Part shown: one piece after another, positions 1-64,000 of the stretch
How positions within the stretch are numbered: the first letter of the stretch is position 1
Layout of the letters: every line of letters begins with the position of its first letter
NCBI GenBank assembly: GCA_963662945.1
Contig: OY759974.1
Span: 1,408,001 to 1,472,000 of the forward strand
Reading direction: 5' to 3'
Length of the DNA: 64,000 nt
From: Arcobacteraceae bacterium
GTDB taxonomy: Bacteria; Campylobacterota; Campylobacteria; Campylobacterales; Arcobacteraceae
Notes under the pieces: model-generated
Told to the model about the DNA's origin: nothing
What the model saw: only the letters and a program-made list of their open reading frames with translations
Databases searched by the model: none
Position numbers and translations under genes: made by a program

Positions 1-742
<742 letters not shown>

Positions 743-991
743 CAAAGATATAACTTAACTATTCGTTTAGTTGAGTTCAATGAATAAAAAGTTATATAAT
801 AAGATATAACAAATTGATGTAAAAAATAGTACAACATCGAGACGAAAGTTCTTTAATCTCATAAAGACATCTTGCTATCTAGTTTATAAAGATTATATGA
901 ATAATCTTAAAAGAACAGAACATTATTTATTAACAAAGATGTTAAAACATCCTAGTCAATAATGAGAGATCATTATTAACTAAGTATTCAT

Positions 992-1068
992 GGGCCTATA
1001 GCTCAGCTGGCTAGAGCGCTCGACTGATAATCGTGAGGTCACAGGTTCAAGTCCTGTTAGGCCCACCA
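992..1068 (+). tRNA. tRNA-Ile(GAT)
   Basis: GGGCCTA/TAGGCCC acceptor stem, anticodon loop CT-GAT-AA, T-loop TTCAAGT, encoded CCA; located in the 16S-23S spacer. Confidence 0.97.
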
Positions 1069-1069
1069 T

Positions 1070-1145
1070 GGGGAATTAGCTCAGCTGGGAGAGCGCCTGC
1101 CTTGCACGTAGGAGGTCAGCGGTTCGATCCCGCTATTCTCCACCA
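1070..1145 (+). tRNA. tRNA-Ala(TGC)
   Basis: GGGGAAT/ATTCTCC acceptor stem with G3:U70, anticodon loop CT-TGC-AC, TTCGATC T-loop, encoded CCA. Confidence 0.97.
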
Positions 1146-1238
1146 TAGGAAAGAGATACAGAAGAAGTTAAATATTAGTTCTAATTGTAGAATTAATATT
1201 TGATTTCAAAAGAGATCAAAGAGTTATTTAAAAACATA

Positions 1239-1336
1239 CTGTTAAAGTCTTTATTTTTCTAAAGAAAATAAAAATACAATTTTAAATATTATTTTATTGA
1301 AGTTACATTTAATAAGATAGTAGCTAAAGAATAATC
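1239..1336 (+). other. 5' arm of 23S rRNA processing (RNase III-type) stem; 3' arm at ~4280-4363
   Basis: TTACATTTAATAAGATAGTAGCTAAAGA is near-complementary to TCTTTAGTTTACTATCTTATTAAATGTAA downstream of 23S; GTTAAAGTCTT pairs with AAGACTTTAAC. Confidence 0.8.
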
Positions 1337-1393
1337 ATAACAAAGCAAAAAAGAACTGTATTAGCAATAATACAAATTCTTCTTTAATTTATC

Positions 1394-4275
<2,882 letters not shown>

Positions 4276-4401
4276 ATAAGATTATCTTTAGTTTACTATC
4301 TTATTAAATGTAATAAGATATATTTAGAATGTATTTTTACTTTAGAACAAAGACTTTAACTGTATTACTTTATACACAACTTTTAAATGAGACATTTTAA
4401 A

Positions 4402-4517
4402 TGTTGGTGGTTATAGAGGAGAGGAAATACCCAGCCCCATTTCGAACCTGGTAGTCAAGCTCTCCATCGCCGATAATACTGCCGGGTCCCCTGGTGGAAA
4501 CGTAGGTCGCTGCCAAC
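4402..4517 (+). rRNA. rrf: 5S rRNA
   Basis: TGTTGGTGG...CCCATTTCGAACCTGG...GTAGGTCGCTGCCAAC, ~116 nt with complementary ends; flanked by GAGACATTTTAA / TTAAGGTGTCTC stem and a U-tract. Confidence 0.96.
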
Positions 4518-4652
4518 TTTTAAGGTGTCTCTTTTTTTTACTTCTTTTTGGAAGCTTTTATGCCTCCTTTTGCTTTTTTCTATTCTTTTATTGCTAATCT
4601 TTTAAATTTATTACAATTTTGTTATTTTTACTTTTTATTTTTTACTTTAATT

Positions 4653-4661
4653 TGGTAGAAT
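4653..4661 (+). promoter_or_regulatory. Extended -10 sigma70 promoter (TGnTAGAAT), probably giving a leaderless mRNA
   Basis: TGGTAGAAT ends 6 nt before the ATG at 4668; no Shine-Dalgarno sequence upstream. Confidence 0.55.
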
Positions 4662-4667
4662 CTATTT

Positions 4668-5156
4668 ATGAAAAATCAATTAACAAACGAACAATTAGAA
4701 CAAGACCCTGAAATAGCAAGAGTATCAGCCGAAGTATTAGATCATATGATGAATCCTAGAAATTATGGAAAAATGGAAAATGCTGACGGTATTGGTATGG
4801 GAGTTGATAAAAAAACTGGTGAATTTGCTATGGTATACATAAAAATTAATGATGGGACACTTTCAGATATTACATTTGGATGTAATGCTTGTCAAGATAC
4901 AGTCGTAGCTGGATCATTATTTACAGAAATGGTTAAAGGTGACACTTTAGATAATGCAATTTCAGCTTTAAAATTAATGACAGAAAAAATTTTAATGGCA
5001 CCAAAAAGACAACAAGCATGTTCAAACATGGTATTAACTGCATTTAGAGCTGCTATAATCAATAGAGACAATAAAATAGCTGAAATGGATGAGGAGATGT
5101 TTACAATAGATATGAAAGAGTCTTGTGAAGGAATAAATTTAAATGAATCTATCTAG
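4668..5156 (+). CDS. IscU/NifU N-terminal-like Fe-S scaffold domain protein (degenerate ligands)
   Basis: VLDHMMNPRNYG, FGCNACQD, SLFTEMVKGDTLDNA and QACS segments align by eye to the IscU fold. Confidence 0.8.
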   Translation: MKNQLTNEQLEQDPEIARVSAEVLDHMMNPRNYGKMENADGIGMGVDKKTGEFAMVYIKINDGTLSDITFGCNACQDTVVAGSLFTEMVKGDTLDNAISALKLMTEKILMAPKRQQACSNMVLTAFRAAIINRDNKIAEMDEEMFTIDMKESCEGINLNESI

Positions 5157-5979
5157 TATTTATCAATCTAAACATGAGTTATGGTTAAAAATATTATTCA
5201 CTTCTTTTGCTATTAATAATGAAAAAATAAAAAATACTATTTATGAATTTGCAATGATTGAATTTAGACATTTAAAGTGGCTATCAAATTATTTAAAAGA
5301 AAATGATATTACATATAATTATGAGAAATATGCAATTGAGATTGAAAAACAAACAAATTTTGAATATTTTACATACTTAATAAATGAAATAAAATTATGT
5401 GTGAAAAATTATAATCCAGAAGAAGCTATATTTGCTAGAATAATATCTGATGAATTCTATTTTATGAGTGTATTAGAAAGATTATTAAGAGATGAAAATA
5501 ATAATGAAGATATAACTGCTTTTAATAAAAATAGAACATATGAAAATAAAGATTTAGATTGTACATCAAGAGATGCATTGACACTTTTTCTGTTTGAAGA
5601 GAGTTATAAAGAATATGAACTTATACTTTTGTACTCTTATTTTCAAAATTATACTAAAGACTTACTCCAATACAATATATATCAAGATATGATAGATGAG
5701 TCGCAATTTCATTTAAAAAGTTTTGGAAATATGATGGCAAAAATGGGGATATTAGCAATCCCACGAACTGTAATAGAGCAATTGTATGTAAATAAAGATA
5801 TAAAACAATTTTTAATAGATGGTGTTGATGAAGAGATAAAAGCAAAAGAAGAGTGTGCTAATCTTGCAGCTGCAATTAAAGATGAAGAGATAAGTAAGTT
5901 TTTAACGTGTGTAATGTATCAAGAAAACTACCATATAGAACTTATGAAAAAAGCTATTAAAAAAATAGAAAATAGTTAG
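5143..5979 (+). CDS. Ferritin-like (diiron-carboxylate fold) protein with tandem domains
   Basis: Helical protein with ExxH-type motifs EFRH, DESQFH and ENYH plus acidic helices EESYKE and DEEIKAKEE. Confidence 0.7.
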   Translation: MNLSSIYQSKHELWLKILFTSFAINNEKIKNTIYEFAMIEFRHLKWLSNYLKENDITYNYEKYAIEIEKQTNFEYFTYLINEIKLCVKNYNPEEAIFARIISDEFYFMSVLERLLRDENNNEDITAFNKNRTYENKDLDCTSRDALTLFLFEESYKEYELILLYSYFQNYTKDLLQYNIYQDMIDESQFHLKSFGNMMAKMGILAIPRTVIEQLYVNKDIKQFLIDGVDEEIKAKEECANLAAAIKDEEISKFLTCVMYQENYHIELMKKAIKKIENS

Positions 5980-5982
5980 TAG

Positions 5983-7173
5983 ATGGATTTAGAAAAATAT
6001 AATTTTACTGTTTCACAAAAAAAGATTTTAGACGATATAAAAAAAGACTTTTTTATGTGGAATGAAAAGTCTTTTGAAGATATCTTTCCAGAAGAGTATG
6101 AAGAAAAATATACTGGAAAACAACTATCTAAAAAAATATTTGAATACTATGCAAAGAGACATAAAGAACTTCAAGAAAAACCAAATGATTATACACAGTT
6201 TGATGATATTAAATATAATGTACGAAAGTTTGAATTTCAACAAATAGAGAAAAAAGGGATTGGACTTGGTGCTTGCCCAGTTGCCAGTGAAGGAACAAGA
6301 TGTTGTAATCTTTTAACGCTTGATGCTGTTGAGTCTTGTGGATTTGATTGTAGCTATTGTTCAATTCAAAGTTTTTATAACCAAAACAAGATAGGATTTG
6401 ATAAAGATTTTAAACAAAAACTTTTGAATTTAGAACTTAATCCAAATGAGATTTATCATATCGGAACTGGTCAAAGTAGTGATAGTTTAATGTGGGGAAA
6501 TAGAGCAGGAATTCTTGATGCTCTTTTTGATTTTGCTAACAATAATCCTAATGTAATACTTGAATTTAAAACAAAATCGGATAATATAAAATATTTTCTT
6601 GAAAACGATGTTCCAAAAAATATTATAGTAACATGGTCACTTAATACTCCAATAATCATACAAAATGAGGAACATCTTACTGCTTCATTGGAAGAGAGAA
6701 TCAATAGTGCTAGAGCATTATCAGACAAAGGTGTTTTAGTAGGGTTTCATTTTCATCCAATAGTTGTATATAAAGATTATTTAAATGATTATAAAAAGAT
6801 ATATGAGACTTTACTTGAAACATTTATACCTGAGGAAGTTGTTCTTATTTCAATGGGAACATTAACTTTTATAAAACCTGTCATAAAACAACTTCGAGCA
6901 AGAGAGATGAAAACAAAAATTCTTCAAATGCCTTTTGAAACAATTAATGGAAAACAATCATATAATATAGAAACTAAAAAAGAGATGTTTTCACATCTTT
7001 ATAATAGTTTTAAACCTTGGCATGGAAAAGTATATTTTTATATGTGTATGGAAGCACATAGTTTATGGAAAGATGTTTTTGGATATGAGTATTCAAGCAA
7101 TAATCAAATGGAAGAGTTTATGAAAAATTCATATATGGGAAAGATAAATAAAAATGATAGAATCATTCTTTGA
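5983..7173 (+). CDS. Spore photoproduct lyase (SplB)-like radical SAM protein
   Basis: CxxxCxxC (CGFDCSYC) at 6337-6360; family-like segments GTGQSSDS, LEFKTKS, WSLN, EHLTASLEERI, GFHFHPI, YMCME. Confidence 0.8.
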   Translation: MDLEKYNFTVSQKKILDDIKKDFFMWNEKSFEDIFPEEYEEKYTGKQLSKKIFEYYAKRHKELQEKPNDYTQFDDIKYNVRKFEFQQIEKKGIGLGACPVASEGTRCCNLLTLDAVESCGFDCSYCSIQSFYNQNKIGFDKDFKQKLLNLELNPNEIYHIGTGQSSDSLMWGNRAGILDALFDFANNNPNVILEFKTKSDNIKYFLENDVPKNIIVTWSLNTPIIIQNEEHLTASLEERINSARALSDKGVLVGFHFHPIVVYKDYLNDYKKIYETLLETFIPEEVVLISMGTLTFIKPVIKQLRAREMKTKILQMPFETINGKQSYNIETKKEMFSHLYNSFKPWHGKVYFYMCMEAHSLWKDVFGYEYSSNNQMEEFMKNSYMGKINKNDRIIL

Positions 7174-7759
7174 AGGTTTTCTTTTAGGTTTAGGTGCAGC
7201 TGTACCTTTAGGACCTATTAATATCCTTATTATGAATCAAGCACTTAAAAATTATAAATTTGGAGTTGCTACTGGATTTGGGGCTATGAGTGCAGATATG
7301 ATATATTTAATAATGATATTTATAGGACTAATTAGTTTTATGAATAACCCTATATTTTTAAATATTTTAGGAATTTTAGGAAGTTTATTTTTATTATATC
7401 TTGGGATAAAAATTTATCAGAATAGAAATAAACAATTAGAATCGCATCAAAGTAAAATTACAACACATAATATTTTTAAAATATATATACAAGGATTTAT
7501 ATTAACTTTATTAAATCCATATACAATTGCCTTTTGGCTTAGTATTGCTGGATATGTAGTTAATAAAGAACTTGATATTTTTTTTACCATAGCTGGAATG
7601 CTTAGTGCTATAACTTTATGGATTACTATGATGCCATACTTTATAAATAAAACAAAACATAAAATATCACAAAGGGTTTCAGTCTTTATTAATATTTTTT
7701 CTTTTGTTATTTTATGTGGATTTGCAATCTCATTATTTGTTCATGTTTTGTTTTACTAA
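7154..7759 (+). CDS. LysE family amino-acid/metabolite exporter
   Basis: GLGAAVPLGPINILI N-terminal motif, GFILTLLNPYTIAFW, about six hydrophobic helices. Confidence 0.9.
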   Translation: MIESFFEGFLLGLGAAVPLGPINILIMNQALKNYKFGVATGFGAMSADMIYLIMIFIGLISFMNNPIFLNILGILGSLFLLYLGIKIYQNRNKQLESHQSKITTHNIFKIYIQGFILTLLNPYTIAFWLSIAGYVVNKELDIFFTIAGMLSAITLWITMMPYFINKTKHKISQRVSVFINIFSFVILCGFAISLFVHVLFY

Positions 7760-8040
7760 ATAGTTTTGAGTAAAACTTCTGTAGAAACAAGAGGGAAAGG
7801 ACTCTTAAGTTGTCTCATAAGTGCCGCTCTTATATCTGAATCAGTTTTTTGAGCATACTTATTTGCATCAGCTTTAATAGTTTGTTCTACTGATTTATTA
7901 AGTTGTTCTTGTTGTTTAATATCTGACGCAACTTCTTTTGTATTTGATTTAATATCTTGAAGTCTACTTTGTTGGTTATTTCGAAACTCTGTAGCATCAT
8001 AAATTTGCATAGAAGAGACAGATGTATTATTTGTAACCAT
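7756..8040 (-). CDS. Hypothetical protein (94 aa)
   Basis: ORF with GAGGA RBS and upstream TGATATACT extended -10; no recognisable family. Confidence 0.7.
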   Translation of the reverse strand: MVTNNTSVSSMQIYDATEFRNNQQSRLQDIKSNTKEVASDIKQQEQLNKSVEQTIKADANKYAQKTDSDIRAALMRQLKSPFPLVSTEVLLKTI

Positions 8041-8185
8041 TTATTCCTCACAAAAGTTATTTTATACAGTAAGTATATCATAAAATAATCTAAAATTATT
8101 TTATGAAAGAGTATTACTTTATTGAAAAAACTATTAATAATTGAACTTTTGATACAATAAGAGGTTAATTTAAAGGATAATAGAA

Positions 8186-9400
8186 ATGAATAAAAAACCA
8201 TATTTAGAAACAATGCCTGATGAAAATGGCTATTTTGGTAGATTTGGAGGTGCATATATTCCTCCTCAATTAGAGAAACCATTTGCAGAGATTACCAAAG
8301 CGTATAATAAATTATCAAAATCACATAACTATATTAGTGAACTAAGAAGTATTAGAAAACATTATCAAGGAAGACCAACTCCAGTATATTATTGTAAAAA
8401 CCTTAGTGAATTTATAGGTGGAGGACAAATATATTTAAAAAGGGAAGATCTAAATCATACAGGTGCACATAAATTGAATCACTGTATGGCAGAGGGATTA
8501 CTTGCTAAATATCTTGGAAAGAAAAAGCTTATTGCTGAAACAGGTGCTGGACAACATGGAGTTGCTTTAGCTACAGCTGCTGCATATTTTGGATTAGAGT
8601 GTGAAATTCATATGGGTGAAGTAGATATAAAAAAAGAGCATCCAAATGTAGTACGAATGCAAATACTTGGTGCCAAAGTTGTTCCAGCAACTCATGGACT
8701 TAAAACTCTGAAAGAAGCTGTAGATAGTGCTTTTGAAGCGTATTTAAAAGATACAGATACACAAATGTTTGCAATAGGTTCAGTTGTAGGACCACATCCA
8801 TTTCCTAGAATGGTAAGAGATTTTCAATCTATTGTAGGTTTTGAAGCACGTGAACAATTTGTTGAAATGACTGGAAATTTACCAGACGTTGTTGCTGCTT
8901 GTGTAGGTGGTGGAAGTAATGCTATGGGTATTTTTAGTGGATTTATTGATGATGAAGTAAAATTATATGGTGTTGAACCGATGGGAAAAGGTGATAAAAT
9001 AGGTGAACATAGTGCAAGTTTAACTTATGGAAAAGAGGGAATTATGCATGGTTTTAATTCTATAATGTTGACTGATGAAAAAGGGGAACCAGCTCCAGTA
9101 CACTCTATAGGAAGTGGTATAGATTATCCTTCAATTGGACCTGAACATGCTTATTTAAACAGTATAGGAAGAACAAACATTGGTCTTTGTAACGATGATG
9201 AAGCGGTTGATGCATTCTATAAACTATCTCAATATGAAGGAATTATTCCTGCTTTAGAATCTGCACATGCAGTAGCTTTTGCAATGAAATATGCTACTGA
9301 ACATCCAAATGAATCAATTTTAGTCAACTTAAGTGGTAGAGGGGATAAAGATATTGATTTTATAGTTGAAAATTATCCAATACCAAAAAAAAGTAATTAA
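8186..9400 (+). CDS. trpB: Tryptophan synthase beta subunit (stand-alone copy)
   Basis: [16 protein letters not shown] lysine motif, [34 protein letters not shown]. Confidence 0.96.
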
Positions 9401-9405
9401 TACTT

Positions 9406-10014
9406 ATGTTACATGATATAGTGAATTTTATCGTAGATACAGTTAGTAGTTTAGGTTATATTGGAATCTTTATAATGATGTTTTTAGAAAGCTCATTTTT
9501 CCCTTTTCCAAGTGAAGTGGTAATGGTACCTGCTGGTTACCTTGCTTCAAAAGGTGAGATGAATATTTATATAGCTATTGGAGCTGGAATTGTAGGAAGT
9601 CTAGCTGGTGCTGTGTTTAATTATTTTTTAGCAGTGAAGTATGGGAGAGCTTTTTTATCTCGATATGGGAAGTATGTTTTAATCAAAGAAGAAACACTAC
9701 AAAAGATGGAAGATTTTTTTGCAAAACATGGACATATTTCTACTTTTAGCGGAAGACTTATTCCTGCTGTGAGACAATACATCTCATTGCCTGCTGGACT
9801 TGCTCGGATGAATCTATGGAAGTTTTCATTATATACAAGTTTAGGTGCAGGTATTTGGGTATTGATTCTTACTTTACTAGGATATTTTATAGGGCAAAAT
9901 GAAGTATTGGTTAAAGAATATTTGCAGATAATCATTATTACAATTTTAGCTTTCTTGAGTATATTGATATTTTTTTATGTAAGAATTAAAATGAAAAAAG
10001 AGATTATCAAATGA
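9406..10014 (+). CDS. DedA family membrane protein
   Basis: [30 protein letters not shown] motifs. Confidence 0.93.
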
Positions 10015-10646
10015 AAAATGCAATTGTAACAGGATATAGTTCTGGTATAGGAAGAGCAATTTGTGAAGATTTAGAAAAAAATGGTTTTTATATTATTAAA
10101 CTTACTTCACGATTGGAAGATTTAACTTCCTTAGAACAAGAGGTAAAAGAGCTTTTAAAAAAGAAAGAGATAGATTTACTTGTTAATTGTGCTGGTGTAG
10201 GAGTATTTCAACCACATGAGGAGATAAGCATCGCTAAAATAAAAGAACTTATTGATATCAATCTTACTGCACCTATAGTTTTATCAAACTTATTATTGCG
10301 AAGTTTAAAAAAAACTCAAGGAAAAATCATAAATATAGCTTCAATAGAAGCAACAAAACATTCAAAGTTTTCAGCACTTTATACTGCAACTAAATCAGGG
10401 CTTCGAGATTTTGGACTCTCTTTATTTGAAGAGTTACGAAAAAGTGGGGTAGGAGTTACAACTATAAATCCAGATTTAACCACAACAAACTTTTTTGATG
10501 ATTTACAATTTGAACCTTCTCAACAAAAAGATACTTTTTTAATGCCAGAAACTATTGCAAAAACAGTTATAGATATTTTAAATACACAAGGTGTGATTAC
10601 TGATATAACAATTCGACCTCAAAAGTTTGCTATAAATAAAAAGTAA
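10011..10646 (+). CDS. Short-chain dehydrogenase/reductase (SDR)
   Basis: TGYSSGIG cofactor motif, LVNCAG, catalytic S and YxxxK (YTATK). Confidence 0.9.
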
Positions 10647-11114
10647 TTATTTTATAAGATTATATTCTTTAAAGAGTTGATATACACAGTTTTCTATCAT
10701 AGAATAAACTGTTGTAAATCCTTCAAAACCACTAAAAAAATATGGGTCAGGTACATCTTCTCCATTTGAGCCAAAATCTCCCAATAACAAAGGGTTTTGG
10801 CAACCAATTTTTTTAAGATTTGCAATATTTTTATGATCTAATCCTACGATTAAATCAAAGTTGTTAAAATCTTTCTTTGTTACTTGTCTTGCTTTATAGT
10901 GTGAGATAGTTAAAGAGTTTTGTAAAGCTACTTTTTGGGAGTTCTCACAAGGGGCTTCACCAATATGCCAGCTACCTGTTCCTGCACTATCAACTTTTAT
11001 ATTGAGATTGTGTTTGCTGGCAATATCACGAGCTATTGCTTCAGCTAATGGTGAACGACAAATATTTCCAAGGCAAACAAAAAGAATACTGGAAATCTGA
11101 TTATTTGATCCCAA
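10647..11114 (-). CDS. Low-molecular-weight protein-tyrosine phosphatase
   Basis: CLGNICRS P-loop, DSAGTG, DVPDPY. Confidence 0.95.
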   Translation of the reverse strand: MGSNNQISSILFVCLGNICRSPLAEAIARDIASKHNLNIKVDSAGTGSWHIGEAPCENSQKVALQNSLTISHYKARQVTKKDFNNFDLIVGLDHKNIANLKKIGCQNPLLLGDFGSNGEDVPDPYFFSGFEGFTTVYSMIENCVYQLFKEYNLIK

Positions 11115-11817
11115 TATTTAGATACCTTCTCATTTTTTTAATCTCTTTAAAATTTGCATCACATAAAAGAAGTTTTTCATCATCATTTTTGGTTACATCA
11201 CCAAATGGTGAAATAATAGCACTACTTTTTGCCATATCTGCATTTGCACTATTCACGGCAATAACAAAACATTGATTTGCAACAGCTAATGCTCTTGTAA
11301 GTATCTCAAAGTTCTGTTTTCTTCTTAATCCCCACATGGCAGGAACAAGTATCACATCTGCACCTTGTATTTTTTTCCAAAGTTCAATATATCGTAACTC
11401 AAAGCAGATAAGTGTAGCCACTTTTATTCCATCTATATCAATAATCTTAATATCTTTTTCATCTCCAGCAGAAAAATAAACTCGTTCATCATTAAGGACA
11501 AATAGTTTTGCTTTTGATTGTGTGTGGAGAATTTTTCCTTTATGAAAAATATGCAAAGTATTGAAATATTGTTTTTTCTTTTTTGTAGTTAAAGTGAGTG
11601 CAATAGTTTTTTTATTTGAAAGCTCTTTTAAAATTTCAATAGCTTCAAGTGAAAAAGCAACAGCATCATCCATTCTATCATAAGCATAACCAGTTAGATA
11701 TAATTCTGGTGCTAAGATGATAGAGTTATCTGGAGCGATGTTGATTTGATTGATAAGTCTTTTTAGGTTTTTTTCAAAATTATTTGAAGTTTTTAATTGT
11801 AGGGCTATTAAATTCAT
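11101..11817 (-). CDS. Carbon-nitrogen hydrolase (nitrilase/amidase family)
   Basis: Glu-Lys-Cys triad segments APEL, KAKLF, ICFELRY; RALAVANQCFV. Confidence 0.9.
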   Translation of the reverse strand: MNLIALQLKTSNNFEKNLKRLINQINIAPDNSIILAPELYLTGYAYDRMDDAVAFSLEAIEILKELSNKKTIALTLTTKKKKQYFNTLHIFHKGKILHTQSKAKLFVLNDERVYFSAGDEKDIKIIDIDGIKVATLICFELRYIELWKKIQGADVILVPAMWGLRRKQNFEILTRALAVANQCFVIAVNSANADMAKSSAIISPFGDVTKNDDEKLLLCDANFKEIKKMRRYLNIGIK

Positions 11818-11820
11818 TGT

Positions 11821-12531
11821 CTAAAATCCAAGTCTTTTTTTGATTAATTCTTCTTCTGTTGAAGAGGAAGAATTACTTTGCGAGTTTGCAAAATCTTCTT
11901 TGATTTTATTTATATTTCTTAGTTTGTCTTCTAGTTTATCTAATTGGATTTTTTTATTTACTCTTGATTGAGAGAGAGCATCTTTTTTTGTAGATTTATC
12001 TGTTGAAGAGGAAAATGCATAATCACTATCTGTATTAACAAAGTTTTTAAATTCCTCTTTTTCAAGTTTTCGTTCCAACTTGGAGATACTAATTGTTTTG
12101 TCTTTTTCAGTATTATGGATTTGTTTATTAAGTTCTTTGTTTATTTTTTCTAGTTCTACGATAATTGAGTTTTTATTTTCTAATTGTTGTTTAAAATCTT
12201 CAATTCTTTTTTCAATATTATCCATAAACTGTTCATGTTGCTGTTTTATGGAATCAAACTCTTTTGTTTTTATAATGAGTTGTTCATCTTTCATCTTTAT
12301 CTCTTCAGATAAAAACATATTTTTGTTGTTGAGATTTGCTATAGCATCTTCAAGTCGTTCTTGTTCATTAAAGGCAGTTTTACACTCGTGTTTTAAAGTG
12401 GTTATAGTATTTTTAAGATTTATCACTTCTTCTTCAAATTCTTTTATTGTTTTATCTTTCTCCTCTATGTTGTCACTTAAACTTGAAAGAACATTTTCAA
12501 TAAGAAGAATTTGACTATTTTTACTTGCCAT
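11821..12531 (-). CDS. Hypothetical coiled-coil protein
   Basis: 236-aa K/E-rich heptad-like ORF co-oriented and tightly packed between nrdB and the hydrolase gene. Confidence 0.75.
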   Translation of the reverse strand: MASKNSQILLIENVLSSLSDNIEEKDKTIKEFEEEVINLKNTITTLKHECKTAFNEQERLEDAIANLNNKNMFLSEEIKMKDEQLIIKTKEFDSIKQQHEQFMDNIEKRIEDFKQQLENKNSIIVELEKINKELNKQIHNTEKDKTISISKLERKLEKEEFKNFVNTDSDYAFSSSTDKSTKKDALSQSRVNKKIQLDKLEDKLRNINKIKEDFANSQSNSSSSTEEELIKKRLGF

Positions 12532-12544
12532 AAATTATCTTTTT

Positions 12545-13564
12545 TTAGAAGTCATCAAAATCAATTGAACCCTTAGAATAGTTTACAACATTTCCTTCAA
12601 AGAAGTTTGTTCTTTGATCGTTGAATGAACTGTAACCATCTACCCAAGGAATCGGGTGTTTTACACCATATTCTGGTGAATAACCAACTGCTTCAAGTCT
12701 TTTATCTGCTAGATATTCAATATATTGTCGAATAATATTTTTTGTAAACCCTAGAATTTGTCCTTGAGTGATATAGTCTCCCCAGCTAGCTTCTAAATCA
12801 ACCGCTTTTCTAAACATTACTCTTACTTTTTCTTCTAACTCAGCTGTAAAAAGTTCTGGTCTTTCTTTTTTTGTACTATTGATAAGATTTTGGAATAAAA
12901 GAAGATGTGTTACTTCATCTCTTTGGATGAATTTAATCATTTGCGAAGAACCTAACATTTTTCCTGATTTCCCAAGTGCGTACATAGCTGCGAATCCAGC
13001 ATAGAAGTAAAGACCTTCAAGAATTTGGTTTGCAAACATAGCTAATATTATTTTTTCATCAGTGATATCACCACTTAAATTTTCATAAGTTCCTGCTATA
13101 AAATTGTTTTTTTCTTGAAGTTTAGCATCTGTTTTCCACATATCATAGATTAAATCTGTATTATCAGAGATTGACTCAACCATAACGGCATAAGATTTAC
13201 TATGATTTGCTTCTTCATATGATTGTCTTGAAAGACAAGCATTGATTTCTGGTGCTGTAATGTATGGGTTGATATTGTCCATCAAGTTGTTTGTTTGTAA
13301 AGAGTCCATAAAAATAAGTTGTGATAATACAAGGTCATACATTCTTTTTTCAGGAGGAGTAAGATATTTATAATCTTTTGCATCTTGAGTCATTTGAACC
13401 TCTTTTGGAAACCAAGTGTTTCCTTCCATTTGATCCCAAAGTCTCGTTGCCCATTCATATTTACATCTAGTAAAGTTAATCATACCATCTGGATTTCCAC
13501 CAAAGGTTCTTCTATCATTGAGATTTTCAGTTGATTTTGGGTTGTATATTATTTTTCTATCCAT
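12545..13564 (-). CDS. nrdB: Ribonucleotide-diphosphate reductase class Ia beta subunit
   Basis: Diiron ligands D (MDSLQ), EEANH, E (ILEG), RDEVTH; radical Tyr in HSKSY; C-terminal [13 protein letters not shown] at 13564 preferred over GTG at 13573. Confidence 0.96.
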
Positions 13565-13618
13565 TTTTTTCACTCTTTTATTATATAAATATTTTGTAGT
13601 TATTGTTGTAGGTTTGTT

Positions 13619-16003
13619 TTATTGACAACCTACACACTCTTGACTTCTATCTGCAACATCGGCAACGGCTTCAGGTGATTGACTTCTTAGGTAGTATGTT
13701 GATTTTAATCCTAACTGCCAAGCTAATGTATATATCTCATGAAGATATTTTCCACTCGCTTTATCAAGTGCCATAAAGATATTTGTACTTTGCCCTTGAT
13801 CAATCCATTTTTGTCTAATTGCTGCTGCTTTTATGATATCTTTTTGTTCCACTTCATAAGCTGGTGTATAGTAATTCCAAGTATCAGGAGATAAATTTGG
13901 TACAACTACTGGAATTTGTCCACTTAAATTTTCTTCAAACCATTTTCTTTTGTAAACTGGCTCAATCGCTTGTGTTGTTCCTACAAGAATTGAGATTGAT
14001 GAAGTTGGTGCTATAGCCATAAGGTAACCATTTCTCATACCTTTTGTTTTTACTTTTTCTCTTAAAACTTCCCAGTCATATCCTGTATCAAATAAATCTC
14101 TTTGGATTAATGCATTTACAGCTGGTGTTGCATGATCCATAGGCATAATACCTTTTGACCATTTTGAACCTTCAAATGTAGGATAACTTCCTTTTTCTAC
14201 AGCTAAATTAGCAGAAGCATCAATAGCATTGTAACTAATAGCTTCCATAATTGAATCTATCTTTTTAAGGTGATCTTCACTTCCCCAAAGAAGTCCAGAT
14301 TCTGCAACCATTTGTGATTCCCCCATAACTCCAAGACCTATTGCTCTTGTTTTTAGGTTTGTTGCTTTTACTTTTCTAAGTGGGTAGAAGTTTAAATCTA
14401 TAACATTATCAAGCATTCTAATTGCTGTTGGAAGAACTCTTTCTATATCTTCTTTTGTATTGATTTTACTTAAATTTACTGATGCAAGATTACAAACAGC
14501 AGTATCTCCATCAATCTTTTCTTTTTCAACAATAAATATTTTTTTACCATTTAAGCTATCAAGAGCTGTGATTTTATTTGCTTTTTTTACTATTCCACTA
14601 TCTACAGTTACTTTATCTTCTTCTTCAAAAGTTAAAATCTCTCCATCTTCTAGTTCTATTTTTACTAAATAGTGATTTGGATTTGTATTTTGGAAAATTT
14701 CTGTACAAAGATTACTACTTCTAATAAATCCTGTATGATCATTTGGATTTGCTCTATTTGCATTGTCTTTAAAACATAAGAAAGGACTTCCTGATTCAAA
14801 ATATGAAGTAAGAATTTTTTTCCAAAGTGCTTTTGCTTTCATTTGTTCTTTTGTAATAGAGTCATCATTTTCATACTCTTCATATCTTTTTTCAAAAGCT
14901 TCACCATTTAATTCTGCTAAATCTTTTACTTCGTAAGGATCAAACAAAGTCCAATGTCCATCTTCTAAAACTCTTTTCATAAATAAGTCATTAATCCAAA
15001 GTGCAGGGAATAAATCGTGTGCTCTTCTTCTTTCTTCTCCAGAGTTTTTCTTTAAATCAATGAAGTCTTCAATATCCATATGCCAAGGCTCTAGATATAC
15101 AGCAATAGCACCTTTTCTTGTCCCTAATTGATCAACTGCAATTGCAATGTCATTTGTGATTTTTAAAAATGGTATTGTTCCACCAGCAGCACTTTTGTGA
15201 CCATCGATAACACCACCTAAACTTCGGATTGAGTTCCAGTCCCAACCAATACCACCACCAAACTTAGATAATAGTGCCATCTCTTTATATCCATCAAAAA
15301 TACCTTCAATATTATCTGGACTTGAACCTATGTAACAAGAACTTAATTGGTGTCTATTTGTTCTTGCATTTGATAATGTTGGAGTCGCAAGCATTACTTC
15401 AAATTTTGAGATAACATCATAGAATTGTTTTGCTTTTTCTTGTTTGTCTTTTTCATTTTGTGCTAAAAACATAGCAATACCCATAAACATTTGTTGAGGC
15501 AATTCTATTGGTTCTTTATTGTTGTTTTTTAATAAGTATCTATCATAAAGAGTTTTCATTCCAAGATAATTAAAAAGATAATCTCTTGATGGGTCTAAGT
15601 AATCACTTAAATCATCTAAGTCATAACCATTTTCTAGTTCAGGAATAATTCTTCCAGCTTCTTGACCATATTTAATGTAGTCTTTTAAATGACAGTATGC
15701 ATTTCCTTTGATACCATGGGTTGCTTTTCCAACTTTATGGTATAAATCAAAAAGAAAAAGTCGAGCAGCAACAAAAGTCCAGTTTGGAACATCTATATCT
15801 ATCTTTTCAACAGCTGTTTTAATTAAAGCATCTTGAATATCAGATGAACTCATACCATCAATGAATTTGATTTGTGCATCGATCTCTAATTCACTTTGAC
15901 TAACACCATCTAAATCTTTTGTAGCTGAGATTGTGTGTTTTTGGATTTTAGTGATGTCTAAAACCTCTTGACGACCATTTCTTTTTTGTATCATTATTGC
16001 CAT
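13619..16003 (-). CDS. nrdA: Ribonucleotide-diphosphate reductase class Ia alpha subunit with ATP cone
   Basis: N-terminal IQKRNG ATP cone, LSSCY, SNLCTEI thiyl-radical Cys, CNLAS, APTSSIS, KSTYYLR, C-terminal CVGC; GGAG RBS before ATG 16003. Confidence 0.97.
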   Translation of the reverse strand: MAIMIQKRNGRQEVLDITKIQKHTISATKDLDGVSQSELEIDAQIKFIDGMSSSDIQDALIKTAVEKIDIDVPNWTFVAARLFLFDLYHKVGKATHGIKGNAYCHLKDYIKYGQEAGRIIPELENGYDLDDLSDYLDPSRDYLFNYLGMKTLYDRYLLKNNNKEPIELPQQMFMGIAMFLAQNEKDKQEKAKQFYDVISKFEVMLATPTLSNARTNRHQLSSCYIGSSPDNIEGIFDGYKEMALLSKFGGGIGWDWNSIRSLGGVIDGHKSAAGGTIPFLKITNDIAIAVDQLGTRKGAIAVYLEPWHMDIEDFIDLKKNSGEERRRAHDLFPALWINDLFMKRVLEDGHWTLFDPYEVKDLAELNGEAFEKRYEEYENDDSITKEQMKAKALWKKILTSYFESGSPFLCFKDNANRANPNDHTGFIRSSNLCTEIFQNTNPNHYLVKIELEDGEILTFEEEDKVTVDSGIVKKANKITALDSLNGKKIFIVEKEKIDGDTAVCNLASVNLSKINTKEDIERVLPTAIRMLDNVIDLNFYPLRKVKATNLKTRAIGLGVMGESQMVAESGLLWGSEDHLKKIDSIMEAISYNAIDASANLAVEKGSYPTFEGSKWSKGIMPMDHATPAVNALIQRDLFDTGYDWEVLREKVKTKGMRNGYLMAIAPTSSISILVGTTQAIEPVYKRKWFEENLSGQIPVVVPNLSPDTWNYYTPAYEVEQKDIIKAAAIRQKWIDQGQSTNIFMALDKASGKYLHEIYTLAWQLGLKSTYYLRSQSPEAVADVADRSQECVGCQ

Positions 16004-16221
16004 AAAAAACTCCATTCAATATATTCGAAAGCTATAGTAATAAACATTACTTATAATAAAAATTTGTTACTATAATTTTGTATTTTTTAAAGATTTATTT
16101 TACCTAAAGTTACTTAAATGAGACCCATTTTATAGATACAAAATATCTTCTATTTTTTTAACCATTTTTATATAAAAAATTAGATAAAATGTCCAAAATT
16201 ATGTAAATCAAAAGGATTATT

Positions 16222-17217
16222 ATGGCTGTAAAAGTTGCTATCAATGGTTTAGGAAGAATTGGAAGATGTGTGGCACGAATATGTGCTGACAGAGATGATG
16301 TAGAATTGGTTGCAGCCAATGCAAGTGGTAGTGAAGAGATGATTCAATACAACTTAAAATATGACTCAGTACATGGGAAAAGAGATGATATTAGAGTTGA
16401 AGATGGTTACATATATATTGGAAATGAAAAAGCAAAACTATTAAGTGAAAGAGATCCTGCTAAACTTGATTATGCAAGCTATGGGGTAGATGTAGTTTTA
16501 GAATGTACAGGGGCATTTTTAACAAAAGAGTCAGTACAACCATATTTAGATAATGGTATAAAAAAAGTTGTATTTAGTGCACCTGCAAAAGATGATACAG
16601 ATACTTTTGTAATGGGTGTAAATGAAAAAACTTATGCTGGACAGTCAATAGTATCAAATGCTTCTTGTACAACAAATGGACTAGCACCAGTGGCAAAAGT
16701 ACTTGATGATGCTTTTGGTATAGAAAAAGGTTTAATGACAACAATACATTCATATACAGGAAGTCAACCAATCCTTGATGCAAAACATAAAAACGACCCA
16801 AGAAAAGCACGAGCTGGAGCTACGAATTTAGTACCAAGTACAACAGGTGCAGCAAAAGCAATTGGAAAAGTTATGCCACATTTAAATGGTAAGTTAAATG
16901 GACAAGCTATAAGAGTACCAACACCAAATGTTTCAATGGTAGATTTAACAGTAACATTAAATAAAAATGTAACAGTAGAAGAAGTTTGTGAAGCTTTTAA
17001 AAAAGCAGAACAAGGTGAGTTAAAAGGTATTTTAGCAACTGATACAGAAGGAAGAGTAAGTAGTGATTTTAATGGTGAAGAGAACTCAACGGTAGTACCT
17101 CTTGATACTATTCAAGTAGTTGGAGATAATATGGTAAAAGTATTATCTTGGTATGACAATGAGTGGGGATATTCGTGTAGACTAGTAGATATGGGTGTAC
17201 ACGTAGCTACAAACTAA
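16222..17217 (+). CDS. gap: Type I glyceraldehyde-3-phosphate dehydrogenase
   Basis: INGLGRIGR, SNASCTTN, IHSYT, WYDNEWGY. Confidence 0.97.
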   Translation: MAVKVAINGLGRIGRCVARICADRDDVELVAANASGSEEMIQYNLKYDSVHGKRDDIRVEDGYIYIGNEKAKLLSERDPAKLDYASYGVDVVLECTGAFLTKESVQPYLDNGIKKVVFSAPAKDDTDTFVMGVNEKTYAGQSIVSNASCTTNGLAPVAKVLDDAFGIEKGLMTTIHSYTGSQPILDAKHKNDPRKARAGATNLVPSTTGAAKAIGKVMPHLNGKLNGQAIRVPTPNVSMVDLTVTLNKNVTVEEVCEAFKKAEQGELKGILATDTEGRVSSDFNGEENSTVVPLDTIQVVGDNMVKVLSWYDNEWGYSCRLVDMGVHVATN

Positions 17218-17239
17218 TTTATAAAAATTAAGGGAAAAA

Positions 17240-18439
17240 ATGAAACTTCAAGAGATAAAAAATATAGATATAGCTGGTAAAAAAGTATTTATAAGATGTG
17301 ATTTTAATGTACCAGTTGATGAATATCAAAATATTACAGATGATAGAAGAATAAAAAGTGCATTAAGTACAATTCGATATTGTATAGATAATGATTGTGC
17401 CATAATTATTGCAAGTCACTTTGGAAGACCAAAAGGTGGATTTGAAGAAAAATATAGTTTAAAACCTGTAAAACAAAGATTAAAAACTTTATTACAAATG
17501 GAAGATATTAAATTAGCACCAAGTATTGTTTGTGAAGAAACATTAAAAATGGCAAAAGAATTACAAAATGGTGAAATAATGTTTTTAGAAAATATGCGAT
17601 TTGAAGCTGGTGAGACTAAAAATGATCCAGAATTATCTAAAAAACTAGCTTCAATGGCAGATATTTATATCAATGATGCTTTTGGTGTATCGCATCGAGC
17701 ACATGCTTCTGTTGAAGGAATTGCACAACATTTTGATATTAATCATAAAGCTGCTGGATTTTTGTTAGCAACTGAGATAAAGTTTTTTTACCATATTATA
17801 GAGGAGCCAAAACGACCATTTGTAAGTATAGTAGGTGGTAGTAAAGTAAGTGGAAAACTTGAAGCATTATATAATCTTGTACCAAAAGTTGATAAAATCA
17901 TTATAGGTGGTGGTATGGCATTTACTTTCCTTAAAGCACTTGGATATGAAGTTGGAAACTCTTTAGTTGAAGATGATTTAATTCCAGAAGCATTAAAGAT
18001 TATGGAAGAAGCAAAAACACTAGGAGTAAAGTTTTATTTACCTGTGGATGTTATTGCAGCAGAAGCTTTTGATAGTGAGTCATTTGCAAAAGCTGTAACA
18101 GTACAAGAAATACCAAAAGGATGGATGGGATTAGATATCGGACCAGCATCAGCATTATTATTCTCACAAGCTCTAGAAGATGCACATACTATTCTTTGGA
18201 ATGGACCAATGGGTGTGTATGAAATGGATAAATTTGCAAAAGGAAGTGCAAAACTTTCTCATGCTGTTGCTAGTTCTTATGCTACAACAGTAGTTGGTGG
18301 TGGAGATACTGCTGATTTAGTTAGAAGAACAGGGGATGAAGAAGCGATGACATTTATCTCTACTGGTGGAGGAGCTTCTTTAGAACTCATAGAAGGAAAA
18401 GTGTTACCTGGCGTTAAAGCACTTATTATTGAAGAATAG
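17240..18439 (+). CDS. pgk: Phosphoglycerate kinase
   Basis: [44 protein letters not shown]. Confidence 0.98.
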
Positions 18440-18448
18440 TTATATTTT

Positions 18449-19465
18449 ATGAATATATTGTTAAATGGTGTAGGAAGAGTTGGAAAGTCTATAGTAAGAA
18501 TTGTCAACACATTTGAAAACATCAATATAGTAGCAATAAATGAACTTAATTCAAATATTGAAAATATAGCTTATAGTATCAATTATGATTCAACTTATGG
18601 AAGATTTGAAGATAAATATATTGTGAAAGATAAATGTATTGAAAATTCTAAGAATCATATTGAGATACTAAATTTTACAAATTTAACTCAAATAGATTTT
18701 AAAAAATATAAAATTGATATTATTGTAGATGCAAGTGGAAGTAAACTAGATATAGATGAACTTAAAAGGTTACAATTACCTAAAATTCTTTTAACACATC
18801 CTAATAACAATGCCGATATAAATGTGATAGTTGGAGTAAATGAAGAAGAACTTCACAATCAATCGCATAAAATTATTTCAACAAGCTCTTGTAATGCAAC
18901 AGCACTTCTTCCTGTTTTAAAAATTATTGATGAATCTTTTTCTATAGAGTATGGAGATGTAAGTACGATTCATCCTTTGTTAAATCATCAAAAAACTTTG
19001 GATAGTGGTTGCATAGGAAGTAGTGATAGAAATGTAGCTTGTAATTTTGAATTTGGTAGAAGTGCGACACAAAATATTATACCAAGTCGTACTACAACTA
19101 TAGATGCCTGTTCTTATATCTTGCCACATATAAATGAAGAAAATATCTCTTCTAGTTCTTTTAGAGTTCCTACAGCAACAGTTGGAGCTATCAATGTTGT
19201 TTTAAAATTAAAAAATGAGATAACAAAAGAGCAATTATTAGAAGTTTTAGAACAGTATCAGGCTACACAAACTTCAAAAATTGTATTAAATAATTTTGAA
19301 CCATTAGTTTCAAGTGACTTTGCGCAACAAGAATATACCTCAATTATTGATCATAGATTTACACAAGTGAAAAAAAATCAAATGGTAAAGTTGGTTTTAT
19401 GGTATGATAATGAGTGGGGATATGCTTCTAAAGTAGTAGAAATCATCAATAAATTATCACTATAA
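18449..19465 (+). CDS. Divergent GAPDH/erythrose-4-phosphate dehydrogenase family protein
   Basis: NGVGRVGK, YDSTYGRF, STSSCNAT catalytic Cys, FRVPT, LVSSDF, WYDNEWGY. Confidence 0.88.
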   Translation: MNILLNGVGRVGKSIVRIVNTFENINIVAINELNSNIENIAYSINYDSTYGRFEDKYIVKDKCIENSKNHIEILNFTNLTQIDFKKYKIDIIVDASGSKLDIDELKRLQLPKILLTHPNNNADINVIVGVNEEELHNQSHKIISTSSCNATALLPVLKIIDESFSIEYGDVSTIHPLLNHQKTLDSGCIGSSDRNVACNFEFGRSATQNIIPSRTTTIDACSYILPHINEENISSSSFRVPTATVGAINVVLKLKNEITKEQLLEVLEQYQATQTSKIVLNNFEPLVSSDFAQQEYTSIIDHRFTQVKKNQMVKLVLWYDNEWGYASKVVEIINKLSL

Positions 19466-19564
19466 GTATAAGTAAATATTATTATAACTTTAGTTAAGCT
19501 TTGTTTAAGTTATATGAAAGTGGGACTATTCTATAGTTTTCTATATTAGAAAAAAGGATGGAAA

Positions 19565-20479
19565 ATGAAGAGAATAGTTTTGATGCTTTTAGTATCATTT
19601 GGAATATTATTAGCAAATGATGTACAAGTATTTAGTGTAGATAATAAAGATGGGAAAATAACTCCACAAACAATTGAGGCTGAATTTAAAAAGAATGGAT
19701 TTTATATTTCTGATAATAGAGATATGAATGGACCATTTATGAAACAGTTTGAACAAACAGATTTTAAAGTATATAATTTGTTTACATTGTACCACATTGA
19801 TTCGGTACATAATCTCGCAAAAAAATATCCTCGAATTGGATTGTTTACACCTATGAGTATGTCAATTTATACAAGAAAAGGTGAAACTACATTACATGTA
19901 TCGTCACTAACTGTAGATGCAATGGCAAAAATATCAGGAATACCAGCTTCAAATCCAGACTTACAAAGAATTGGAAAATTAGTAAAAGAGATTTTATCTA
20001 AAACTATGCCAAATGGTACATTTGAAACTTTTACATATAAAGTATCTTCAACACAAAAAGAGCTTATCACTAAAATGCATATTAAATTTGATCCAGAAAC
20101 TTGGAAAGATGATAGTGAGGGTATGATAGAAGACTTTGAATCAAGATTAGAAATGAATGGTTTTGTTCAAGCTGGTTTTACTGATATTAATTATGACTTT
20201 ATTAAAGCTGGAGATGATACATTTGATTTATTTGTATCAGAATCAATTTGTAAATTACCTGTAATTTATGCTGTTGCAAAAACAAGACCAGAAGCTGGAG
20301 CATTTGCACCTTGTAGTATCTCAATGTACAAGAAAAAAGGTGATGACACTATGTATGTAGAGTATCCAAATGTATATAATTGGATAGCGTCATTATCAAT
20401 TGCTGATAAAGAAGCGATAAAAGAACTTCTTGAAGCACAAGCTAAAATGGAAACAATACTTTACTCTATAAAAGAGTAG
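19565..20479 (+). CDS. Exported tandem DUF302-like domain protein
   Basis: Sec signal peptide; two internally similar halves (IGLFTPMSMSIY and AGAFAPCSISMY) typical of DUF302 folds. Confidence 0.7.
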   Translation: MKRIVLMLLVSFGILLANDVQVFSVDNKDGKITPQTIEAEFKKNGFYISDNRDMNGPFMKQFEQTDFKVYNLFTLYHIDSVHNLAKKYPRIGLFTPMSMSIYTRKGETTLHVSSLTVDAMAKISGIPASNPDLQRIGKLVKEILSKTMPNGTFETFTYKVSSTQKELITKMHIKFDPETWKDDSEGMIEDFESRLEMNGFVQAGFTDINYDFIKAGDDTFDLFVSESICKLPVIYAVAKTRPEAGAFAPCSISMYKKKGDDTMYVEYPNVYNWIASLSIADKEAIKELLEAQAKMETILYSIKE

Positions 20480-20551
20480 CAAATATATAAGACTTTTTAT
20501 ATCTTTATGATAGAATACGGCTTTAAAAATAATTTATAAAGGGTATTCATC

Positions 20552-21262
20552 ATGAAGATTATAGCAAGCAACTTTAAGACTAACCACACAAGAAGCAGTA
20601 CAAAATCTTTTGTAGATGCTATAAATCAATTTATTGAATCAAAACAAATAAAAAATGATGTATTTATCTTTCCCCCTGCAACAGCATTGGATACATTTGA
20701 TACAGTTACAAATCTAAAAATAGGTGTTCAAAATGCTTATTATACAAAAAATGGTTCTTTTACTGGGGAAATAGGTACAGAACAACTTGATGAATTTAAT
20801 ATAAAAACAATCCTTATTGGACATAGTGAAAGACGACACATCTTAAAAGAGTCTCAAAAAGATTTAACATTAAAATACAATTATTTTAAATCTTTAGGAT
20901 ATAGAATAATATATTGTGTAGGGGAACCTTTGGAAGTAAGAGAAAAAGGTCTTACAGAAACTTTAGGATATATTTGGGAACAATTTGAAGGTATTGACCT
21001 TAATTATGACAAACTTATTATTGCTTACGAACCAGTTTGGGCTATCGGTACAGGTGTTGTTGCAACTGCAGAAGAGATAGCACAAGTACACAAAAAGATA
21101 AAGAAAAAAATTACGCAACCATTATTATATGGAGGAAGTGTTAAACCAGAAAATATAGAAGAGATATTAAAAATTGATAATGTTGATGGTACGTTAATAG
21201 GAACAACATCTTGGGATGTTGAACAATTTAAAGAGATGATTGAAATTACAAATAAAAACTAA
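20552..21262 (+). CDS. tpiA: Triosephosphate isomerase
   Basis: SNFK, GSFTGE, IGHSERR, AYEPVWAIGTG, YGGSVK. Confidence 0.97.
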   Translation: MKIIASNFKTNHTRSSTKSFVDAINQFIESKQIKNDVFIFPPATALDTFDTVTNLKIGVQNAYYTKNGSFTGEIGTEQLDEFNIKTILIGHSERRHILKESQKDLTLKYNYFKSLGYRIIYCVGEPLEVREKGLTETLGYIWEQFEGIDLNYDKLIIAYEPVWAIGTGVVATAEEIAQVHKKIKKKITQPLLYGGSVKPENIEEILKIDNVDGTLIGTTSWDVEQFKEMIEITNKN

Positions 21263-22275
<1,013 letters not shown>

Positions 22276-22284
22276 GGAAATAGT

Positions 22285-23163
22285 ATGAAATTCTTATTTT
22301 TCTTATTTTTTATAACAACTTTTCTTTTTTCAGAAGTAAAGATTAACCTTTCTCATACAAATATAAAACACGGTACATCGTTTGCTGTGATACTTCAAAG
22401 TGATAAAAATTTATCACAAGCTCCAAATGTGATTTTCAAAGATAAAACTTATCAAATGTTTACTATCAATGGAAGTATTCAAAACTATGAGGTTTTTATC
22501 CCTGTTGATTATTATAATCCTAAGCAAAAAGAGAATGTACAAGTTTTGTATGAAGAAAATAGTGAGTTAATTAAAAAAAATCTCACTGTAAATATTGTTG
22601 ATGGAAAATATAGACAAAATGAAATCATAAAAGTTCCAAAAGGAAAAGTAACTTTATCTGATAAAAATAAGAAAAAAACTGAACAAGAGTATGAAAAAGT
22701 ATATAATCAAGTATATTCAGTGGTTACCTTATATGACTTAACAAATAGTTCAACATTTACACTTCCTATGGATAGTAAGATTACAAGTGCTTTTGGAAAT
22801 GCACGAGTTTATAATGGTGTGGCAAAAAGCTATCATACGGGAGTTGATTTTAGAGCAAGTGTTGGAGATGAGGTAAAGGCTTCAAATGATGGGAAAGTAG
22901 TCCTTACTATGGATAGATTTTATTTAGGAAATGTTATCTATATAGACCATGGTAGAGGGGCTTACACTTACTATTCTCATTTGAGTAAAATTTTAGTCAA
23001 AGAGGGAGATAGCGTTAAAAAAGGGCAAGTCATAGCCAAAAGTGGAAAAACAGGAAGAATCACAGGCCCTCATCTACACTACGCAGTACGACTTTATAAT
23101 ACTACAGTTGATCCTTTGCAATATACGAGTCTTTATAATGATATAGTGAAGAAATATCACTAA
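22285..23163 (+). CDS. M23 family metallopeptidase (peptidoglycan endopeptidase)
   Basis: Signal peptide; HTGVD (HxxxD), YSHL, TGPHLHY zinc motifs. Confidence 0.93.
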   Translation: MKFLFFLFFITTFLFSEVKINLSHTNIKHGTSFAVILQSDKNLSQAPNVIFKDKTYQMFTINGSIQNYEVFIPVDYYNPKQKENVQVLYEENSELIKKNLTVNIVDGKYRQNEIIKVPKGKVTLSDKNKKKTEQEYEKVYNQVYSVVTLYDLTNSSTFTLPMDSKITSAFGNARVYNGVAKSYHTGVDFRASVGDEVKASNDGKVVLTMDRFYLGNVIYIDHGRGAYTYYSHLSKILVKEGDSVKKGQVIAKSGKTGRITGPHLHYAVRLYNTTVDPLQYTSLYNDIVKKYH

Positions 23164-23310
23164 TACCTTTACAGTAAAATACTCATAAATAGCTAATTTA
23201 AAGTTGTTGTCATTGTTTTAATATATAACATTTTGATTTATGTTATTTATTGATTTTTAGGCTATCTTGTATATAATGTATGTTTAATAACTAGTTATAC
23301 AAGGAATAAC

Positions 23311-23907
23311 ATGAAACTTATATTTAAAACATTAATATTTTTAATCGCAATACTTTTATTATCAGGTTGTACAAGAAGTCTACCTCCTACTTTACCTGCT
23401 AATTATTATTATGAAGGTAGTTACATTGATATTCATTCTCCAAATGAAGAAGGTTGGTCTTTAATAGGAAAATCAACACAAGGAATTGTTTTTGGAAAAA
23501 AAGGTAAAGAAAAAAGTGATAGCGAAATTGCTCAAGTTCTTTTTTTCCCACTTCCTCAAGATACTAAAAGTGAAAATGAATTTTTGTCTTTAATTGAAGA
23601 AGAGTTTCACAAAAATACTAATAAAGATAGATTTAATATAATTGAATCTGATTTTCAATTATTTAATCAAAGAAAATATCCATGTGTTCAACTAAAAGCT
23701 TTACTTAATGACAAAAAAGCCAAAATCTCTAACTTTTCAACTGAATCATTAAAAATGAAGATTAAATCATTATATTGTAAAGACGCAAAAACAAAAAAAA
23801 GAGGATTCATGATTGGGTATTCGTACAGAGGAAAAACTATTGACCCTAATTTTAATGAGAAAGCAGATAGTTTTATAAGTGGTGTTGAGTTTCCTGAATA
23901 TAAGTAA
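23311..23907 (+). CDS. Hypothetical lipoprotein
   Basis: AAGGA RBS; signal peptide with lipobox LSGC; no family recognised. Confidence 0.85.
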   Translation: MKLIFKTLIFLIAILLLSGCTRSLPPTLPANYYYEGSYIDIHSPNEEGWSLIGKSTQGIVFGKKGKEKSDSEIAQVLFFPLPQDTKSENEFLSLIEEEFHKNTNKDRFNIIESDFQLFNQRKYPCVQLKALLNDKKAKISNFSTESLKMKIKSLYCKDAKTKKRGFMIGYSYRGKTIDPNFNEKADSFISGVEFPEYK

Positions 23908-24086
23908 GTTTTGTAAAATAAGTTGGAAAGTAGAATTAAATAATCGAGTGATTCAATTCAACCGTCCAAAGAGTATTTCAACAAAATTAACATAATAAAA
24001 GAAAAAATACCAACAATCTCCCATTAAGTCATTAATTACAAAAATTTAGCTATTATATATCTTAAATTCAAAAATAAGAGAAGATA

Positions 24087-25298
24087 ATGGGAATAAATTT
24101 TAAAGAACTTGCAAATAAATATCAAACACCATATTATGTGTATGATTTTGACTATATTACAAAACAGTATCAAGAGTTAAAAGGTGCTTTTAAAGCGAGA
24201 AAATCTTTAATTGCATATGCGGTAAAAGCAAATTCAAATTTAAGTGTAGTAAAACATCTTGGAGACCAAGGTAGTGGTGCAGATTGTGTGAGTATTGGTG
24301 AAGTTAAAAGAGCATTGAAAGTTGGAATACCAAAATATAAGATTATATTTTCTGGTGTTGGAAAAATTGATGATGAGATAAGAGAAGCTTTACAACTTGA
24401 TATTTTGATGATAAATGTTGAGAGTGAAGCGGAACTAAAAAGAGTTGATTTAATAGCTAAAGAATTAAAAGTCGAAGCTAGAATCTCTATAAGGATAAAT
24501 CCAAATGTGGATCCAAAAACGCATCCATATATCTCAACAGGACTTCATGAAAATAAATTTGGTGTAGATATTGATACAGCAAAAAGAATGTATATCTTTG
24601 CTAAAAATAGTGAAAACTTAGATCCAATTGGTATCCATTGTCATATAGGAAGTCAACTTACAGAGTTAGCACCTATTAAAGAAGCTGTAAATATCGTAGC
24701 AGATTTAGTACGAAATATAAAATCAGCATTAAAAATAGAGTTAAAGTTTTTTGATGTTGGTGGTGGACTTGGTATTGTTTATGATGATGAAAAACTTATC
24801 GATACCCATGAATATGCACAAACTATCCTTGATGCACTTTTTGGACTTGATATCACTGTAGTGTGTGAACCAGGAAAATTTATTGTTGGAAATAGTGGTG
24901 TATTTGTTACGAAAGTTTTATATGAAAAGGTAAATGGTAGCAAAAGATTTGTTATCGTTGATGGTGCTATGAATGATTTAATTCGACCAAGTTTATATAA
25001 TGCGTATCATAAAATTGAAGTATTAGAAAAGAGCGAAAATGTAAGTGACTGTAATGTGGTGGGTCCAGTGTGTGAAAGCGGTGACTTCTTTGCAAAAAAT
25101 ATTCAGTTACCGCAAACACAACATAACGACTTGGTTGCAATTTATTCTGCAGGGGCGTATGGGTTTACAATGTCAAGTAACTATAACACAAGAGGAAAAG
25201 TTGCTGAAATTGCTTATGAAAATGGAAAAGATAGACTTATAAGAAGAAGAGAAACTTTTGAAGACTTGATTGCTTTAGAAGAGGAATACCTAAAGTAA
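24087..25298 (+). CDS. lysA: Diaminopimelate decarboxylase
   Basis: YAVKAN PLP lysine, HCHIGSQ, DVGGG, EPGK, GPVCESGD, GAYG. Confidence 0.97.
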   Translation: MGINFKELANKYQTPYYVYDFDYITKQYQELKGAFKARKSLIAYAVKANSNLSVVKHLGDQGSGADCVSIGEVKRALKVGIPKYKIIFSGVGKIDDEIREALQLDILMINVESEAELKRVDLIAKELKVEARISIRINPNVDPKTHPYISTGLHENKFGVDIDTAKRMYIFAKNSENLDPIGIHCHIGSQLTELAPIKEAVNIVADLVRNIKSALKIELKFFDVGGGLGIVYDDEKLIDTHEYAQTILDALFGLDITVVCEPGKFIVGNSGVFVTKVLYEKVNGSKRFVIVDGAMNDLIRPSLYNAYHKIEVLEKSENVSDCNVVGPVCESGDFFAKNIQLPQTQHNDLVAIYSAGAYGFTMSSNYNTRGKVAEIAYENGKDRLIRRRETFEDLIALEEEYLK

Positions 25299-25314
25299 TT
25301 TGTAAAGGATTGAT

Positions 25315-26394
25315 ATGGATGAAGCAATAGAGTTACAAAAATTACGAGATACTTTAGATGGTATTGATAATGAGATTCTAAAACTTTTAAATAAAAGAAT
25401 GGAAACTGTACATAAAGTTGGACTTGTAAAAGCTCAAAGTGGTGGAGCCATTTATAGACCCGAAAGGGAGAAGTCAATTATAGATAGGCTTCATAAACAA
25501 TCGCTTGAAGCAAATGGAAGTTTAAATAGGGCTGCTATTGAGGCATTGTTTCTAGAAATTTTTGCAATAAGTAGAAATCTTGAGTTACCAGAAAATATCG
25601 CATATCTTGGACCTGAAGGGAGTTTTACCCATCAAGCAGCAGAAAGTAGATTTGGTGCTATGAGTGCATATTTACCAATTAGTTCAATAAAAGGTGTATT
25701 TCGAGAAGTTGCTAATAAAAAAGCAAAATTTGGGGTGATTCCTATAGAAAATAGTAGCAATGGAATTGTAAGTGATACTATAACTTGTTTGAATGAATAT
25801 GATTTAAAAATTATCGCTGAAGTTATGGTAGATATTCACCATTGTTTTGCAACGACTTGTGATAATGTAAAACAGGTAAAAAGAATTTATTCAAAAGATA
25901 TTGCCATAGAACAATGTCACAAATTTTTAGAAGATTTAGGTTTGGATGAGTGTGAGTTGATCCCTGTAGAGAGTACAGCAAAAGCTGCAAAAATGGCAAC
26001 ACAAGAGGAAAATTGTGCGGCAATTTGTTCTCATATTGGGGCGAAAATGTACAAGTTACCAATATTATTTGAAAATATTGAGGATAAAGGGAACAATCGT
26101 ACACGGTTTTTAATAGTGAGTGATTTTGAAAATGGGCAAAGTGGAGAAGATAAAACTTCAATACTTGCACAGTTACCAAATGAACACGGGGCATTGGTGA
26201 GATTTTTAAATGATTTTGATAAAGCAAATATAAATCTTACAAAAATAAAATCTCATATAGTTGAGGGAATTTCAACATTTTTTATCGATTTTGATGGACA
26301 TAAAAATGATGATAAAATTCAAGAAATATTTAATAAACATAAAAATAGCATAAAATTTTTAGGAAGCTATGTAAAGGAAGCAGATGACATTTAA
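25315..26394 (+). CDS. pheA: Chorismate mutase/prephenate dehydratase (P-protein)
   Basis: N-terminal LRDTLDGID chorismate mutase, [26 protein letters not shown] domain NLTKIKSH. Confidence 0.95.
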
Positions 26395-27481
26395 TACAGT
26401 ATTAGATAACGTTGGTATCTATGAAGCGGGAAAACCAATTGAATTGGTAGTAAGAGAATATGGTTTGGGACCAAAGGATATTATAAAATTAGCATCAAAT
26501 GAAAATCCTTATGGAACTTGTCAAACAGTTGTTGATGTAATTGCAAGAAAAGCTTGTAGTGCTTTTGTTTATCCAGATGACAGTATGTATGAATTAAAAG
26601 AGGCTTTAGCAACAAAGTTTGGAGTGACTGATAAAAATATTATTATAGGTTCTGGAAGTGATCAAGTTATAGAGTTTTGTGTACATGGAAAATGTAATAA
26701 AGACTCAAAAGTGATTATGGCAAAAACTACATTTGCAATGTATGAGATATATTCTAAACATGTAGGTGCAACAATTTTAAAAACTTCTTCTGATGAACAT
26801 AATTTAGATGAGTTTAGAGAAATTTATAAAAAAGAGGGTGCAGATGTAATCTTTATTTGTGTTCCAAATAATCCTTTAGGGGAGTGTTTAGATGCAGCTG
26901 ATTTATATAAATTTTTAGATGAAGTGGATAGTAATACATTAGTAATTGTTGATGGTGCATATCAAGAGTACGCAAAATATAAAGATGGTGCAAAAGAGAT
27001 AGTACCAAGTGATATTATAGAAAAATATCCAAATGTAATCTATCTTGGAACTTTTTCAAAAGCATATGCGCTTGGAGGTATGAGAGTTGGTTATGGTATT
27101 GCATCTTCTGAGATTATAACTACATTACATAAGTTAAGACCACCATTTAATATAACAACTTTATCATTAGCTGGTGCAATTGAAGCTTTAAAACACGAAA
27201 AGTTTGTGCAAGATTGTATTAAGAAAAACTTTGAACAAATGACAAGATATGAAGAGTATGCTACAAGTAAAGGGTTTAAATATATCCCTTCATATACAAA
27301 CTTTATTACAATCTATCTTGATGGATATGTTTCAAAAGAGATTGCTCAAAAATTACTTGAAAAAGGTGTTATTGTTCGAGATATGACTGGATATGGTTTT
27401 AATGCTTTAAGAATAACAATAGGAACAGAGGAACAAAATACAAAAGTATTTAAAGTTCTCGATTCTATTTTGGATAAGTAA
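26384..27481 (+). CDS. hisC: Histidinol-phosphate aminotransferase
   Basis: [40 protein letters not shown]. Confidence 0.94.
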
Positions 27482-27492
27482 AAGACAAGAAT

Positions 27493-28791
27493 ATGGGTTC
27501 ATATTTTAAACTACAAGAGAATAATACAAGTGTAAAAACAGAATTTCTTGCGGGCTTTACAACATTTTTAACAATGATGTATATAGTTCCTGTAAATGGA
27601 TTTATACTAAATGATGCAGGACTTCCTATGGGTGCAGTTATCACAGCAACTGCACTTATAACTATACTTGCTACAATATTTAATGGTTTTTGGTCAAATA
27701 CACCAATAGCTATGAGTGTTGGTATGGGTTTAAATGCATATTTCTCTTATGGTTTAGTTTTAGGTATGGGAATTGCTTGGCAAACTGCTTTAGGGATAGT
27801 GTTTTTAAGTGGTATTATCTTTGTAATTCTCTCCTTTACACAGTTTAGGGTATGGCTTATGACTTCAATTCCTGTTGATTTACGACGGGCAATTAGTGCT
27901 GGAATTGGTGCATTTATTGCTTTTATTGGACTAAAGCAAATGGGAGTTGTTGTAGAAAATAAGGCAACATTGGTAGCTTTGGGAGATTTAAGTAGTGACC
28001 CTGTACTTTTAGGTATTTTTGGACTGATTGTTACACTATTGCTTTATACATATAGAGTTAAAGGTGCATTTATAATAGCCATTTTAATCACTTCAATCAT
28101 TGGCTGGTTGTTTGGTATTGGTGAGTTGCCATCAGCGATATTTGGAATGCCAGATTCAATTAGTCCAATTTTTATGCAACTTGATATAGCAAGTGCTTTA
28201 TCTTTGGCACTATTACCAGTTATTATTACGTTTTTAATTACAGATATGTTTGATACTTTGGGAACTTTAACAGGTGTTGGAACGAGAGCAAATCTTTTTC
28301 AAACGACACAAAAAAATGATAAAGCTTTAGAAAAAACACTTGAAGCAGATGCAATTGCAACTGTTGGTGGAAGTTTGATAGGTGTTTCAACTGCAACTTC
28401 ATTTATAGAGAGTGCAAGTGGAGTTGAAGAGGGTGGAAGAACAGGATTAACTGCTATTTTCACAGGATTGTTTTTTATTTTAACACTTTTTATATTACCT
28501 TTATTTAAGGCAATTCCAGAAAATGCAATTTATCCTGTACTTGTAGTTGTTGGTATTTTGATGTTTAGTGAACTTGGGAATATTGATTTTAAAAAGAATG
28601 ATTTTGCAATAGCTAGTGCAACATTTTTTATTGTTGTTTTAATGCCATTAACTTACTCTATAACAAATGGTTTTGCTGCTGGATTTGTTATATATACACT
28701 TTTAAAACTGTTAAAAGGTGAATTTAAAGATATTAATTTGGGTTTAATCACAATAACACTTATTTCACTTTTAGTTTTTATCTTACATTAG
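27493..28791 (+). CDS. NCS2/AzgA family purine permease
   Basis: EFLAGFTTFLTMMYI, GMGLNAYF, DMFDTLGT, ESASGVEEGGRTGL. Confidence 0.93.
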   Translation: MGSYFKLQENNTSVKTEFLAGFTTFLTMMYIVPVNGFILNDAGLPMGAVITATALITILATIFNGFWSNTPIAMSVGMGLNAYFSYGLVLGMGIAWQTALGIVFLSGIIFVILSFTQFRVWLMTSIPVDLRRAISAGIGAFIAFIGLKQMGVVVENKATLVALGDLSSDPVLLGIFGLIVTLLLYTYRVKGAFIIAILITSIIGWLFGIGELPSAIFGMPDSISPIFMQLDIASALSLALLPVIITFLITDMFDTLGTLTGVGTRANLFQTTQKNDKALEKTLEADAIATVGGSLIGVSTATSFIESASGVEEGGRTGLTAIFTGLFFILTLFILPLFKAIPENAIYPVLVVVGILMFSELGNIDFKKNDFAIASATFFIVVLMPLTYSITNGFAAGFVIYTLLKLLKGEFKDINLGLITITLISLLVFILH

Positions 28792-28800
28792 GAATTAAAA

Positions 28801-29256
28801 ATGAAAAAAGTTTATTATGGATATAACGAGTGTTTGGAGGATTGTAGAGTTTTAATTCCCCAGCTAAAAGAATATAATCCTGATGCACTTATATCTATAG
28901 CTAGAGGTGGATTACTTTTAGGACATTTATTAAGTGAAGCACTAGATACAAGAGAAATATACAGTTTAAATTCTATCCATTATGAAGGAACGAAGAAGCT
29001 AGAAACTTTTGAAATCTTTAATATTCCAGATTTAACAAGATTGCATAAAATTGTTTTGATAGATGATATAGTTGATAGTGGTGAAAGTATGGTTGAAATT
29101 TTAAAAATATTACAAAAAAAATATCCTCATTGTGAATTTAAAGTGGCTACTATATTTTATAAAACAACTGCTTTAATGCAACCAGATTTTAGTGTAAAAG
29201 AAGCAAAAAACTGGATAGAGTTTTTTTGGGAAGTTGATTTACTTGAAAAGAGATAA
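28801..29256 (+). CDS. Type I phosphoribosyltransferase (purine salvage, Gpt-like)
   Basis: IARGG, PRPP-binding VLIDDIVDSGES, WIEFFWE; adjacent to a purine permease. Confidence 0.88.
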   Translation: MKKVYYGYNECLEDCRVLIPQLKEYNPDALISIARGGLLLGHLLSEALDTREIYSLNSIHYEGTKKLETFEIFNIPDLTRLHKIVLIDDIVDSGESMVEILKILQKKYPHCEFKVATIFYKTTALMQPDFSVKEAKNWIEFFWEVDLLEKR

Positions 29257-29257
29257 T

Positions 29258-31057
29258 ATGAATATAAAAAATAAAAATATAAAAGAGTTAGAACAAGTAG
29301 CACAAGATATTAGAGATAGAATAATAGATGTTGTATCTAGAAATGGGGGACATTTTAGTTCAACATTAGGTGCGGTTGAATTAACTATTGGGATGCATAA
29401 AGTTTTTGATTGTGAATATGATCCTTTTATATTTGATGTATCTCATCAGTGTTATCCTCATAAACTCTTAACTGGAAGATGGGAAGAGTTTGAAACTTTA
29501 CGACAATTTAAAGGGATAAGTGGATTTACAAAACCAAAAGAATCAAAAGCAGATTATTTCGTAGCTGGACATAGTTCTACATCAATATCCTTAGCAGTTG
29601 GGGCTGCAAAAGCAGCAATGCTAGAAAACAATGGAAAAGTACCAGTAGTTATGATTGGTGATGGAAGTATGAGTGCTGGTATGGTTTATGAAGCACTTAA
29701 TGAATTAGGTGATATAAAATTACCAGTTGTAATTATACTTAATGACAATGAAATGAGTATAGCAAAACCTATAGGTGCAATTTCAAAACATCTTAGTAAA
29801 GTTTTAGCAGGTAAAGGATACCAAAAATTTAAAGATAGAGTGGATAAGTTTATAAAAAACAATATGCCAGAAGGTGCAACCTATATAGCAAAACGGATGG
29901 AAGAGTCTTTAAAACTTATTACTCCTGGAATTATTTTTGAAGAGATGGGTATAGATTATATAGGTCCAATTGATGGTCATAATCTTGAAGAGGTTATTGA
30001 TACTTTAGAATTAGCAAAAAACTTTGGCAAACCTGTTATTGTGCATGCAAGAACAGTAAAAGGAAAAGGTTATTCTATAGCAGAAGGGCATTTTGAACAC
30101 TGGCATGGAGTAGGACCTTTTGATAAAACAACTGGGGAGTTTCAAAAAAAAGCCGGAGCAAAAAGTGCCACAGCTGTATTTAGTGATGCTTTATATAAAC
30201 TAGCACTTGAAGATGAAAAAGTAGTTGGTGTAACAGCTGCTATGCCAAGTGGGACAGGTATTGATAAACTTATGAATGAGTTTCCAAATAGATTTTGGGA
30301 TGTTGCAATAGCAGAACAACATGCAGTAACTTCAATGGCTGCCATGGCAAAAGATGGATTTAAACCATTTGTAACTATTTATTCAACATTTTTGCAGCGA
30401 GGATTTGATCAAATTATTCATGATGTTTGTTTAATGAATCTACCAGTTACTTTTGCAATAGATAGAGCGGGAATTGTTGGTGCAGATGGAGAAACACATC
30501 AAGGACAATTTGATATAAGTTTTTTACGATTTTTACCAAATATGACATTAATGGCTCCAAGAGATAGTAAAACATTAGAATATAGTTTAGAATTTGCAAA
30601 AGATTATCAAAGCCCATGTGCCATAAGATATCCAAGAGGTGCTTTTGAAGAGTTAGAATATGAATCTACAAAGTTTGTTTTAGGAAAAGGTGAAATTCTT
30701 AAACAAACAGATAGTGAAATAGCTTTTATAGGATATGGTGCAGGAGTAAGTCGAGCAATTGCAACTGAAAAACTTCATAAAGAAGAGATAACTATTGTTG
30801 ATTTACGATTTGTAAAACCTCTAGATAAAGAGTTATTGTTAGATTTAGCAAAAATTACAAAAAAATGGTATGTTTTTAGTGATTCTCAAAGACAAGGTGG
30901 CGTTGGAAGTGCATTGTTAGAATTTATCAGTGAAAATGATTTAGATATAAAGGTAAAATCATTTGAATATGATGATCTTTATATTCAACATGGAGACACT
31001 AAACTTCTTGAAGAAGATTTGGGGATTTTACCAGAACAACTCGTAATAAAGGTTTAG
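29258..31057 (+). CDS. dxs: 1-deoxy-D-xylulose-5-phosphate synthase
   Basis: GGHFSSTLG, DVSHQCYPHK, GDGS...NDN TPP motif, IAEQHA, DRAGIVGADGETHQG; ATG at 29258 just after the upstream stop. Confidence 0.97.
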   Translation: MNIKNKNIKELEQVAQDIRDRIIDVVSRNGGHFSSTLGAVELTIGMHKVFDCEYDPFIFDVSHQCYPHKLLTGRWEEFETLRQFKGISGFTKPKESKADYFVAGHSSTSISLAVGAAKAAMLENNGKVPVVMIGDGSMSAGMVYEALNELGDIKLPVVIILNDNEMSIAKPIGAISKHLSKVLAGKGYQKFKDRVDKFIKNNMPEGATYIAKRMEESLKLITPGIIFEEMGIDYIGPIDGHNLEEVIDTLELAKNFGKPVIVHARTVKGKGYSIAEGHFEHWHGVGPFDKTTGEFQKKAGAKSATAVFSDALYKLALEDEKVVGVTAAMPSGTGIDKLMNEFPNRFWDVAIAEQHAVTSMAAMAKDGFKPFVTIYSTFLQRGFDQIIHDVCLMNLPVTFAIDRAGIVGADGETHQGQFDISFLRFLPNMTLMAPRDSKTLEYSLEFAKDYQSPCAIRYPRGAFEELEYESTKFVLGKGEILKQTDSEIAFIGYGAGVSRAIATEKLHKEEITIVDLRFVKPLDKELLLDLAKITKKWYVFSDSQRQGGVGSALLEFISENDLDIKVKSFEYDDLYIQHGDTKLLEEDLGILPEQLVIKV

Positions 31058-31135
31058 TTGAACCTTTAAAATAAAGGCAGTTTTATGCAAAATAATACAT
31101 CTAGCACTATACTAAAGTGATAATTTTTAACTTTT

Positions 31136-33163
31136 ATGTATAGTAAAAATAATATTCTTATCATTTTTATATTTATTTCATTAATTGTATTTCAAATAGT
31201 ATATGATCAAAACAATGAAAAAAATTATCAAACAGTATATGAAGAGATACTATCTAATGAAGCAGGGATATATTTTGAGAATATAATGTTAAAAAAAGCA
31301 CAAAAACTTGATTCCAGTCTTACTTTTACAAATATTCCTACGAACATGAAGTTTGAACTTTTAGGAGAAGATATTCAGTTAATTGATACAATCAAAAGCA
31401 CAAATACAAATAAATATTATTATCTTGATGATGAGCAAAAATATTTTTATTATTATGAGTTGTTAAATGTTAAAAAGAATTGTATTGAATGTCACACAAA
31501 ATATCAAGTTGGTGATGTTGCAGGAGTTGTAAAAATATCAATAGCAACAGATAAATATTTAAAAATATATGAAGATATGTATAACTCAAAATATATTTAT
31601 GTTGTCTTGGATATATTTTTTCTTATTTTGATTACTTTATTAATTTTATTTTTTAGACGAAAATCAAGAGTAAAACATCTTGAACTTTTACGAAGTCAAA
31701 GAAATTTAGAAAAAGCTGAAAAAATGGCAGGACTAGGGCACTGGAGAATTGATAATAGAACTTTCGAGATAAGCTTTTCAAAAAATATGCTAGAAGTTAT
31801 CGGTTTAAATGAATCACAAAAAATTGATTTGCAGTTTATTATAAATAATGTTATTTGCAATGAAGACAAATTGAAGGTAATAAAATCTTATAAAAATTCT
31901 CTGAAAACTGCTAATGATATACAAATTGAATTTAGAATAGTGCATCAGCTTGATCAAAAAAAACGGCATGTTAATTGTCATATTATGCACATAAAAGATA
32001 ATAAAAAAGAAAATGTGATAGTTTCAATTGGAACAGTACAAGATATCACAAGATTTATCTCCTTACGAGATAGGCTTTCTATATTAGAACAAGCTGTTAA
32101 TCAAGCACCAATTTCAATAGTAATAACAGATGAAAAAGCAAATATAGAATATGTAAATCCTACATTCACAAATGTGACAGGATATACACTTTTAGAGGTA
32201 ATTGGGAAAAATCCTAGAATATTAAAATCAGAATATACCAATCAACTTGAATATCAACAATTGTGGGAAACAATAACTTTAGGAAAAAACTGGAGCGGAA
32301 CATTTAAAAATATTAAAAAAAATGGGGAAGAGTTTTGGGAAATGGCACTCATCTCGCCTGTTTTTTCACTCAATACAGATAAAATAATCAAATATATAGC
32401 AATAAAAGAAGAAATTACAAGTAAGTTGTATATGCAACAAAAGTTGAAGTATCAAGAAGAATTAATGATTTTCCAGTCAAGACATGCAGCAATGGGTGAG
32501 ATGATAAGTATGATAGCCCATCAATGGAGACAGCCTACTACTGTTATTGGCTTGTGTGCTAATAATATTTTAACAGACGTAGTGTTAGATGAAATTGATT
32601 TAGAATCTCTATCGAGAAACTCACAAGATATTATTAATCAAACAAAATACCTTTCTCAAACAATAGATGATTTTAGAAACTTTTTTAAACCAAACAAGCA
32701 AAAGTCTATCGTTACAATACAAGAAGTGATAGATGAAGTGAAAAAGATGATGCAAGCAACATTGCATAACAATCAAATTGAACTTCAAGAACACTATAGT
32801 TTCAATAAAAAGATAAAAACATATAAAAAAGAGTTAGTACAGGTAGTAATAAATTTAATTAAGAATGCTCAAGAGATATTAGGAGAGAAAAATAATAATC
32901 AAAAAATAATATATATTAATGAAGATATTAAGAATAATAATGTTATCTTACAAATATGTGATAATGCAGGAGGCATCGAACAAGAGAATATTCATAGAAT
33001 ATTTGAGCCTTATTTTACTACAAAAGATGAAAAAAATGGTACGGGACTTGGACTTTATATTTCAAAAGTAATAGTTGAAAAACATTTAAAAGGGACTATA
33101 AAAGCTTTTAATAAAGATCAAGGTGCATGCTTTGAGATAACTTTAAATTTTGAAGAGGGATAG
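31136..33163 (+). CDS. Membrane sensor histidine kinase with periplasmic CxxCH and two PAS domains
   Basis: Two TM helices, CIECH at 31481-31495, PAS segments (GHW..., YVNPTF..TGY..EVIGKNPRIL), H-box IAHQWRQP, DNAGGI and GTGLGL boxes. Confidence 0.92.
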   Translation: MYSKNNILIIFIFISLIVFQIVYDQNNEKNYQTVYEEILSNEAGIYFENIMLKKAQKLDSSLTFTNIPTNMKFELLGEDIQLIDTIKSTNTNKYYYLDDEQKYFYYYELLNVKKNCIECHTKYQVGDVAGVVKISIATDKYLKIYEDMYNSKYIYVVLDIFFLILITLLILFFRRKSRVKHLELLRSQRNLEKAEKMAGLGHWRIDNRTFEISFSKNMLEVIGLNESQKIDLQFIINNVICNEDKLKVIKSYKNSLKTANDIQIEFRIVHQLDQKKRHVNCHIMHIKDNKKENVIVSIGTVQDITRFISLRDRLSILEQAVNQAPISIVITDEKANIEYVNPTFTNVTGYTLLEVIGKNPRILKSEYTNQLEYQQLWETITLGKNWSGTFKNIKKNGEEFWEMALISPVFSLNTDKIIKYIAIKEEITSKLYMQQKLKYQEELMIFQSRHAAMGEMISMIAHQWRQPTTVIGLCANNILTDVVLDEIDLESLSRNSQDIINQTKYLSQTIDDFRNFFKPNKQKSIVTIQEVIDEVKKMMQATLHNNQIELQEHYSFNKKIKTYKKELVQVVINLIKNAQEILGEKNNNQKIIYINEDIKNNNVILQICDNAGGIEQENIHRIFEPYFTTKDEKNGTGLGLYISKVIVEKHLKGTIKAFNKDQGACFEITLNFEEG

Positions 33164-34292
33164 TTTGGAAAATATTATTTCATTAAAAAAGCTTGGATGT
33201 GACTACTCTGTATTAGTTGTAGAAGATTGCAAGCAAGTTAATACAAAACTTATGGAATATCTAAGTAAATTTTTCTTTGCAATTGATAGTGCACAAAATG
33301 GTCATGAAGGACTAATTAAATTCAATAATAAAAGATACGATATTATCATTACTGATATTAATATGCCTAAAATGGATGGCACTAATTTCGTACAAAAACT
33401 TATAGAAATTGATCCAAATGTTCAAGTTATTGTTACATCTGCTTATGGAAATCATGAAAATCTTCGTACGTTTAATAAATTGGGTATTGTAGAATTTATA
33501 CAAAAACCAATAGATAATTTAAAACTTGTAGATGCTCTTTTAGTGTGTATTGAAAATATTCAAACAATTCTCCAAAATTCTAATATAACATACAATTTAG
33601 ATAATACAATATATGAAACTCTTTTGGCATTAAAAGATACTAAAAAAACAATTGAACTTATTAATTCCTATCAAGGAGTAACCATAATTCAAGAGGGATA
33701 CATAAAAGATCTTAATACAAAAACAATTACGATAGAGACAACAAATACTCAGTATCATTTAATTAAAGGGGAAAAAAGAACTATTATCGTAATTGATGAT
33801 ATGGCCGTAAGAGCAAATTTACAATATATTGACAAAGAAAAACAACAATTAGTTTTAAAGAAATTTGAAACTCTCAGTAGAACACCAAAAGATAGAAAAG
33901 TTACACGGGTTATGCCAGGTAAGGATTTTACCCTTACCAGATATTATAAAAGTGAAACTTTTAGTTATGAGGTACTTTCATTATCAATTAACTCAATTTC
34001 AGTAAAGACTTCATCTCTTGATAAAAGTTTTAGTGATAATGCTCATACAGATTTAGTTTTAAGTTTTCAAGTTGGCTATTCAAAACGCTATAAAGCTTCT
34101 CATACTGAAAAGTTATTAAAGCCTGTGAAAATACGATCAAAATCTTTAGTATACAAAATAGATAAACGTGCAGATGGCAGTGTAAAGATAGTTTTTGTAC
34201 TTGATTTAGCTGGTGAGGGGAAAAAACTGCTTGAACAGTATATTATTCAAAGAGAGTTTGATATTTTAAATAATTTACACCGTATGTCATAG
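33150..34292 (+). CDS. Response regulator with C-terminal PilZ-like region
   Basis: Receiver VLVVED, ITDINMP, TSA, KP; C-terminal RKVTR (RxxxR) and beta-rich domain; alternative TTG start at 33165. Confidence 0.85.
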   Translation: MKRDSLENIISLKKLGCDYSVLVVEDCKQVNTKLMEYLSKFFFAIDSAQNGHEGLIKFNNKRYDIIITDINMPKMDGTNFVQKLIEIDPNVQVIVTSAYGNHENLRTFNKLGIVEFIQKPIDNLKLVDALLVCIENIQTILQNSNITYNLDNTIYETLLALKDTKKTIELINSYQGVTIIQEGYIKDLNTKTITIETTNTQYHLIKGEKRTIIVIDDMAVRANLQYIDKEKQQLVLKKFETLSRTPKDRKVTRVMPGKDFTLTRYYKSETFSYEVLSLSINSISVKTSSLDKSFSDNAHTDLVLSFQVGYSKRYKASHTEKLLKPVKIRSKSLVYKIDKRADGSVKIVFVLDLAGEGKKLLEQYIIQREFDILNNLHRMS

Positions 34293-34307
34293 TACAAATT
34301 AATTTTA

Positions 34308-35162
34308 TCAAATACTATCAATTATAATTAATATAAAAAATACAATCCCTAAATAACCATTTATAGTAAAGAAAGCTTTATCAATTTTTGTAAAATCTTT
34401 ATGCACTATAATGTGTTCCGTTGTTAACATAGCAACACTAACAAGAATTGCAAAATAACCAAATAGTCCAAGATTAGCTTCAACAACAAATAACAACCAA
34501 AAAACTACAGTAAGAAGATGCATTATTTTAGAAAATAACATTGTATTTTTTGCACCAAATTTTGATGGAATAGAATGTAATCCTAATTCTTTATCTACTT
34601 CAATATCTTGTAAAGAGTAAAGTAAATCAAATCCAGCTACCCAAAATAATACACCAATAGAAAGATAAATAGACCATAATGGTATAGTCTCACTTACTGC
34701 AACAACACCAGCTATAGGTGCAAGACCTAAAGAAATACCAAGAATGATATGTGCCAAAAATGAGAATCTTTTAAAATATGAGTAGCTTCCAATAATAAGT
34801 AAAATAGGTACTGATAAATAGAGTGCTAAATCATTTACAAAAAATGCAACTATTATAAAACCTAAAGCATTTAAAAGTGTAAAAATAAGTATTTGACTTG
34901 GTGCGATTCTTCCATCAACACTTGGTCTGTTTAGAGTTCTTGGATTTAATGCATCAATATCTCTATCTAAATATCTGTTAAAACCCATTGCAAAATTTCT
35001 AGCTGTAAGTGCTGCTAGTACACCTAATACTAACAGTTTCCATCCAAACCAACCCTCAGCAGCAACAATCATCGCTATAAATATAAAAGGCAATGAAAAA
35101 ATAGAATGTTGAAACATTACTAATTCATTGAAGTCTTTAATTTTTTTAAGTATTTTTTCCAT
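34308..35162 (-). CDS. mqnP: UbiA-family menaquinone (futalosine pathway) prenyltransferase
   Basis: FQHSIFSLPF, AMGFNRYLDRDIDALNPRT, GFDLLYSLQDIEVD, AFFTING. Confidence 0.88.
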   Translation of the reverse strand: MEKILKKIKDFNELVMFQHSIFSLPFIFIAMIVAAEGWFGWKLLVLGVLAALTARNFAMGFNRYLDRDIDALNPRTLNRPSVDGRIAPSQILIFTLLNALGFIIVAFFVNDLALYLSVPILLIIGSYSYFKRFSFLAHIILGISLGLAPIAGVVAVSETIPLWSIYLSIGVLFWVAGFDLLYSLQDIEVDKELGLHSIPSKFGAKNTMLFSKIMHLLTVVFWLLFVVEANLGLFGYFAILVSVAMLTTEHIIVHKDFTKIDKAFFTINGYLGIVFFILIIIDSI

Positions 35163-35210
35163 AAGGGGGATTTTACTATAATGTTAATTATAGTTACCAA
35201 AAGGACGAAC

Positions 35211-36104
35211 TTGTATAAAGAAGTAGCCATCATAGCACCAACAGCATCAGGGAAAACTGCACTATCAATTCAATTAGCACATAAGACTAATTCGATTATT
35301 CTTTCACTTGATAGTTTATCTGTATATAAAGAGATAGATATAGCTTCTGCAAAACCAACGAAAGAAGAACGAGATGGTATAGTACACTTTGGTATTGACA
35401 AAGTATATCCCAATGAAAAATTTGATGTGGTGGAATTCATAGAGGAATATCAACAAGCAAAAAAGTATGCACAAAATGAGGGCAAAAATCTTATCATCGT
35501 TGGTGGTACAAGTTTTTATTTAAAGTCATTATGTGAAGGACTTTCAAAAGTTCCTACAATTTCAGAACAAACAAAAGAGATAGTCAAAGAAGAACTTAAT
35601 AATATAACTAAAAGTTATGAGTATTTAGTAAGTATTGATAAGAATTATATGAGTAAAATTGATAGAAATGATAAGTATAGAATAGAAAAAGCTCTAGAAA
35701 TTTATCATGAAACGAAATTAACTCCTAGTGATTTTTTTGAACAAAATAAACCAGAACCAATCATAAAAGATTTACAAATTTTTCAAATAGAAACTGAAGT
35801 TGAACTTTTAAGAAAAAGAATTTCTCAAAGAACGAAACAAATGATAGAAAATGGAATTATTGATGAGGTAATTTATTTAGAAAAAAAATATACTAGAAGT
35901 CCAAATTGTATGAAATCTATTGGAATTCTAGAAGTATTAGATTATCTTGATGGAAAGATTGATAAAGCAAAACTTGAAGAGGTTATTTCAATACATACAG
36001 CACAACTTGCAAAACGCCAAAGAACTTTTAATAAATCACAATTTCATAATATTACAAAAGAAAATCTAGAAAATTTAGAACAACATATCCTCAACATATT
36101 TTAG
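35211..36104 (+). CDS. miaA: tRNA dimethylallyltransferase
   Basis: PTASGKT P-loop, DSLSVYK, VGGTSFY, QLAKRQRTF; TTG at 35211 with AAGGA RBS preferred over ATG 35181. Confidence 0.95.
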   Translation: MYKEVAIIAPTASGKTALSIQLAHKTNSIILSLDSLSVYKEIDIASAKPTKEERDGIVHFGIDKVYPNEKFDVVEFIEEYQQAKKYAQNEGKNLIIVGGTSFYLKSLCEGLSKVPTISEQTKEIVKEELNNITKSYEYLVSIDKNYMSKIDRNDKYRIEKALEIYHETKLTPSDFFEQNKPEPIIKDLQIFQIETEVELLRKRISQRTKQMIENGIIDEVIYLEKKYTRSPNCMKSIGILEVLDYLDGKIDKAKLEEVISIHTAQLAKRQRTFNKSQFHNITKENLENLEQHILNIF

Positions 36105-36269
36105 TTAATAATCTTTATAAATTAAATTGTTCCTTTTTGTTACAGTGGCATAGCTATTTTAATGTATAGATAAAGAGATTGTAAGTTTATATTTAATTAT
36201 AATTGGATATTATTTGTTCAATTACTGTCGGCAAATTATATACAAAGCTATGACACACAAGGGGAAAAA

Positions 36270-36659
36270 ATGGAACATATGGATTTTGCACATCCTTATT
36301 TCGGTGCATTTATAATGTTTGTATTAACATTTGGTGCATTTTTAGCGACAACAATGTTGTCACGATTTGTAGGTGGAAAACTTGCAAGAAAAGATACTGA
36401 AAAATTAAAATGTACACTGTATGAGTGTGGACCTGAGGTTACAAAACAGCCAAATACTATCTCTGTACAATTTTATTTAATGGCGTTATTGTTTATACTT
36501 TTTGATGTGGAGATAATCTTTATGTTTCCATGGGCTGTAGATTTTAAAGTATTAGGTTGGTTTGGATTTATTGAGATGATTCTTTTTATTGTTTTATTAA
36601 CAATTGGATTTATCTACGCATGGAAAAAAGGAGCGCTTGAATGGCACAGCATAAAGTAA
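36270..36659 (+). CDS. nuoA: Complex I subunit A
   Basis: YECG, FDVEIIF, KKGALEW. Confidence 0.97.
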
Positions 36660-37150
36660 ATTATTTAAAAGATGGTGGAGCACCAATTAAATTAACTACA
36701 GTAGATAAAATAGTTAATTTTGGACGAAGTAATTCACTTTGGCCTATGACTTATGGTCTTGCATGTTGTGCTATTGAGATGATGGCATCTGGTGGTTCAA
36801 GATTTGACTTCGATAGATTTGGTACTATATTTAGAGCAAGTCCAAGACAATCAGATGTTATTGTTGTTGCTGGAACATTGACTAAAAAACACGCTGAGTT
36901 TATGAGAAGATTGTATGACCAAATGCCAGATCCAAAATGGGTTATCTCTATGGGTTCGTGTGCAAATACGGGTGGTATGTTTAATACTTATGCAACAGTA
37001 CAAGGTGTTGATAGAGTTATTCCTGTTGATATTTATTTACCAGGTTGTGCCCCAAGACCTGAAACTTTACAGTTTGCATTAATGATGTTACAACAAAAAA
37101 TAAGAAGAGAGCCTGCAGGTATGGCTCAAAGAGCAAAAAGGTTAATATAA
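36641..37150 (+). CDS. nuoB: Complex I subunit B
   Basis: [28 protein letters not shown]. Confidence 0.97.
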
Positions 37151-37151
37151 T

Positions 37152-37973
37152 ATGAGAACATATACACCAAAAGATGATGTACAGAGAAAATCTTATTATA
37201 ATGATAGATTTTATATCACACCTACATTAAAAAAAGAATCAGTTTATAGTGATGGAGTTTTTAGTTCAGATATCTCTAGTTTAAAAAATGTTGTAGAAGT
37301 ATTAGATTGTTATATTCAAGCTGATCATTTAGTGATTATTATTAATCCAGAAGATAATAAAAAAGCTATTACTCATTTAAAAGAGATTCGAGCTTATGAC
37401 TTTATGATGGAGTTAACTGCTGTTGATTATATAGCCGACAGAGGTGGTTTTGAAGTGGTTTATGAGATGTTATCAACTTCAAAACACAAAAGAATTAGAG
37501 TAAAAGCTTTTATAAAACAAGGTGATGCTATCGAGTCAGTTGAGTCTATTTTTAGAATGGCAAACTGGAGTGAACGAGAGATGTATGATATGTATGGTAT
37601 CTATGTAAATAATCACTCTTTATTAAAAAGAATTCTTATGCCTGATGATTGGGTTGGACATCCATTATTAAAAACATATCCATTACAAGGTGATGAAGCA
37701 GCTAGCTGGTATGAAGTAGATAAAATATTTGGTAAACAAGCTAGAGATATTGTTGGACCAGAATTAAGAGATGCTGCTTGTGTTGATAGATATGATACAC
37801 AAAGATTTGCTAGACTTGGACATGAAGTTCCAAAAGGTGTAGAGATAAGTGAAGGTAATGAACCAGATACACCAATTAGATATCAAGAAGAGGGTGGAGT
37901 TAAACTATTTGGGTTAACAGTTGTAACACCATTTGATAAAAAAGAAAAAATACAATTGAAAGAGAGAAAGTAG
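37152..37973 (+). CDS. nuoC: Complex I subunit C
   Basis: ANWSEREMYDMYG, RILMPDDWVGHPLLK. Confidence 0.95.
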   Translation: MRTYTPKDDVQRKSYYNDRFYITPTLKKESVYSDGVFSSDISSLKNVVEVLDCYIQADHLVIIINPEDNKKAITHLKEIRAYDFMMELTAVDYIADRGGFEVVYEMLSTSKHKRIRVKAFIKQGDAIESVESIFRMANWSEREMYDMYGIYVNNHSLLKRILMPDDWVGHPLLKTYPLQGDEAASWYEVDKIFGKQARDIVGPELRDAACVDRYDTQRFARLGHEVPKGVEISEGNEPDTPIRYQEEGGVKLFGLTVVTPFDKKEKIQLKERK

Positions 37974-39200
37974 ATGCAAGTTTCAAACAGATTAAAACCT
38001 TTCTTTGAAAATATAACTTTCGAAAGAGAAGATAATACAATGGTTGTGAACTTTGGTCCACAACATCCTTCTGCACACGGTCAACTTAGACTTATGTTAG
38101 AACTTCAAGGGGAAGAAGTAGTTAAAGCACATCCAGATGTTGGATACCTACACAGAGGTATTGAAAAAATGGCTGAAAATATGATTTATAATGAATTTTT
38201 ACCTACAACAGATAGAATGGACTATATCGCTTCAACTTCAAATAACTATGGATATGCTTTAGCGATTGAAAAATTAATAGGTGTAGAAGTACCAAGACGT
38301 GCTGAAGTCATTCGAACTATGTTGTTAGAGTTAAATAGAATTATTTCACATCTATTCTGGCTTGCAACACATGCACTAGATGTTGGTGCTATGTCAATTT
38401 TCCTTTATGCATTTAGAGAAAGAGAATTTGCAATGGATTTAATGGAAGATTACTGTGGGGCAAGACTTACACACAGCGCAGTAAGAATTGGTGGAGTTCC
38501 ATTAGATTTACCTAAAGGTTGGATTGCAAGTTTAGAAAAATATATGGAAATTTTAAGTTCACAAATTCCTATTTATGAAGGATTGTTAACAGAAAACAGA
38601 ATCTGGAAAATGAGACTTGAAAATGTAGGAATTATCCCAGTTGAGATGGCAAAATCTTGGGGAGTAACAGGTATTGCATTAAGAGGAAGTGGTGTTAAAT
38701 GGGATTTACGAAAAGAGATGCCTTATGGTTTATATCCTGAGTTAGATTTTGATATACCAATTTCAGATAAATGTGACTCTTATGGAAGATATAAGTGTTA
38801 TATGGCTGAGATGTATGAATCTATGAAAATATTAAAACAACTTATTCCAATGTATGAAGAATCTGATTCTCAACTTATGGCACATGCTCCACAATATATC
38901 TCATCTTCAAAAGAAGAGATGATGACTCAAAACTATTCATTGATGCAACATTTCGTTCTTGTAACTCAAGGTATGAGACCACCTGTTGGAGAAGTTTATG
39001 TGGCTACTGAATCACCAAAGGGTGAATTAGGTTTCTATGTTGTATCTGATGGAAGTCCTTATCCATATAAATTAAAATGTAGAGCGCCAAGTTTCTGGCA
39101 TACAGGTATTTTACAAGATCTTCTTCCTGGGCACCAATTAGCCGATGTTGTTACAATTATTGGTAACTTAAATATTGTATTTGGGGAGATTGATAGATAA
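37974..39200 (+). CDS. nuoD: Complex I subunit D
   Basis: [35 protein letters not shown]. Confidence 0.97.
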
Positions 39201-39463
39201 TGAAACGGTATGATTTAAGAAACCACAAAGAAAACTTTATCCCTAGAATGGTAGAGTTAATGAACAATGAAATAGCTGATGGAGAAAATGGTATATTTTT
39301 ATTTGAAATAGGAGATTTTTCTTCTGTTCAAGCTTCAGCTGATTGTGTTAAAGAAAATAACTGGACACTTATGAATTCGTTAAAATTCAATGAAGTAGAT
39401 TGGACAGTTGTAATAAAAAAAGAAAAACCACCAGTTGTAGAAACTGAAGAGGGTGAAGAGTAG
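39200..39463 (+). CDS. Small NuoE-position subunit (Campylobacterota NuoX/Cj1575c-like, no 2Fe-2S Cys motif)
   Basis: MKRYDLR...FLFEIGDF...LMNSLKFN resembles the short Campylobacterota protein encoded after nuoD; only one Cys. Confidence 0.75.
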   Translation: MKRYDLRNHKENFIPRMVELMNNEIADGENGIFLFEIGDFSSVQASADCVKENNWTLMNSLKFNEVDWTVVIKKEKPPVVETEEGEE

Positions 39464-39490
39464 CAATCTACTCTTTAAAGGATTGAAATT

Positions 39491-41503
39491 TTGAGTAAAG
39501 TATATTTTTCTAATTGGCAAGGATTAGTTGTAGATAATCGAGGAGTTCCGCAAGATGAGTGGGCTGAAGTATCTACAAAGTTACCTGTTAATTATGATGG
39601 GAACTCTGAGACTAAAGCTTTTGTTGGATGGGATGGTTTTGCAATATTTCAAAGTGATGTAGATGTTGTAAAACTTGCATTAAATTATGCAAGACAATAC
39701 CAAGAATATAGTGAAGCATGTGGTCGATGTACTCCAGGAAGATGGGGCGGACAAATTCTTTACGATATGATTGATAAAATAGCTCGTGGTGAAGGTGAAT
39801 TTAGTGATTTAGAACATATTAAAGAGATAAGTTCAACTATGACTACAACTTCAAAATGTGAAATAGGGAAAACAGTTCCTGTACCAATTTTAGGTATGAT
39901 AGAATATTTTGAAGAGCAATTTGTTCAGTTAATTAAAGAGAAGAAAAAATCACCTTGGTATGAACAAAATACTGAGAGATATATTGCAAATGTAACTGCA
40001 CCTTGTACTGATATGTGTCCTAGTCATGTTGATATCCCAGGATATATTGAGGGTGTAAGAGAATTGGATTTTGAAAATTCTTTAAAAGCGACAAGACAGA
40101 CAATGCCTTTAGCACATACGTGTGGAAGAGTTTGTCCACATCCTTGTGAAGATGCTTGTAGACGAGGAAATTTAGATGAACCAATTTCTATTATGGAATT
40201 AAAAAGAATTGGTGCAGATTACGAAACAGATCATAACCAAGATTGGTTTCATCCAATTAAACCTAAAAAACCAAGAAATGATGGCAAAAAAGTTGCTATT
40301 ATTGGAGCTGGACCTGCTGGGTTAACAGCTGCATATTATCTTGGACTAGAAGGAATTGCAGTAACTATTTTTGAAGAATTGCCAGTTCTTGGTGGAGAGG
40401 TTGCGGTTGGAGTTCCTGAATATAGAATGCCAATTGATAAATATAATAAAGATATTCAACTTGTTGCAGATTTACCAACAGTAGAGATTATAACAAACCA
40501 TAGAGTAACAGCAGATAGACTTAAAGAGATTGATTCTGAATATGATGCAACTATGTTAGGTTTTGGTGCGAGACTTTCAAAAGCTATAAGATGTGAAAAT
40601 GAACGAGAAGATATGGATGGATATTGGGGTGCAATATCTATGCTTGATAAGGTTAATTTATGGCATAAATATGGTATTGGAAGTCCAGCAAGTAATGAAT
40701 TAAAAGATAAAACTGTAGTTTGTGTTGGTGGTGGATTTACCTCTATGGACGTTGTAAGATGTAGTATTCGAGAGGGTGCTAAAAAAGTTATTATGCTCTA
40801 TAGACGAGATGAAAAAACAATTATTCGAAATACAACACTTGAAGAATACACTGAAGCAGTCGAAGAAGGTGTAGAGTTTATTTTTCATAGTGCAATTGAA
40901 AAATTAATTGAAAAAGATAATAAACTTACAGGAATGGTTGTAAATCAATATGAATTAGTACCAGCATCTGATGGAGGAAGACCTGAGTTAGTAAAAATAG
41001 AAGGTGCTGATATGGAAATAGAGTGTGACTTTGTTATACCTGCAGTTTCTCAAGCTTGTGATCTTCAAATTTTACCAAAAGAGTGGGAGTTAGAGATGAC
41101 TTCTTGGGGCACATTACAAACAAATGGAAAAGATTTTATGACAAGTAGACCAGGTCTTTTTGCAGCAGGAGATTGTGAATATGGTCCAATGACTATAGTA
41201 AATGCAGTTGGACAGGCAAAAAGAGCAGCTTCTGTAATTAGTCGATATATTTATGATGGAAAAGTATCACTTTTAGACGAAGAGATAATGGAAGATCATA
41301 TGAATAAACTCAAAGTTTATAATAAAAATGAAAAAATTACTGGTTGGATGCCAGGTATTCCTCGAGAAGTGAGTGAAAAATTAGAAACAGAAGTAAGAAA
41401 AAACAATAATAAAGAAGTAAATTTAGGATTTACCGCACAAGAAGCACAAGCTGAAGCAGAGCGATGTATGCGATGTTATTATTTAGGGATGGTGTCAGTA
41501 TGA
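39491..41503 (+). CDS. GltD/SfrB-like FAD- and Fe-S-containing NAD(P)H oxidoreductase within the nuo operon
   Basis: NuoF-C-like EACGRCTPG...KCEIG; GltD-like CTDMCP and CGRVCPHPCEDAC; GAGPAG FAD motif; GGGFTSMD...YRR; AAGD; C-terminal RCMRC. Confidence 0.9.
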   Translation: MSKVYFSNWQGLVVDNRGVPQDEWAEVSTKLPVNYDGNSETKAFVGWDGFAIFQSDVDVVKLALNYARQYQEYSEACGRCTPGRWGGQILYDMIDKIARGEGEFSDLEHIKEISSTMTTTSKCEIGKTVPVPILGMIEYFEEQFVQLIKEKKKSPWYEQNTERYIANVTAPCTDMCPSHVDIPGYIEGVRELDFENSLKATRQTMPLAHTCGRVCPHPCEDACRRGNLDEPISIMELKRIGADYETDHNQDWFHPIKPKKPRNDGKKVAIIGAGPAGLTAAYYLGLEGIAVTIFEELPVLGGEVAVGVPEYRMPIDKYNKDIQLVADLPTVEIITNHRVTADRLKEIDSEYDATMLGFGARLSKAIRCENEREDMDGYWGAISMLDKVNLWHKYGIGSPASNELKDKTVVCVGGGFTSMDVVRCSIREGAKKVIMLYRRDEKTIIRNTTLEEYTEAVEEGVEFIFHSAIEKLIEKDNKLTGMVVNQYELVPASDGGRPELVKIEGADMEIECDFVIPAVSQACDLQILPKEWELEMTSWGTLQTNGKDFMTSRPGLFAAGDCEYGPMTIVNAVGQAKRAASVISRYIYDGKVSLLDEEIMEDHMNKLKVYNKNEKITGWMPGIPREVSEKLETEVRKNNNKEVNLGFTAQEAQAEAERCMRCYYLGMVSV

Positions 41504-43782
41504 GCGAAAGAATACAACATAGAGGAAAGCTGATAACTATAACTATTGATGGTAAAAGTTGTGAAGGTATTTTTGGTCAAACAATACTTGAAATTGCAAG
41601 AGCAAATGATATCTATATCCCAACTATGTGTTATCTGACAAAAGTTTCCCCAATAACTGCATGTAGAATGTGTGTAGTTGATGTGGAAGGTTTGGATAAG
41701 CCTGTTTTATCGTGTCAAGAAAAAGCAGTAGATGGTACAGTGGTTACTACAAATAATGAAGAGCTTTTTAGACATAGACAAAATATTATGAAAATGTATG
41801 ATGTAAATCATCCATTACAATGTGGAGTTTGTGATAAAAGTGGAGAGTGTGATTTACAAAATAAAACATTAGAATTTAGTGTAGATTCACAAGAGTTTGC
41901 AGTAAAAGAACCAGCACGTAAGAAAAAGAAATGGGGTATTTTAGGTTATGATCCAAGCCTTTGTATTATGTGTGAGAAATGTGTACATACTTGTAATGAA
42001 GTTATAGGAAGTGCTGCACTTTATGTAAAACCAGGTGGTTATAAATCAATAATTGATATGAAGTTTTCAAGATGTGAACAGTGTGGAGATTGTATCTCTG
42101 TGTGTCCAGTTGGTGCTTTAGTATCAAATGAATTTAAATATACAGCAAATGCTTGGGAATCAAAAAAAATACCAGCAACTTGTGCTCATTGTAGCAGCGG
42201 GTGTGCTTTATATTACAATGTTAAAAATTCAGAAATATCAGACCCTTATAATAAAAAAATCACAAGAGTAACAAACGACTTTGACTTTAACTATTTATGT
42301 GGAGCTGGAAGATTTGGTTTTGAGTTTGAAAATAAAGGAAGTGGCAAAAATCCTCAAGAATTACAAAAAGCTATTGAAACTATTAAAAATAGTGAAGCAA
42401 TAATATTTAATTCTTATATTACAAATGAAGAAGCAAAAATACTTCAAGCATTAAAAGAAAATATAGGTATAAAACTTATTAATGAAGATGCTTATAATTA
42501 TAAAAACTTTTTAGAAAATTATAAAAAAGCAAGTGGTAATTCACTTTATACAGCAGATTCAAAAGATATAGAAGCTAGTGATGCAGTTATAATGATAGGA
42601 ACAAGAGTTAGCAGAGACAATCCTGGAATTAAGTATGCTACAAATATTGCAACAAAAAAACAAAGAGCAGAATTTATTTATATGCATCCAATGGATGATA
42701 TAGCACTACAAAATAAATATACACAATTTGTAAAATATGAAGCAGGTAGTGAAGAAGGGGTTATAGCATTACTTGCTTCTTATCTAATAAAAGATGTTCC
42801 AGTTGAACATAAAGAATTTTTTGATGATTTAGATATTGGGTATTTAAGTGGTGAATCAAGTGTAGGTGAAGAAGAGTTAGACAATATTGTAAAAAAACTT
42901 ATAAGAAGAAAAAATAAAACACTTATTATTGGTGAAGACCTCTATGGACACTCAAATGGTTCAAATATTGCAAAGCTAGTTGGACTTATTGATAAATGTA
43001 CAGATTTTAATGTTATGTTAGTTCCATCACAAACAAATACTCTGGGTGTAAGTTTAATATGTGATTTAGATGCAAACATAGATGCAGGTTTTAAAACTGT
43101 AGGTTATAATGAAAATGCTGATTATGTAATAAGTAGTAATGGTGATGGAGACTTCCAAGTTCCAGCACTTAATCAACAAGAAGGTACTTTTGTTGATTTA
43201 AATAAAAAAGTTGTTAATACAAATGTTGCACTTTCATTTGATGGTTATTGTTTAAATGATATTGCAAATGGATTACTTAAAGACAACAAAGTAAACAGTA
43301 TAGACTATACTTCACAACTTCCAGCGAAGAGCGGATTTAAAAATATTTGTTTTGATGAATTAAATAATGGTTATAATAAATATGGTGAAGATTTGAGAGG
43401 ATACTATTTAGTAAATAGTAAATGTGATGAAGAAGGGTGTATTTTAGAGGAAGTTTCAGATATAAATACGTATAATGGGACGGTAATTTATAGATGTGAG
43501 CCACTTCATCAATTTAATAAAAGCACAGCAAAATCTTTACAACTACAATCTAATGATAGTTTAAGAGGAAGTGCATCTTTTGCAACAGCTGCAAAGATAA
43601 AAGATGGAGATACAGTTAATATAGTATATAATAATAGTATAACAACTAAAAAATTTAAGATTGATACAACAATAAAAGGTACGATAGCGCTTTATCCTAC
43701 ATATAGTAGTGGGTTAAGTAGTGACTTAATACCTAGTGGGTATAGATTTAAGCAAGTTCAAATTCAAAAGGTTGAAGAGTAA
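41500..43782 (+). CDS. nuoG: NuoG-like Fe-S protein, copy 1 (SfrA-like; N7 ligands intact)
   Basis: N1b C..C/CRMC, N5 HPLQCGVC...C, N4 CIMCEKC and CEQCGDC..CP, N7 CAHCSSGC...LCGAGR; ATG 41500 overlaps upstream stop (ATGA). Confidence 0.85.
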   Translation: MSERIQHRGKLITITIDGKSCEGIFGQTILEIARANDIYIPTMCYLTKVSPITACRMCVVDVEGLDKPVLSCQEKAVDGTVVTTNNEELFRHRQNIMKMYDVNHPLQCGVCDKSGECDLQNKTLEFSVDSQEFAVKEPARKKKKWGILGYDPSLCIMCEKCVHTCNEVIGSAALYVKPGGYKSIIDMKFSRCEQCGDCISVCPVGALVSNEFKYTANAWESKKIPATCAHCSSGCALYYNVKNSEISDPYNKKITRVTNDFDFNYLCGAGRFGFEFENKGSGKNPQELQKAIETIKNSEAIIFNSYITNEEAKILQALKENIGIKLINEDAYNYKNFLENYKKASGNSLYTADSKDIEASDAVIMIGTRVSRDNPGIKYATNIATKKQRAEFIYMHPMDDIALQNKYTQFVKYEAGSEEGVIALLASYLIKDVPVEHKEFFDDLDIGYLSGESSVGEEELDNIVKKLIRRKNKTLIIGEDLYGHSNGSNIAKLVGLIDKCTDFNVMLVPSQTNTLGVSLICDLDANIDAGFKTVGYNENADYVISSNGDGDFQVPALNQQEGTFVDLNKKVVNTNVALSFDGYCLNDIANGLLKDNKVNSIDYTSQLPAKSGFKNICFDELNNGYNKYGEDLRGYYLVNSKCDEEGCILEEVSDINTYNGTVIYRCEPLHQFNKSTAKSLQLQSNDSLRGSASFATAAKIKDGDTVNIVYNNSITTKKFKIDTTIKGTIALYPTYSSGLSSDLIPSGYRFKQVQIQKVEE

Positions 43783-46226
43783 TGGATAATATGATAAATG
43801 TAACTATTGATGGCAAGCAGTGTCAAGCAAAAGAGGGCGAATTTATATTAAATGTTGCAAGAGCAAATGGTATTTTTGTTCCTGCTATTTGTTATCAAAC
43901 AAAGTGTTCACCAACACTAGCTTGTCGATTGTGTTTAGTAGAAGCAGATGGAAAACAAGTATATGCATGTAATGCCAAAGCAAAAGATGGTATGCAAATC
44001 ACTGTAAATACTCCAAACATTGAAAAAGAAAGACGAGCTATTATGGAAGTTTACGATGTAAATCATCCATTACAATGTGGGGTTTGTGATCAAAGTGGGG
44101 AGTGTGAACTACAGAATTACTCTTTATATATGAAAGTTGATTCTCAAAACTATGCAGTTCAAGATGTAAATAGACCAGCATCAAACTGGGGAGTTATGAA
44201 ATATGACCCAGGACTTTGTATTGTATGTGAAAAGTGTGTAACTGTATGTAAAGATATGATAGGTTCGAATGCACTTGGAACTGTAAAAAGAGGTGCTGAA
44301 GCACTTGATAAAGAATACAAAGATAATATGCCAAAAGATGCTTATGCTATGTGGAATAAGCTTAATAAAAACCTGATTGGATTTGAAGAAGAAAAGTGTA
44401 TTGACTGTGGAGAGTGTATCGCAGTTTGTCCAGTTGGTGCATTAGTAAGTTCAGATTTCCAATATAAATCAAATGCATGGGAATTAACAAAAGTACCAGC
44501 ATCAAATCCTTATTCATCAGATTGTTCACTTATGTACTATGAAGTGAAGCATGATACGATTGAAAATAATACTGAGAAAAAAATCTATAGAGTAACAAAC
44601 GATGCACATTATGTGAGTTTAAGTGGGGCAGCAAGATTTGGATTTGATTATGTAAATAAATCAACTAAAGATGAAATTGCATTTAAAAATGCAGTTGAAG
44701 CTGTAAAGAACGCAGAATCAATTATATTTAATTCTTTTATTACAAATGAAGAAGCTCAAATACTTCAAAAAATCAAAGAACAAACAGGTGCAAAACTTAT
44801 CAATATAGATGCATTAAAATATAAAAACTTTTTAGAAGGATATTCATCGGTTACAGGGAAAAGTTTTTACAATGCTACATTAGAAGATGTTCATAATAGT
44901 AACTTTGTAATTTCTGTAGGATCATTTTTAAAATCAGATGCACCAGTTGTGAAATATGCTTTTAATAATGCACTTACTATGAACAAAGGAGCAGGATTAT
45001 ATTTCCATCCGATGGGAGATAATCATATAAAAGGATTTAGTAAAAATATAGAGACAATTGCCTCTAATCCATTAAGTGAAGAGGCAATTTTATATTTTAT
45101 ACTAGACAAATTTGGTAAAGATTTACCAAGTATCGTTTCAGAATACTTAACATCACAAAACGAAACAAGAACTAAAACAGTTGTAGAAACTGTAAAAGAA
45201 GAAGTTGTGGAAACTGTTACTGATGAAGAAACAGGAGAAACAAAAGAGGTTACTAAAATGGTACCTAAAAAAGTATCAACTGAAGTAGAATATGTGTATA
45301 GTAAACTACTTGATATTATTGGTGCTGATGCTACATTATTAGAAACATTAGAAACTATGCTTGATAAAAAAGATAGTTTTAGTTTAATTATTGGTGAAGA
45401 TTGTATCTCTCATCCAAATAGTGAGAATATTTCAAAATTAGCTGGAATGATAGAAAAATATACAGATTTTAAAGTATTAGTAGTACCAACACAAACAAAT
45501 ACTTTAGGGGTAAGTTTATTATGTGATTTGGATGTAATAGCTACTGGAAAAACTGTTGGATATAATATGAAAGCAGATTTCCAATTAAGTGCATTGGGTG
45601 ATGGTGATCTTGATATGCCAGTACTTTCTCAACAAGAGGGAACCTTTGTAAATATTAATAAAACAGTTGTACCAACAAATGCAGCAGTTGTTTATAGTGG
45701 ATATACTTTAAACGACATAGCAAATGAAATTTTAGGCAATAAAGTTCATAACACAATAGATTATACAGCAACTCTATTCAATAAAGTAGCTTTTGATTCT
45801 TTAGAAAATCATTATTCTAATGATAGAGTTGAACATAGAGGATATATTTTAGAGTCACAAACAGTTACAGTTTTAGATGAAAATGTAAAAAATGAGTTTA
45901 AAACAATAAAATGTGAAGAAAATGAGTATATTATTTACAGTGGAAATCCAATAAATCAATTTAATGAGTTTACAGCTGTATCAAATCAACTAAAAAATGA
46001 TATAGTTGCTTTATATTTATCAGAAAGCTTAAAAGAAAAACTACAATTAGAAGATGATAATAAAGTTGAAGTAATATCAAATGGAAATACAATTATACTT
46101 GATATAAGAGTGGACAAAGATTTAGTTGGTGAGATAGCTTATGTTCCAACATTTGATAAAAATATAGAAACGAAAAATTTATTTGATAACTGTAGATACA
46201 GTAAAGCAAATTTAAGAAGGGTGTAA
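43782..46226 (+). CDS. nuoG: NuoG-like Fe-S protein, copy 2 (N7 site degenerate)
   Basis: Same N1b/N5/N4 motifs, but SNPYSSDC...LSGAAR at the N7 position; directly precedes nuoH. Confidence 0.9.
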   Translation: MDNMINVTIDGKQCQAKEGEFILNVARANGIFVPAICYQTKCSPTLACRLCLVEADGKQVYACNAKAKDGMQITVNTPNIEKERRAIMEVYDVNHPLQCGVCDQSGECELQNYSLYMKVDSQNYAVQDVNRPASNWGVMKYDPGLCIVCEKCVTVCKDMIGSNALGTVKRGAEALDKEYKDNMPKDAYAMWNKLNKNLIGFEEEKCIDCGECIAVCPVGALVSSDFQYKSNAWELTKVPASNPYSSDCSLMYYEVKHDTIENNTEKKIYRVTNDAHYVSLSGAARFGFDYVNKSTKDEIAFKNAVEAVKNAESIIFNSFITNEEAQILQKIKEQTGAKLINIDALKYKNFLEGYSSVTGKSFYNATLEDVHNSNFVISVGSFLKSDAPVVKYAFNNALTMNKGAGLYFHPMGDNHIKGFSKNIETIASNPLSEEAILYFILDKFGKDLPSIVSEYLTSQNETRTKTVVETVKEEVVETVTDEETGETKEVTKMVPKKVSTEVEYVYSKLLDIIGADATLLETLETMLDKKDSFSLIIGEDCISHPNSENISKLAGMIEKYTDFKVLVVPTQTNTLGVSLLCDLDVIATGKTVGYNMKADFQLSALGDGDLDMPVLSQQEGTFVNINKTVVPTNAAVVYSGYTLNDIANEILGNKVHNTIDYTATLFNKVAFDSLENHYSNDRVEHRGYILESQTVTVLDENVKNEFKTIKCEENEYIIYSGNPINQFNEFTAVSNQLKNDIVALYLSESLKEKLQLEDDNKVEVISNGNTIILDIRVDKDLVGEIAYVPTFDKNIETKNLFDNCRYSKANLRRV

Positions 46227-46229
46227 GAG

Positions 46230-47189
46230 ATGGATAATGATATTATAATGACGATTGTCAAAGTATTAGTTATTTTGCTTGTGTTTTCAGCATTAGCTGG
46301 ATTTACTACATATATAGAGAGAAAAGTTTTAGCATTTATGCAAAGAAGACCAGGTCCACTGCACGTTGGACCTTATGGAGTATTACAAATTTTAGCAGAT
46401 GGTGCTAAACTTTTTACAAAAGAAGACTTCATCCCACAAAATGCTAATAGACTGATATTTATGGTAGCACCAGTTATAACTGCTGCTACTGCATTTATTG
46501 CGATGACAGCAGTTCCATTTGTACCAGGTGTGATTGTATCTGATATTAATGTTGGTGTATTATTTGTATTAGGTGTTATGGCAACAGGACTTTATGGTCC
46601 ACTTCTTGGTGGTATGTCACAAGCAAATAAATGGGGACTTCTTGGAGGTGCGAGAACTGCAATTCAACTTTTATCTTATGAAGTTGTTACAGGTTTATCA
46701 ATCTTGGCACCATTAATGTTAGTTGGGAGTTTATCATTAATTGATATTAACAACTATCAAGCTGGAGGAGTTTCAAATTGGTTAATCTGGACACAACCAG
46801 TAGCATTTTTCTTATTTTTAATTGCTGGATATGCTGAAACAAACAGAACACCATTTGACCTTTTAGAGCATGAAGCTGAGGTTGTTGCTGGATATGCTAC
46901 AGAGTATTCGGGTATGAGATGGGGTATGTTCTTTATTGGAGAGTATGCAAACCTATTTACTGTTTCATTTTTAACAGCATTAATGTTCTTGGGTGGATTT
47001 AATGATTTATGGTTTATTCCAGGTGCTATTGCTATTTTACTTAAAGTAATGTTTTTAATATTTTTATTTTTATGGACAAGAGCATCTTGGCCACATGTAA
47101 GACCAGATCAACTTATGTGGTTATGTTGGAAAATATTAATGCCATTAGCATTATTTAATATTTTAGTTACAGCTATTGTAGTTATATAG
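46230..47189 (+). CDS. nuoH: Complex I subunit H
   Basis: ERKVLAFMQRRPGP, AETNRTPFDL, EYSG, RPDQLM. Confidence 0.97.
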   Translation: MDNDIIMTIVKVLVILLVFSALAGFTTYIERKVLAFMQRRPGPLHVGPYGVLQILADGAKLFTKEDFIPQNANRLIFMVAPVITAATAFIAMTAVPFVPGVIVSDINVGVLFVLGVMATGLYGPLLGGMSQANKWGLLGGARTAIQLLSYEVVTGLSILAPLMLVGSLSLIDINNYQAGGVSNWLIWTQPVAFFLFLIAGYAETNRTPFDLLEHEAEVVAGYATEYSGMRWGMFFIGEYANLFTVSFLTALMFLGGFNDLWFIPGAIAILLKVMFLIFLFLWTRASWPHVRPDQLMWLCWKILMPLALFNILVTAIVVI

Positions 47190-47203
47190 TAAGGGTTTTA
47201 ATT

Positions 47204-47827
47204 ATGAGTTTTAAAGAATTAAAAGATAGAAATGTGGGAAGCCAAAACTATGTGATGATGGATATTGAAGATTATCCAACATCTGGTTGGGATAAGTTCA
47301 AACAAATTATGGATAGAGGATTAAGCGTTGAATTATTTAAAGGGTTAGGGATAACTTTTAAAATAATGAAAGATGTGCTGTTCAATGGACAATCACACAA
47401 TACACAATATCCTATAGAAAAATTACCTATAAGTCCAAGATATAGAGCTGTTCATAAGCTTTTAGGATTATTAGAAAGTGGAAACAATAGATGTATTGGT
47501 TGTGGGCTTTGTGAAAAAATATGTATTGCAAAATGCATAAGAATGGATACAAAAATTGATGAAAATTCAAGAAAAGAAGTTATGGAATACACTATTAACT
47601 TAGGAAGATGTATTTTCTGTGGTTATTGTGCTGAAGTATGTCCAGAACTTGCTATTGTACATGGTGATAGATATGAGAATGCTAGTGAACAAAGAGAACA
47701 TTTTGTATTAAAAGACGATCTTCTTACTCCGTTTGCTGAACTTCAAAATCAACTTGAATATCAAGGATTTGGTGCAATTTCACCAGATGCTGATAAAAAA
47801 ATTAAAAAAACGCCATTGGCTTATTAA
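47204..47827 (+). CDS. nuoI: Complex I subunit I
   Basis: CIGCGLCEKIC and CIFCGYCAEVCP 2x[4Fe-4S] motifs. Confidence 0.97.
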   Translation: MSFKELKDRNVGSQNYVMMDIEDYPTSGWDKFKQIMDRGLSVELFKGLGITFKIMKDVLFNGQSHNTQYPIEKLPISPRYRAVHKLLGLLESGNNRCIGCGLCEKICIAKCIRMDTKIDENSRKEVMEYTINLGRCIFCGYCAEVCPELAIVHGDRYENASEQREHFVLKDDLLTPFAELQNQLEYQGFGAISPDADKKIKKTPLAY

Positions 47828-47838
47828 AGGATTAAGAT

Positions 47839-48417
47839 ATGTTTGAAGTAGTAGCTTTTTATCTGTTTGCTTTTTTAACAATAGCAATGTTTAGTATTGT
47901 AGTGATTACAAAAAATCCACTATATGCTTTAAGTTCACTGGCAGCTGGGATGATATTTATATCAGCATTTTTCTTCCTTTTAGGAGCTGAATTTTTAGGT
48001 GCAGTACAAATTGTTGTATATACAGGGGCTGTAATGGCTTTATATGCATTTGGTATGATGTTTTTTGATTCAATAAATGATGTAAAAGAATCAGTAGCAA
48101 ATCCAAGAGTAACATTTATGATGACAGGAATTATTGCATTATTAGTAGTAGCAATATTTATGGCTCCAATTATTGGTGCAAATGCAACAGCACATTATCC
48201 AATACATGAAGCATATGGAAATACACAAGATATCGGTTTAGTATTATTTACAAAATACCTTGTTCCTTTTGAAGTAGCTGCAGTTATGTTACTTGTAGCT
48301 ATGATAGGTGGAATTATACTTGCTGGTAAAAAAATGGATATTTCAATTACTCAATTAACAGAGCAAGAGATTGATAACCATAAAACAGATACAGAGATAG
48401 CAAAGGATATTAAATGA
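47839..48417 (+). CDS. nuoJ: Complex I subunit J
   Basis: AEFLGAVQIVVYTGA, YLVPFE. Confidence 0.96.
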   Translation: MFEVVAFYLFAFLTIAMFSIVVITKNPLYALSSLAAGMIFISAFFFLLGAEFLGAVQIVVYTGAVMALYAFGMMFFDSINDVKESVANPRVTFMMTGIIALLVVAIFMAPIIGANATAHYPIHEAYGNTQDIGLVLFTKYLVPFEVAAVMLLVAMIGGIILAGKKMDISITQLTEQEIDNHKTDTEIAKDIK

Positions 48418-48719
48418 GTGTAACATTAAATGATTATTTAATACTAAGTACAATTATCTTTATGATAGGTATGTATGGAGCATTAAGAAGAAAAAATTTA
48501 CTGATGTTATTTTTCTCAACAGAGATTATGTTAAATGCAGTAAATATTGGAATGGCTGCAATTTCTAAATTTCATGGAGATTTAACTGGTCAAATGTTTG
48601 CATTTTTTATTATTGCAATTGCGGCAAGTGAAGTAGCAATAGGTCTAGGTCTTTTAGTATTGTGGTTTAAACGAAACAATAATATTAACTTAGATTCATT
48701 ACAAAGTATGAAGGGATAG
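48414..48719 (+). CDS. nuoK: Complex I subunit K
   Basis: RRKNLL, EIMLNA, AASEVAIGL. Confidence 0.96.
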   Translation: MSVTLNDYLILSTIIFMIGMYGALRRKNLLMLFFSTEIMLNAVNIGMAAISKFHGDLTGQMFAFFIIAIAASEVAIGLGLLVLWFKRNNNINLDSLQSMKG

Positions 48720-48723
48720 AGGT

Positions 48724-50655
48724 ATGGAGAGTTATTTATATATTGCACTTTTTGCTCCACTTGTTGGATCATTATTTGCAGCACTATTTGGTAATAGTCC
48801 AAAGAAATTGTTTGTAGGTGTTATCACTTCTGCACTTTTAGCAGTTTCATTAATAGCATCAATTAGTTTATTGATGCATGTTTATCTAACAGAATCAATT
48901 GTTCATGTGAAAATGTTAGATTGGATTGTTATAGGTAATGTTGATATTCCTTTTGGATTTGTTGTTGATCAAGTAAGTGTTGTTATGATGGTAGTTGTTA
49001 CAATCGTTTCAACAATGGTACATATTCATTCAATAGGATATATGGATCACGATAAAAGTTTTAATAGATTTTTTGCTTGGTTATCAGCGTTTGTATTCTC
49101 AATGATGATTCTTGTTATGTCTGATAACTTTGCTGGATTATTTATAGGTTGGGAAGGAGTTGGTCTTTGTTCTTGGGGACTAATTGGATTTTGGTATCAT
49201 AAAGAAGATATTAAAAGAAGTAAAAATATTGAAGAATCACCATATTCTACATTATCACCATACTCTTCAAAATCTCCATCATGGGCGGCAAATGAAGCAT
49301 TTATTATGAATAGAGTTGCTGACCTTGGTATGTTGATTGGATTGTTCTTAATTTTTTGGAATATTGGTTCTTTACAATATAATGTTGTATTTTCACAAAT
49401 TGGAACACTTGATCATGGTTTAATAGTAGCAATTGGAGCTTTTCTTTTTATAGGTGCTATGGGTAAATCAGCACAGTTTCCATTTAATACATGGCTTGCA
49501 AATGCTATGGAAGGTCCAACACCAGTTTCAGCACTTATTCACGCTGCAACAATGGTAACAGCAGGGGTATATTTAGTAATTAGAGCAAATGAGATATTCA
49601 CAGTTATTCCTGAAGTTGGATATTTTATAGCTAGTCTAGGTGCATTTGTAGCAATTGGTGCAGCATTAATGGCATTAGTTGCAACTAATATGAAGAAAAT
49701 TATTGCATTCTCAACATTATCACAACTTGGATATATGTTTGTTGCAGCTGGTCTTGGTGCATACTGGGTAGCATTATTCCACCTTGCAACTCATGCATTC
49801 TTTAAATCTGTATTATTCTTAGGTGCAGGTAATGTTATGCATGCAACAAATGATGAGATTAATATTAAAAAAATGGGTGGTTTAGCTAAACATATGCCAC
49901 AAACAGCATTAATTATGACAATAGCTTCAGTAGCACTTGCAGGTATTTTCCCATTAGCAGGTTTCTTCTCAAAAGATTTAATTTTAGAAGTTGCTTATGG
50001 AAGTCATGCATATGTTTTATGGACAGTATTATGGATAACAGCAGGTTTAACAGCCTTTTATTCATTTAGACTTGTAATGTATGTATTTCATGGAAAAGAA
50101 AATTATGATCATGCAAAAGTACATCCACATGAAACATATCCATTTGTAATTGCTGCTATGTCACCGTTAGCAATCTTAGCAATTTGTGCAGGATGGTTTG
50201 AACATCAATTTGTAGAGATGGTAACTAAAGTATTACCACCACTTGATATTCATGTGAATCCAACAGTATTTTATTCACTAATTGCAGTAACAACTGCTAT
50301 TGCATTAGGTGGTATTATATTTGCTGTAGTGAAATTTAAAAAAGATGGTACATATTACAGTGAAAAAATGAAAAATAGATTTTGTTATAAAGTATTAGCA
50401 AATCAATATTATTTACCACATTTTTGGGAAGCAGCAGTAAGTAAACCTTATACAAAATTATCTGAATTTAGTTGGAAAGAGATTGATTTAAAAATTATTG
50501 ATACTATTGTAGATGGTATTGCAAAAGGTATTTATGGTGGTGGAGAAGCTGGAACTTCTATGCAATCAGGTAACTTATCAAAAGCTTTAAAATGGATGGG
50601 AATAGGTATATTTATTCTTATCATATTAGTTGTAGTTTTTGGCAATTTGAAGTAA
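48724..50655 (+). CDS. nuoL: Complex I subunit L
   Basis: GWEGVGLCS, GKSAQFP, AMEGPTPVSALIHAATMV, STLSQLG, HAFFK. Confidence 0.97.
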   Translation: MESYLYIALFAPLVGSLFAALFGNSPKKLFVGVITSALLAVSLIASISLLMHVYLTESIVHVKMLDWIVIGNVDIPFGFVVDQVSVVMMVVVTIVSTMVHIHSIGYMDHDKSFNRFFAWLSAFVFSMMILVMSDNFAGLFIGWEGVGLCSWGLIGFWYHKEDIKRSKNIEESPYSTLSPYSSKSPSWAANEAFIMNRVADLGMLIGLFLIFWNIGSLQYNVVFSQIGTLDHGLIVAIGAFLFIGAMGKSAQFPFNTWLANAMEGPTPVSALIHAATMVTAGVYLVIRANEIFTVIPEVGYFIASLGAFVAIGAALMALVATNMKKIIAFSTLSQLGYMFVAAGLGAYWVALFHLATHAFFKSVLFLGAGNVMHATNDEINIKKMGGLAKHMPQTALIMTIASVALAGIFPLAGFFSKDLILEVAYGSHAYVLWTVLWITAGLTAFYSFRLVMYVFHGKENYDHAKVHPHETYPFVIAAMSPLAILAICAGWFEHQFVEMVTKVLPPLDIHVNPTVFYSLIAVTTAIALGGIIFAVVKFKKDGTYYSEKMKNRFCYKVLANQYYLPHFWEAAVSKPYTKLSEFSWKEIDLKIIDTIVDGIAKGIYGGGEAGTSMQSGNLSKALKWMGIGIFILIILVVVFGNLK

Positions 50656-50668
50656 GGAAGGAAGGTAA

Positions 50669-52195
50669 ATGGAACACATTTTATCAATTTTAATATTTTT
50701 CCCAGCATTTGCAGCTGTTATGGGGTTTATGGTACATAAAGATGCAATAAGAACTTATGGGATTACAGTTACAGCAATTGAGTTTCTACTTTCTTGCTTT
50801 TTGTGGGCTAGTTTTGATTCTAACTATGCAGGTATGCAGTTTAGTGAATTTATACCAGTAATTTCACAATATGGTATTGCATATAATTTAGGTGTAGATG
50901 GCATTTCATTATTTTTAATTTTAATGACAACATTTATGACTATGATTTCTATTATTGGATTAACAGAAAAAAGAGATTTAAAAAATCTTATTTTAACAGT
51001 GTTATTTTTAGAAATGACAATGGTAGGAGTGTTTGTTGCACTTGATGCAATTATATTTTATGTATTTTGGGAACTATCACTAATCCCTATGTTATATATT
51101 GTTGGTGCATGGGGAGGAAAACTTCGAATTTATGCATCAATCAAATTTTTCTTATATACATTTACAGGTTCATTAGTAATGCTTGTTGGTATGTTATATT
51201 TAGGATATGTATATTTTCAAACAACAGGAAACTGGAGTTTTAGTATCTTAGACTGGAATATGATGATGCTTCCAATAGATATGCAGATGTGGTTATTTGT
51301 TGCATTTTTCCTAGGATTTGCTATTAAAGTACCAATGGTGCCATTTCATACATGGCTTCCTTATGCACATGGTCAAGCACCAACAATAGGTTCTGTAATT
51401 CTTGCAGCAATTTTACTAAAAATGGGAACATATGGATTTATTAGATTCTCATTACCTTTATTTCCAGATGCAAGTGTTGCTATGATGATACCTATGGCAA
51501 TTTTAGCAATAGTTGCTATTGTTTATACAGCACTTGTTGCTTATGCTCAAGAAGATATAAAACAAGTGATTGCATACTCATCAGTATCACACATGGGTGT
51601 AATTATACTTGGTATTTTTGCATTAAATGTTGAAGGTATTGGAGGGTCAATATTTTTAATGATATCTCATGGTATTGTTTCTGGTGCACTGTTCATGTTA
51701 GTAGGTGTAATTTATGATAGAAGACATACTAAAATGATGAATGAGTTTGGTGGTTTAGCGAAAGTAATGCCTATGTATGCAACAATATTTGGAATTATGC
51801 TTATGGCATCAGTTGGATTACCACTTACAATTGGTTTTGTTGGTGAGTTCCTAAGTTTACTTGGATTTTTTGCTGTATCACCAGTTTTAACAGGAATTGC
51901 AGGAACAACAATAATTTTAGGTGCAGTTTATATGTTAGTACTTTACAAAAAAACATTTTTTGGACCAATTACAAATCCAATTAATGAAAAACTACAAGAT
52001 ATAAAAGGTAGAGAGGTCGCAGCACTTGTACCACTAGTAATGTTAGTAGTATATTTAGGTGTATATCCAAAACCTATCTTAGAACCTGTTGATAAATCAG
52101 TAAAACAACTTGTTCAGGTTATGTATCTTAAATCTGTTACACCAGAGGCAAAAGCTAAAATTGCAACAGTAAATACAATAGGGGAGACAAAATAA
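50669..52195 (+). CDS. nuoM: Complex I subunit M
   Basis: [39 protein letters not shown]. Confidence 0.97.
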
Positions 52196-53679
52196 TGATT
52201 GAGCCAATTTCAATAGATTTTGAAGCATTAAATCTACCATCATTAGTACCAATGCTTGTTGCGATTGTTGGTGCGTTAGTTATATTATGTATAGATTTAA
52301 TGACAAAAAACTTACATAAATCATTATATGTTATGTTAAGTATATTAGTTATCTTAATAGATTTAGGTACACTAATTGGGTATAGTGGAGCTACTAGAGG
52401 TTTCTTTGATGTAATGTTAATGGATGGCATATCTATCCTTTCACAAATTATTATATTAGTAGCTTCTGGTTTATTTATAATTTTAGCTTTATCTCAACAA
52501 AGATTCCATGAGTATAGATATCCAGAGTATTTTGCATTATTTTTATTTATGGTAGCTGGTTTCCAATTTATGGTTGCATCAGATAACTTGATATTAATTT
52601 TTGTTGGACTTGAAACAGCATCTATGGCACTTTATACTCTTATTGCAATGCATAATAGAGATAAATCGACAGAAGCTGCTATTAAATACTTTACAATGGG
52701 TGCATTAGCAGCAGGTTTCTTTGCTTTTGGTTCTATGATATTCTATGGTTTAACAGGAAGTGTGGAATTAGGACAAATATCAGCTTCTTTAGTTGCATCT
52801 GATTTTGCAAATTATCCAATAGTATTATTAGGAGTTGTATTTATTATAGGTGGACTTGGATTTAAACTTTCTTTAGTTCCATTTCACACATGGGCTCCTG
52901 ATGTTTATGAAGGAAGTAGTTCTGCACTTGCAGGATATATGTCAATTGTACCTAAAATTGCAGCATTTGTAGTTGCATTAAGATTTTTTGAAATCTTTGT
53001 AAGTGTAGATAATGCATGGATTGAGATGGTATTATATATTATTGTTGTTACAACAATGACATTACCAAATATGATTGCATTAGTACAAACAGACGTTAAA
53101 AGAATGTTAGCATATTCATCAGTATCTCATGCTGGTTTTGTTATGGGCGCTATTTTAGTTGGTACAACTCAGGCTACAGAAGGTTTATTTTTATACTGGA
53201 TATTATTTACATTTACTAACTTAGGTGCATTTGCAATGTTATGGGTAAATAGAACAAAAAATGATCATGGATTTCAAAGTGATCATCCTTTTGAAAAATT
53301 CTCTGGACTTATTAAAATAGCTCCAGTACCTGCTACTATAATGGGATTATTTCTATTAAGTTTAGCAGGAATACCTCCTTTTAGTTTATTCTGGGGAAAA
53401 ATGTACTTAATTGGCGCAACAGTAAATGGTGGATATATTATACTTGCATTAATTATGGCTTTAAACTCAGCAATTGCAGCATATTATTATTTAAAATTAA
53501 TCGTATATATGTTCCTAAAAGATGCAAAAGAAGATGATAGAATAGAATTTATGGGTAATGCAAATAAACCTTTAAAAACTGTAATAGGGGTATCTGCAAT
53601 TATCACTATAACATCAATAATATATATAGACCCGCTTTTAGATATGATTTCAACTTATGTTCAAATGAGCGGATTCTAA
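52195..53679 (+). CDS. nuoN: Complex I subunit N
   Basis: [40 protein letters not shown]. Confidence 0.97.
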
Positions 53680-53688
53680 AACACTATA

Positions 53689-53713
53689 GAACTAGTAGCT
53701 ATACTACTAGTTC
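53689..53713 (+). terminator. Stem-loop downstream of nuoN (probable operon terminator)
   Basis: GAACTAGTAG-CTATA-CTACTAGTTC perfect 10-bp inverted repeat 10 nt after the stop; U-tract weak. Confidence 0.6.
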
Positions 53714-53799
53714 GACTTAAACTACTCTTAATATAAATTTCATTACAATTGCGTCTCTACTTTATAAGGTAAGCATTGAGAATATATAAGTATTTTGAC

Positions 53800-53903
53800 T
53801 GCTTCTCTTAGACCTTTACAATTAACTTTAAAGGCAACTCCCCAGGGTAGGAATACAGCAAGGAACCTTTATCTTTGGTGTGTTTAGGTATCTGGGAGGA
53901 GTA
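53800..53903 (+). ncRNA. ffs: Signal recognition particle (4.5S) RNA
   Basis: Helix-8 signature CAGG-GTA-GGAA-TAC-AGCA at 53843-53860 inside a long hairpin whose ends TGCTTCTCTTAGACCT and AGGTATCTGGGAGGAGTA pair; TACAAT -10 at 53744-53749. Confidence 0.88.
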
Positions 53904-53979
53904 CTTTTCTTATATAAAAAAAATCATAAAACTTATTAAAATAAATAACAGTAGAAAGAATTTTTACTGCATAAAAGAT

Positions 53980-54141
53980 TTACTTATTAACAGCTTTTTT
54001 AAGACTATCTAATGCATCACTTGTCGCTTCTTTAGTTGAATCCATAGCTTTGTCAAGTTTATCACCTGCTGTTTCTTCACCACAGCCTGCTAAAGTAATG
54101 AGAACAAAAAAAGTTCCTAACAGTAATAATGTTTTTTTCAT
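53980..54141 (-). CDS. Small lipoprotein (53 aa)
   Basis: AAGGA RBS, MKKTLLLLG signal, lipobox LAGC, short amphipathic helix; the longer 54219 start is unlikely. Confidence 0.85.
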   Translation of the reverse strand: MKKTLLLLGTFFVLITLAGCGEETAGDKLDKAMDSTKEATSDALDSLKKAVNK

Positions 54142-54295
54142 GTATATATCCTTATTTAAATGTGATATATTGTACCAAAATAAATTAATTTTATAGTAAA
54201 TATAAAACAAAAAATACAATCCAATAAATTTTAAATAAACTAATATATTTATAAAACTATTGCTACAATTATATTATATAAAGTGAGGATTAGAT

Positions 54296-55339
54296 ATGAA
54301 AAAAATAGCATTGATAGGGGTCTCGTTAACAAGTTTATTACTGGCTACACCACAGCCATATGAAGTAAGTATAACTGCTGGAGGAACAAAAGCAGAAGGC
54401 GATATGAAACTAGATGATCATGCAAATTATGGTATACGATTTGGTATAGAAAATAATTTAATATTAGAGAAAATGTTTGATACAATTGAATTTGTTTATG
54501 AAAGAAGTGAAAATGTAGATTATGAAAATACAGTTTTAGAGACAGATATAAATAGATACTCTGTCAATTTTATACATAGTTACAAGAATTTTGAAAGTTT
54601 TGTTCCTTATGGATTAGTAGGTATTGGATATGAAGATTTTAGTAAAGAGTATTTAAAAGCAAATGATTCTATTGTTGCAAATATTGGGATTGGTGTAAAA
54701 TATTTTTTAAATGATATAGTTTCATTGCGGGCTGAAGTTCGAGATCAAATAAATTTAGAACATAGCGTGCAACATGAGATGATTTATACAGTTGGAGTGG
54801 GATATTCTTTTGGTGAGGGAGCAAAAAAAGAAGTAATAAAGCAAGAAAAAATAGTTGAAACTCCAACAAAAATGAAAGAAGAAACGAAAGAAGAGCAATC
54901 AGTTGTTGTTGCACTAGATAGAGATAATGATGGAGTTTTTGATACAAATGATAAATGTCCAAATACTCTAGAAGGTTGTAGTGTAGATGTTAATGGATGT
55001 GCGATTGATTATACATTTGACGTGAATTTTGATGTAGATAAATATGATATAAAAAAAGAAGACATAGCAAAACTTACAAAATTTGTTGATTTTATGAATA
55101 TGATGACAAAATATAAAGCAGTAATAAATGGACATACTGATGCAACTGCAAGTGAGTCATACAATATGAACCTTTCAATAAAAAGAGCAAAAGCAGTTAT
55201 GGATAAATTAATTGAACTTGGATTAAATAAAGAGAGAGTTTCATTTAAAGGATATGGTGAATCAAAACCAATTGCAACAAATGAAACAGTTAGTGGTAAA
55301 GCCAAAAATAGAAGAGTAGAAGCTCAAATAATTAAATAA
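54296..55339 (+). CDS. OmpA/OprF/CadF-family outer membrane protein
   Basis: Signal peptide, beta-barrel N domain, DRDNDGVFD..DKCP linker, OmpA-C motifs GHTD, NLSIKRA, GYGE, NRRVE. Confidence 0.93.
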   Translation: MKKIALIGVSLTSLLLATPQPYEVSITAGGTKAEGDMKLDDHANYGIRFGIENNLILEKMFDTIEFVYERSENVDYENTVLETDINRYSVNFIHSYKNFESFVPYGLVGIGYEDFSKEYLKANDSIVANIGIGVKYFLNDIVSLRAEVRDQINLEHSVQHEMIYTVGVGYSFGEGAKKEVIKQEKIVETPTKMKEETKEEQSVVVALDRDNDGVFDTNDKCPNTLEGCSVDVNGCAIDYTFDVNFDVDKYDIKKEDIAKLTKFVDFMNMMTKYKAVINGHTDATASESYNMNLSIKRAKAVMDKLIELGLNKERVSFKGYGESKPIATNETVSGKAKNRRVEAQIIK

Positions 55340-55350
55340 AAGGAGAACAA

Positions 55351-56145
55351 ATGATTACAGAATTTATGATGAAGGTTATTATTGCTTTAGCAATATTTTT
55401 TATTGGTAAAAAACTTGCAAGATGGATTACTGATATAAGTTTAAAAAGTTTAAATAAAACAGGTCAGATAGATGCTACATTAGAGAAGTTTTTATCAAGT
55501 GTACTTTATGGTATTCTATTAGTTCTTGTTACATTGTCTGCATTGGGACAATTAGGCGTTCAAACTACATCTTTTATAGCAATATTAGGAGCAGTAGGTT
55601 TAGCAGTAGGTTTGGCATTTCAAAGTACATTATCAAATATAAGTGCGGGTGTTATGATAATTATATTTAGACCAATAAAAGTTGGAGAATTTGTAGAAGC
55701 AGGTGGAACATCTGGTTTTGTAGAAGAGATTAATATATTTAATACAATATTAAAAACAGGAGATAATAAAATTATCATAGTGGCAAACTCCAAAGTAATA
55801 GGGGATAATATTACAAATTATTCAAGAAAAGAAACAAGAAGAGTAGATGCAATATTTGGTATTGGATATGATGCAGATTTGAAACTAGCAAAAGAAACAT
55901 TATTGGAAGTATTACATAGTGATGAGCGTATTTTAAAGGATCCAGAACCATTTGTTGCAGTATATGAATTAGCAGATAGCAGTGTGAACTTTGTAACGAG
56001 AGCTTGGGTAAAAAGTGATGATTACTGGGGAGTGAAATTTGATACTATGGAGAAAGTAAAATTAAGATTTGATGAAAAGAATATTTCTATCCCTTATCCA
56101 CAAATGGATATTCATATGAAACAAAGTAGTAATAATGGTGAATAA
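55351..56145 (+). CDS. mscS: Small-conductance mechanosensitive channel
   Basis: GAVGLAVGLAFQSTLSN, RPIKVGE, LADSSVNF, IPYPQMDIH. Confidence 0.93.
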   Translation: MITEFMMKVIIALAIFFIGKKLARWITDISLKSLNKTGQIDATLEKFLSSVLYGILLVLVTLSALGQLGVQTTSFIAILGAVGLAVGLAFQSTLSNISAGVMIIIFRPIKVGEFVEAGGTSGFVEEINIFNTILKTGDNKIIIVANSKVIGDNITNYSRKETRRVDAIFGIGYDADLKLAKETLLEVLHSDERILKDPEPFVAVYELADSSVNFVTRAWVKSDDYWGVKFDTMEKVKLRFDEKNISIPYPQMDIHMKQSSNNGE

Positions 56146-56812
56146 AATACCATTGAATTTTAAAAAAGGAATTTCAACTTTTCAAATTATAATCTTACTA
56201 ATAGTAGGATATTATGTATGGGGTTATGTGCAAGATAATTATATTTATAAAGATACTCCTAAATATTTAGTAGACTTTAAAAATGCAATTAAAGATTTCT
56301 CGACTCAAAAAGATACAGTAAAAAAGACATATCAAGAGGCAATAGAAGCTAAAGAAGAAGCAAAAAAAGTGAAATATGTTTTTAAAAATGAATCTACAAA
56401 AGAGTTTATAAAGAAATGGGGAAAAGCACAAAATGAAGTTATTGTCTTAAAAGAAAAGTTTGAAATTTATAAAGAAGAAACAGAAAACTTTGTTGAAAAA
56501 CTTGATGAAAATTTAGATCAAATTCAAAATGATGAAGTACTAAAAGAGAGAATGAAGGAATTTAGTAAAAATAAAGCTAAATTAATGGCAAAAAATATTA
56601 TAAATATTGAACGCAATATTGAAAAACTTGATAACTCTATTACAAAAGGGAATAATCTGATAGTGGCTTTAAAAACTGTAAGTTCATTCAATGTTTTATC
56701 AGAAGATGCTAGAGAGTTTGATTCAATATTAAATGATTCTAGTGATATATTTATTTCGATAGATTCTTTAGTAAATGAGGGGATAAAGGTTCTTGATGAT
56801 GAGCTTAAGTAA
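56135..56812 (+). CDS. Hypothetical membrane-anchored coiled-coil protein
   Basis: N-terminal hydrophobic segment after KKG, long helical K/E-rich ectodomain. Confidence 0.75.
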   Translation: MVNKIPLNFKKGISTFQIIILLIVGYYVWGYVQDNYIYKDTPKYLVDFKNAIKDFSTQKDTVKKTYQEAIEAKEEAKKVKYVFKNESTKEFIKKWGKAQNEVIVLKEKFEIYKEETENFVEKLDENLDQIQNDEVLKERMKEFSKNKAKLMAKNIINIERNIEKLDNSITKGNNLIVALKTVSSFNVLSEDAREFDSILNDSSDIFISIDSLVNEGIKVLDDELK

Positions 56813-56875
56813 ATTGTCTAAGGAGTATTTTATAAATATTTCATATAATTCCTCTTTTACAAAGGAAGTGTATTT

Positions 56876-57175
56876 ATGAATTTATTAATACCAGTAGATG
56901 ATAGTGATATTGAAGAAGCACAAATCGTTTCTTTAGATAATGTAAATTATTGGTTACTATTAGAACTTACAGAAGGAAAAATTGTAAAGTCAGAGTTTTA
57001 CCAATCTAGAGATGAAATTAGTGATTGGGTAGATGTACTTATTGTAAATAGTCAAAAAGAATATGTATGGCCTTTTATGGAAGAGGGTATTGCTATTTTA
57101 GTTGCTCCATTACAAAAATCAATAGAAGATATAGTAGAAGCTTATTTATTTAAAGAGCTTCATGAAATAAATTAA
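56876..57175 (+). CDS. Small protein with NifX/NifB-C (FeMo-cofactor-binding)-like fold
   Basis: MNLLIPVD start, VDVLIV, EEGIAI, SIEDIVEAY pattern; AAGGA RBS. Confidence 0.55.
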   Translation: MNLLIPVDDSDIEEAQIVSLDNVNYWLLLELTEGKIVKSEFYQSRDEISDWVDVLIVNSQKEYVWPFMEEGIAILVAPLQKSIEDIVEAYLFKELHEIN

Positions 57176-57187
57176 AAAGGAAAAAAT

Positions 57188-57700
57188 ATGTTTGGATTTG
57201 GTCGAAAAGAATTAAAAGAGTATGATTTATCAAAAGAGGAATTAGATAAATTACAATATGCGAAGTTTACAACTTCTAAAGGTGTAATATGGACTAAGTT
57301 AACACCTGAATTTACTCCTACAACTGTTGCAAATTTTGCGTATTTAGCAAATGATGGTTTTTATGATGGTTTAAATTTTCATAGAGTAATTGAAGGATTT
57401 ATGGCACAAGGTGGTTGTCCACTAGGAACTGGTACTGGTGGTCCAGAGTGGGCAATTGAGTGTGAAACAAAAGGGGAAGGTCAAGTACATAAAAAAGGAA
57501 GTTTATCTATGGCACATGCTGGTCCAAATACTGGTGGAAGTCAATTTTTTATTTGTTTTGTTCCTTGTCCACATCTTGATGGTGGGCATACTGTTTTTGG
57601 TGGAATTGAACCTAATGATAAAGAAAGTTTTGAAGTTCTTGATTCTATAAAACAGGGTGATATTATAGAAAAAATAGAAATCTTTGAATCTAAAGAATAG
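57188..57700 (+). CDS. ppi: Cyclophilin-type peptidyl-prolyl isomerase
   Basis: FYDGLNFHRVIEGFMAQGGCP, LSMAHAG, GSQFFI, HLDGGHTVFG. Confidence 0.95.
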   Translation: MFGFGRKELKEYDLSKEELDKLQYAKFTTSKGVIWTKLTPEFTPTTVANFAYLANDGFYDGLNFHRVIEGFMAQGGCPLGTGTGGPEWAIECETKGEGQVHKKGSLSMAHAGPNTGGSQFFICFVPCPHLDGGHTVFGGIEPNDKESFEVLDSIKQGDIIEKIEIFESKE

Positions 57701-57716
57701 TAAAAATTAATATTTT

Positions 57717-57756
57717 AAAGGGTAACAAACGATCAATTTATCGTTTGTTACCCTTT
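57717..57756. terminator. Bidirectional intrinsic terminator between convergent ppi and serS
   Basis: Perfect 17-bp stem AAAGGGTAACAAACGAT / ATCGTTTGTTACCCTTT, 6-nt loop, T-tract on + strand. Confidence 0.85.
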
Positions 57757-57758
57757 TT

Positions 57759-59003
57759 TTACATATATTTTTCTAAAACTTGAGGTATTTTAATACTTCC
57801 ATCTTCTTGTTGATAATTTTCCATTATTGCAACGAGTGTTCTCCCAACAGCTAAACTAGAACCATTTAATGTATGACACAATGTATTTTGTTTCCCATCT
57901 TTAAATCTTATTTTTGCTCTACGTGCTTGAAATTCTCTAGTATTTGAAATAGAGCTTATTTCTCTATATGTATTTTGTCCAGGTAACCATACTTCAAGGT
58001 CTATAGTTGTTGATGCACTAAATCCTAAGTCACCAGTACATAATTGAACTTTTTGGTGAGCTAATCCTAATGATGCAAGTAAATCACTAGCACACTGTAC
58101 CATTTTATCGAATACTTCCTCTGATTGTTCTGGCTTAGTAATAGCTACCATTTCTACTTTATCAAATTGATGTTGCCGTATCATCCCTCTTGTATCTCTT
58201 CCAGCACTTCCTGCTTCTTTTCTAAAACAAGGAGTATACGATGTAAGAAGTAAAGGCAACTCTTCTTCTGGAATAATTTCGTCATTGTAAAGATTTGTTA
58301 AACATACTTCAGCTGTTGGGATAAGGTATAAATCTTCCCCCTCAATTTTAAACAAATCATCTCCAAATTTTGGTAATTGACCAGTTCCTTCAAGAGTATT
58401 TGTATTTGCCATAAATGGAACATACCACTCTTCAAATCCTCGTTCTCGATTAAAATCAAGAAAATAGTTGATTAAAGCTCTTTCTAGTCTTGCCCCAATA
58501 CCTTTAAGTGCAGAGAATCTACTTTTTGCTAATTTTACACCTCTAGTGAAATCAATCATTCCATTGTTCTCACCAAGTTCCCAATGCTCTTTTGGTTCAA
58601 AAGTAAATGTTGGCTTTTTCCCAATTACTTCTAATACAATATTTTCATTTTCATCAGCTCCAATTGGCACTGAATCATCTGGCATATTTGGAATACCCAT
58701 AATGATGTTGTCAATTGCTAATTCATCAGCTCTCACTTCATCTTCTAATTTTTGTTTTTCATCTTTTAACTTATCAATTTGCTCTTTTAATGGAGCTATA
58801 TCTAAACCTTCTTTTTTATAAGCTCCAAATTGATTTGATAGTTGTTTTTGTTCAGCCTGTACAGCTTCCATATTTTGTCTTTTAGATTTTGTATTAATTG
58901 TTCTATTTTTTAAATCTTCTAATATCTCTTTTGAAACACCTTTTTTTTCTAAAGCAGTCGCAACTGTATCAAATTCTTTTTCTAAAAGTTTTTTATCTAT
59001 CAT
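57759..59003 (-). CDS. serS: Seryl-tRNA synthetase
   Basis: N-terminal coiled arm, [38 protein letters not shown]. Confidence 0.98.
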
Positions 59004-59004
59004 T

Positions 59005-59613
59005 TTATAATTTTCCTTTGTTTTGTATATGTTCGTTAATAATTTCTGTAATTTCTTCTTTTTTTATAAAATCAGCACCCATACTTACTATAAATTGACT
59101 AGCTTGGGCCACTGTTAGCGTGGTGGCTTTGACTTTACTTTTATCTACAATAACTGTATATCCACTAGTAGGATTTGGACTAGTTGGAACAAATACTACA
59201 TAGATATTTTCATGTTTACTTAATACGTAAGATGGTACCCAAAGGTCATCTTTTGGATATTCAACGAGTACAACTTCTTTTTTTACATCTTTACTATTTG
59301 GTTTAAATAATTCTGTGATTTTTTTTAAGATAGAATAAATTGTACCAATTGCAGGGACTTTTTCTAGCAGTCTATCAATAGTTGAAATAAAAAAAGATTT
59401 ACCAGCTTTTTCTAGAGATGCACCTATAAATACTAATAAAGTTACAATAATGACAAGTATTGCAAATGTATAAAGTCCACTATTTGTATAAGATGAAACA
59501 AAATCAAACAATTGTAACATTAATGATTTTACCCAAAAGACTAATTGAATAACCACGAATAAAGGTATTAATGCTAAAGCACCTACAAAAAGGTACCTGA
59601 AAAATTGCTTCAT
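59005..59613 (-). CDS. DUF502 family membrane protein
   Basis: [23 protein letters not shown] 59613 has GGAG RBS (alternative start 59625). Confidence 0.9.
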
Positions 59614-59667
59614 CTTACTCTCCATAAATTTACGGTATTATATCGAAAATTTACTAAGGATTAATTT

Positions 59668-60633
59668 TTGCGAATATTAAGTGGAATACAACCAAGTGGT
59701 ACAATACATATAGGTAATTACTTTGGTATGATAAAAAAGATGGTAGAGTCTCAAAATGATGGAGAACTCTTTGCTTTTATTGCCTCATATCATGCATTGA
59801 CCTCAGTTGCTGATAAAGAAATATTACAAAAAAATATATTTGAGGCTGCTGTAAACTTTTTAAGTTTGGGAATGGACCCAGAGAAATCAACATTTTGGGT
59901 TCAAAGTGATGTTCCAGAGGTTTTAGAACTTTATTGGATATTGTCAAATCACACTCCAATGGGATTGCTAGAGCGAGCACATAGTTATAAAGATAAGACA
60001 GCACGAGGATTTGCAACAAATCATGGGTTATTGTCATATCCTGTATTGATGGCTGCAGATATTTTGTTATTTGATTCAAATATTGTTCCTGTAGGAAAAG
60101 ATCAGATTCAACATGTAGAAATTACACGAGATATTGCAAACACATTTAACAATGCATATGGAGATATTTTAGTGATGCCAGAAGCTAAAGTTGATGAAGT
60201 TGTTGCAACAGTTCCTGGAACAGATGGTGCAAAAATGTCAAAAAGTTATGGAAATACTATAGATATGTTTGGAAGTACAAAAACTATCAAAAAACAAGTT
60301 ATGAAAATAGTAACAGACTCTAAAGAACTTCACGAACCAAAAGAATATGCGACTTGCAATGTTTATAAATTATGTGAACTATTTATGAATGAAGCTGAGT
60401 TACAAGAAATGCAAAAAAGATATGCAACTCCTGGTGAAGGATATGGACATTTTAAATTAGCTTTACTAGATAAAATAAATGAACATTTTGCTCCATATAC
60501 AGATAAAAGAGAATATTATTTAAATAATCCAAATGAAGTAAAAGAAATATTACAGTATGGAGCCTCAAAAGCAAGAAAAGTAGCTCAAGAGAAATTAAGA
60601 GTTATAAGAGATGCTGTTGGATTAAATTATTAA
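59668..60633 (+). CDS. trpS: Tryptophanyl-tRNA synthetase
   Basis: SGIQPSG, HIGN, YPVLMAADIL, VPVGKDQ, KMSKS; TTG start with AAGGA RBS. Confidence 0.98.
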   Translation: MRILSGIQPSGTIHIGNYFGMIKKMVESQNDGELFAFIASYHALTSVADKEILQKNIFEAAVNFLSLGMDPEKSTFWVQSDVPEVLELYWILSNHTPMGLLERAHSYKDKTARGFATNHGLLSYPVLMAADILLFDSNIVPVGKDQIQHVEITRDIANTFNNAYGDILVMPEAKVDEVVATVPGTDGAKMSKSYGNTIDMFGSTKTIKKQVMKIVTDSKELHEPKEYATCNVYKLCELFMNEAELQEMQKRYATPGEGYGHFKLALLDKINEHFAPYTDKREYYLNNPNEVKEILQYGASKARKVAQEKLRVIRDAVGLNY

Positions 60634-60646
60634 TATTAGGATTTAA

Positions 60647-61957
60647 ATGGATAGTAGTTATAAAAATATTCTTATCTCAGTCGTTGTTGCTTTATTAGGA
60701 TATTTTACTGCTGGGTTCATTTTTGATGAGATACAAGCTAGGTTAGTAGCTATAGTAATATTTTTAGTAGCTATGTGGACAAATGAAGCTTTGCCTTTAG
60801 GTGTTGTATCTCTTTTACCTATTATTCTTTTTCCTGCTTTTGATATACTTAGCACAAATGTAACAACTGCTAATTATTCTAAATCTATAATATTTTTATT
60901 TTTAGGAGGATTTTTATTAGCAATTGCTGTTGAAAAAATAGGATTACATAAAGTAATTGCACATAAATTATTAAATATTTTTCCTGCAAATGTAAGAGGA
61001 ATAATATTTGCTTTAGCAATTACCTCTGCATTTTTAAGTTCTTTATTATCAAATACAACCACAGCATTACTACTTATGCCAATAGCACTCTTTTTAACAG
61101 ATACAATTAAATTAAAAATTAGATTTGTATTAGCTGTAGCATATGGTGCTAGTATAGGTGGAATTATAACACCTATAGGTACACCACCAAATTTGATTTT
61201 AATGGGATTTTTACAAGAGAATCAATTAGAAACTTTGACATTTATTACATGGATGTTTAAAACATTGCCTTTAGCTATTATTATGCTTACACTTGTTCCA
61301 TACGTTCTGTCTTTAGGTGCAACACATTTAAGTGTAGAAAATATCGTGACAATGAAAGAACTTAATAAAGAGCAAAAAAGATTATTAAAAATTTTAGCTT
61401 TATTAATTGTGATATTATTTATAAATTCATTTTTTAAATTTAGTGAAGCTGGAATACTGTTAAGCTTTGGACTTGCTATGATGTTACCAAAAATTGGTTT
61501 TTTAGATTGGGTTGATAGTAAAAAAATACCATTTGATATTATGTTTTTATTTGGTGCAGGATTTAGTATCGCTGCTGCATTTACTGGAACAGGTTTAGCT
61601 CAATCTATTTCAGAAATGCTTTTAAGTTTAACGCAGTTAAATCCTATTATATTAATATTAATTGTAGCAACTATGATAACATTTACAACGGAAGTTACGA
61701 GTAATACAGCACTTATTTCAATAGCACTTCCAATAATTTATTCATTAGGTTTAGCTTCGAATATTGATACAACTTTATTATTAATGGTTGCAACGATTTG
61801 TGCCAGTTATGCCTTTATGCTTCCTATTGCAACGCCACCAAATGCAATAGCCATGAGTAGTAAAGTTTTAAGTATTAAAGATATGGCAAGTTATGGAATA
61901 GCCTTCAATATTCTAGCAATTATATCAACAGTAATTATAGCAATAGTTTGGTGGTAA
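60647..61957 (+). CDS. SLC13/DASS sodium-coupled anion (dicarboxylate/sulfate) symporter
   Basis: LSNTTT, TPIGTPPN, TSNTA, FMLPIATPPNA repeats. Confidence 0.92.
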   Translation: MDSSYKNILISVVVALLGYFTAGFIFDEIQARLVAIVIFLVAMWTNEALPLGVVSLLPIILFPAFDILSTNVTTANYSKSIIFLFLGGFLLAIAVEKIGLHKVIAHKLLNIFPANVRGIIFALAITSAFLSSLLSNTTTALLLMPIALFLTDTIKLKIRFVLAVAYGASIGGIITPIGTPPNLILMGFLQENQLETLTFITWMFKTLPLAIIMLTLVPYVLSLGATHLSVENIVTMKELNKEQKRLLKILALLIVILFINSFFKFSEAGILLSFGLAMMLPKIGFLDWVDSKKIPFDIMFLFGAGFSIAAAFTGTGLAQSISEMLLSLTQLNPIILILIVATMITFTTEVTSNTALISIALPIIYSLGLASNIDTTLLLMVATICASYAFMLPIATPPNAIAMSSKVLSIKDMASYGIAFNILAIISTVIIAIVWW

Positions 61958-61980
61958 TATGAGAACTAGATAAGGAAAAT

Positions 61981-62247
61981 TTATACTAAAAATTCTCGTA
62001 TTTTTTTCTGTTCATCTATTTGAATTTTCATTTTTTCTCTATGATTCTTGAGAAAAGATATATTTTTATAGAACAGTTCAGATAGCGTTTCAAGATCATT
62101 TAATTCTAAATTGAAATCTTCTATCTGATTATTCACAAGGTAGGTTTCTACCCATTTTTGTAAAGCAATGGCTCTTTCATCACTTTCTAGTGAGTCAAGA
62201 TATCGTAGACTTTTTAGAGCCTTTAGAGACCAGTTTCTTCTTTCCAC
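61981..62247 (-). CDS. Hypothetical helical protein after fliS (possible FliT-like chaperone)
   Basis: 88 aa, overlaps fliS end, all-helical; occupies the fliT position. Confidence 0.6.
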   Translation of the reverse strand: MERRNWSLKALKSLRYLDSLESDERAIALQKWVETYLVNNQIEDFNLELNDLETLSELFYKNISFLKNHREKMKIQIDEQKKIREFLV

Positions 62248-62579
62248 GCTTCAATTAGTCCTTTAACAACTTTTTTTACTTGAGCAATAGCAGTTAAATT
62301 ATTATCAACTCCAGCACTAAATAAAGTCTCTATTTGATAAAGATATAAACCATCAAGATAATATGCAACATCTCCACCATCAAAATCAAGGATATTTCTT
62401 AATTCATCAAAGATAGCAATTGAACGATTAATATAGTCAAATTTTTCTTCTACGTTATTCTCTTCAATTGCTTTTTCAACGAACGCAAGATATTTTAATA
62501 AGCCTTCATAAAGCTTTAGTATCAACATATACGGATCTTCAGTTGTCGCCGCTTGTTGGTTATATACATCTAGTCCCAT
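62223..62579 (-). CDS. fliS: Flagellin export chaperone FliS
   Basis: LILKLYEG, ELRNILDF..G.VAYYLDGLY, LIEAWKE; ATG 62579 with GGAG RBS. Confidence 0.93.
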   Translation of the reverse strand: MGLDVYNQQAATTEDPYMLILKLYEGLLKYLAFVEKAIEENNVEEKFDYINRSIAIFDELRNILDFDGGDVAYYLDGLYLYQIETLFSAGVDNNLTAIAQVKKVVKGLIEAWKEETGL

Positions 62580-62650
62580 CAAAATCTCCAAATAATTATA
62601 TTTGAAGATTATATTACATTAATACTTAAACTATATTAAGTATGTAACAA

Positions 62651-64000
62651 TTAGTTAGAAGATGTTGATTGTTCAATCATCATTTGTAATCCACTAAATG
62701 AAGACTCCATTTGAGATATAATTGAAGCATAAGCTGTAAATTGTGCAACCATAGTTGCATACTTTGTATCAAGTTTTTCTACAGTTTGTTCTCTTTCTTC
62801 ATCTAGTGTTGTTTTTCGACTTGTCATATCATCTGTATATGTTGAGAAAAATCCAGTATATGAATTTAAATCATCAATATATTCCTTTAATGTTGTTCCA
62901 AACCCTTTATCTTCAGCAACACCTAGAAAGAAATCTTTTACAGCATCAAAGTCATTTGTTAAAGCTTCTCCCAATACATCCGTATCTACACTTAGTTGAC
63001 CATCTAAATCAAATGTAAATCCTAAGTTTACAGCATTACCATCATTGACTCCATATGAATCCATAAAGAGGGATTTTAAATTACTTAATAAATCTCTTAA
63101 GGATGATGTATCATTAAGAGGTGTTTCTGTATCATAAATTTCATCTGTAATTAAAGTACTCAATTCATTATATGCGTCAACCATCTCTTGAATTGCAGGA
63201 ATAACATAACTATCATCTCTAGTAATACTTAGTGTCGATGTACCAATCTCAGCTGCTGTAATTTTTAGATTACCATCAACTTGGATACTATTTGAGGAAA
63301 CATCATATGCTATTCCATCTACAGTTGCTTTTAAATTTTGAGCAGTTAATGTATGATTATCAGGTGTTCCATCTCCATCTGTATCTGTAGGATCATTAAA
63401 TCCTAAAGTTGTAGCTGCAGTTCCAGAGATTGTAAGTGCATTAGCTATTCCTGGATTAGCACTTTTTAATACAAGTCTATAACTGTCATCACCTATTTGT
63501 TCTACAGATGCTGTAGCCGCACTTCCCAAATTAATTTTTTCCACTAATTGTTCTAAAGTTAAGCCAGTTGTATCATACACCTCACCATTAATATTTAGTG
63601 TTTCAGCACCAAGAATAGCTTCAGTTTCAGCTAATGTCATTACATTTGATTGCCAAACATCTTTTTGGGCAATTTGTGTTACGTTTACCTGATACGTTCC
63701 CTCTTTTAATGAACCTACATCTGTTGCATCAAATACAGCAGATGAACCAGTTGTCGTAGCTGATATTTGTTCAAATGCATTATTTGTCGAACTATATAAG
63801 TCAAAAGGTTTAACAGTATTTAAAAACTCTGTCATTTTTGCTTCAATTTCAGCAATTTTTTCTACTTCAAGATCTAAATTTTCCAATTTTGTATCAATCG
63901 GATCAAGAACAGCTTTTTCTTCAGCAGCTCTTAGTTTAGTAATTACATCCCCGTTTAATGATGAAGCATTACCTGTATTAAATGCTCCAACTGTACTATA
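62651..64000 (-). CDS. fliD: Flagellar filament cap protein (5' end beyond the window)
   Basis: Frame stays open to 64000 (..SSLNGDVITKLRAAEEKA..); VTQIAQKDVWQS, YRLVLKS, C-terminal KYATMVAQF..MESSFSGLQMMI; upstream of fliS. Confidence 0.93.
   Translation of the reverse strand, partial: YSTVGAFNTGNASSLNGDVITKLRAAEEKAVLDPIDTKLENLDLEVEKIAEIEAKMTEFLNTVKPFDLYSSTNNAFEQISATTTGSSAVFDATDVGSLKEGTYQVNVTQIAQKDVWQSNVMTLAETEAILGAETLNINGEVYDTTGLTLEQLVEKINLGSAATASVEQIGDDSYRLVLKSANPGIANALTISGTAATTLGFNDPTDTDGDGTPDNHTLTAQNLKATVDGIAYDVSSNSIQVDGNLKITAAEIGTSTLSITRDDSYVIPAIQEMVDAYNELSTLITDEIYDTETPLNDTSSLRDLLSNLKSLFMDSYGVNDGNAVNLGFTFDLDGQLSVDTDVLGEALTNDFDAVKDFFLGVAEDKGFGTTLKEYIDDLNSYTGFFSTYTDDMTSRKTTLDEEREQTVEKLDTKYATMVAQFTAYASIISQMESSFSGLQMMIEQSTSSN

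Follow-up and report, generated by a model that had tools for sequence, protein, structure and literature searches.

A candidate long-headed complex I with a predicted NADP(H) module in an Arcobacteraceae genome

Gene content of the nuo operon

Where do electrons enter or leave a complex I whose operon encodes neither NuoE nor NuoF? This question is raised by the nuo operon at positions 36270-53679 (+ strand, as are all features given below) of the 64,000-nucleotide stretch of an Arcobacteraceae genome that we analysed (the window), in which nuoA-B-C-D are followed by a nuoX-like gene, a gene for a 670-aa Fe-S flavoprotein, two nuoG copies and nuoH-N. Profile searches identified nuoA (36270..36659; PF00507; NF006303, 218.7 bits, over the cut-off), nuoB (36641..37150; PF01058; NF005012, 250.4 bits), nuoC (37152..37973; PF00329; NF006304, 366 bits) and nuoD (37974..39200; PF00346; TIGR01962, 581.7 bits) on one side of this central block and nuoH (46230..47189; PF00146; NF004741, 406 bits), nuoI (47204..47827; NF004542, 318.7 bits), nuoJ (47839..48417; PF00499; NF005167), nuoK (48414..48719; PF00420; NF004320), nuoL (48724..50655; NF005141, 728.6 bits), nuoM (50669..52195; NF004505, 864.5 bits) and nuoN (52195..53679; NF004444, 792.4 bits) on the other. 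A Pfam profile search of the operon detected neither PF01512 (the FMN/NADH domain of NuoF) nor PF01257 (NuoE), in agreement with an earlier sequence-only reading that had found no canonical nuoE or nuoF between nuoD and nuoH. The genome's sole copies of these two domains lie in a hoxEFUYH cluster away from the nuo operon, of which a single one was detected, and the genome thus has no other NADH module.

The central block itself, as re-read in the sequence, agrees with what that reading had described: an 87-aa protein with one Cys, the flavoprotein and two NuoG paralogs, with gene overlaps of ATGA (flavoprotein/nuoG1, at 41500) and TAATG (nuoG1/nuoG2, at 43780-43784). A further TAATG overlap joins nuoD and nuoX. 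The 87-aa product of the nuoX-like gene (39200..39463; PF16514 NADH-UOR_E, E 4.5e-35) is of the NuoX/HP1264 type, matching PDB entry 2lxr_A (76 aa) with an E value of 3.5e-18, and carries no Fe-S cluster; since its lone Cys is kept in just 1/21 orthologs, this residue is not a ligand. The flavoprotein gene (39491..41503) has a TTG start and was assigned from Pfam, NCBIfam, PDB phmmer, AF2 and Foldseek results. The short copy nuoG1 (41500..43782, 760 aa; NF006305, 853 bits) has its longest open reading frame from 41464, and the start at 41500 within the ATGA agrees with its orthologs; the long copy nuoG2 (43782..46226, 814 aa) matches the same model at full length with 1092 bits and was also placed by trees.

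This layout is not new. By the published description of the Sulfurimonas denitrificans complex I (McNichol and Sievert, 2019, bioRxiv 10.1101/717884), a 'NuoF replacement' (Suden_1824) is followed by a short (Suden_1823) and a long NuoG (Suden_1822), and that text already sets out the gene order, the likeness to NfnB, a conserved YRR, the Fe-S cysteines and the two NuoG copies. The window shares all of these, including two inserts in the long NuoG (~170-200 and ~460-530, versus 175-204 and 466-532 in S. denitrificans), and the same preprint puts forward the hypothesis of NADP(H) coupling through reverse electron transport. In the literature searched we found no biochemical or structural data on any member of this group, the preprint being the sole source. 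The window differs from S. denitrificans in its host family, in which 4/16 sampled genomes have this type, and we also enter as a difference that its NuoG2 lacks N7 ligands, with N, S, S and S at the four positions. More generally, the operon has the features of the two-NuoG type of Sulfurimonas and Sulfurovum, with no NuoE/NuoF, a YRR flavoprotein in the NuoF slot and a short NuoG followed by a long one; the NuoG pair of that type is ~36-40% identical, and NuoG1 and NuoG2 of the window are 40% identical.

The 670-aa flavoprotein and its relatives

The flavoprotein combines PF10589 (the NuoF Fe-S region, residues 63-145), PF14691 (Fer4_20, residues 158-248) and PF07992 (residues 266-576). Its NuoF-tail domain (residues ~26-147; 39566..39931) is matched by TIGR01959 (nuoF_fam), with residues 26-147 corresponding to positions 290-409 of the 410-position model, scoring 61 bits where the cut-off is 558. 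The protein was rejected as a canonical NuoF, as it lacks PF01512 and the four-Cys N3 site (CxxCxxC...C). In its place is an N3-like site of C77, C80 and C123 with Gly83 at the third-Cys position; the CGRC[A/T]PG motif, this Gly and C123 are each present in 21/21 sequences (the window and 20 orthologs). With three Cys only, it is uncertain whether this site binds a cluster at all and, if so, of which type. Across the same 21 sequences the Fer4_20 domain (39962..40234) keeps its six Cys (C172, C176, C211, C215, C219 and C223) in all, the FAD dinucleotide motif GAGPAG (residues 272-277; 40304..40321) is found in 20/21, and the predicted NADP(H) site (40727..40807), extending from GGGFTSMD (from residue 413) to YRR (residues 437-439), is kept as GGGFTSMD...YRRD in 21/21. 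A C-terminal CxxC (C659 and C662, in EAERCMRCYY; 41465..41476) is present in all 21 and also in 28/28 aligned outgroup representatives, bringing the invariant Cys of the flavoprotein to eleven. This stretch aligns with RCLEC/RCMSC at ~560-594 of StnC/NfnA-type chains, past their flavin domain, and may correspond to the Cys pair at the N terminus of NfnB/GltD; C659 and C662 would complete a set of eight Cys, enough for two predicted [4Fe-4S] clusters.

Several lines of evidence bear on the nucleotide. First, YRR aligns to Tyr310/Arg311/Arg312 of Thermotoga maritima NfnB (4ylf_B 310-312), described in the preprint as the 2'-phosphate site (bioRxiv 10.1101/717884), and likewise to YRR in Azospirillum GltD. 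Second, phmmer matched the flavoprotein to PDB entries 9bov_A, 9n5u_A, 8oh5_C and 4ylf_B. Third, a Foldseek search with an AF2 model (pLDDT 93.1) ranked 9bov_A first (E 1.7e-43); the subunits of NfnABC/StnABC that bind NADPH lead the matches (TMq 0.63-0.64), and NfnB, Xfn, GltD and DPD come next. Sequence and predicted fold together give good support for NADPH binding, and the likeness of the motif suggests a preference for NADPH over NADH. The earlier description of a NuoF C-terminal-like segment, with its third Cys changed to Gly, joined to a GltD-type core with an NADPH-type YRR is thereby upheld. A GltD or NfnB with its usual partner was rejected as an identity for the protein: the core type fits, but neither GltB nor NfnA is adjacent and the neighbours are nuoX and nuoG1. 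A separate GltD paralog of 462 aa is encoded at genome position 601313-602551.

The best match in both sequence and fold is NfnA of NfnABC (9bov_A, 9n5u_A) or StnC of StnABC (8oh5_C), over residues ~164-663 at 32-35% identity and including the Cys pair past the flavin domain. In those soluble bifurcating enzymes the GltD-like part is inserted in a NuoG-like chain and accompanied by NuoE/NuoF-like subunits, whereas in the window it is a protein of its own that carries a NuoF tail and is encoded in the operon of a membrane complex without NuoE/NuoF. The order PF10589, PF14691 and PF07992 in ~650-680 aa is an architecture that we take to be that of the B subunits of SfrAB (Geobacter sulfurreducens) and NADP-dependent FdhAB, the name FdhB(NADP) following the source annotation 'formate dehydrogenase (NADP+) beta subunit'. 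SfrB has been described as a GltD-like relative (PMC7483475). Full-length relatives beyond the phylum are 30-41% identical to the flavoprotein, and the closest ones fetched are stand-alone two-gene modules beside a NuoG/Fdh-like A gene in 10/10 loci, none of the ten having a nuo gene within 6 kb. Unlike the window gene, which sits inside a nuo operon, these modules include an A subunit in which molybdopterin domains are strong; where the window has Gly, most of them show an intact CxxCxxC N3 motif or its variant CCxxC, and they carry GGGN[VT]A[IM]D where the window lineage has GGGFTSMD. The window genes do not fit the soluble SfrAB type, which they match in the B architecture but neither in the A-subunit partner nor in the stand-alone setting.

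NuoG1, NuoG2 and the origin of NuoY

NuoG1 has predicted ligand sets for one 2Fe-2S cluster, N5, two ferredoxin-type 4Fe-4S clusters and N7, with the Cys sets present in 20-21 of 21 orthologs. In a tree of 441 N-terminal columns, NuoG1, NuoG2 and the single epsilon-type NuoG are separated from SfrA-like proteins and a canonical NuoG with support of 100/99, and constraining NuoG1 to group with the SfrA-like proteins costs 21.6 lnL (p-AU 0.078). We therefore regard NuoG1 not as an SfrA ortholog but as a paralog of the NuoG that belongs to the complex itself, so that of the SfrAB-like module proposed by the sequence-only reading the flavoprotein keeps its place in the SfrB/FdhB(NADP) architecture class and the SfrA-like partner falls away.

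Compared with the NuoXY-type complex I of Campylobacter jejuni and Helicobacter pylori, described as flavodoxin-dependent (PMC6682613; bioRxiv 10.1101/717884), the window has the same epsilon-type NuoA-D, NuoX, NuoG and NuoH-N at 43-82% identity to four operons, NuoG2 being in trees the ortholog of their single NuoG. By contrast, those operons have no flavoprotein, and a NuoY of 230-340 aa without Fe-S domains stands where the window has full-length NuoG1; we did not class the window operon as NuoXY type, since it has NuoX (PF16514) and neither a short NuoY nor a single NuoG. By hhalign (probability 100, E 3.9e-43), NuoY shares homology with two stretches of NuoG1, residues ~363-518 and ~646-760; in the gene these are the blocks at 42589-43044 and 43444-43773 within 42589..43773 (NuoY profile E 3.4e-28 and 4.9e-14). 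In trees NuoY nests with NuoG1. By sequence comparison, then, what Campylobacter/Helicobacter-type operons encode as NuoY is a truncated form of NuoG1, which is the opposite direction to the earlier proposal that the head had replaced a NuoY-like subunit. As NuoXY-type operons retain the C-terminal part of NuoG1 in the form of NuoY, NuoG1 belongs to a complex I subunit lineage.

Distribution and direction of electron flow

Ortholog-grade copies of the flavoprotein are present in 67/301 Campylobacterota genomes sampled. In the synteny survey that the sequence-only reading had called for, the gene lies between nuoX and nuoG1 in 20/20 loci checked, from 11 coded families, and nuoG2 follows nuoG1 in conserved order in 18/20; one locus has unrelated genes directly after nuoG1. 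The flavoprotein type is found in 23/23 genomes of one coded family (f7). ATP-citrate lyase (ACL) accompanies it in 54/67 genomes, versus 12/234 genomes without the flavoprotein type (both 54, flavoprotein type only 13, ACL only 12, neither 222). The 13 flavoprotein-type genomes without ACL belong to coded families f2 (11) and f6 (2), and the 12 with ACL only to f5 (7) and f11 (4), plus the single genome G274. This association is largely phylogenetic. Within Arcobacteraceae, ACL occurs in 4/4 flavoprotein-type genomes versus 0/12 others, a contrast that is probably one event, and the genomes without ACL have the NuoXY form and a separate canonical NuoEF operon.

We propose that the operon encodes a long-headed epsilon-type complex I, otherwise known from sulfur-oxidising relatives, whose peripheral head would consist of NuoG2 in the canonical NuoG position, the extra full-length NuoG1, the cofactor-less NuoX and the flavoprotein, seated on the membrane arm and Q-module (NuoA-D, H-N). 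That the flavoprotein is part of the complex is suggested by its retention of only the NuoG-facing tail of NuoF, the ATGA/TAATG coupling, its fixed position and the NuoG1 lineage. NADP(H) would react at the FAD of the GltD/NfnB-type core, and electrons would then pass through the two [4Fe-4S] clusters to the three-Cys cluster of the NuoF-like tail and through the Fe-S chains of NuoG1 and NuoG2 to NuoI, NuoB and menaquinone. Along such a path the enzyme would be a reversible, proton-coupled NADP(H):menaquinone oxidoreductase, and menaquinone as the quinone is in line with the menaquinone prenyltransferase gene mqnP, which is located just upstream of the nuo operon. Its main job would most likely be the reverse reaction, in which menaquinol reduces NADP+ with the proton-motive force as drive, feeding the reductive TCA cycle; NADPH-producing operation in this autotroph-like genome, which itself encodes ACL, is favoured by the co-occurrence with ACL. 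We put the probability of this reading, a long-headed NADP(H):menaquinone complex I that in this genome is chiefly NADPH-producing, at roughly 45%. The sequence-only reading had also raised reverse electron transport and a further input port for flavodoxin/ferredoxin, and both are possible.

The main reading of that earlier account was different: a forward-only respiratory enzyme that oxidises catabolic NADPH and passes electrons into menaquinone with pumping, as canonical complex I does with NADH. It would have the same anatomy and is consistent with the three 2-oxoacid:acceptor oxidoreductase (OFOR) loci of the genome, and because 13/67 carriers have no ACL the enzyme cannot serve autotrophy alone. 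We consider it unlikely nonetheless, given ACL in this genome and in most carriers, the tracking of ACL by this type within Arcobacteraceae, and the NuoXY form with a separate NuoEF operon in the family's genomes without ACL. An improbable reading of similar standing is the three-way redox hub argued for S. denitrificans in the preprint by McNichol and Sievert (bioRxiv 10.1101/717884), in which menaquinol electrons driven by Δp go partly to NADP+ at the flavoprotein and partly to ferredoxin/flavodoxin, the latter either at NuoX with the NuoY-like part of NuoG1 or at a NuoG cluster. NuoX and the NuoY-homologous region are both kept, the nearest solved folds are subunits of bifurcating enzymes, and the genome has two short flavodoxins besides its OFOR loci; on the other hand, the NuoX/NuoY flavodoxin site is putative and a Bfu-type NuoE/NuoF partner is absent from the operon.

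It is very unlikely that the flavoprotein is soluble and merely co-transcribed, whether paired with NuoG1 as an SfrAB/FdhAB-like NADPH oxidoreductase or serving another enzyme as its GltD-type partner, with complex I fed by flavodoxin/ferredoxin only: the out-of-phylum relatives do stand alone, but NuoG1 is paralogous to epsilon-type NuoG and retained as NuoY inside nuo operons, the in-operon position is invariant, and the genome has its GltD paralog elsewhere, with no GltB or NfnA adjacent here. Use of NADH, or of both nucleotides, is marginally less probable still, since YRR is kept in all 21 sequences and aligns with the NADPH-binding residues of NfnB and NADPH-dependent GltD, even though specificity is read off the motif and the glycine motif at the site is lineage-specific.

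More tentatively, and as a joint claim that we hold to be doubtful, the long-headed form may be the older one in epsilon-type complex I, a three-port machine of which NuoY is the stump left after loss. If so, one port would be for menaquinone, while the flavoprotein would serve NADP(H) and the surface formed by NuoX and the NuoG1 C-terminal part would serve ferredoxin/flavodoxin, and both reductants of the reductive TCA cycle would be made from proton-motive force. The essential NuoY of Campylobacter and Helicobacter would then be what remained of nuoG1 after its Fe-S half and the gene for the flavoprotein had been lost, a loss that may have recurred, and the flavodoxin-dependent enzyme of these pathogens would be a cut-down autotroph enzyme.

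The nuo operon and its surroundings

The window derives from a 2.50-Mb single-contig Arcobacteraceae genome in which we detected one nuo operon, an unbroken series of close-set or overlapping genes at 36270-53679 (+) that runs nuoA-B-C-D, a gene for an 87-aa protein, a gene for a 670-aa flavoprotein (39491-41503, +), two genes for NuoG paralogs (the shorter NuoG1 and the longer NuoG2) and nuoH-I-J-K-L-M-N. The operon as first read from the sequence is correct and far beyond chance, and the gene overlaps claimed for it (TAATG at nuoD/nuoX, ATGA at flavoprotein/nuoG1 and TAATG at nuoG1/nuoG2) can all be read in the sequence. Since the 87-aa protein matches PF16514 (E 4.5e-35) and PDB chain 2lxr_A (76 aa, E 3.5e-18, whose entry is named 'NADH dehydrogenase I subunit E'), it is of the NuoX/HP1264 type and not a NuoE, and because its sole Cys is found in just 1 of 21 orthologs, NuoX carries no cluster. 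NuoE- and NuoF-type genes of this genome occur solely in the hoxEFUYH bidirectional [NiFe] hydrogenase cluster, 870 kb off and outside the window (G000:C1:2321055-2325821; locus L164 2056-6822). The same genome also holds a 374-aa Complex1_49kDa-like frame at C1:2105734-2106450.

Directly upstream of the nuo operon are the genes of a PAS sensor histidine kinase with a response regulator (31136-34292, +) and mqnP, which encodes a menaquinone prenyltransferase (34308-35162, -). Scanning 35100-54400 returned 92 promoter-like sites (113.5 expected) and 10 terminator-like sites (5.2 expected), counts that are uninformative in DNA of 30% GC, and a search of sequencing runs returned 20 entries of DNA or unknown type (7 studies) containing all or part of the stretch, with no RNA entry among them. 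Elsewhere in the window, an rRNA operon at 1-4518 (3' part of the 16S gene, two tRNAs, 23S and 5S) accounts for the 41-48% GC at its start, and pgk lies between two type I GAPDH paralogs followed by triose-phosphate isomerase and fabI genes (16222-19465); relative to the TIGR01534 cut-off, the first paralog scores above (409.7 bits) and the second below (245.7 bits).

The flavoprotein and its distribution

Two parts can be distinguished in the flavoprotein. First, residues ~26-147 match the NuoF family model in its last 120 positions only, the Fe-S bearing tail that in canonical complex I is the part facing NuoG. Second, residues ~160-663 resemble GltD/NfnB-type proteins, the top PDB sequence matches being the NADPH-binding subunits of NfnABC/StnABC (9bov_A, E 1.3e-81; 9n5u_A; 8oh5_C), followed at lower rank by NfnB/SudA, GltD and DPD. 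A 31-row alignment yielded a confident AlphaFold2 model (pLDDT 93.1, pTM 0.91), for which Foldseek placed the same chains on top (9bov_A, E 1.7e-43, TMq 0.64, 35% identity over 503 columns). In a conservation set comprising the window flavoprotein and 20 orthologs from 11 coded families, the GGGFTSMD...YRRD motif is invariant and GAGPAG is kept in 20/21. In alignments the YRR triplet falls on residues 310-312 of NfnB from T. maritima (4ylf_B) and on the YRR of the NADPH-dependent GltD of Azospirillum; according to the available text of bioRxiv 10.1101/717884, Tyr310 and Arg311-312 of NfnB bind the 2'-phosphate of NADPH. With these alignments and the sequence and fold matches to NADPH-binding subunits, the earlier proposal of an NADPH-type module is borne out.

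Eleven Cys are invariant in all 21 proteins (C77, C80 and C123; C172, C176, C211, C215, C219 and C223; C659 and C662). The last two belong to a C-terminal EAERCMRCYY segment that aligns to the corresponding Cys pair of StnC/NfnA-type chains; the Fer4_20 region has six Cys, and the two sets combined would provide eight ligands, sufficient for two [4Fe-4S] clusters. In 21/21, Gly occupies the third Cys position of the N3 motif known from NuoF, whereas most same-architecture relatives outside the phylum have the CxxCxxC intact; 4 of the 28 aligned outside relatives (protein representatives P0123, P0125, P0130 and P0132) read CCxxCxxG, with an extra Cys absent from the Campylobacterota proteins. 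The NuoF-like tail thus has three Cys only. Complex prediction for chains NuoG1 1-275 and NuoG2 1-290, in which residues 1-160 of the flavoprotein (its tail) served as partner, gave scores of 0.58, 0.52 and 0.56; a control in which the NuoG2 chain was swapped scored 0.60 and two controls with the partner swapped 0.00, and these scores count neither for nor against an association.

To define the distribution, we searched 301 Campylobacterota genomes at E <= 1e-20 and obtained flavoprotein matches in 110, of which 67 were ortholog-grade (E <= 1e-160), while the remaining 43 matched only as well as a GltD paralog of ~460 aa. Among the coded families, carriers make up all 23 genomes of f7, and nearly all of f4, f6, f8, f9, f10, f12, f13 and f14; they occur in some genera of f2, are absent from f3 and account for just 4/16 Arcobacteraceae. 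A synteny survey across Campylobacterota, as suggested by the sequence-only reading, placed the flavoprotein gene between nuoX and nuoG1 in 20/20 loci from 11 families, with nuoG2 and then nuoH downstream in 18; one exception is a contig end and the other is locus L070 (4947-11145, genome G287, contig C62), where the nuo genes end at nuoG1 and PTPS, Nnr, Mur ligase and GroEL genes follow, so that either the operon is split there or this contig, from a fragmented assembly, is chimeric. In some Helicobacteraceae-like genomes of f2 (loci L085 9885-12773 and L087 9518-11692) the flavoprotein reaches 724-962 aa because its NuoF tail and GltD core are separated by a low-complexity insert that can measure ~290 aa; the NuoG1 and NuoG2 of these genomes are longer as well (1046 and 1012 aa).

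Arcobacteraceae lacking the flavoprotein have canonical NuoF genes of ~420 aa. The one such genome examined, G275, carries two nuo operons (L096 and L097), namely a Campylobacterota-type (epsilon-type) nuoABCD-X-Y-G-H... operon whose NuoD is 78% identical to that of the window, and a canonical 14-subunit one that includes NuoE/NuoF and is distant, its NuoD being 38% identical. This layout fits a review (PMC6682613) in which A. butzleri has canonical nuoEF. Genomes can also differ within one genus (g40 of f4): G121 has the flavoprotein type, and G274 has an X-Y-G operon (L100) as well as another NuoY-like frame, located where a contig ends, and an ATP-citrate lyase (ACL) gene.

NuoG1, NuoG2 and the relation of NuoY to NuoG1

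Counted from its ATGA start, NuoG1 has 760 aa; over the whole length it shares 40% identity with NuoG2 (814 aa), which has two additional segments. The two copies parallel the short/long pair Suden_1823/Suden_1822 of Sulfurimonas denitrificans in the available text of bioRxiv 10.1101/717884. The NuoG1 ligand sets (2Fe-2S, N5, two ferredoxin-type 4Fe-4S, N7) are kept in 20-21 of 21 orthologs, and the first four sets of NuoG2 in 19/19. In this genome the N7 positions of NuoG2 (residues 242-281; window 44505-44627) are N, S, S, S; NuoG1 retains the N7 Cys, which are also present in 15/19 NuoG2 orthologs.

Campylobacter jejuni and Helicobacter pylori have as their complex I the cut-down NuoXY form of the same enzyme family, with nuoX, a short NuoY and a single NuoG. 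In four NuoXY-type operons (L092-L095) the gene after nuoX encodes 247-339 aa, and in BLASTP this NuoY is collinear with window NuoG1 at ~360-518 and ~645-760 (E 8e-24 to 2e-9), giving weak matches or none to NuoG2; the best match of the single NuoG of these operons is NuoG2. No Pfam family was found in any of these four NuoY proteins, and NuoY lacks any Fe-S domain at all loci inspected (L092-L096, L099, L100 and L165-L184). Within this genome, a profile of four NuoY sequences hit nuoG1 only (E 3.4e-28 and 4.9e-14), apart from a faint match to nuoG2 (E 0.003); the NuoY-homologous part of nuoG1 lies at 42589-43773 (+). Profile-profile comparison aligned NuoY with NuoG1 over 247 columns (probability 100, E 3.9e-43) and with NuoG2 over 146 columns (probability 96.9, E 1.8e-10). 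Finally, trees of the shared C-terminal columns split NuoG1 and NuoY from NuoG2 and the single NuoG with support of 100/99.8 (48 rows) and 98 (70 rows). On the basis of these comparisons, the NuoY of NuoXY-type operons is a truncated NuoG1, a homology that our literature search did not find stated. The earlier idea that an SfrB-like/NuoG1 head had replaced a NuoY-like subunit was therefore wrong, NuoY being the cut-down form of NuoG1. That NuoY is instead a remnant of the NuoF tail of the flavoprotein is rejected on the Pfam result for the four NuoY proteins and on a search with the 160-aa tail, which matched 0/63, 0/34 and 0/34 genomes of three large NuoXY-type genera.

The number of truncations is less sharply defined. 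NuoY monophyly was rejected in the 48-row tree with 5 NuoY (p-AU 0.008), hinting at three origins, a reading lost on denser sampling: the best topology of the 70-row tree with 27 NuoY has two placements, one clade of 23 rows from f1, f3, f4, f5 and f11 (support 92) and four Helicobacter-type rows within the f2 NuoG1 clade (support 99), and a single origin is not rejected for these 27 sequences (ΔlnL 28.4, p-AU 0.123). The internal gap of NuoY starts at different points (5' edges at NuoG1 ~509, 526, 540 and 559) but always ends at the same 3' edge (~647). NuoY profile matches occur in 285/301 sampled genomes; in G005 (f5) a NuoY-like gene of 236 aa stands alone, without adjoining nuo genes. The NuoG1-remnant reading offers a concrete structural hypothesis for NuoY and makes the cultured autotrophs the place for studying the full head.

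Comparison with SfrAB and proposed direction of electron flow

The nearest non-Campylobacterota representative of the flavoprotein, P0123, shares its architecture at 41% identity. Among metagenome loci retrieved with P0123 as query, 10/10 long ones have a NuoG/Fdh-like gene immediately after the SfrB-like gene, and none of the ten has further nuo genes inside a distance of 6 kb; at L102 the pair is flanked by housekeeping genes and the 856-aa partner has 2Fe-2S, NuoG-type 4Fe-4S, Molybdopterin (143.6 bits) and Molydop_binding domains. Because its outside relatives are paired in this way without nuo genes, the flavoprotein belongs to a class that is typically a soluble two-subunit module, as had been proposed. 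(The name 'SfrB' is applied in PMC13147460 to an unrelated fumarate reductase.) The idea that NuoG1 is the imported SfrA-like partner found no support: an N-terminal NuoG tree (51 rows, 441 columns) sets NuoG1, NuoG2 and the single NuoG apart from the A-like proteins and the one canonical NuoG included, which sits on a long branch, with support of 100/99, and constraining NuoG1 with the A-like proteins cost 21.6 lnL (p-AU 0.078).

The architecture with two NuoG and an NfnB-like protein is described in one text found by our literature search, bioRxiv 10.1101/717884, whose available part credits Weerakoon and Olson 2008 with first noticing it; the available parts of Moparthi and Hägerhäll 2011 and of Spero et al. 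2015 mention the 12-subunit Campylobacter/Helicobacter form alone, and the search found no biochemical characterisation of a flavoprotein-type complex I. The window operon is a further member of this described type and, taken alone, an ordinary one. Of the sequence-only interpretation the NADPH-type module thus stands, and the origin of NuoG1, the replacement of NuoY and the newness of the arrangement do not.

This operon type is the main published candidate for how chemolithoautotrophic Campylobacterota supply their reductive TCA cycle with NADPH and reduced ferredoxin. Among the 301 genomes, 54 have both the flavoprotein type and ACL, 13 the flavoprotein alone, 12 ACL alone and 222 neither, counts that come from related and not independent genomes. 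Within Arcobacteraceae, ACL is present in 4/4 flavoprotein-type genomes versus 0/12 others, a contrast that probably reflects one event. Exceptions exist in both directions, with carriers in f2 and f6 lacking ACL, and with f5, f11 and G274 having ACL without the flavoprotein. Weighed against kinship and exceptions, this co-occurrence lends moderate support to a reverse, NADPH-producing role as proposed for Sulfurimonas, by an enzyme that would be reversible in principle. The genome studied here has an ACL gene, together with two short flavodoxins and three 2-oxoacid:acceptor oxidoreductase loci.
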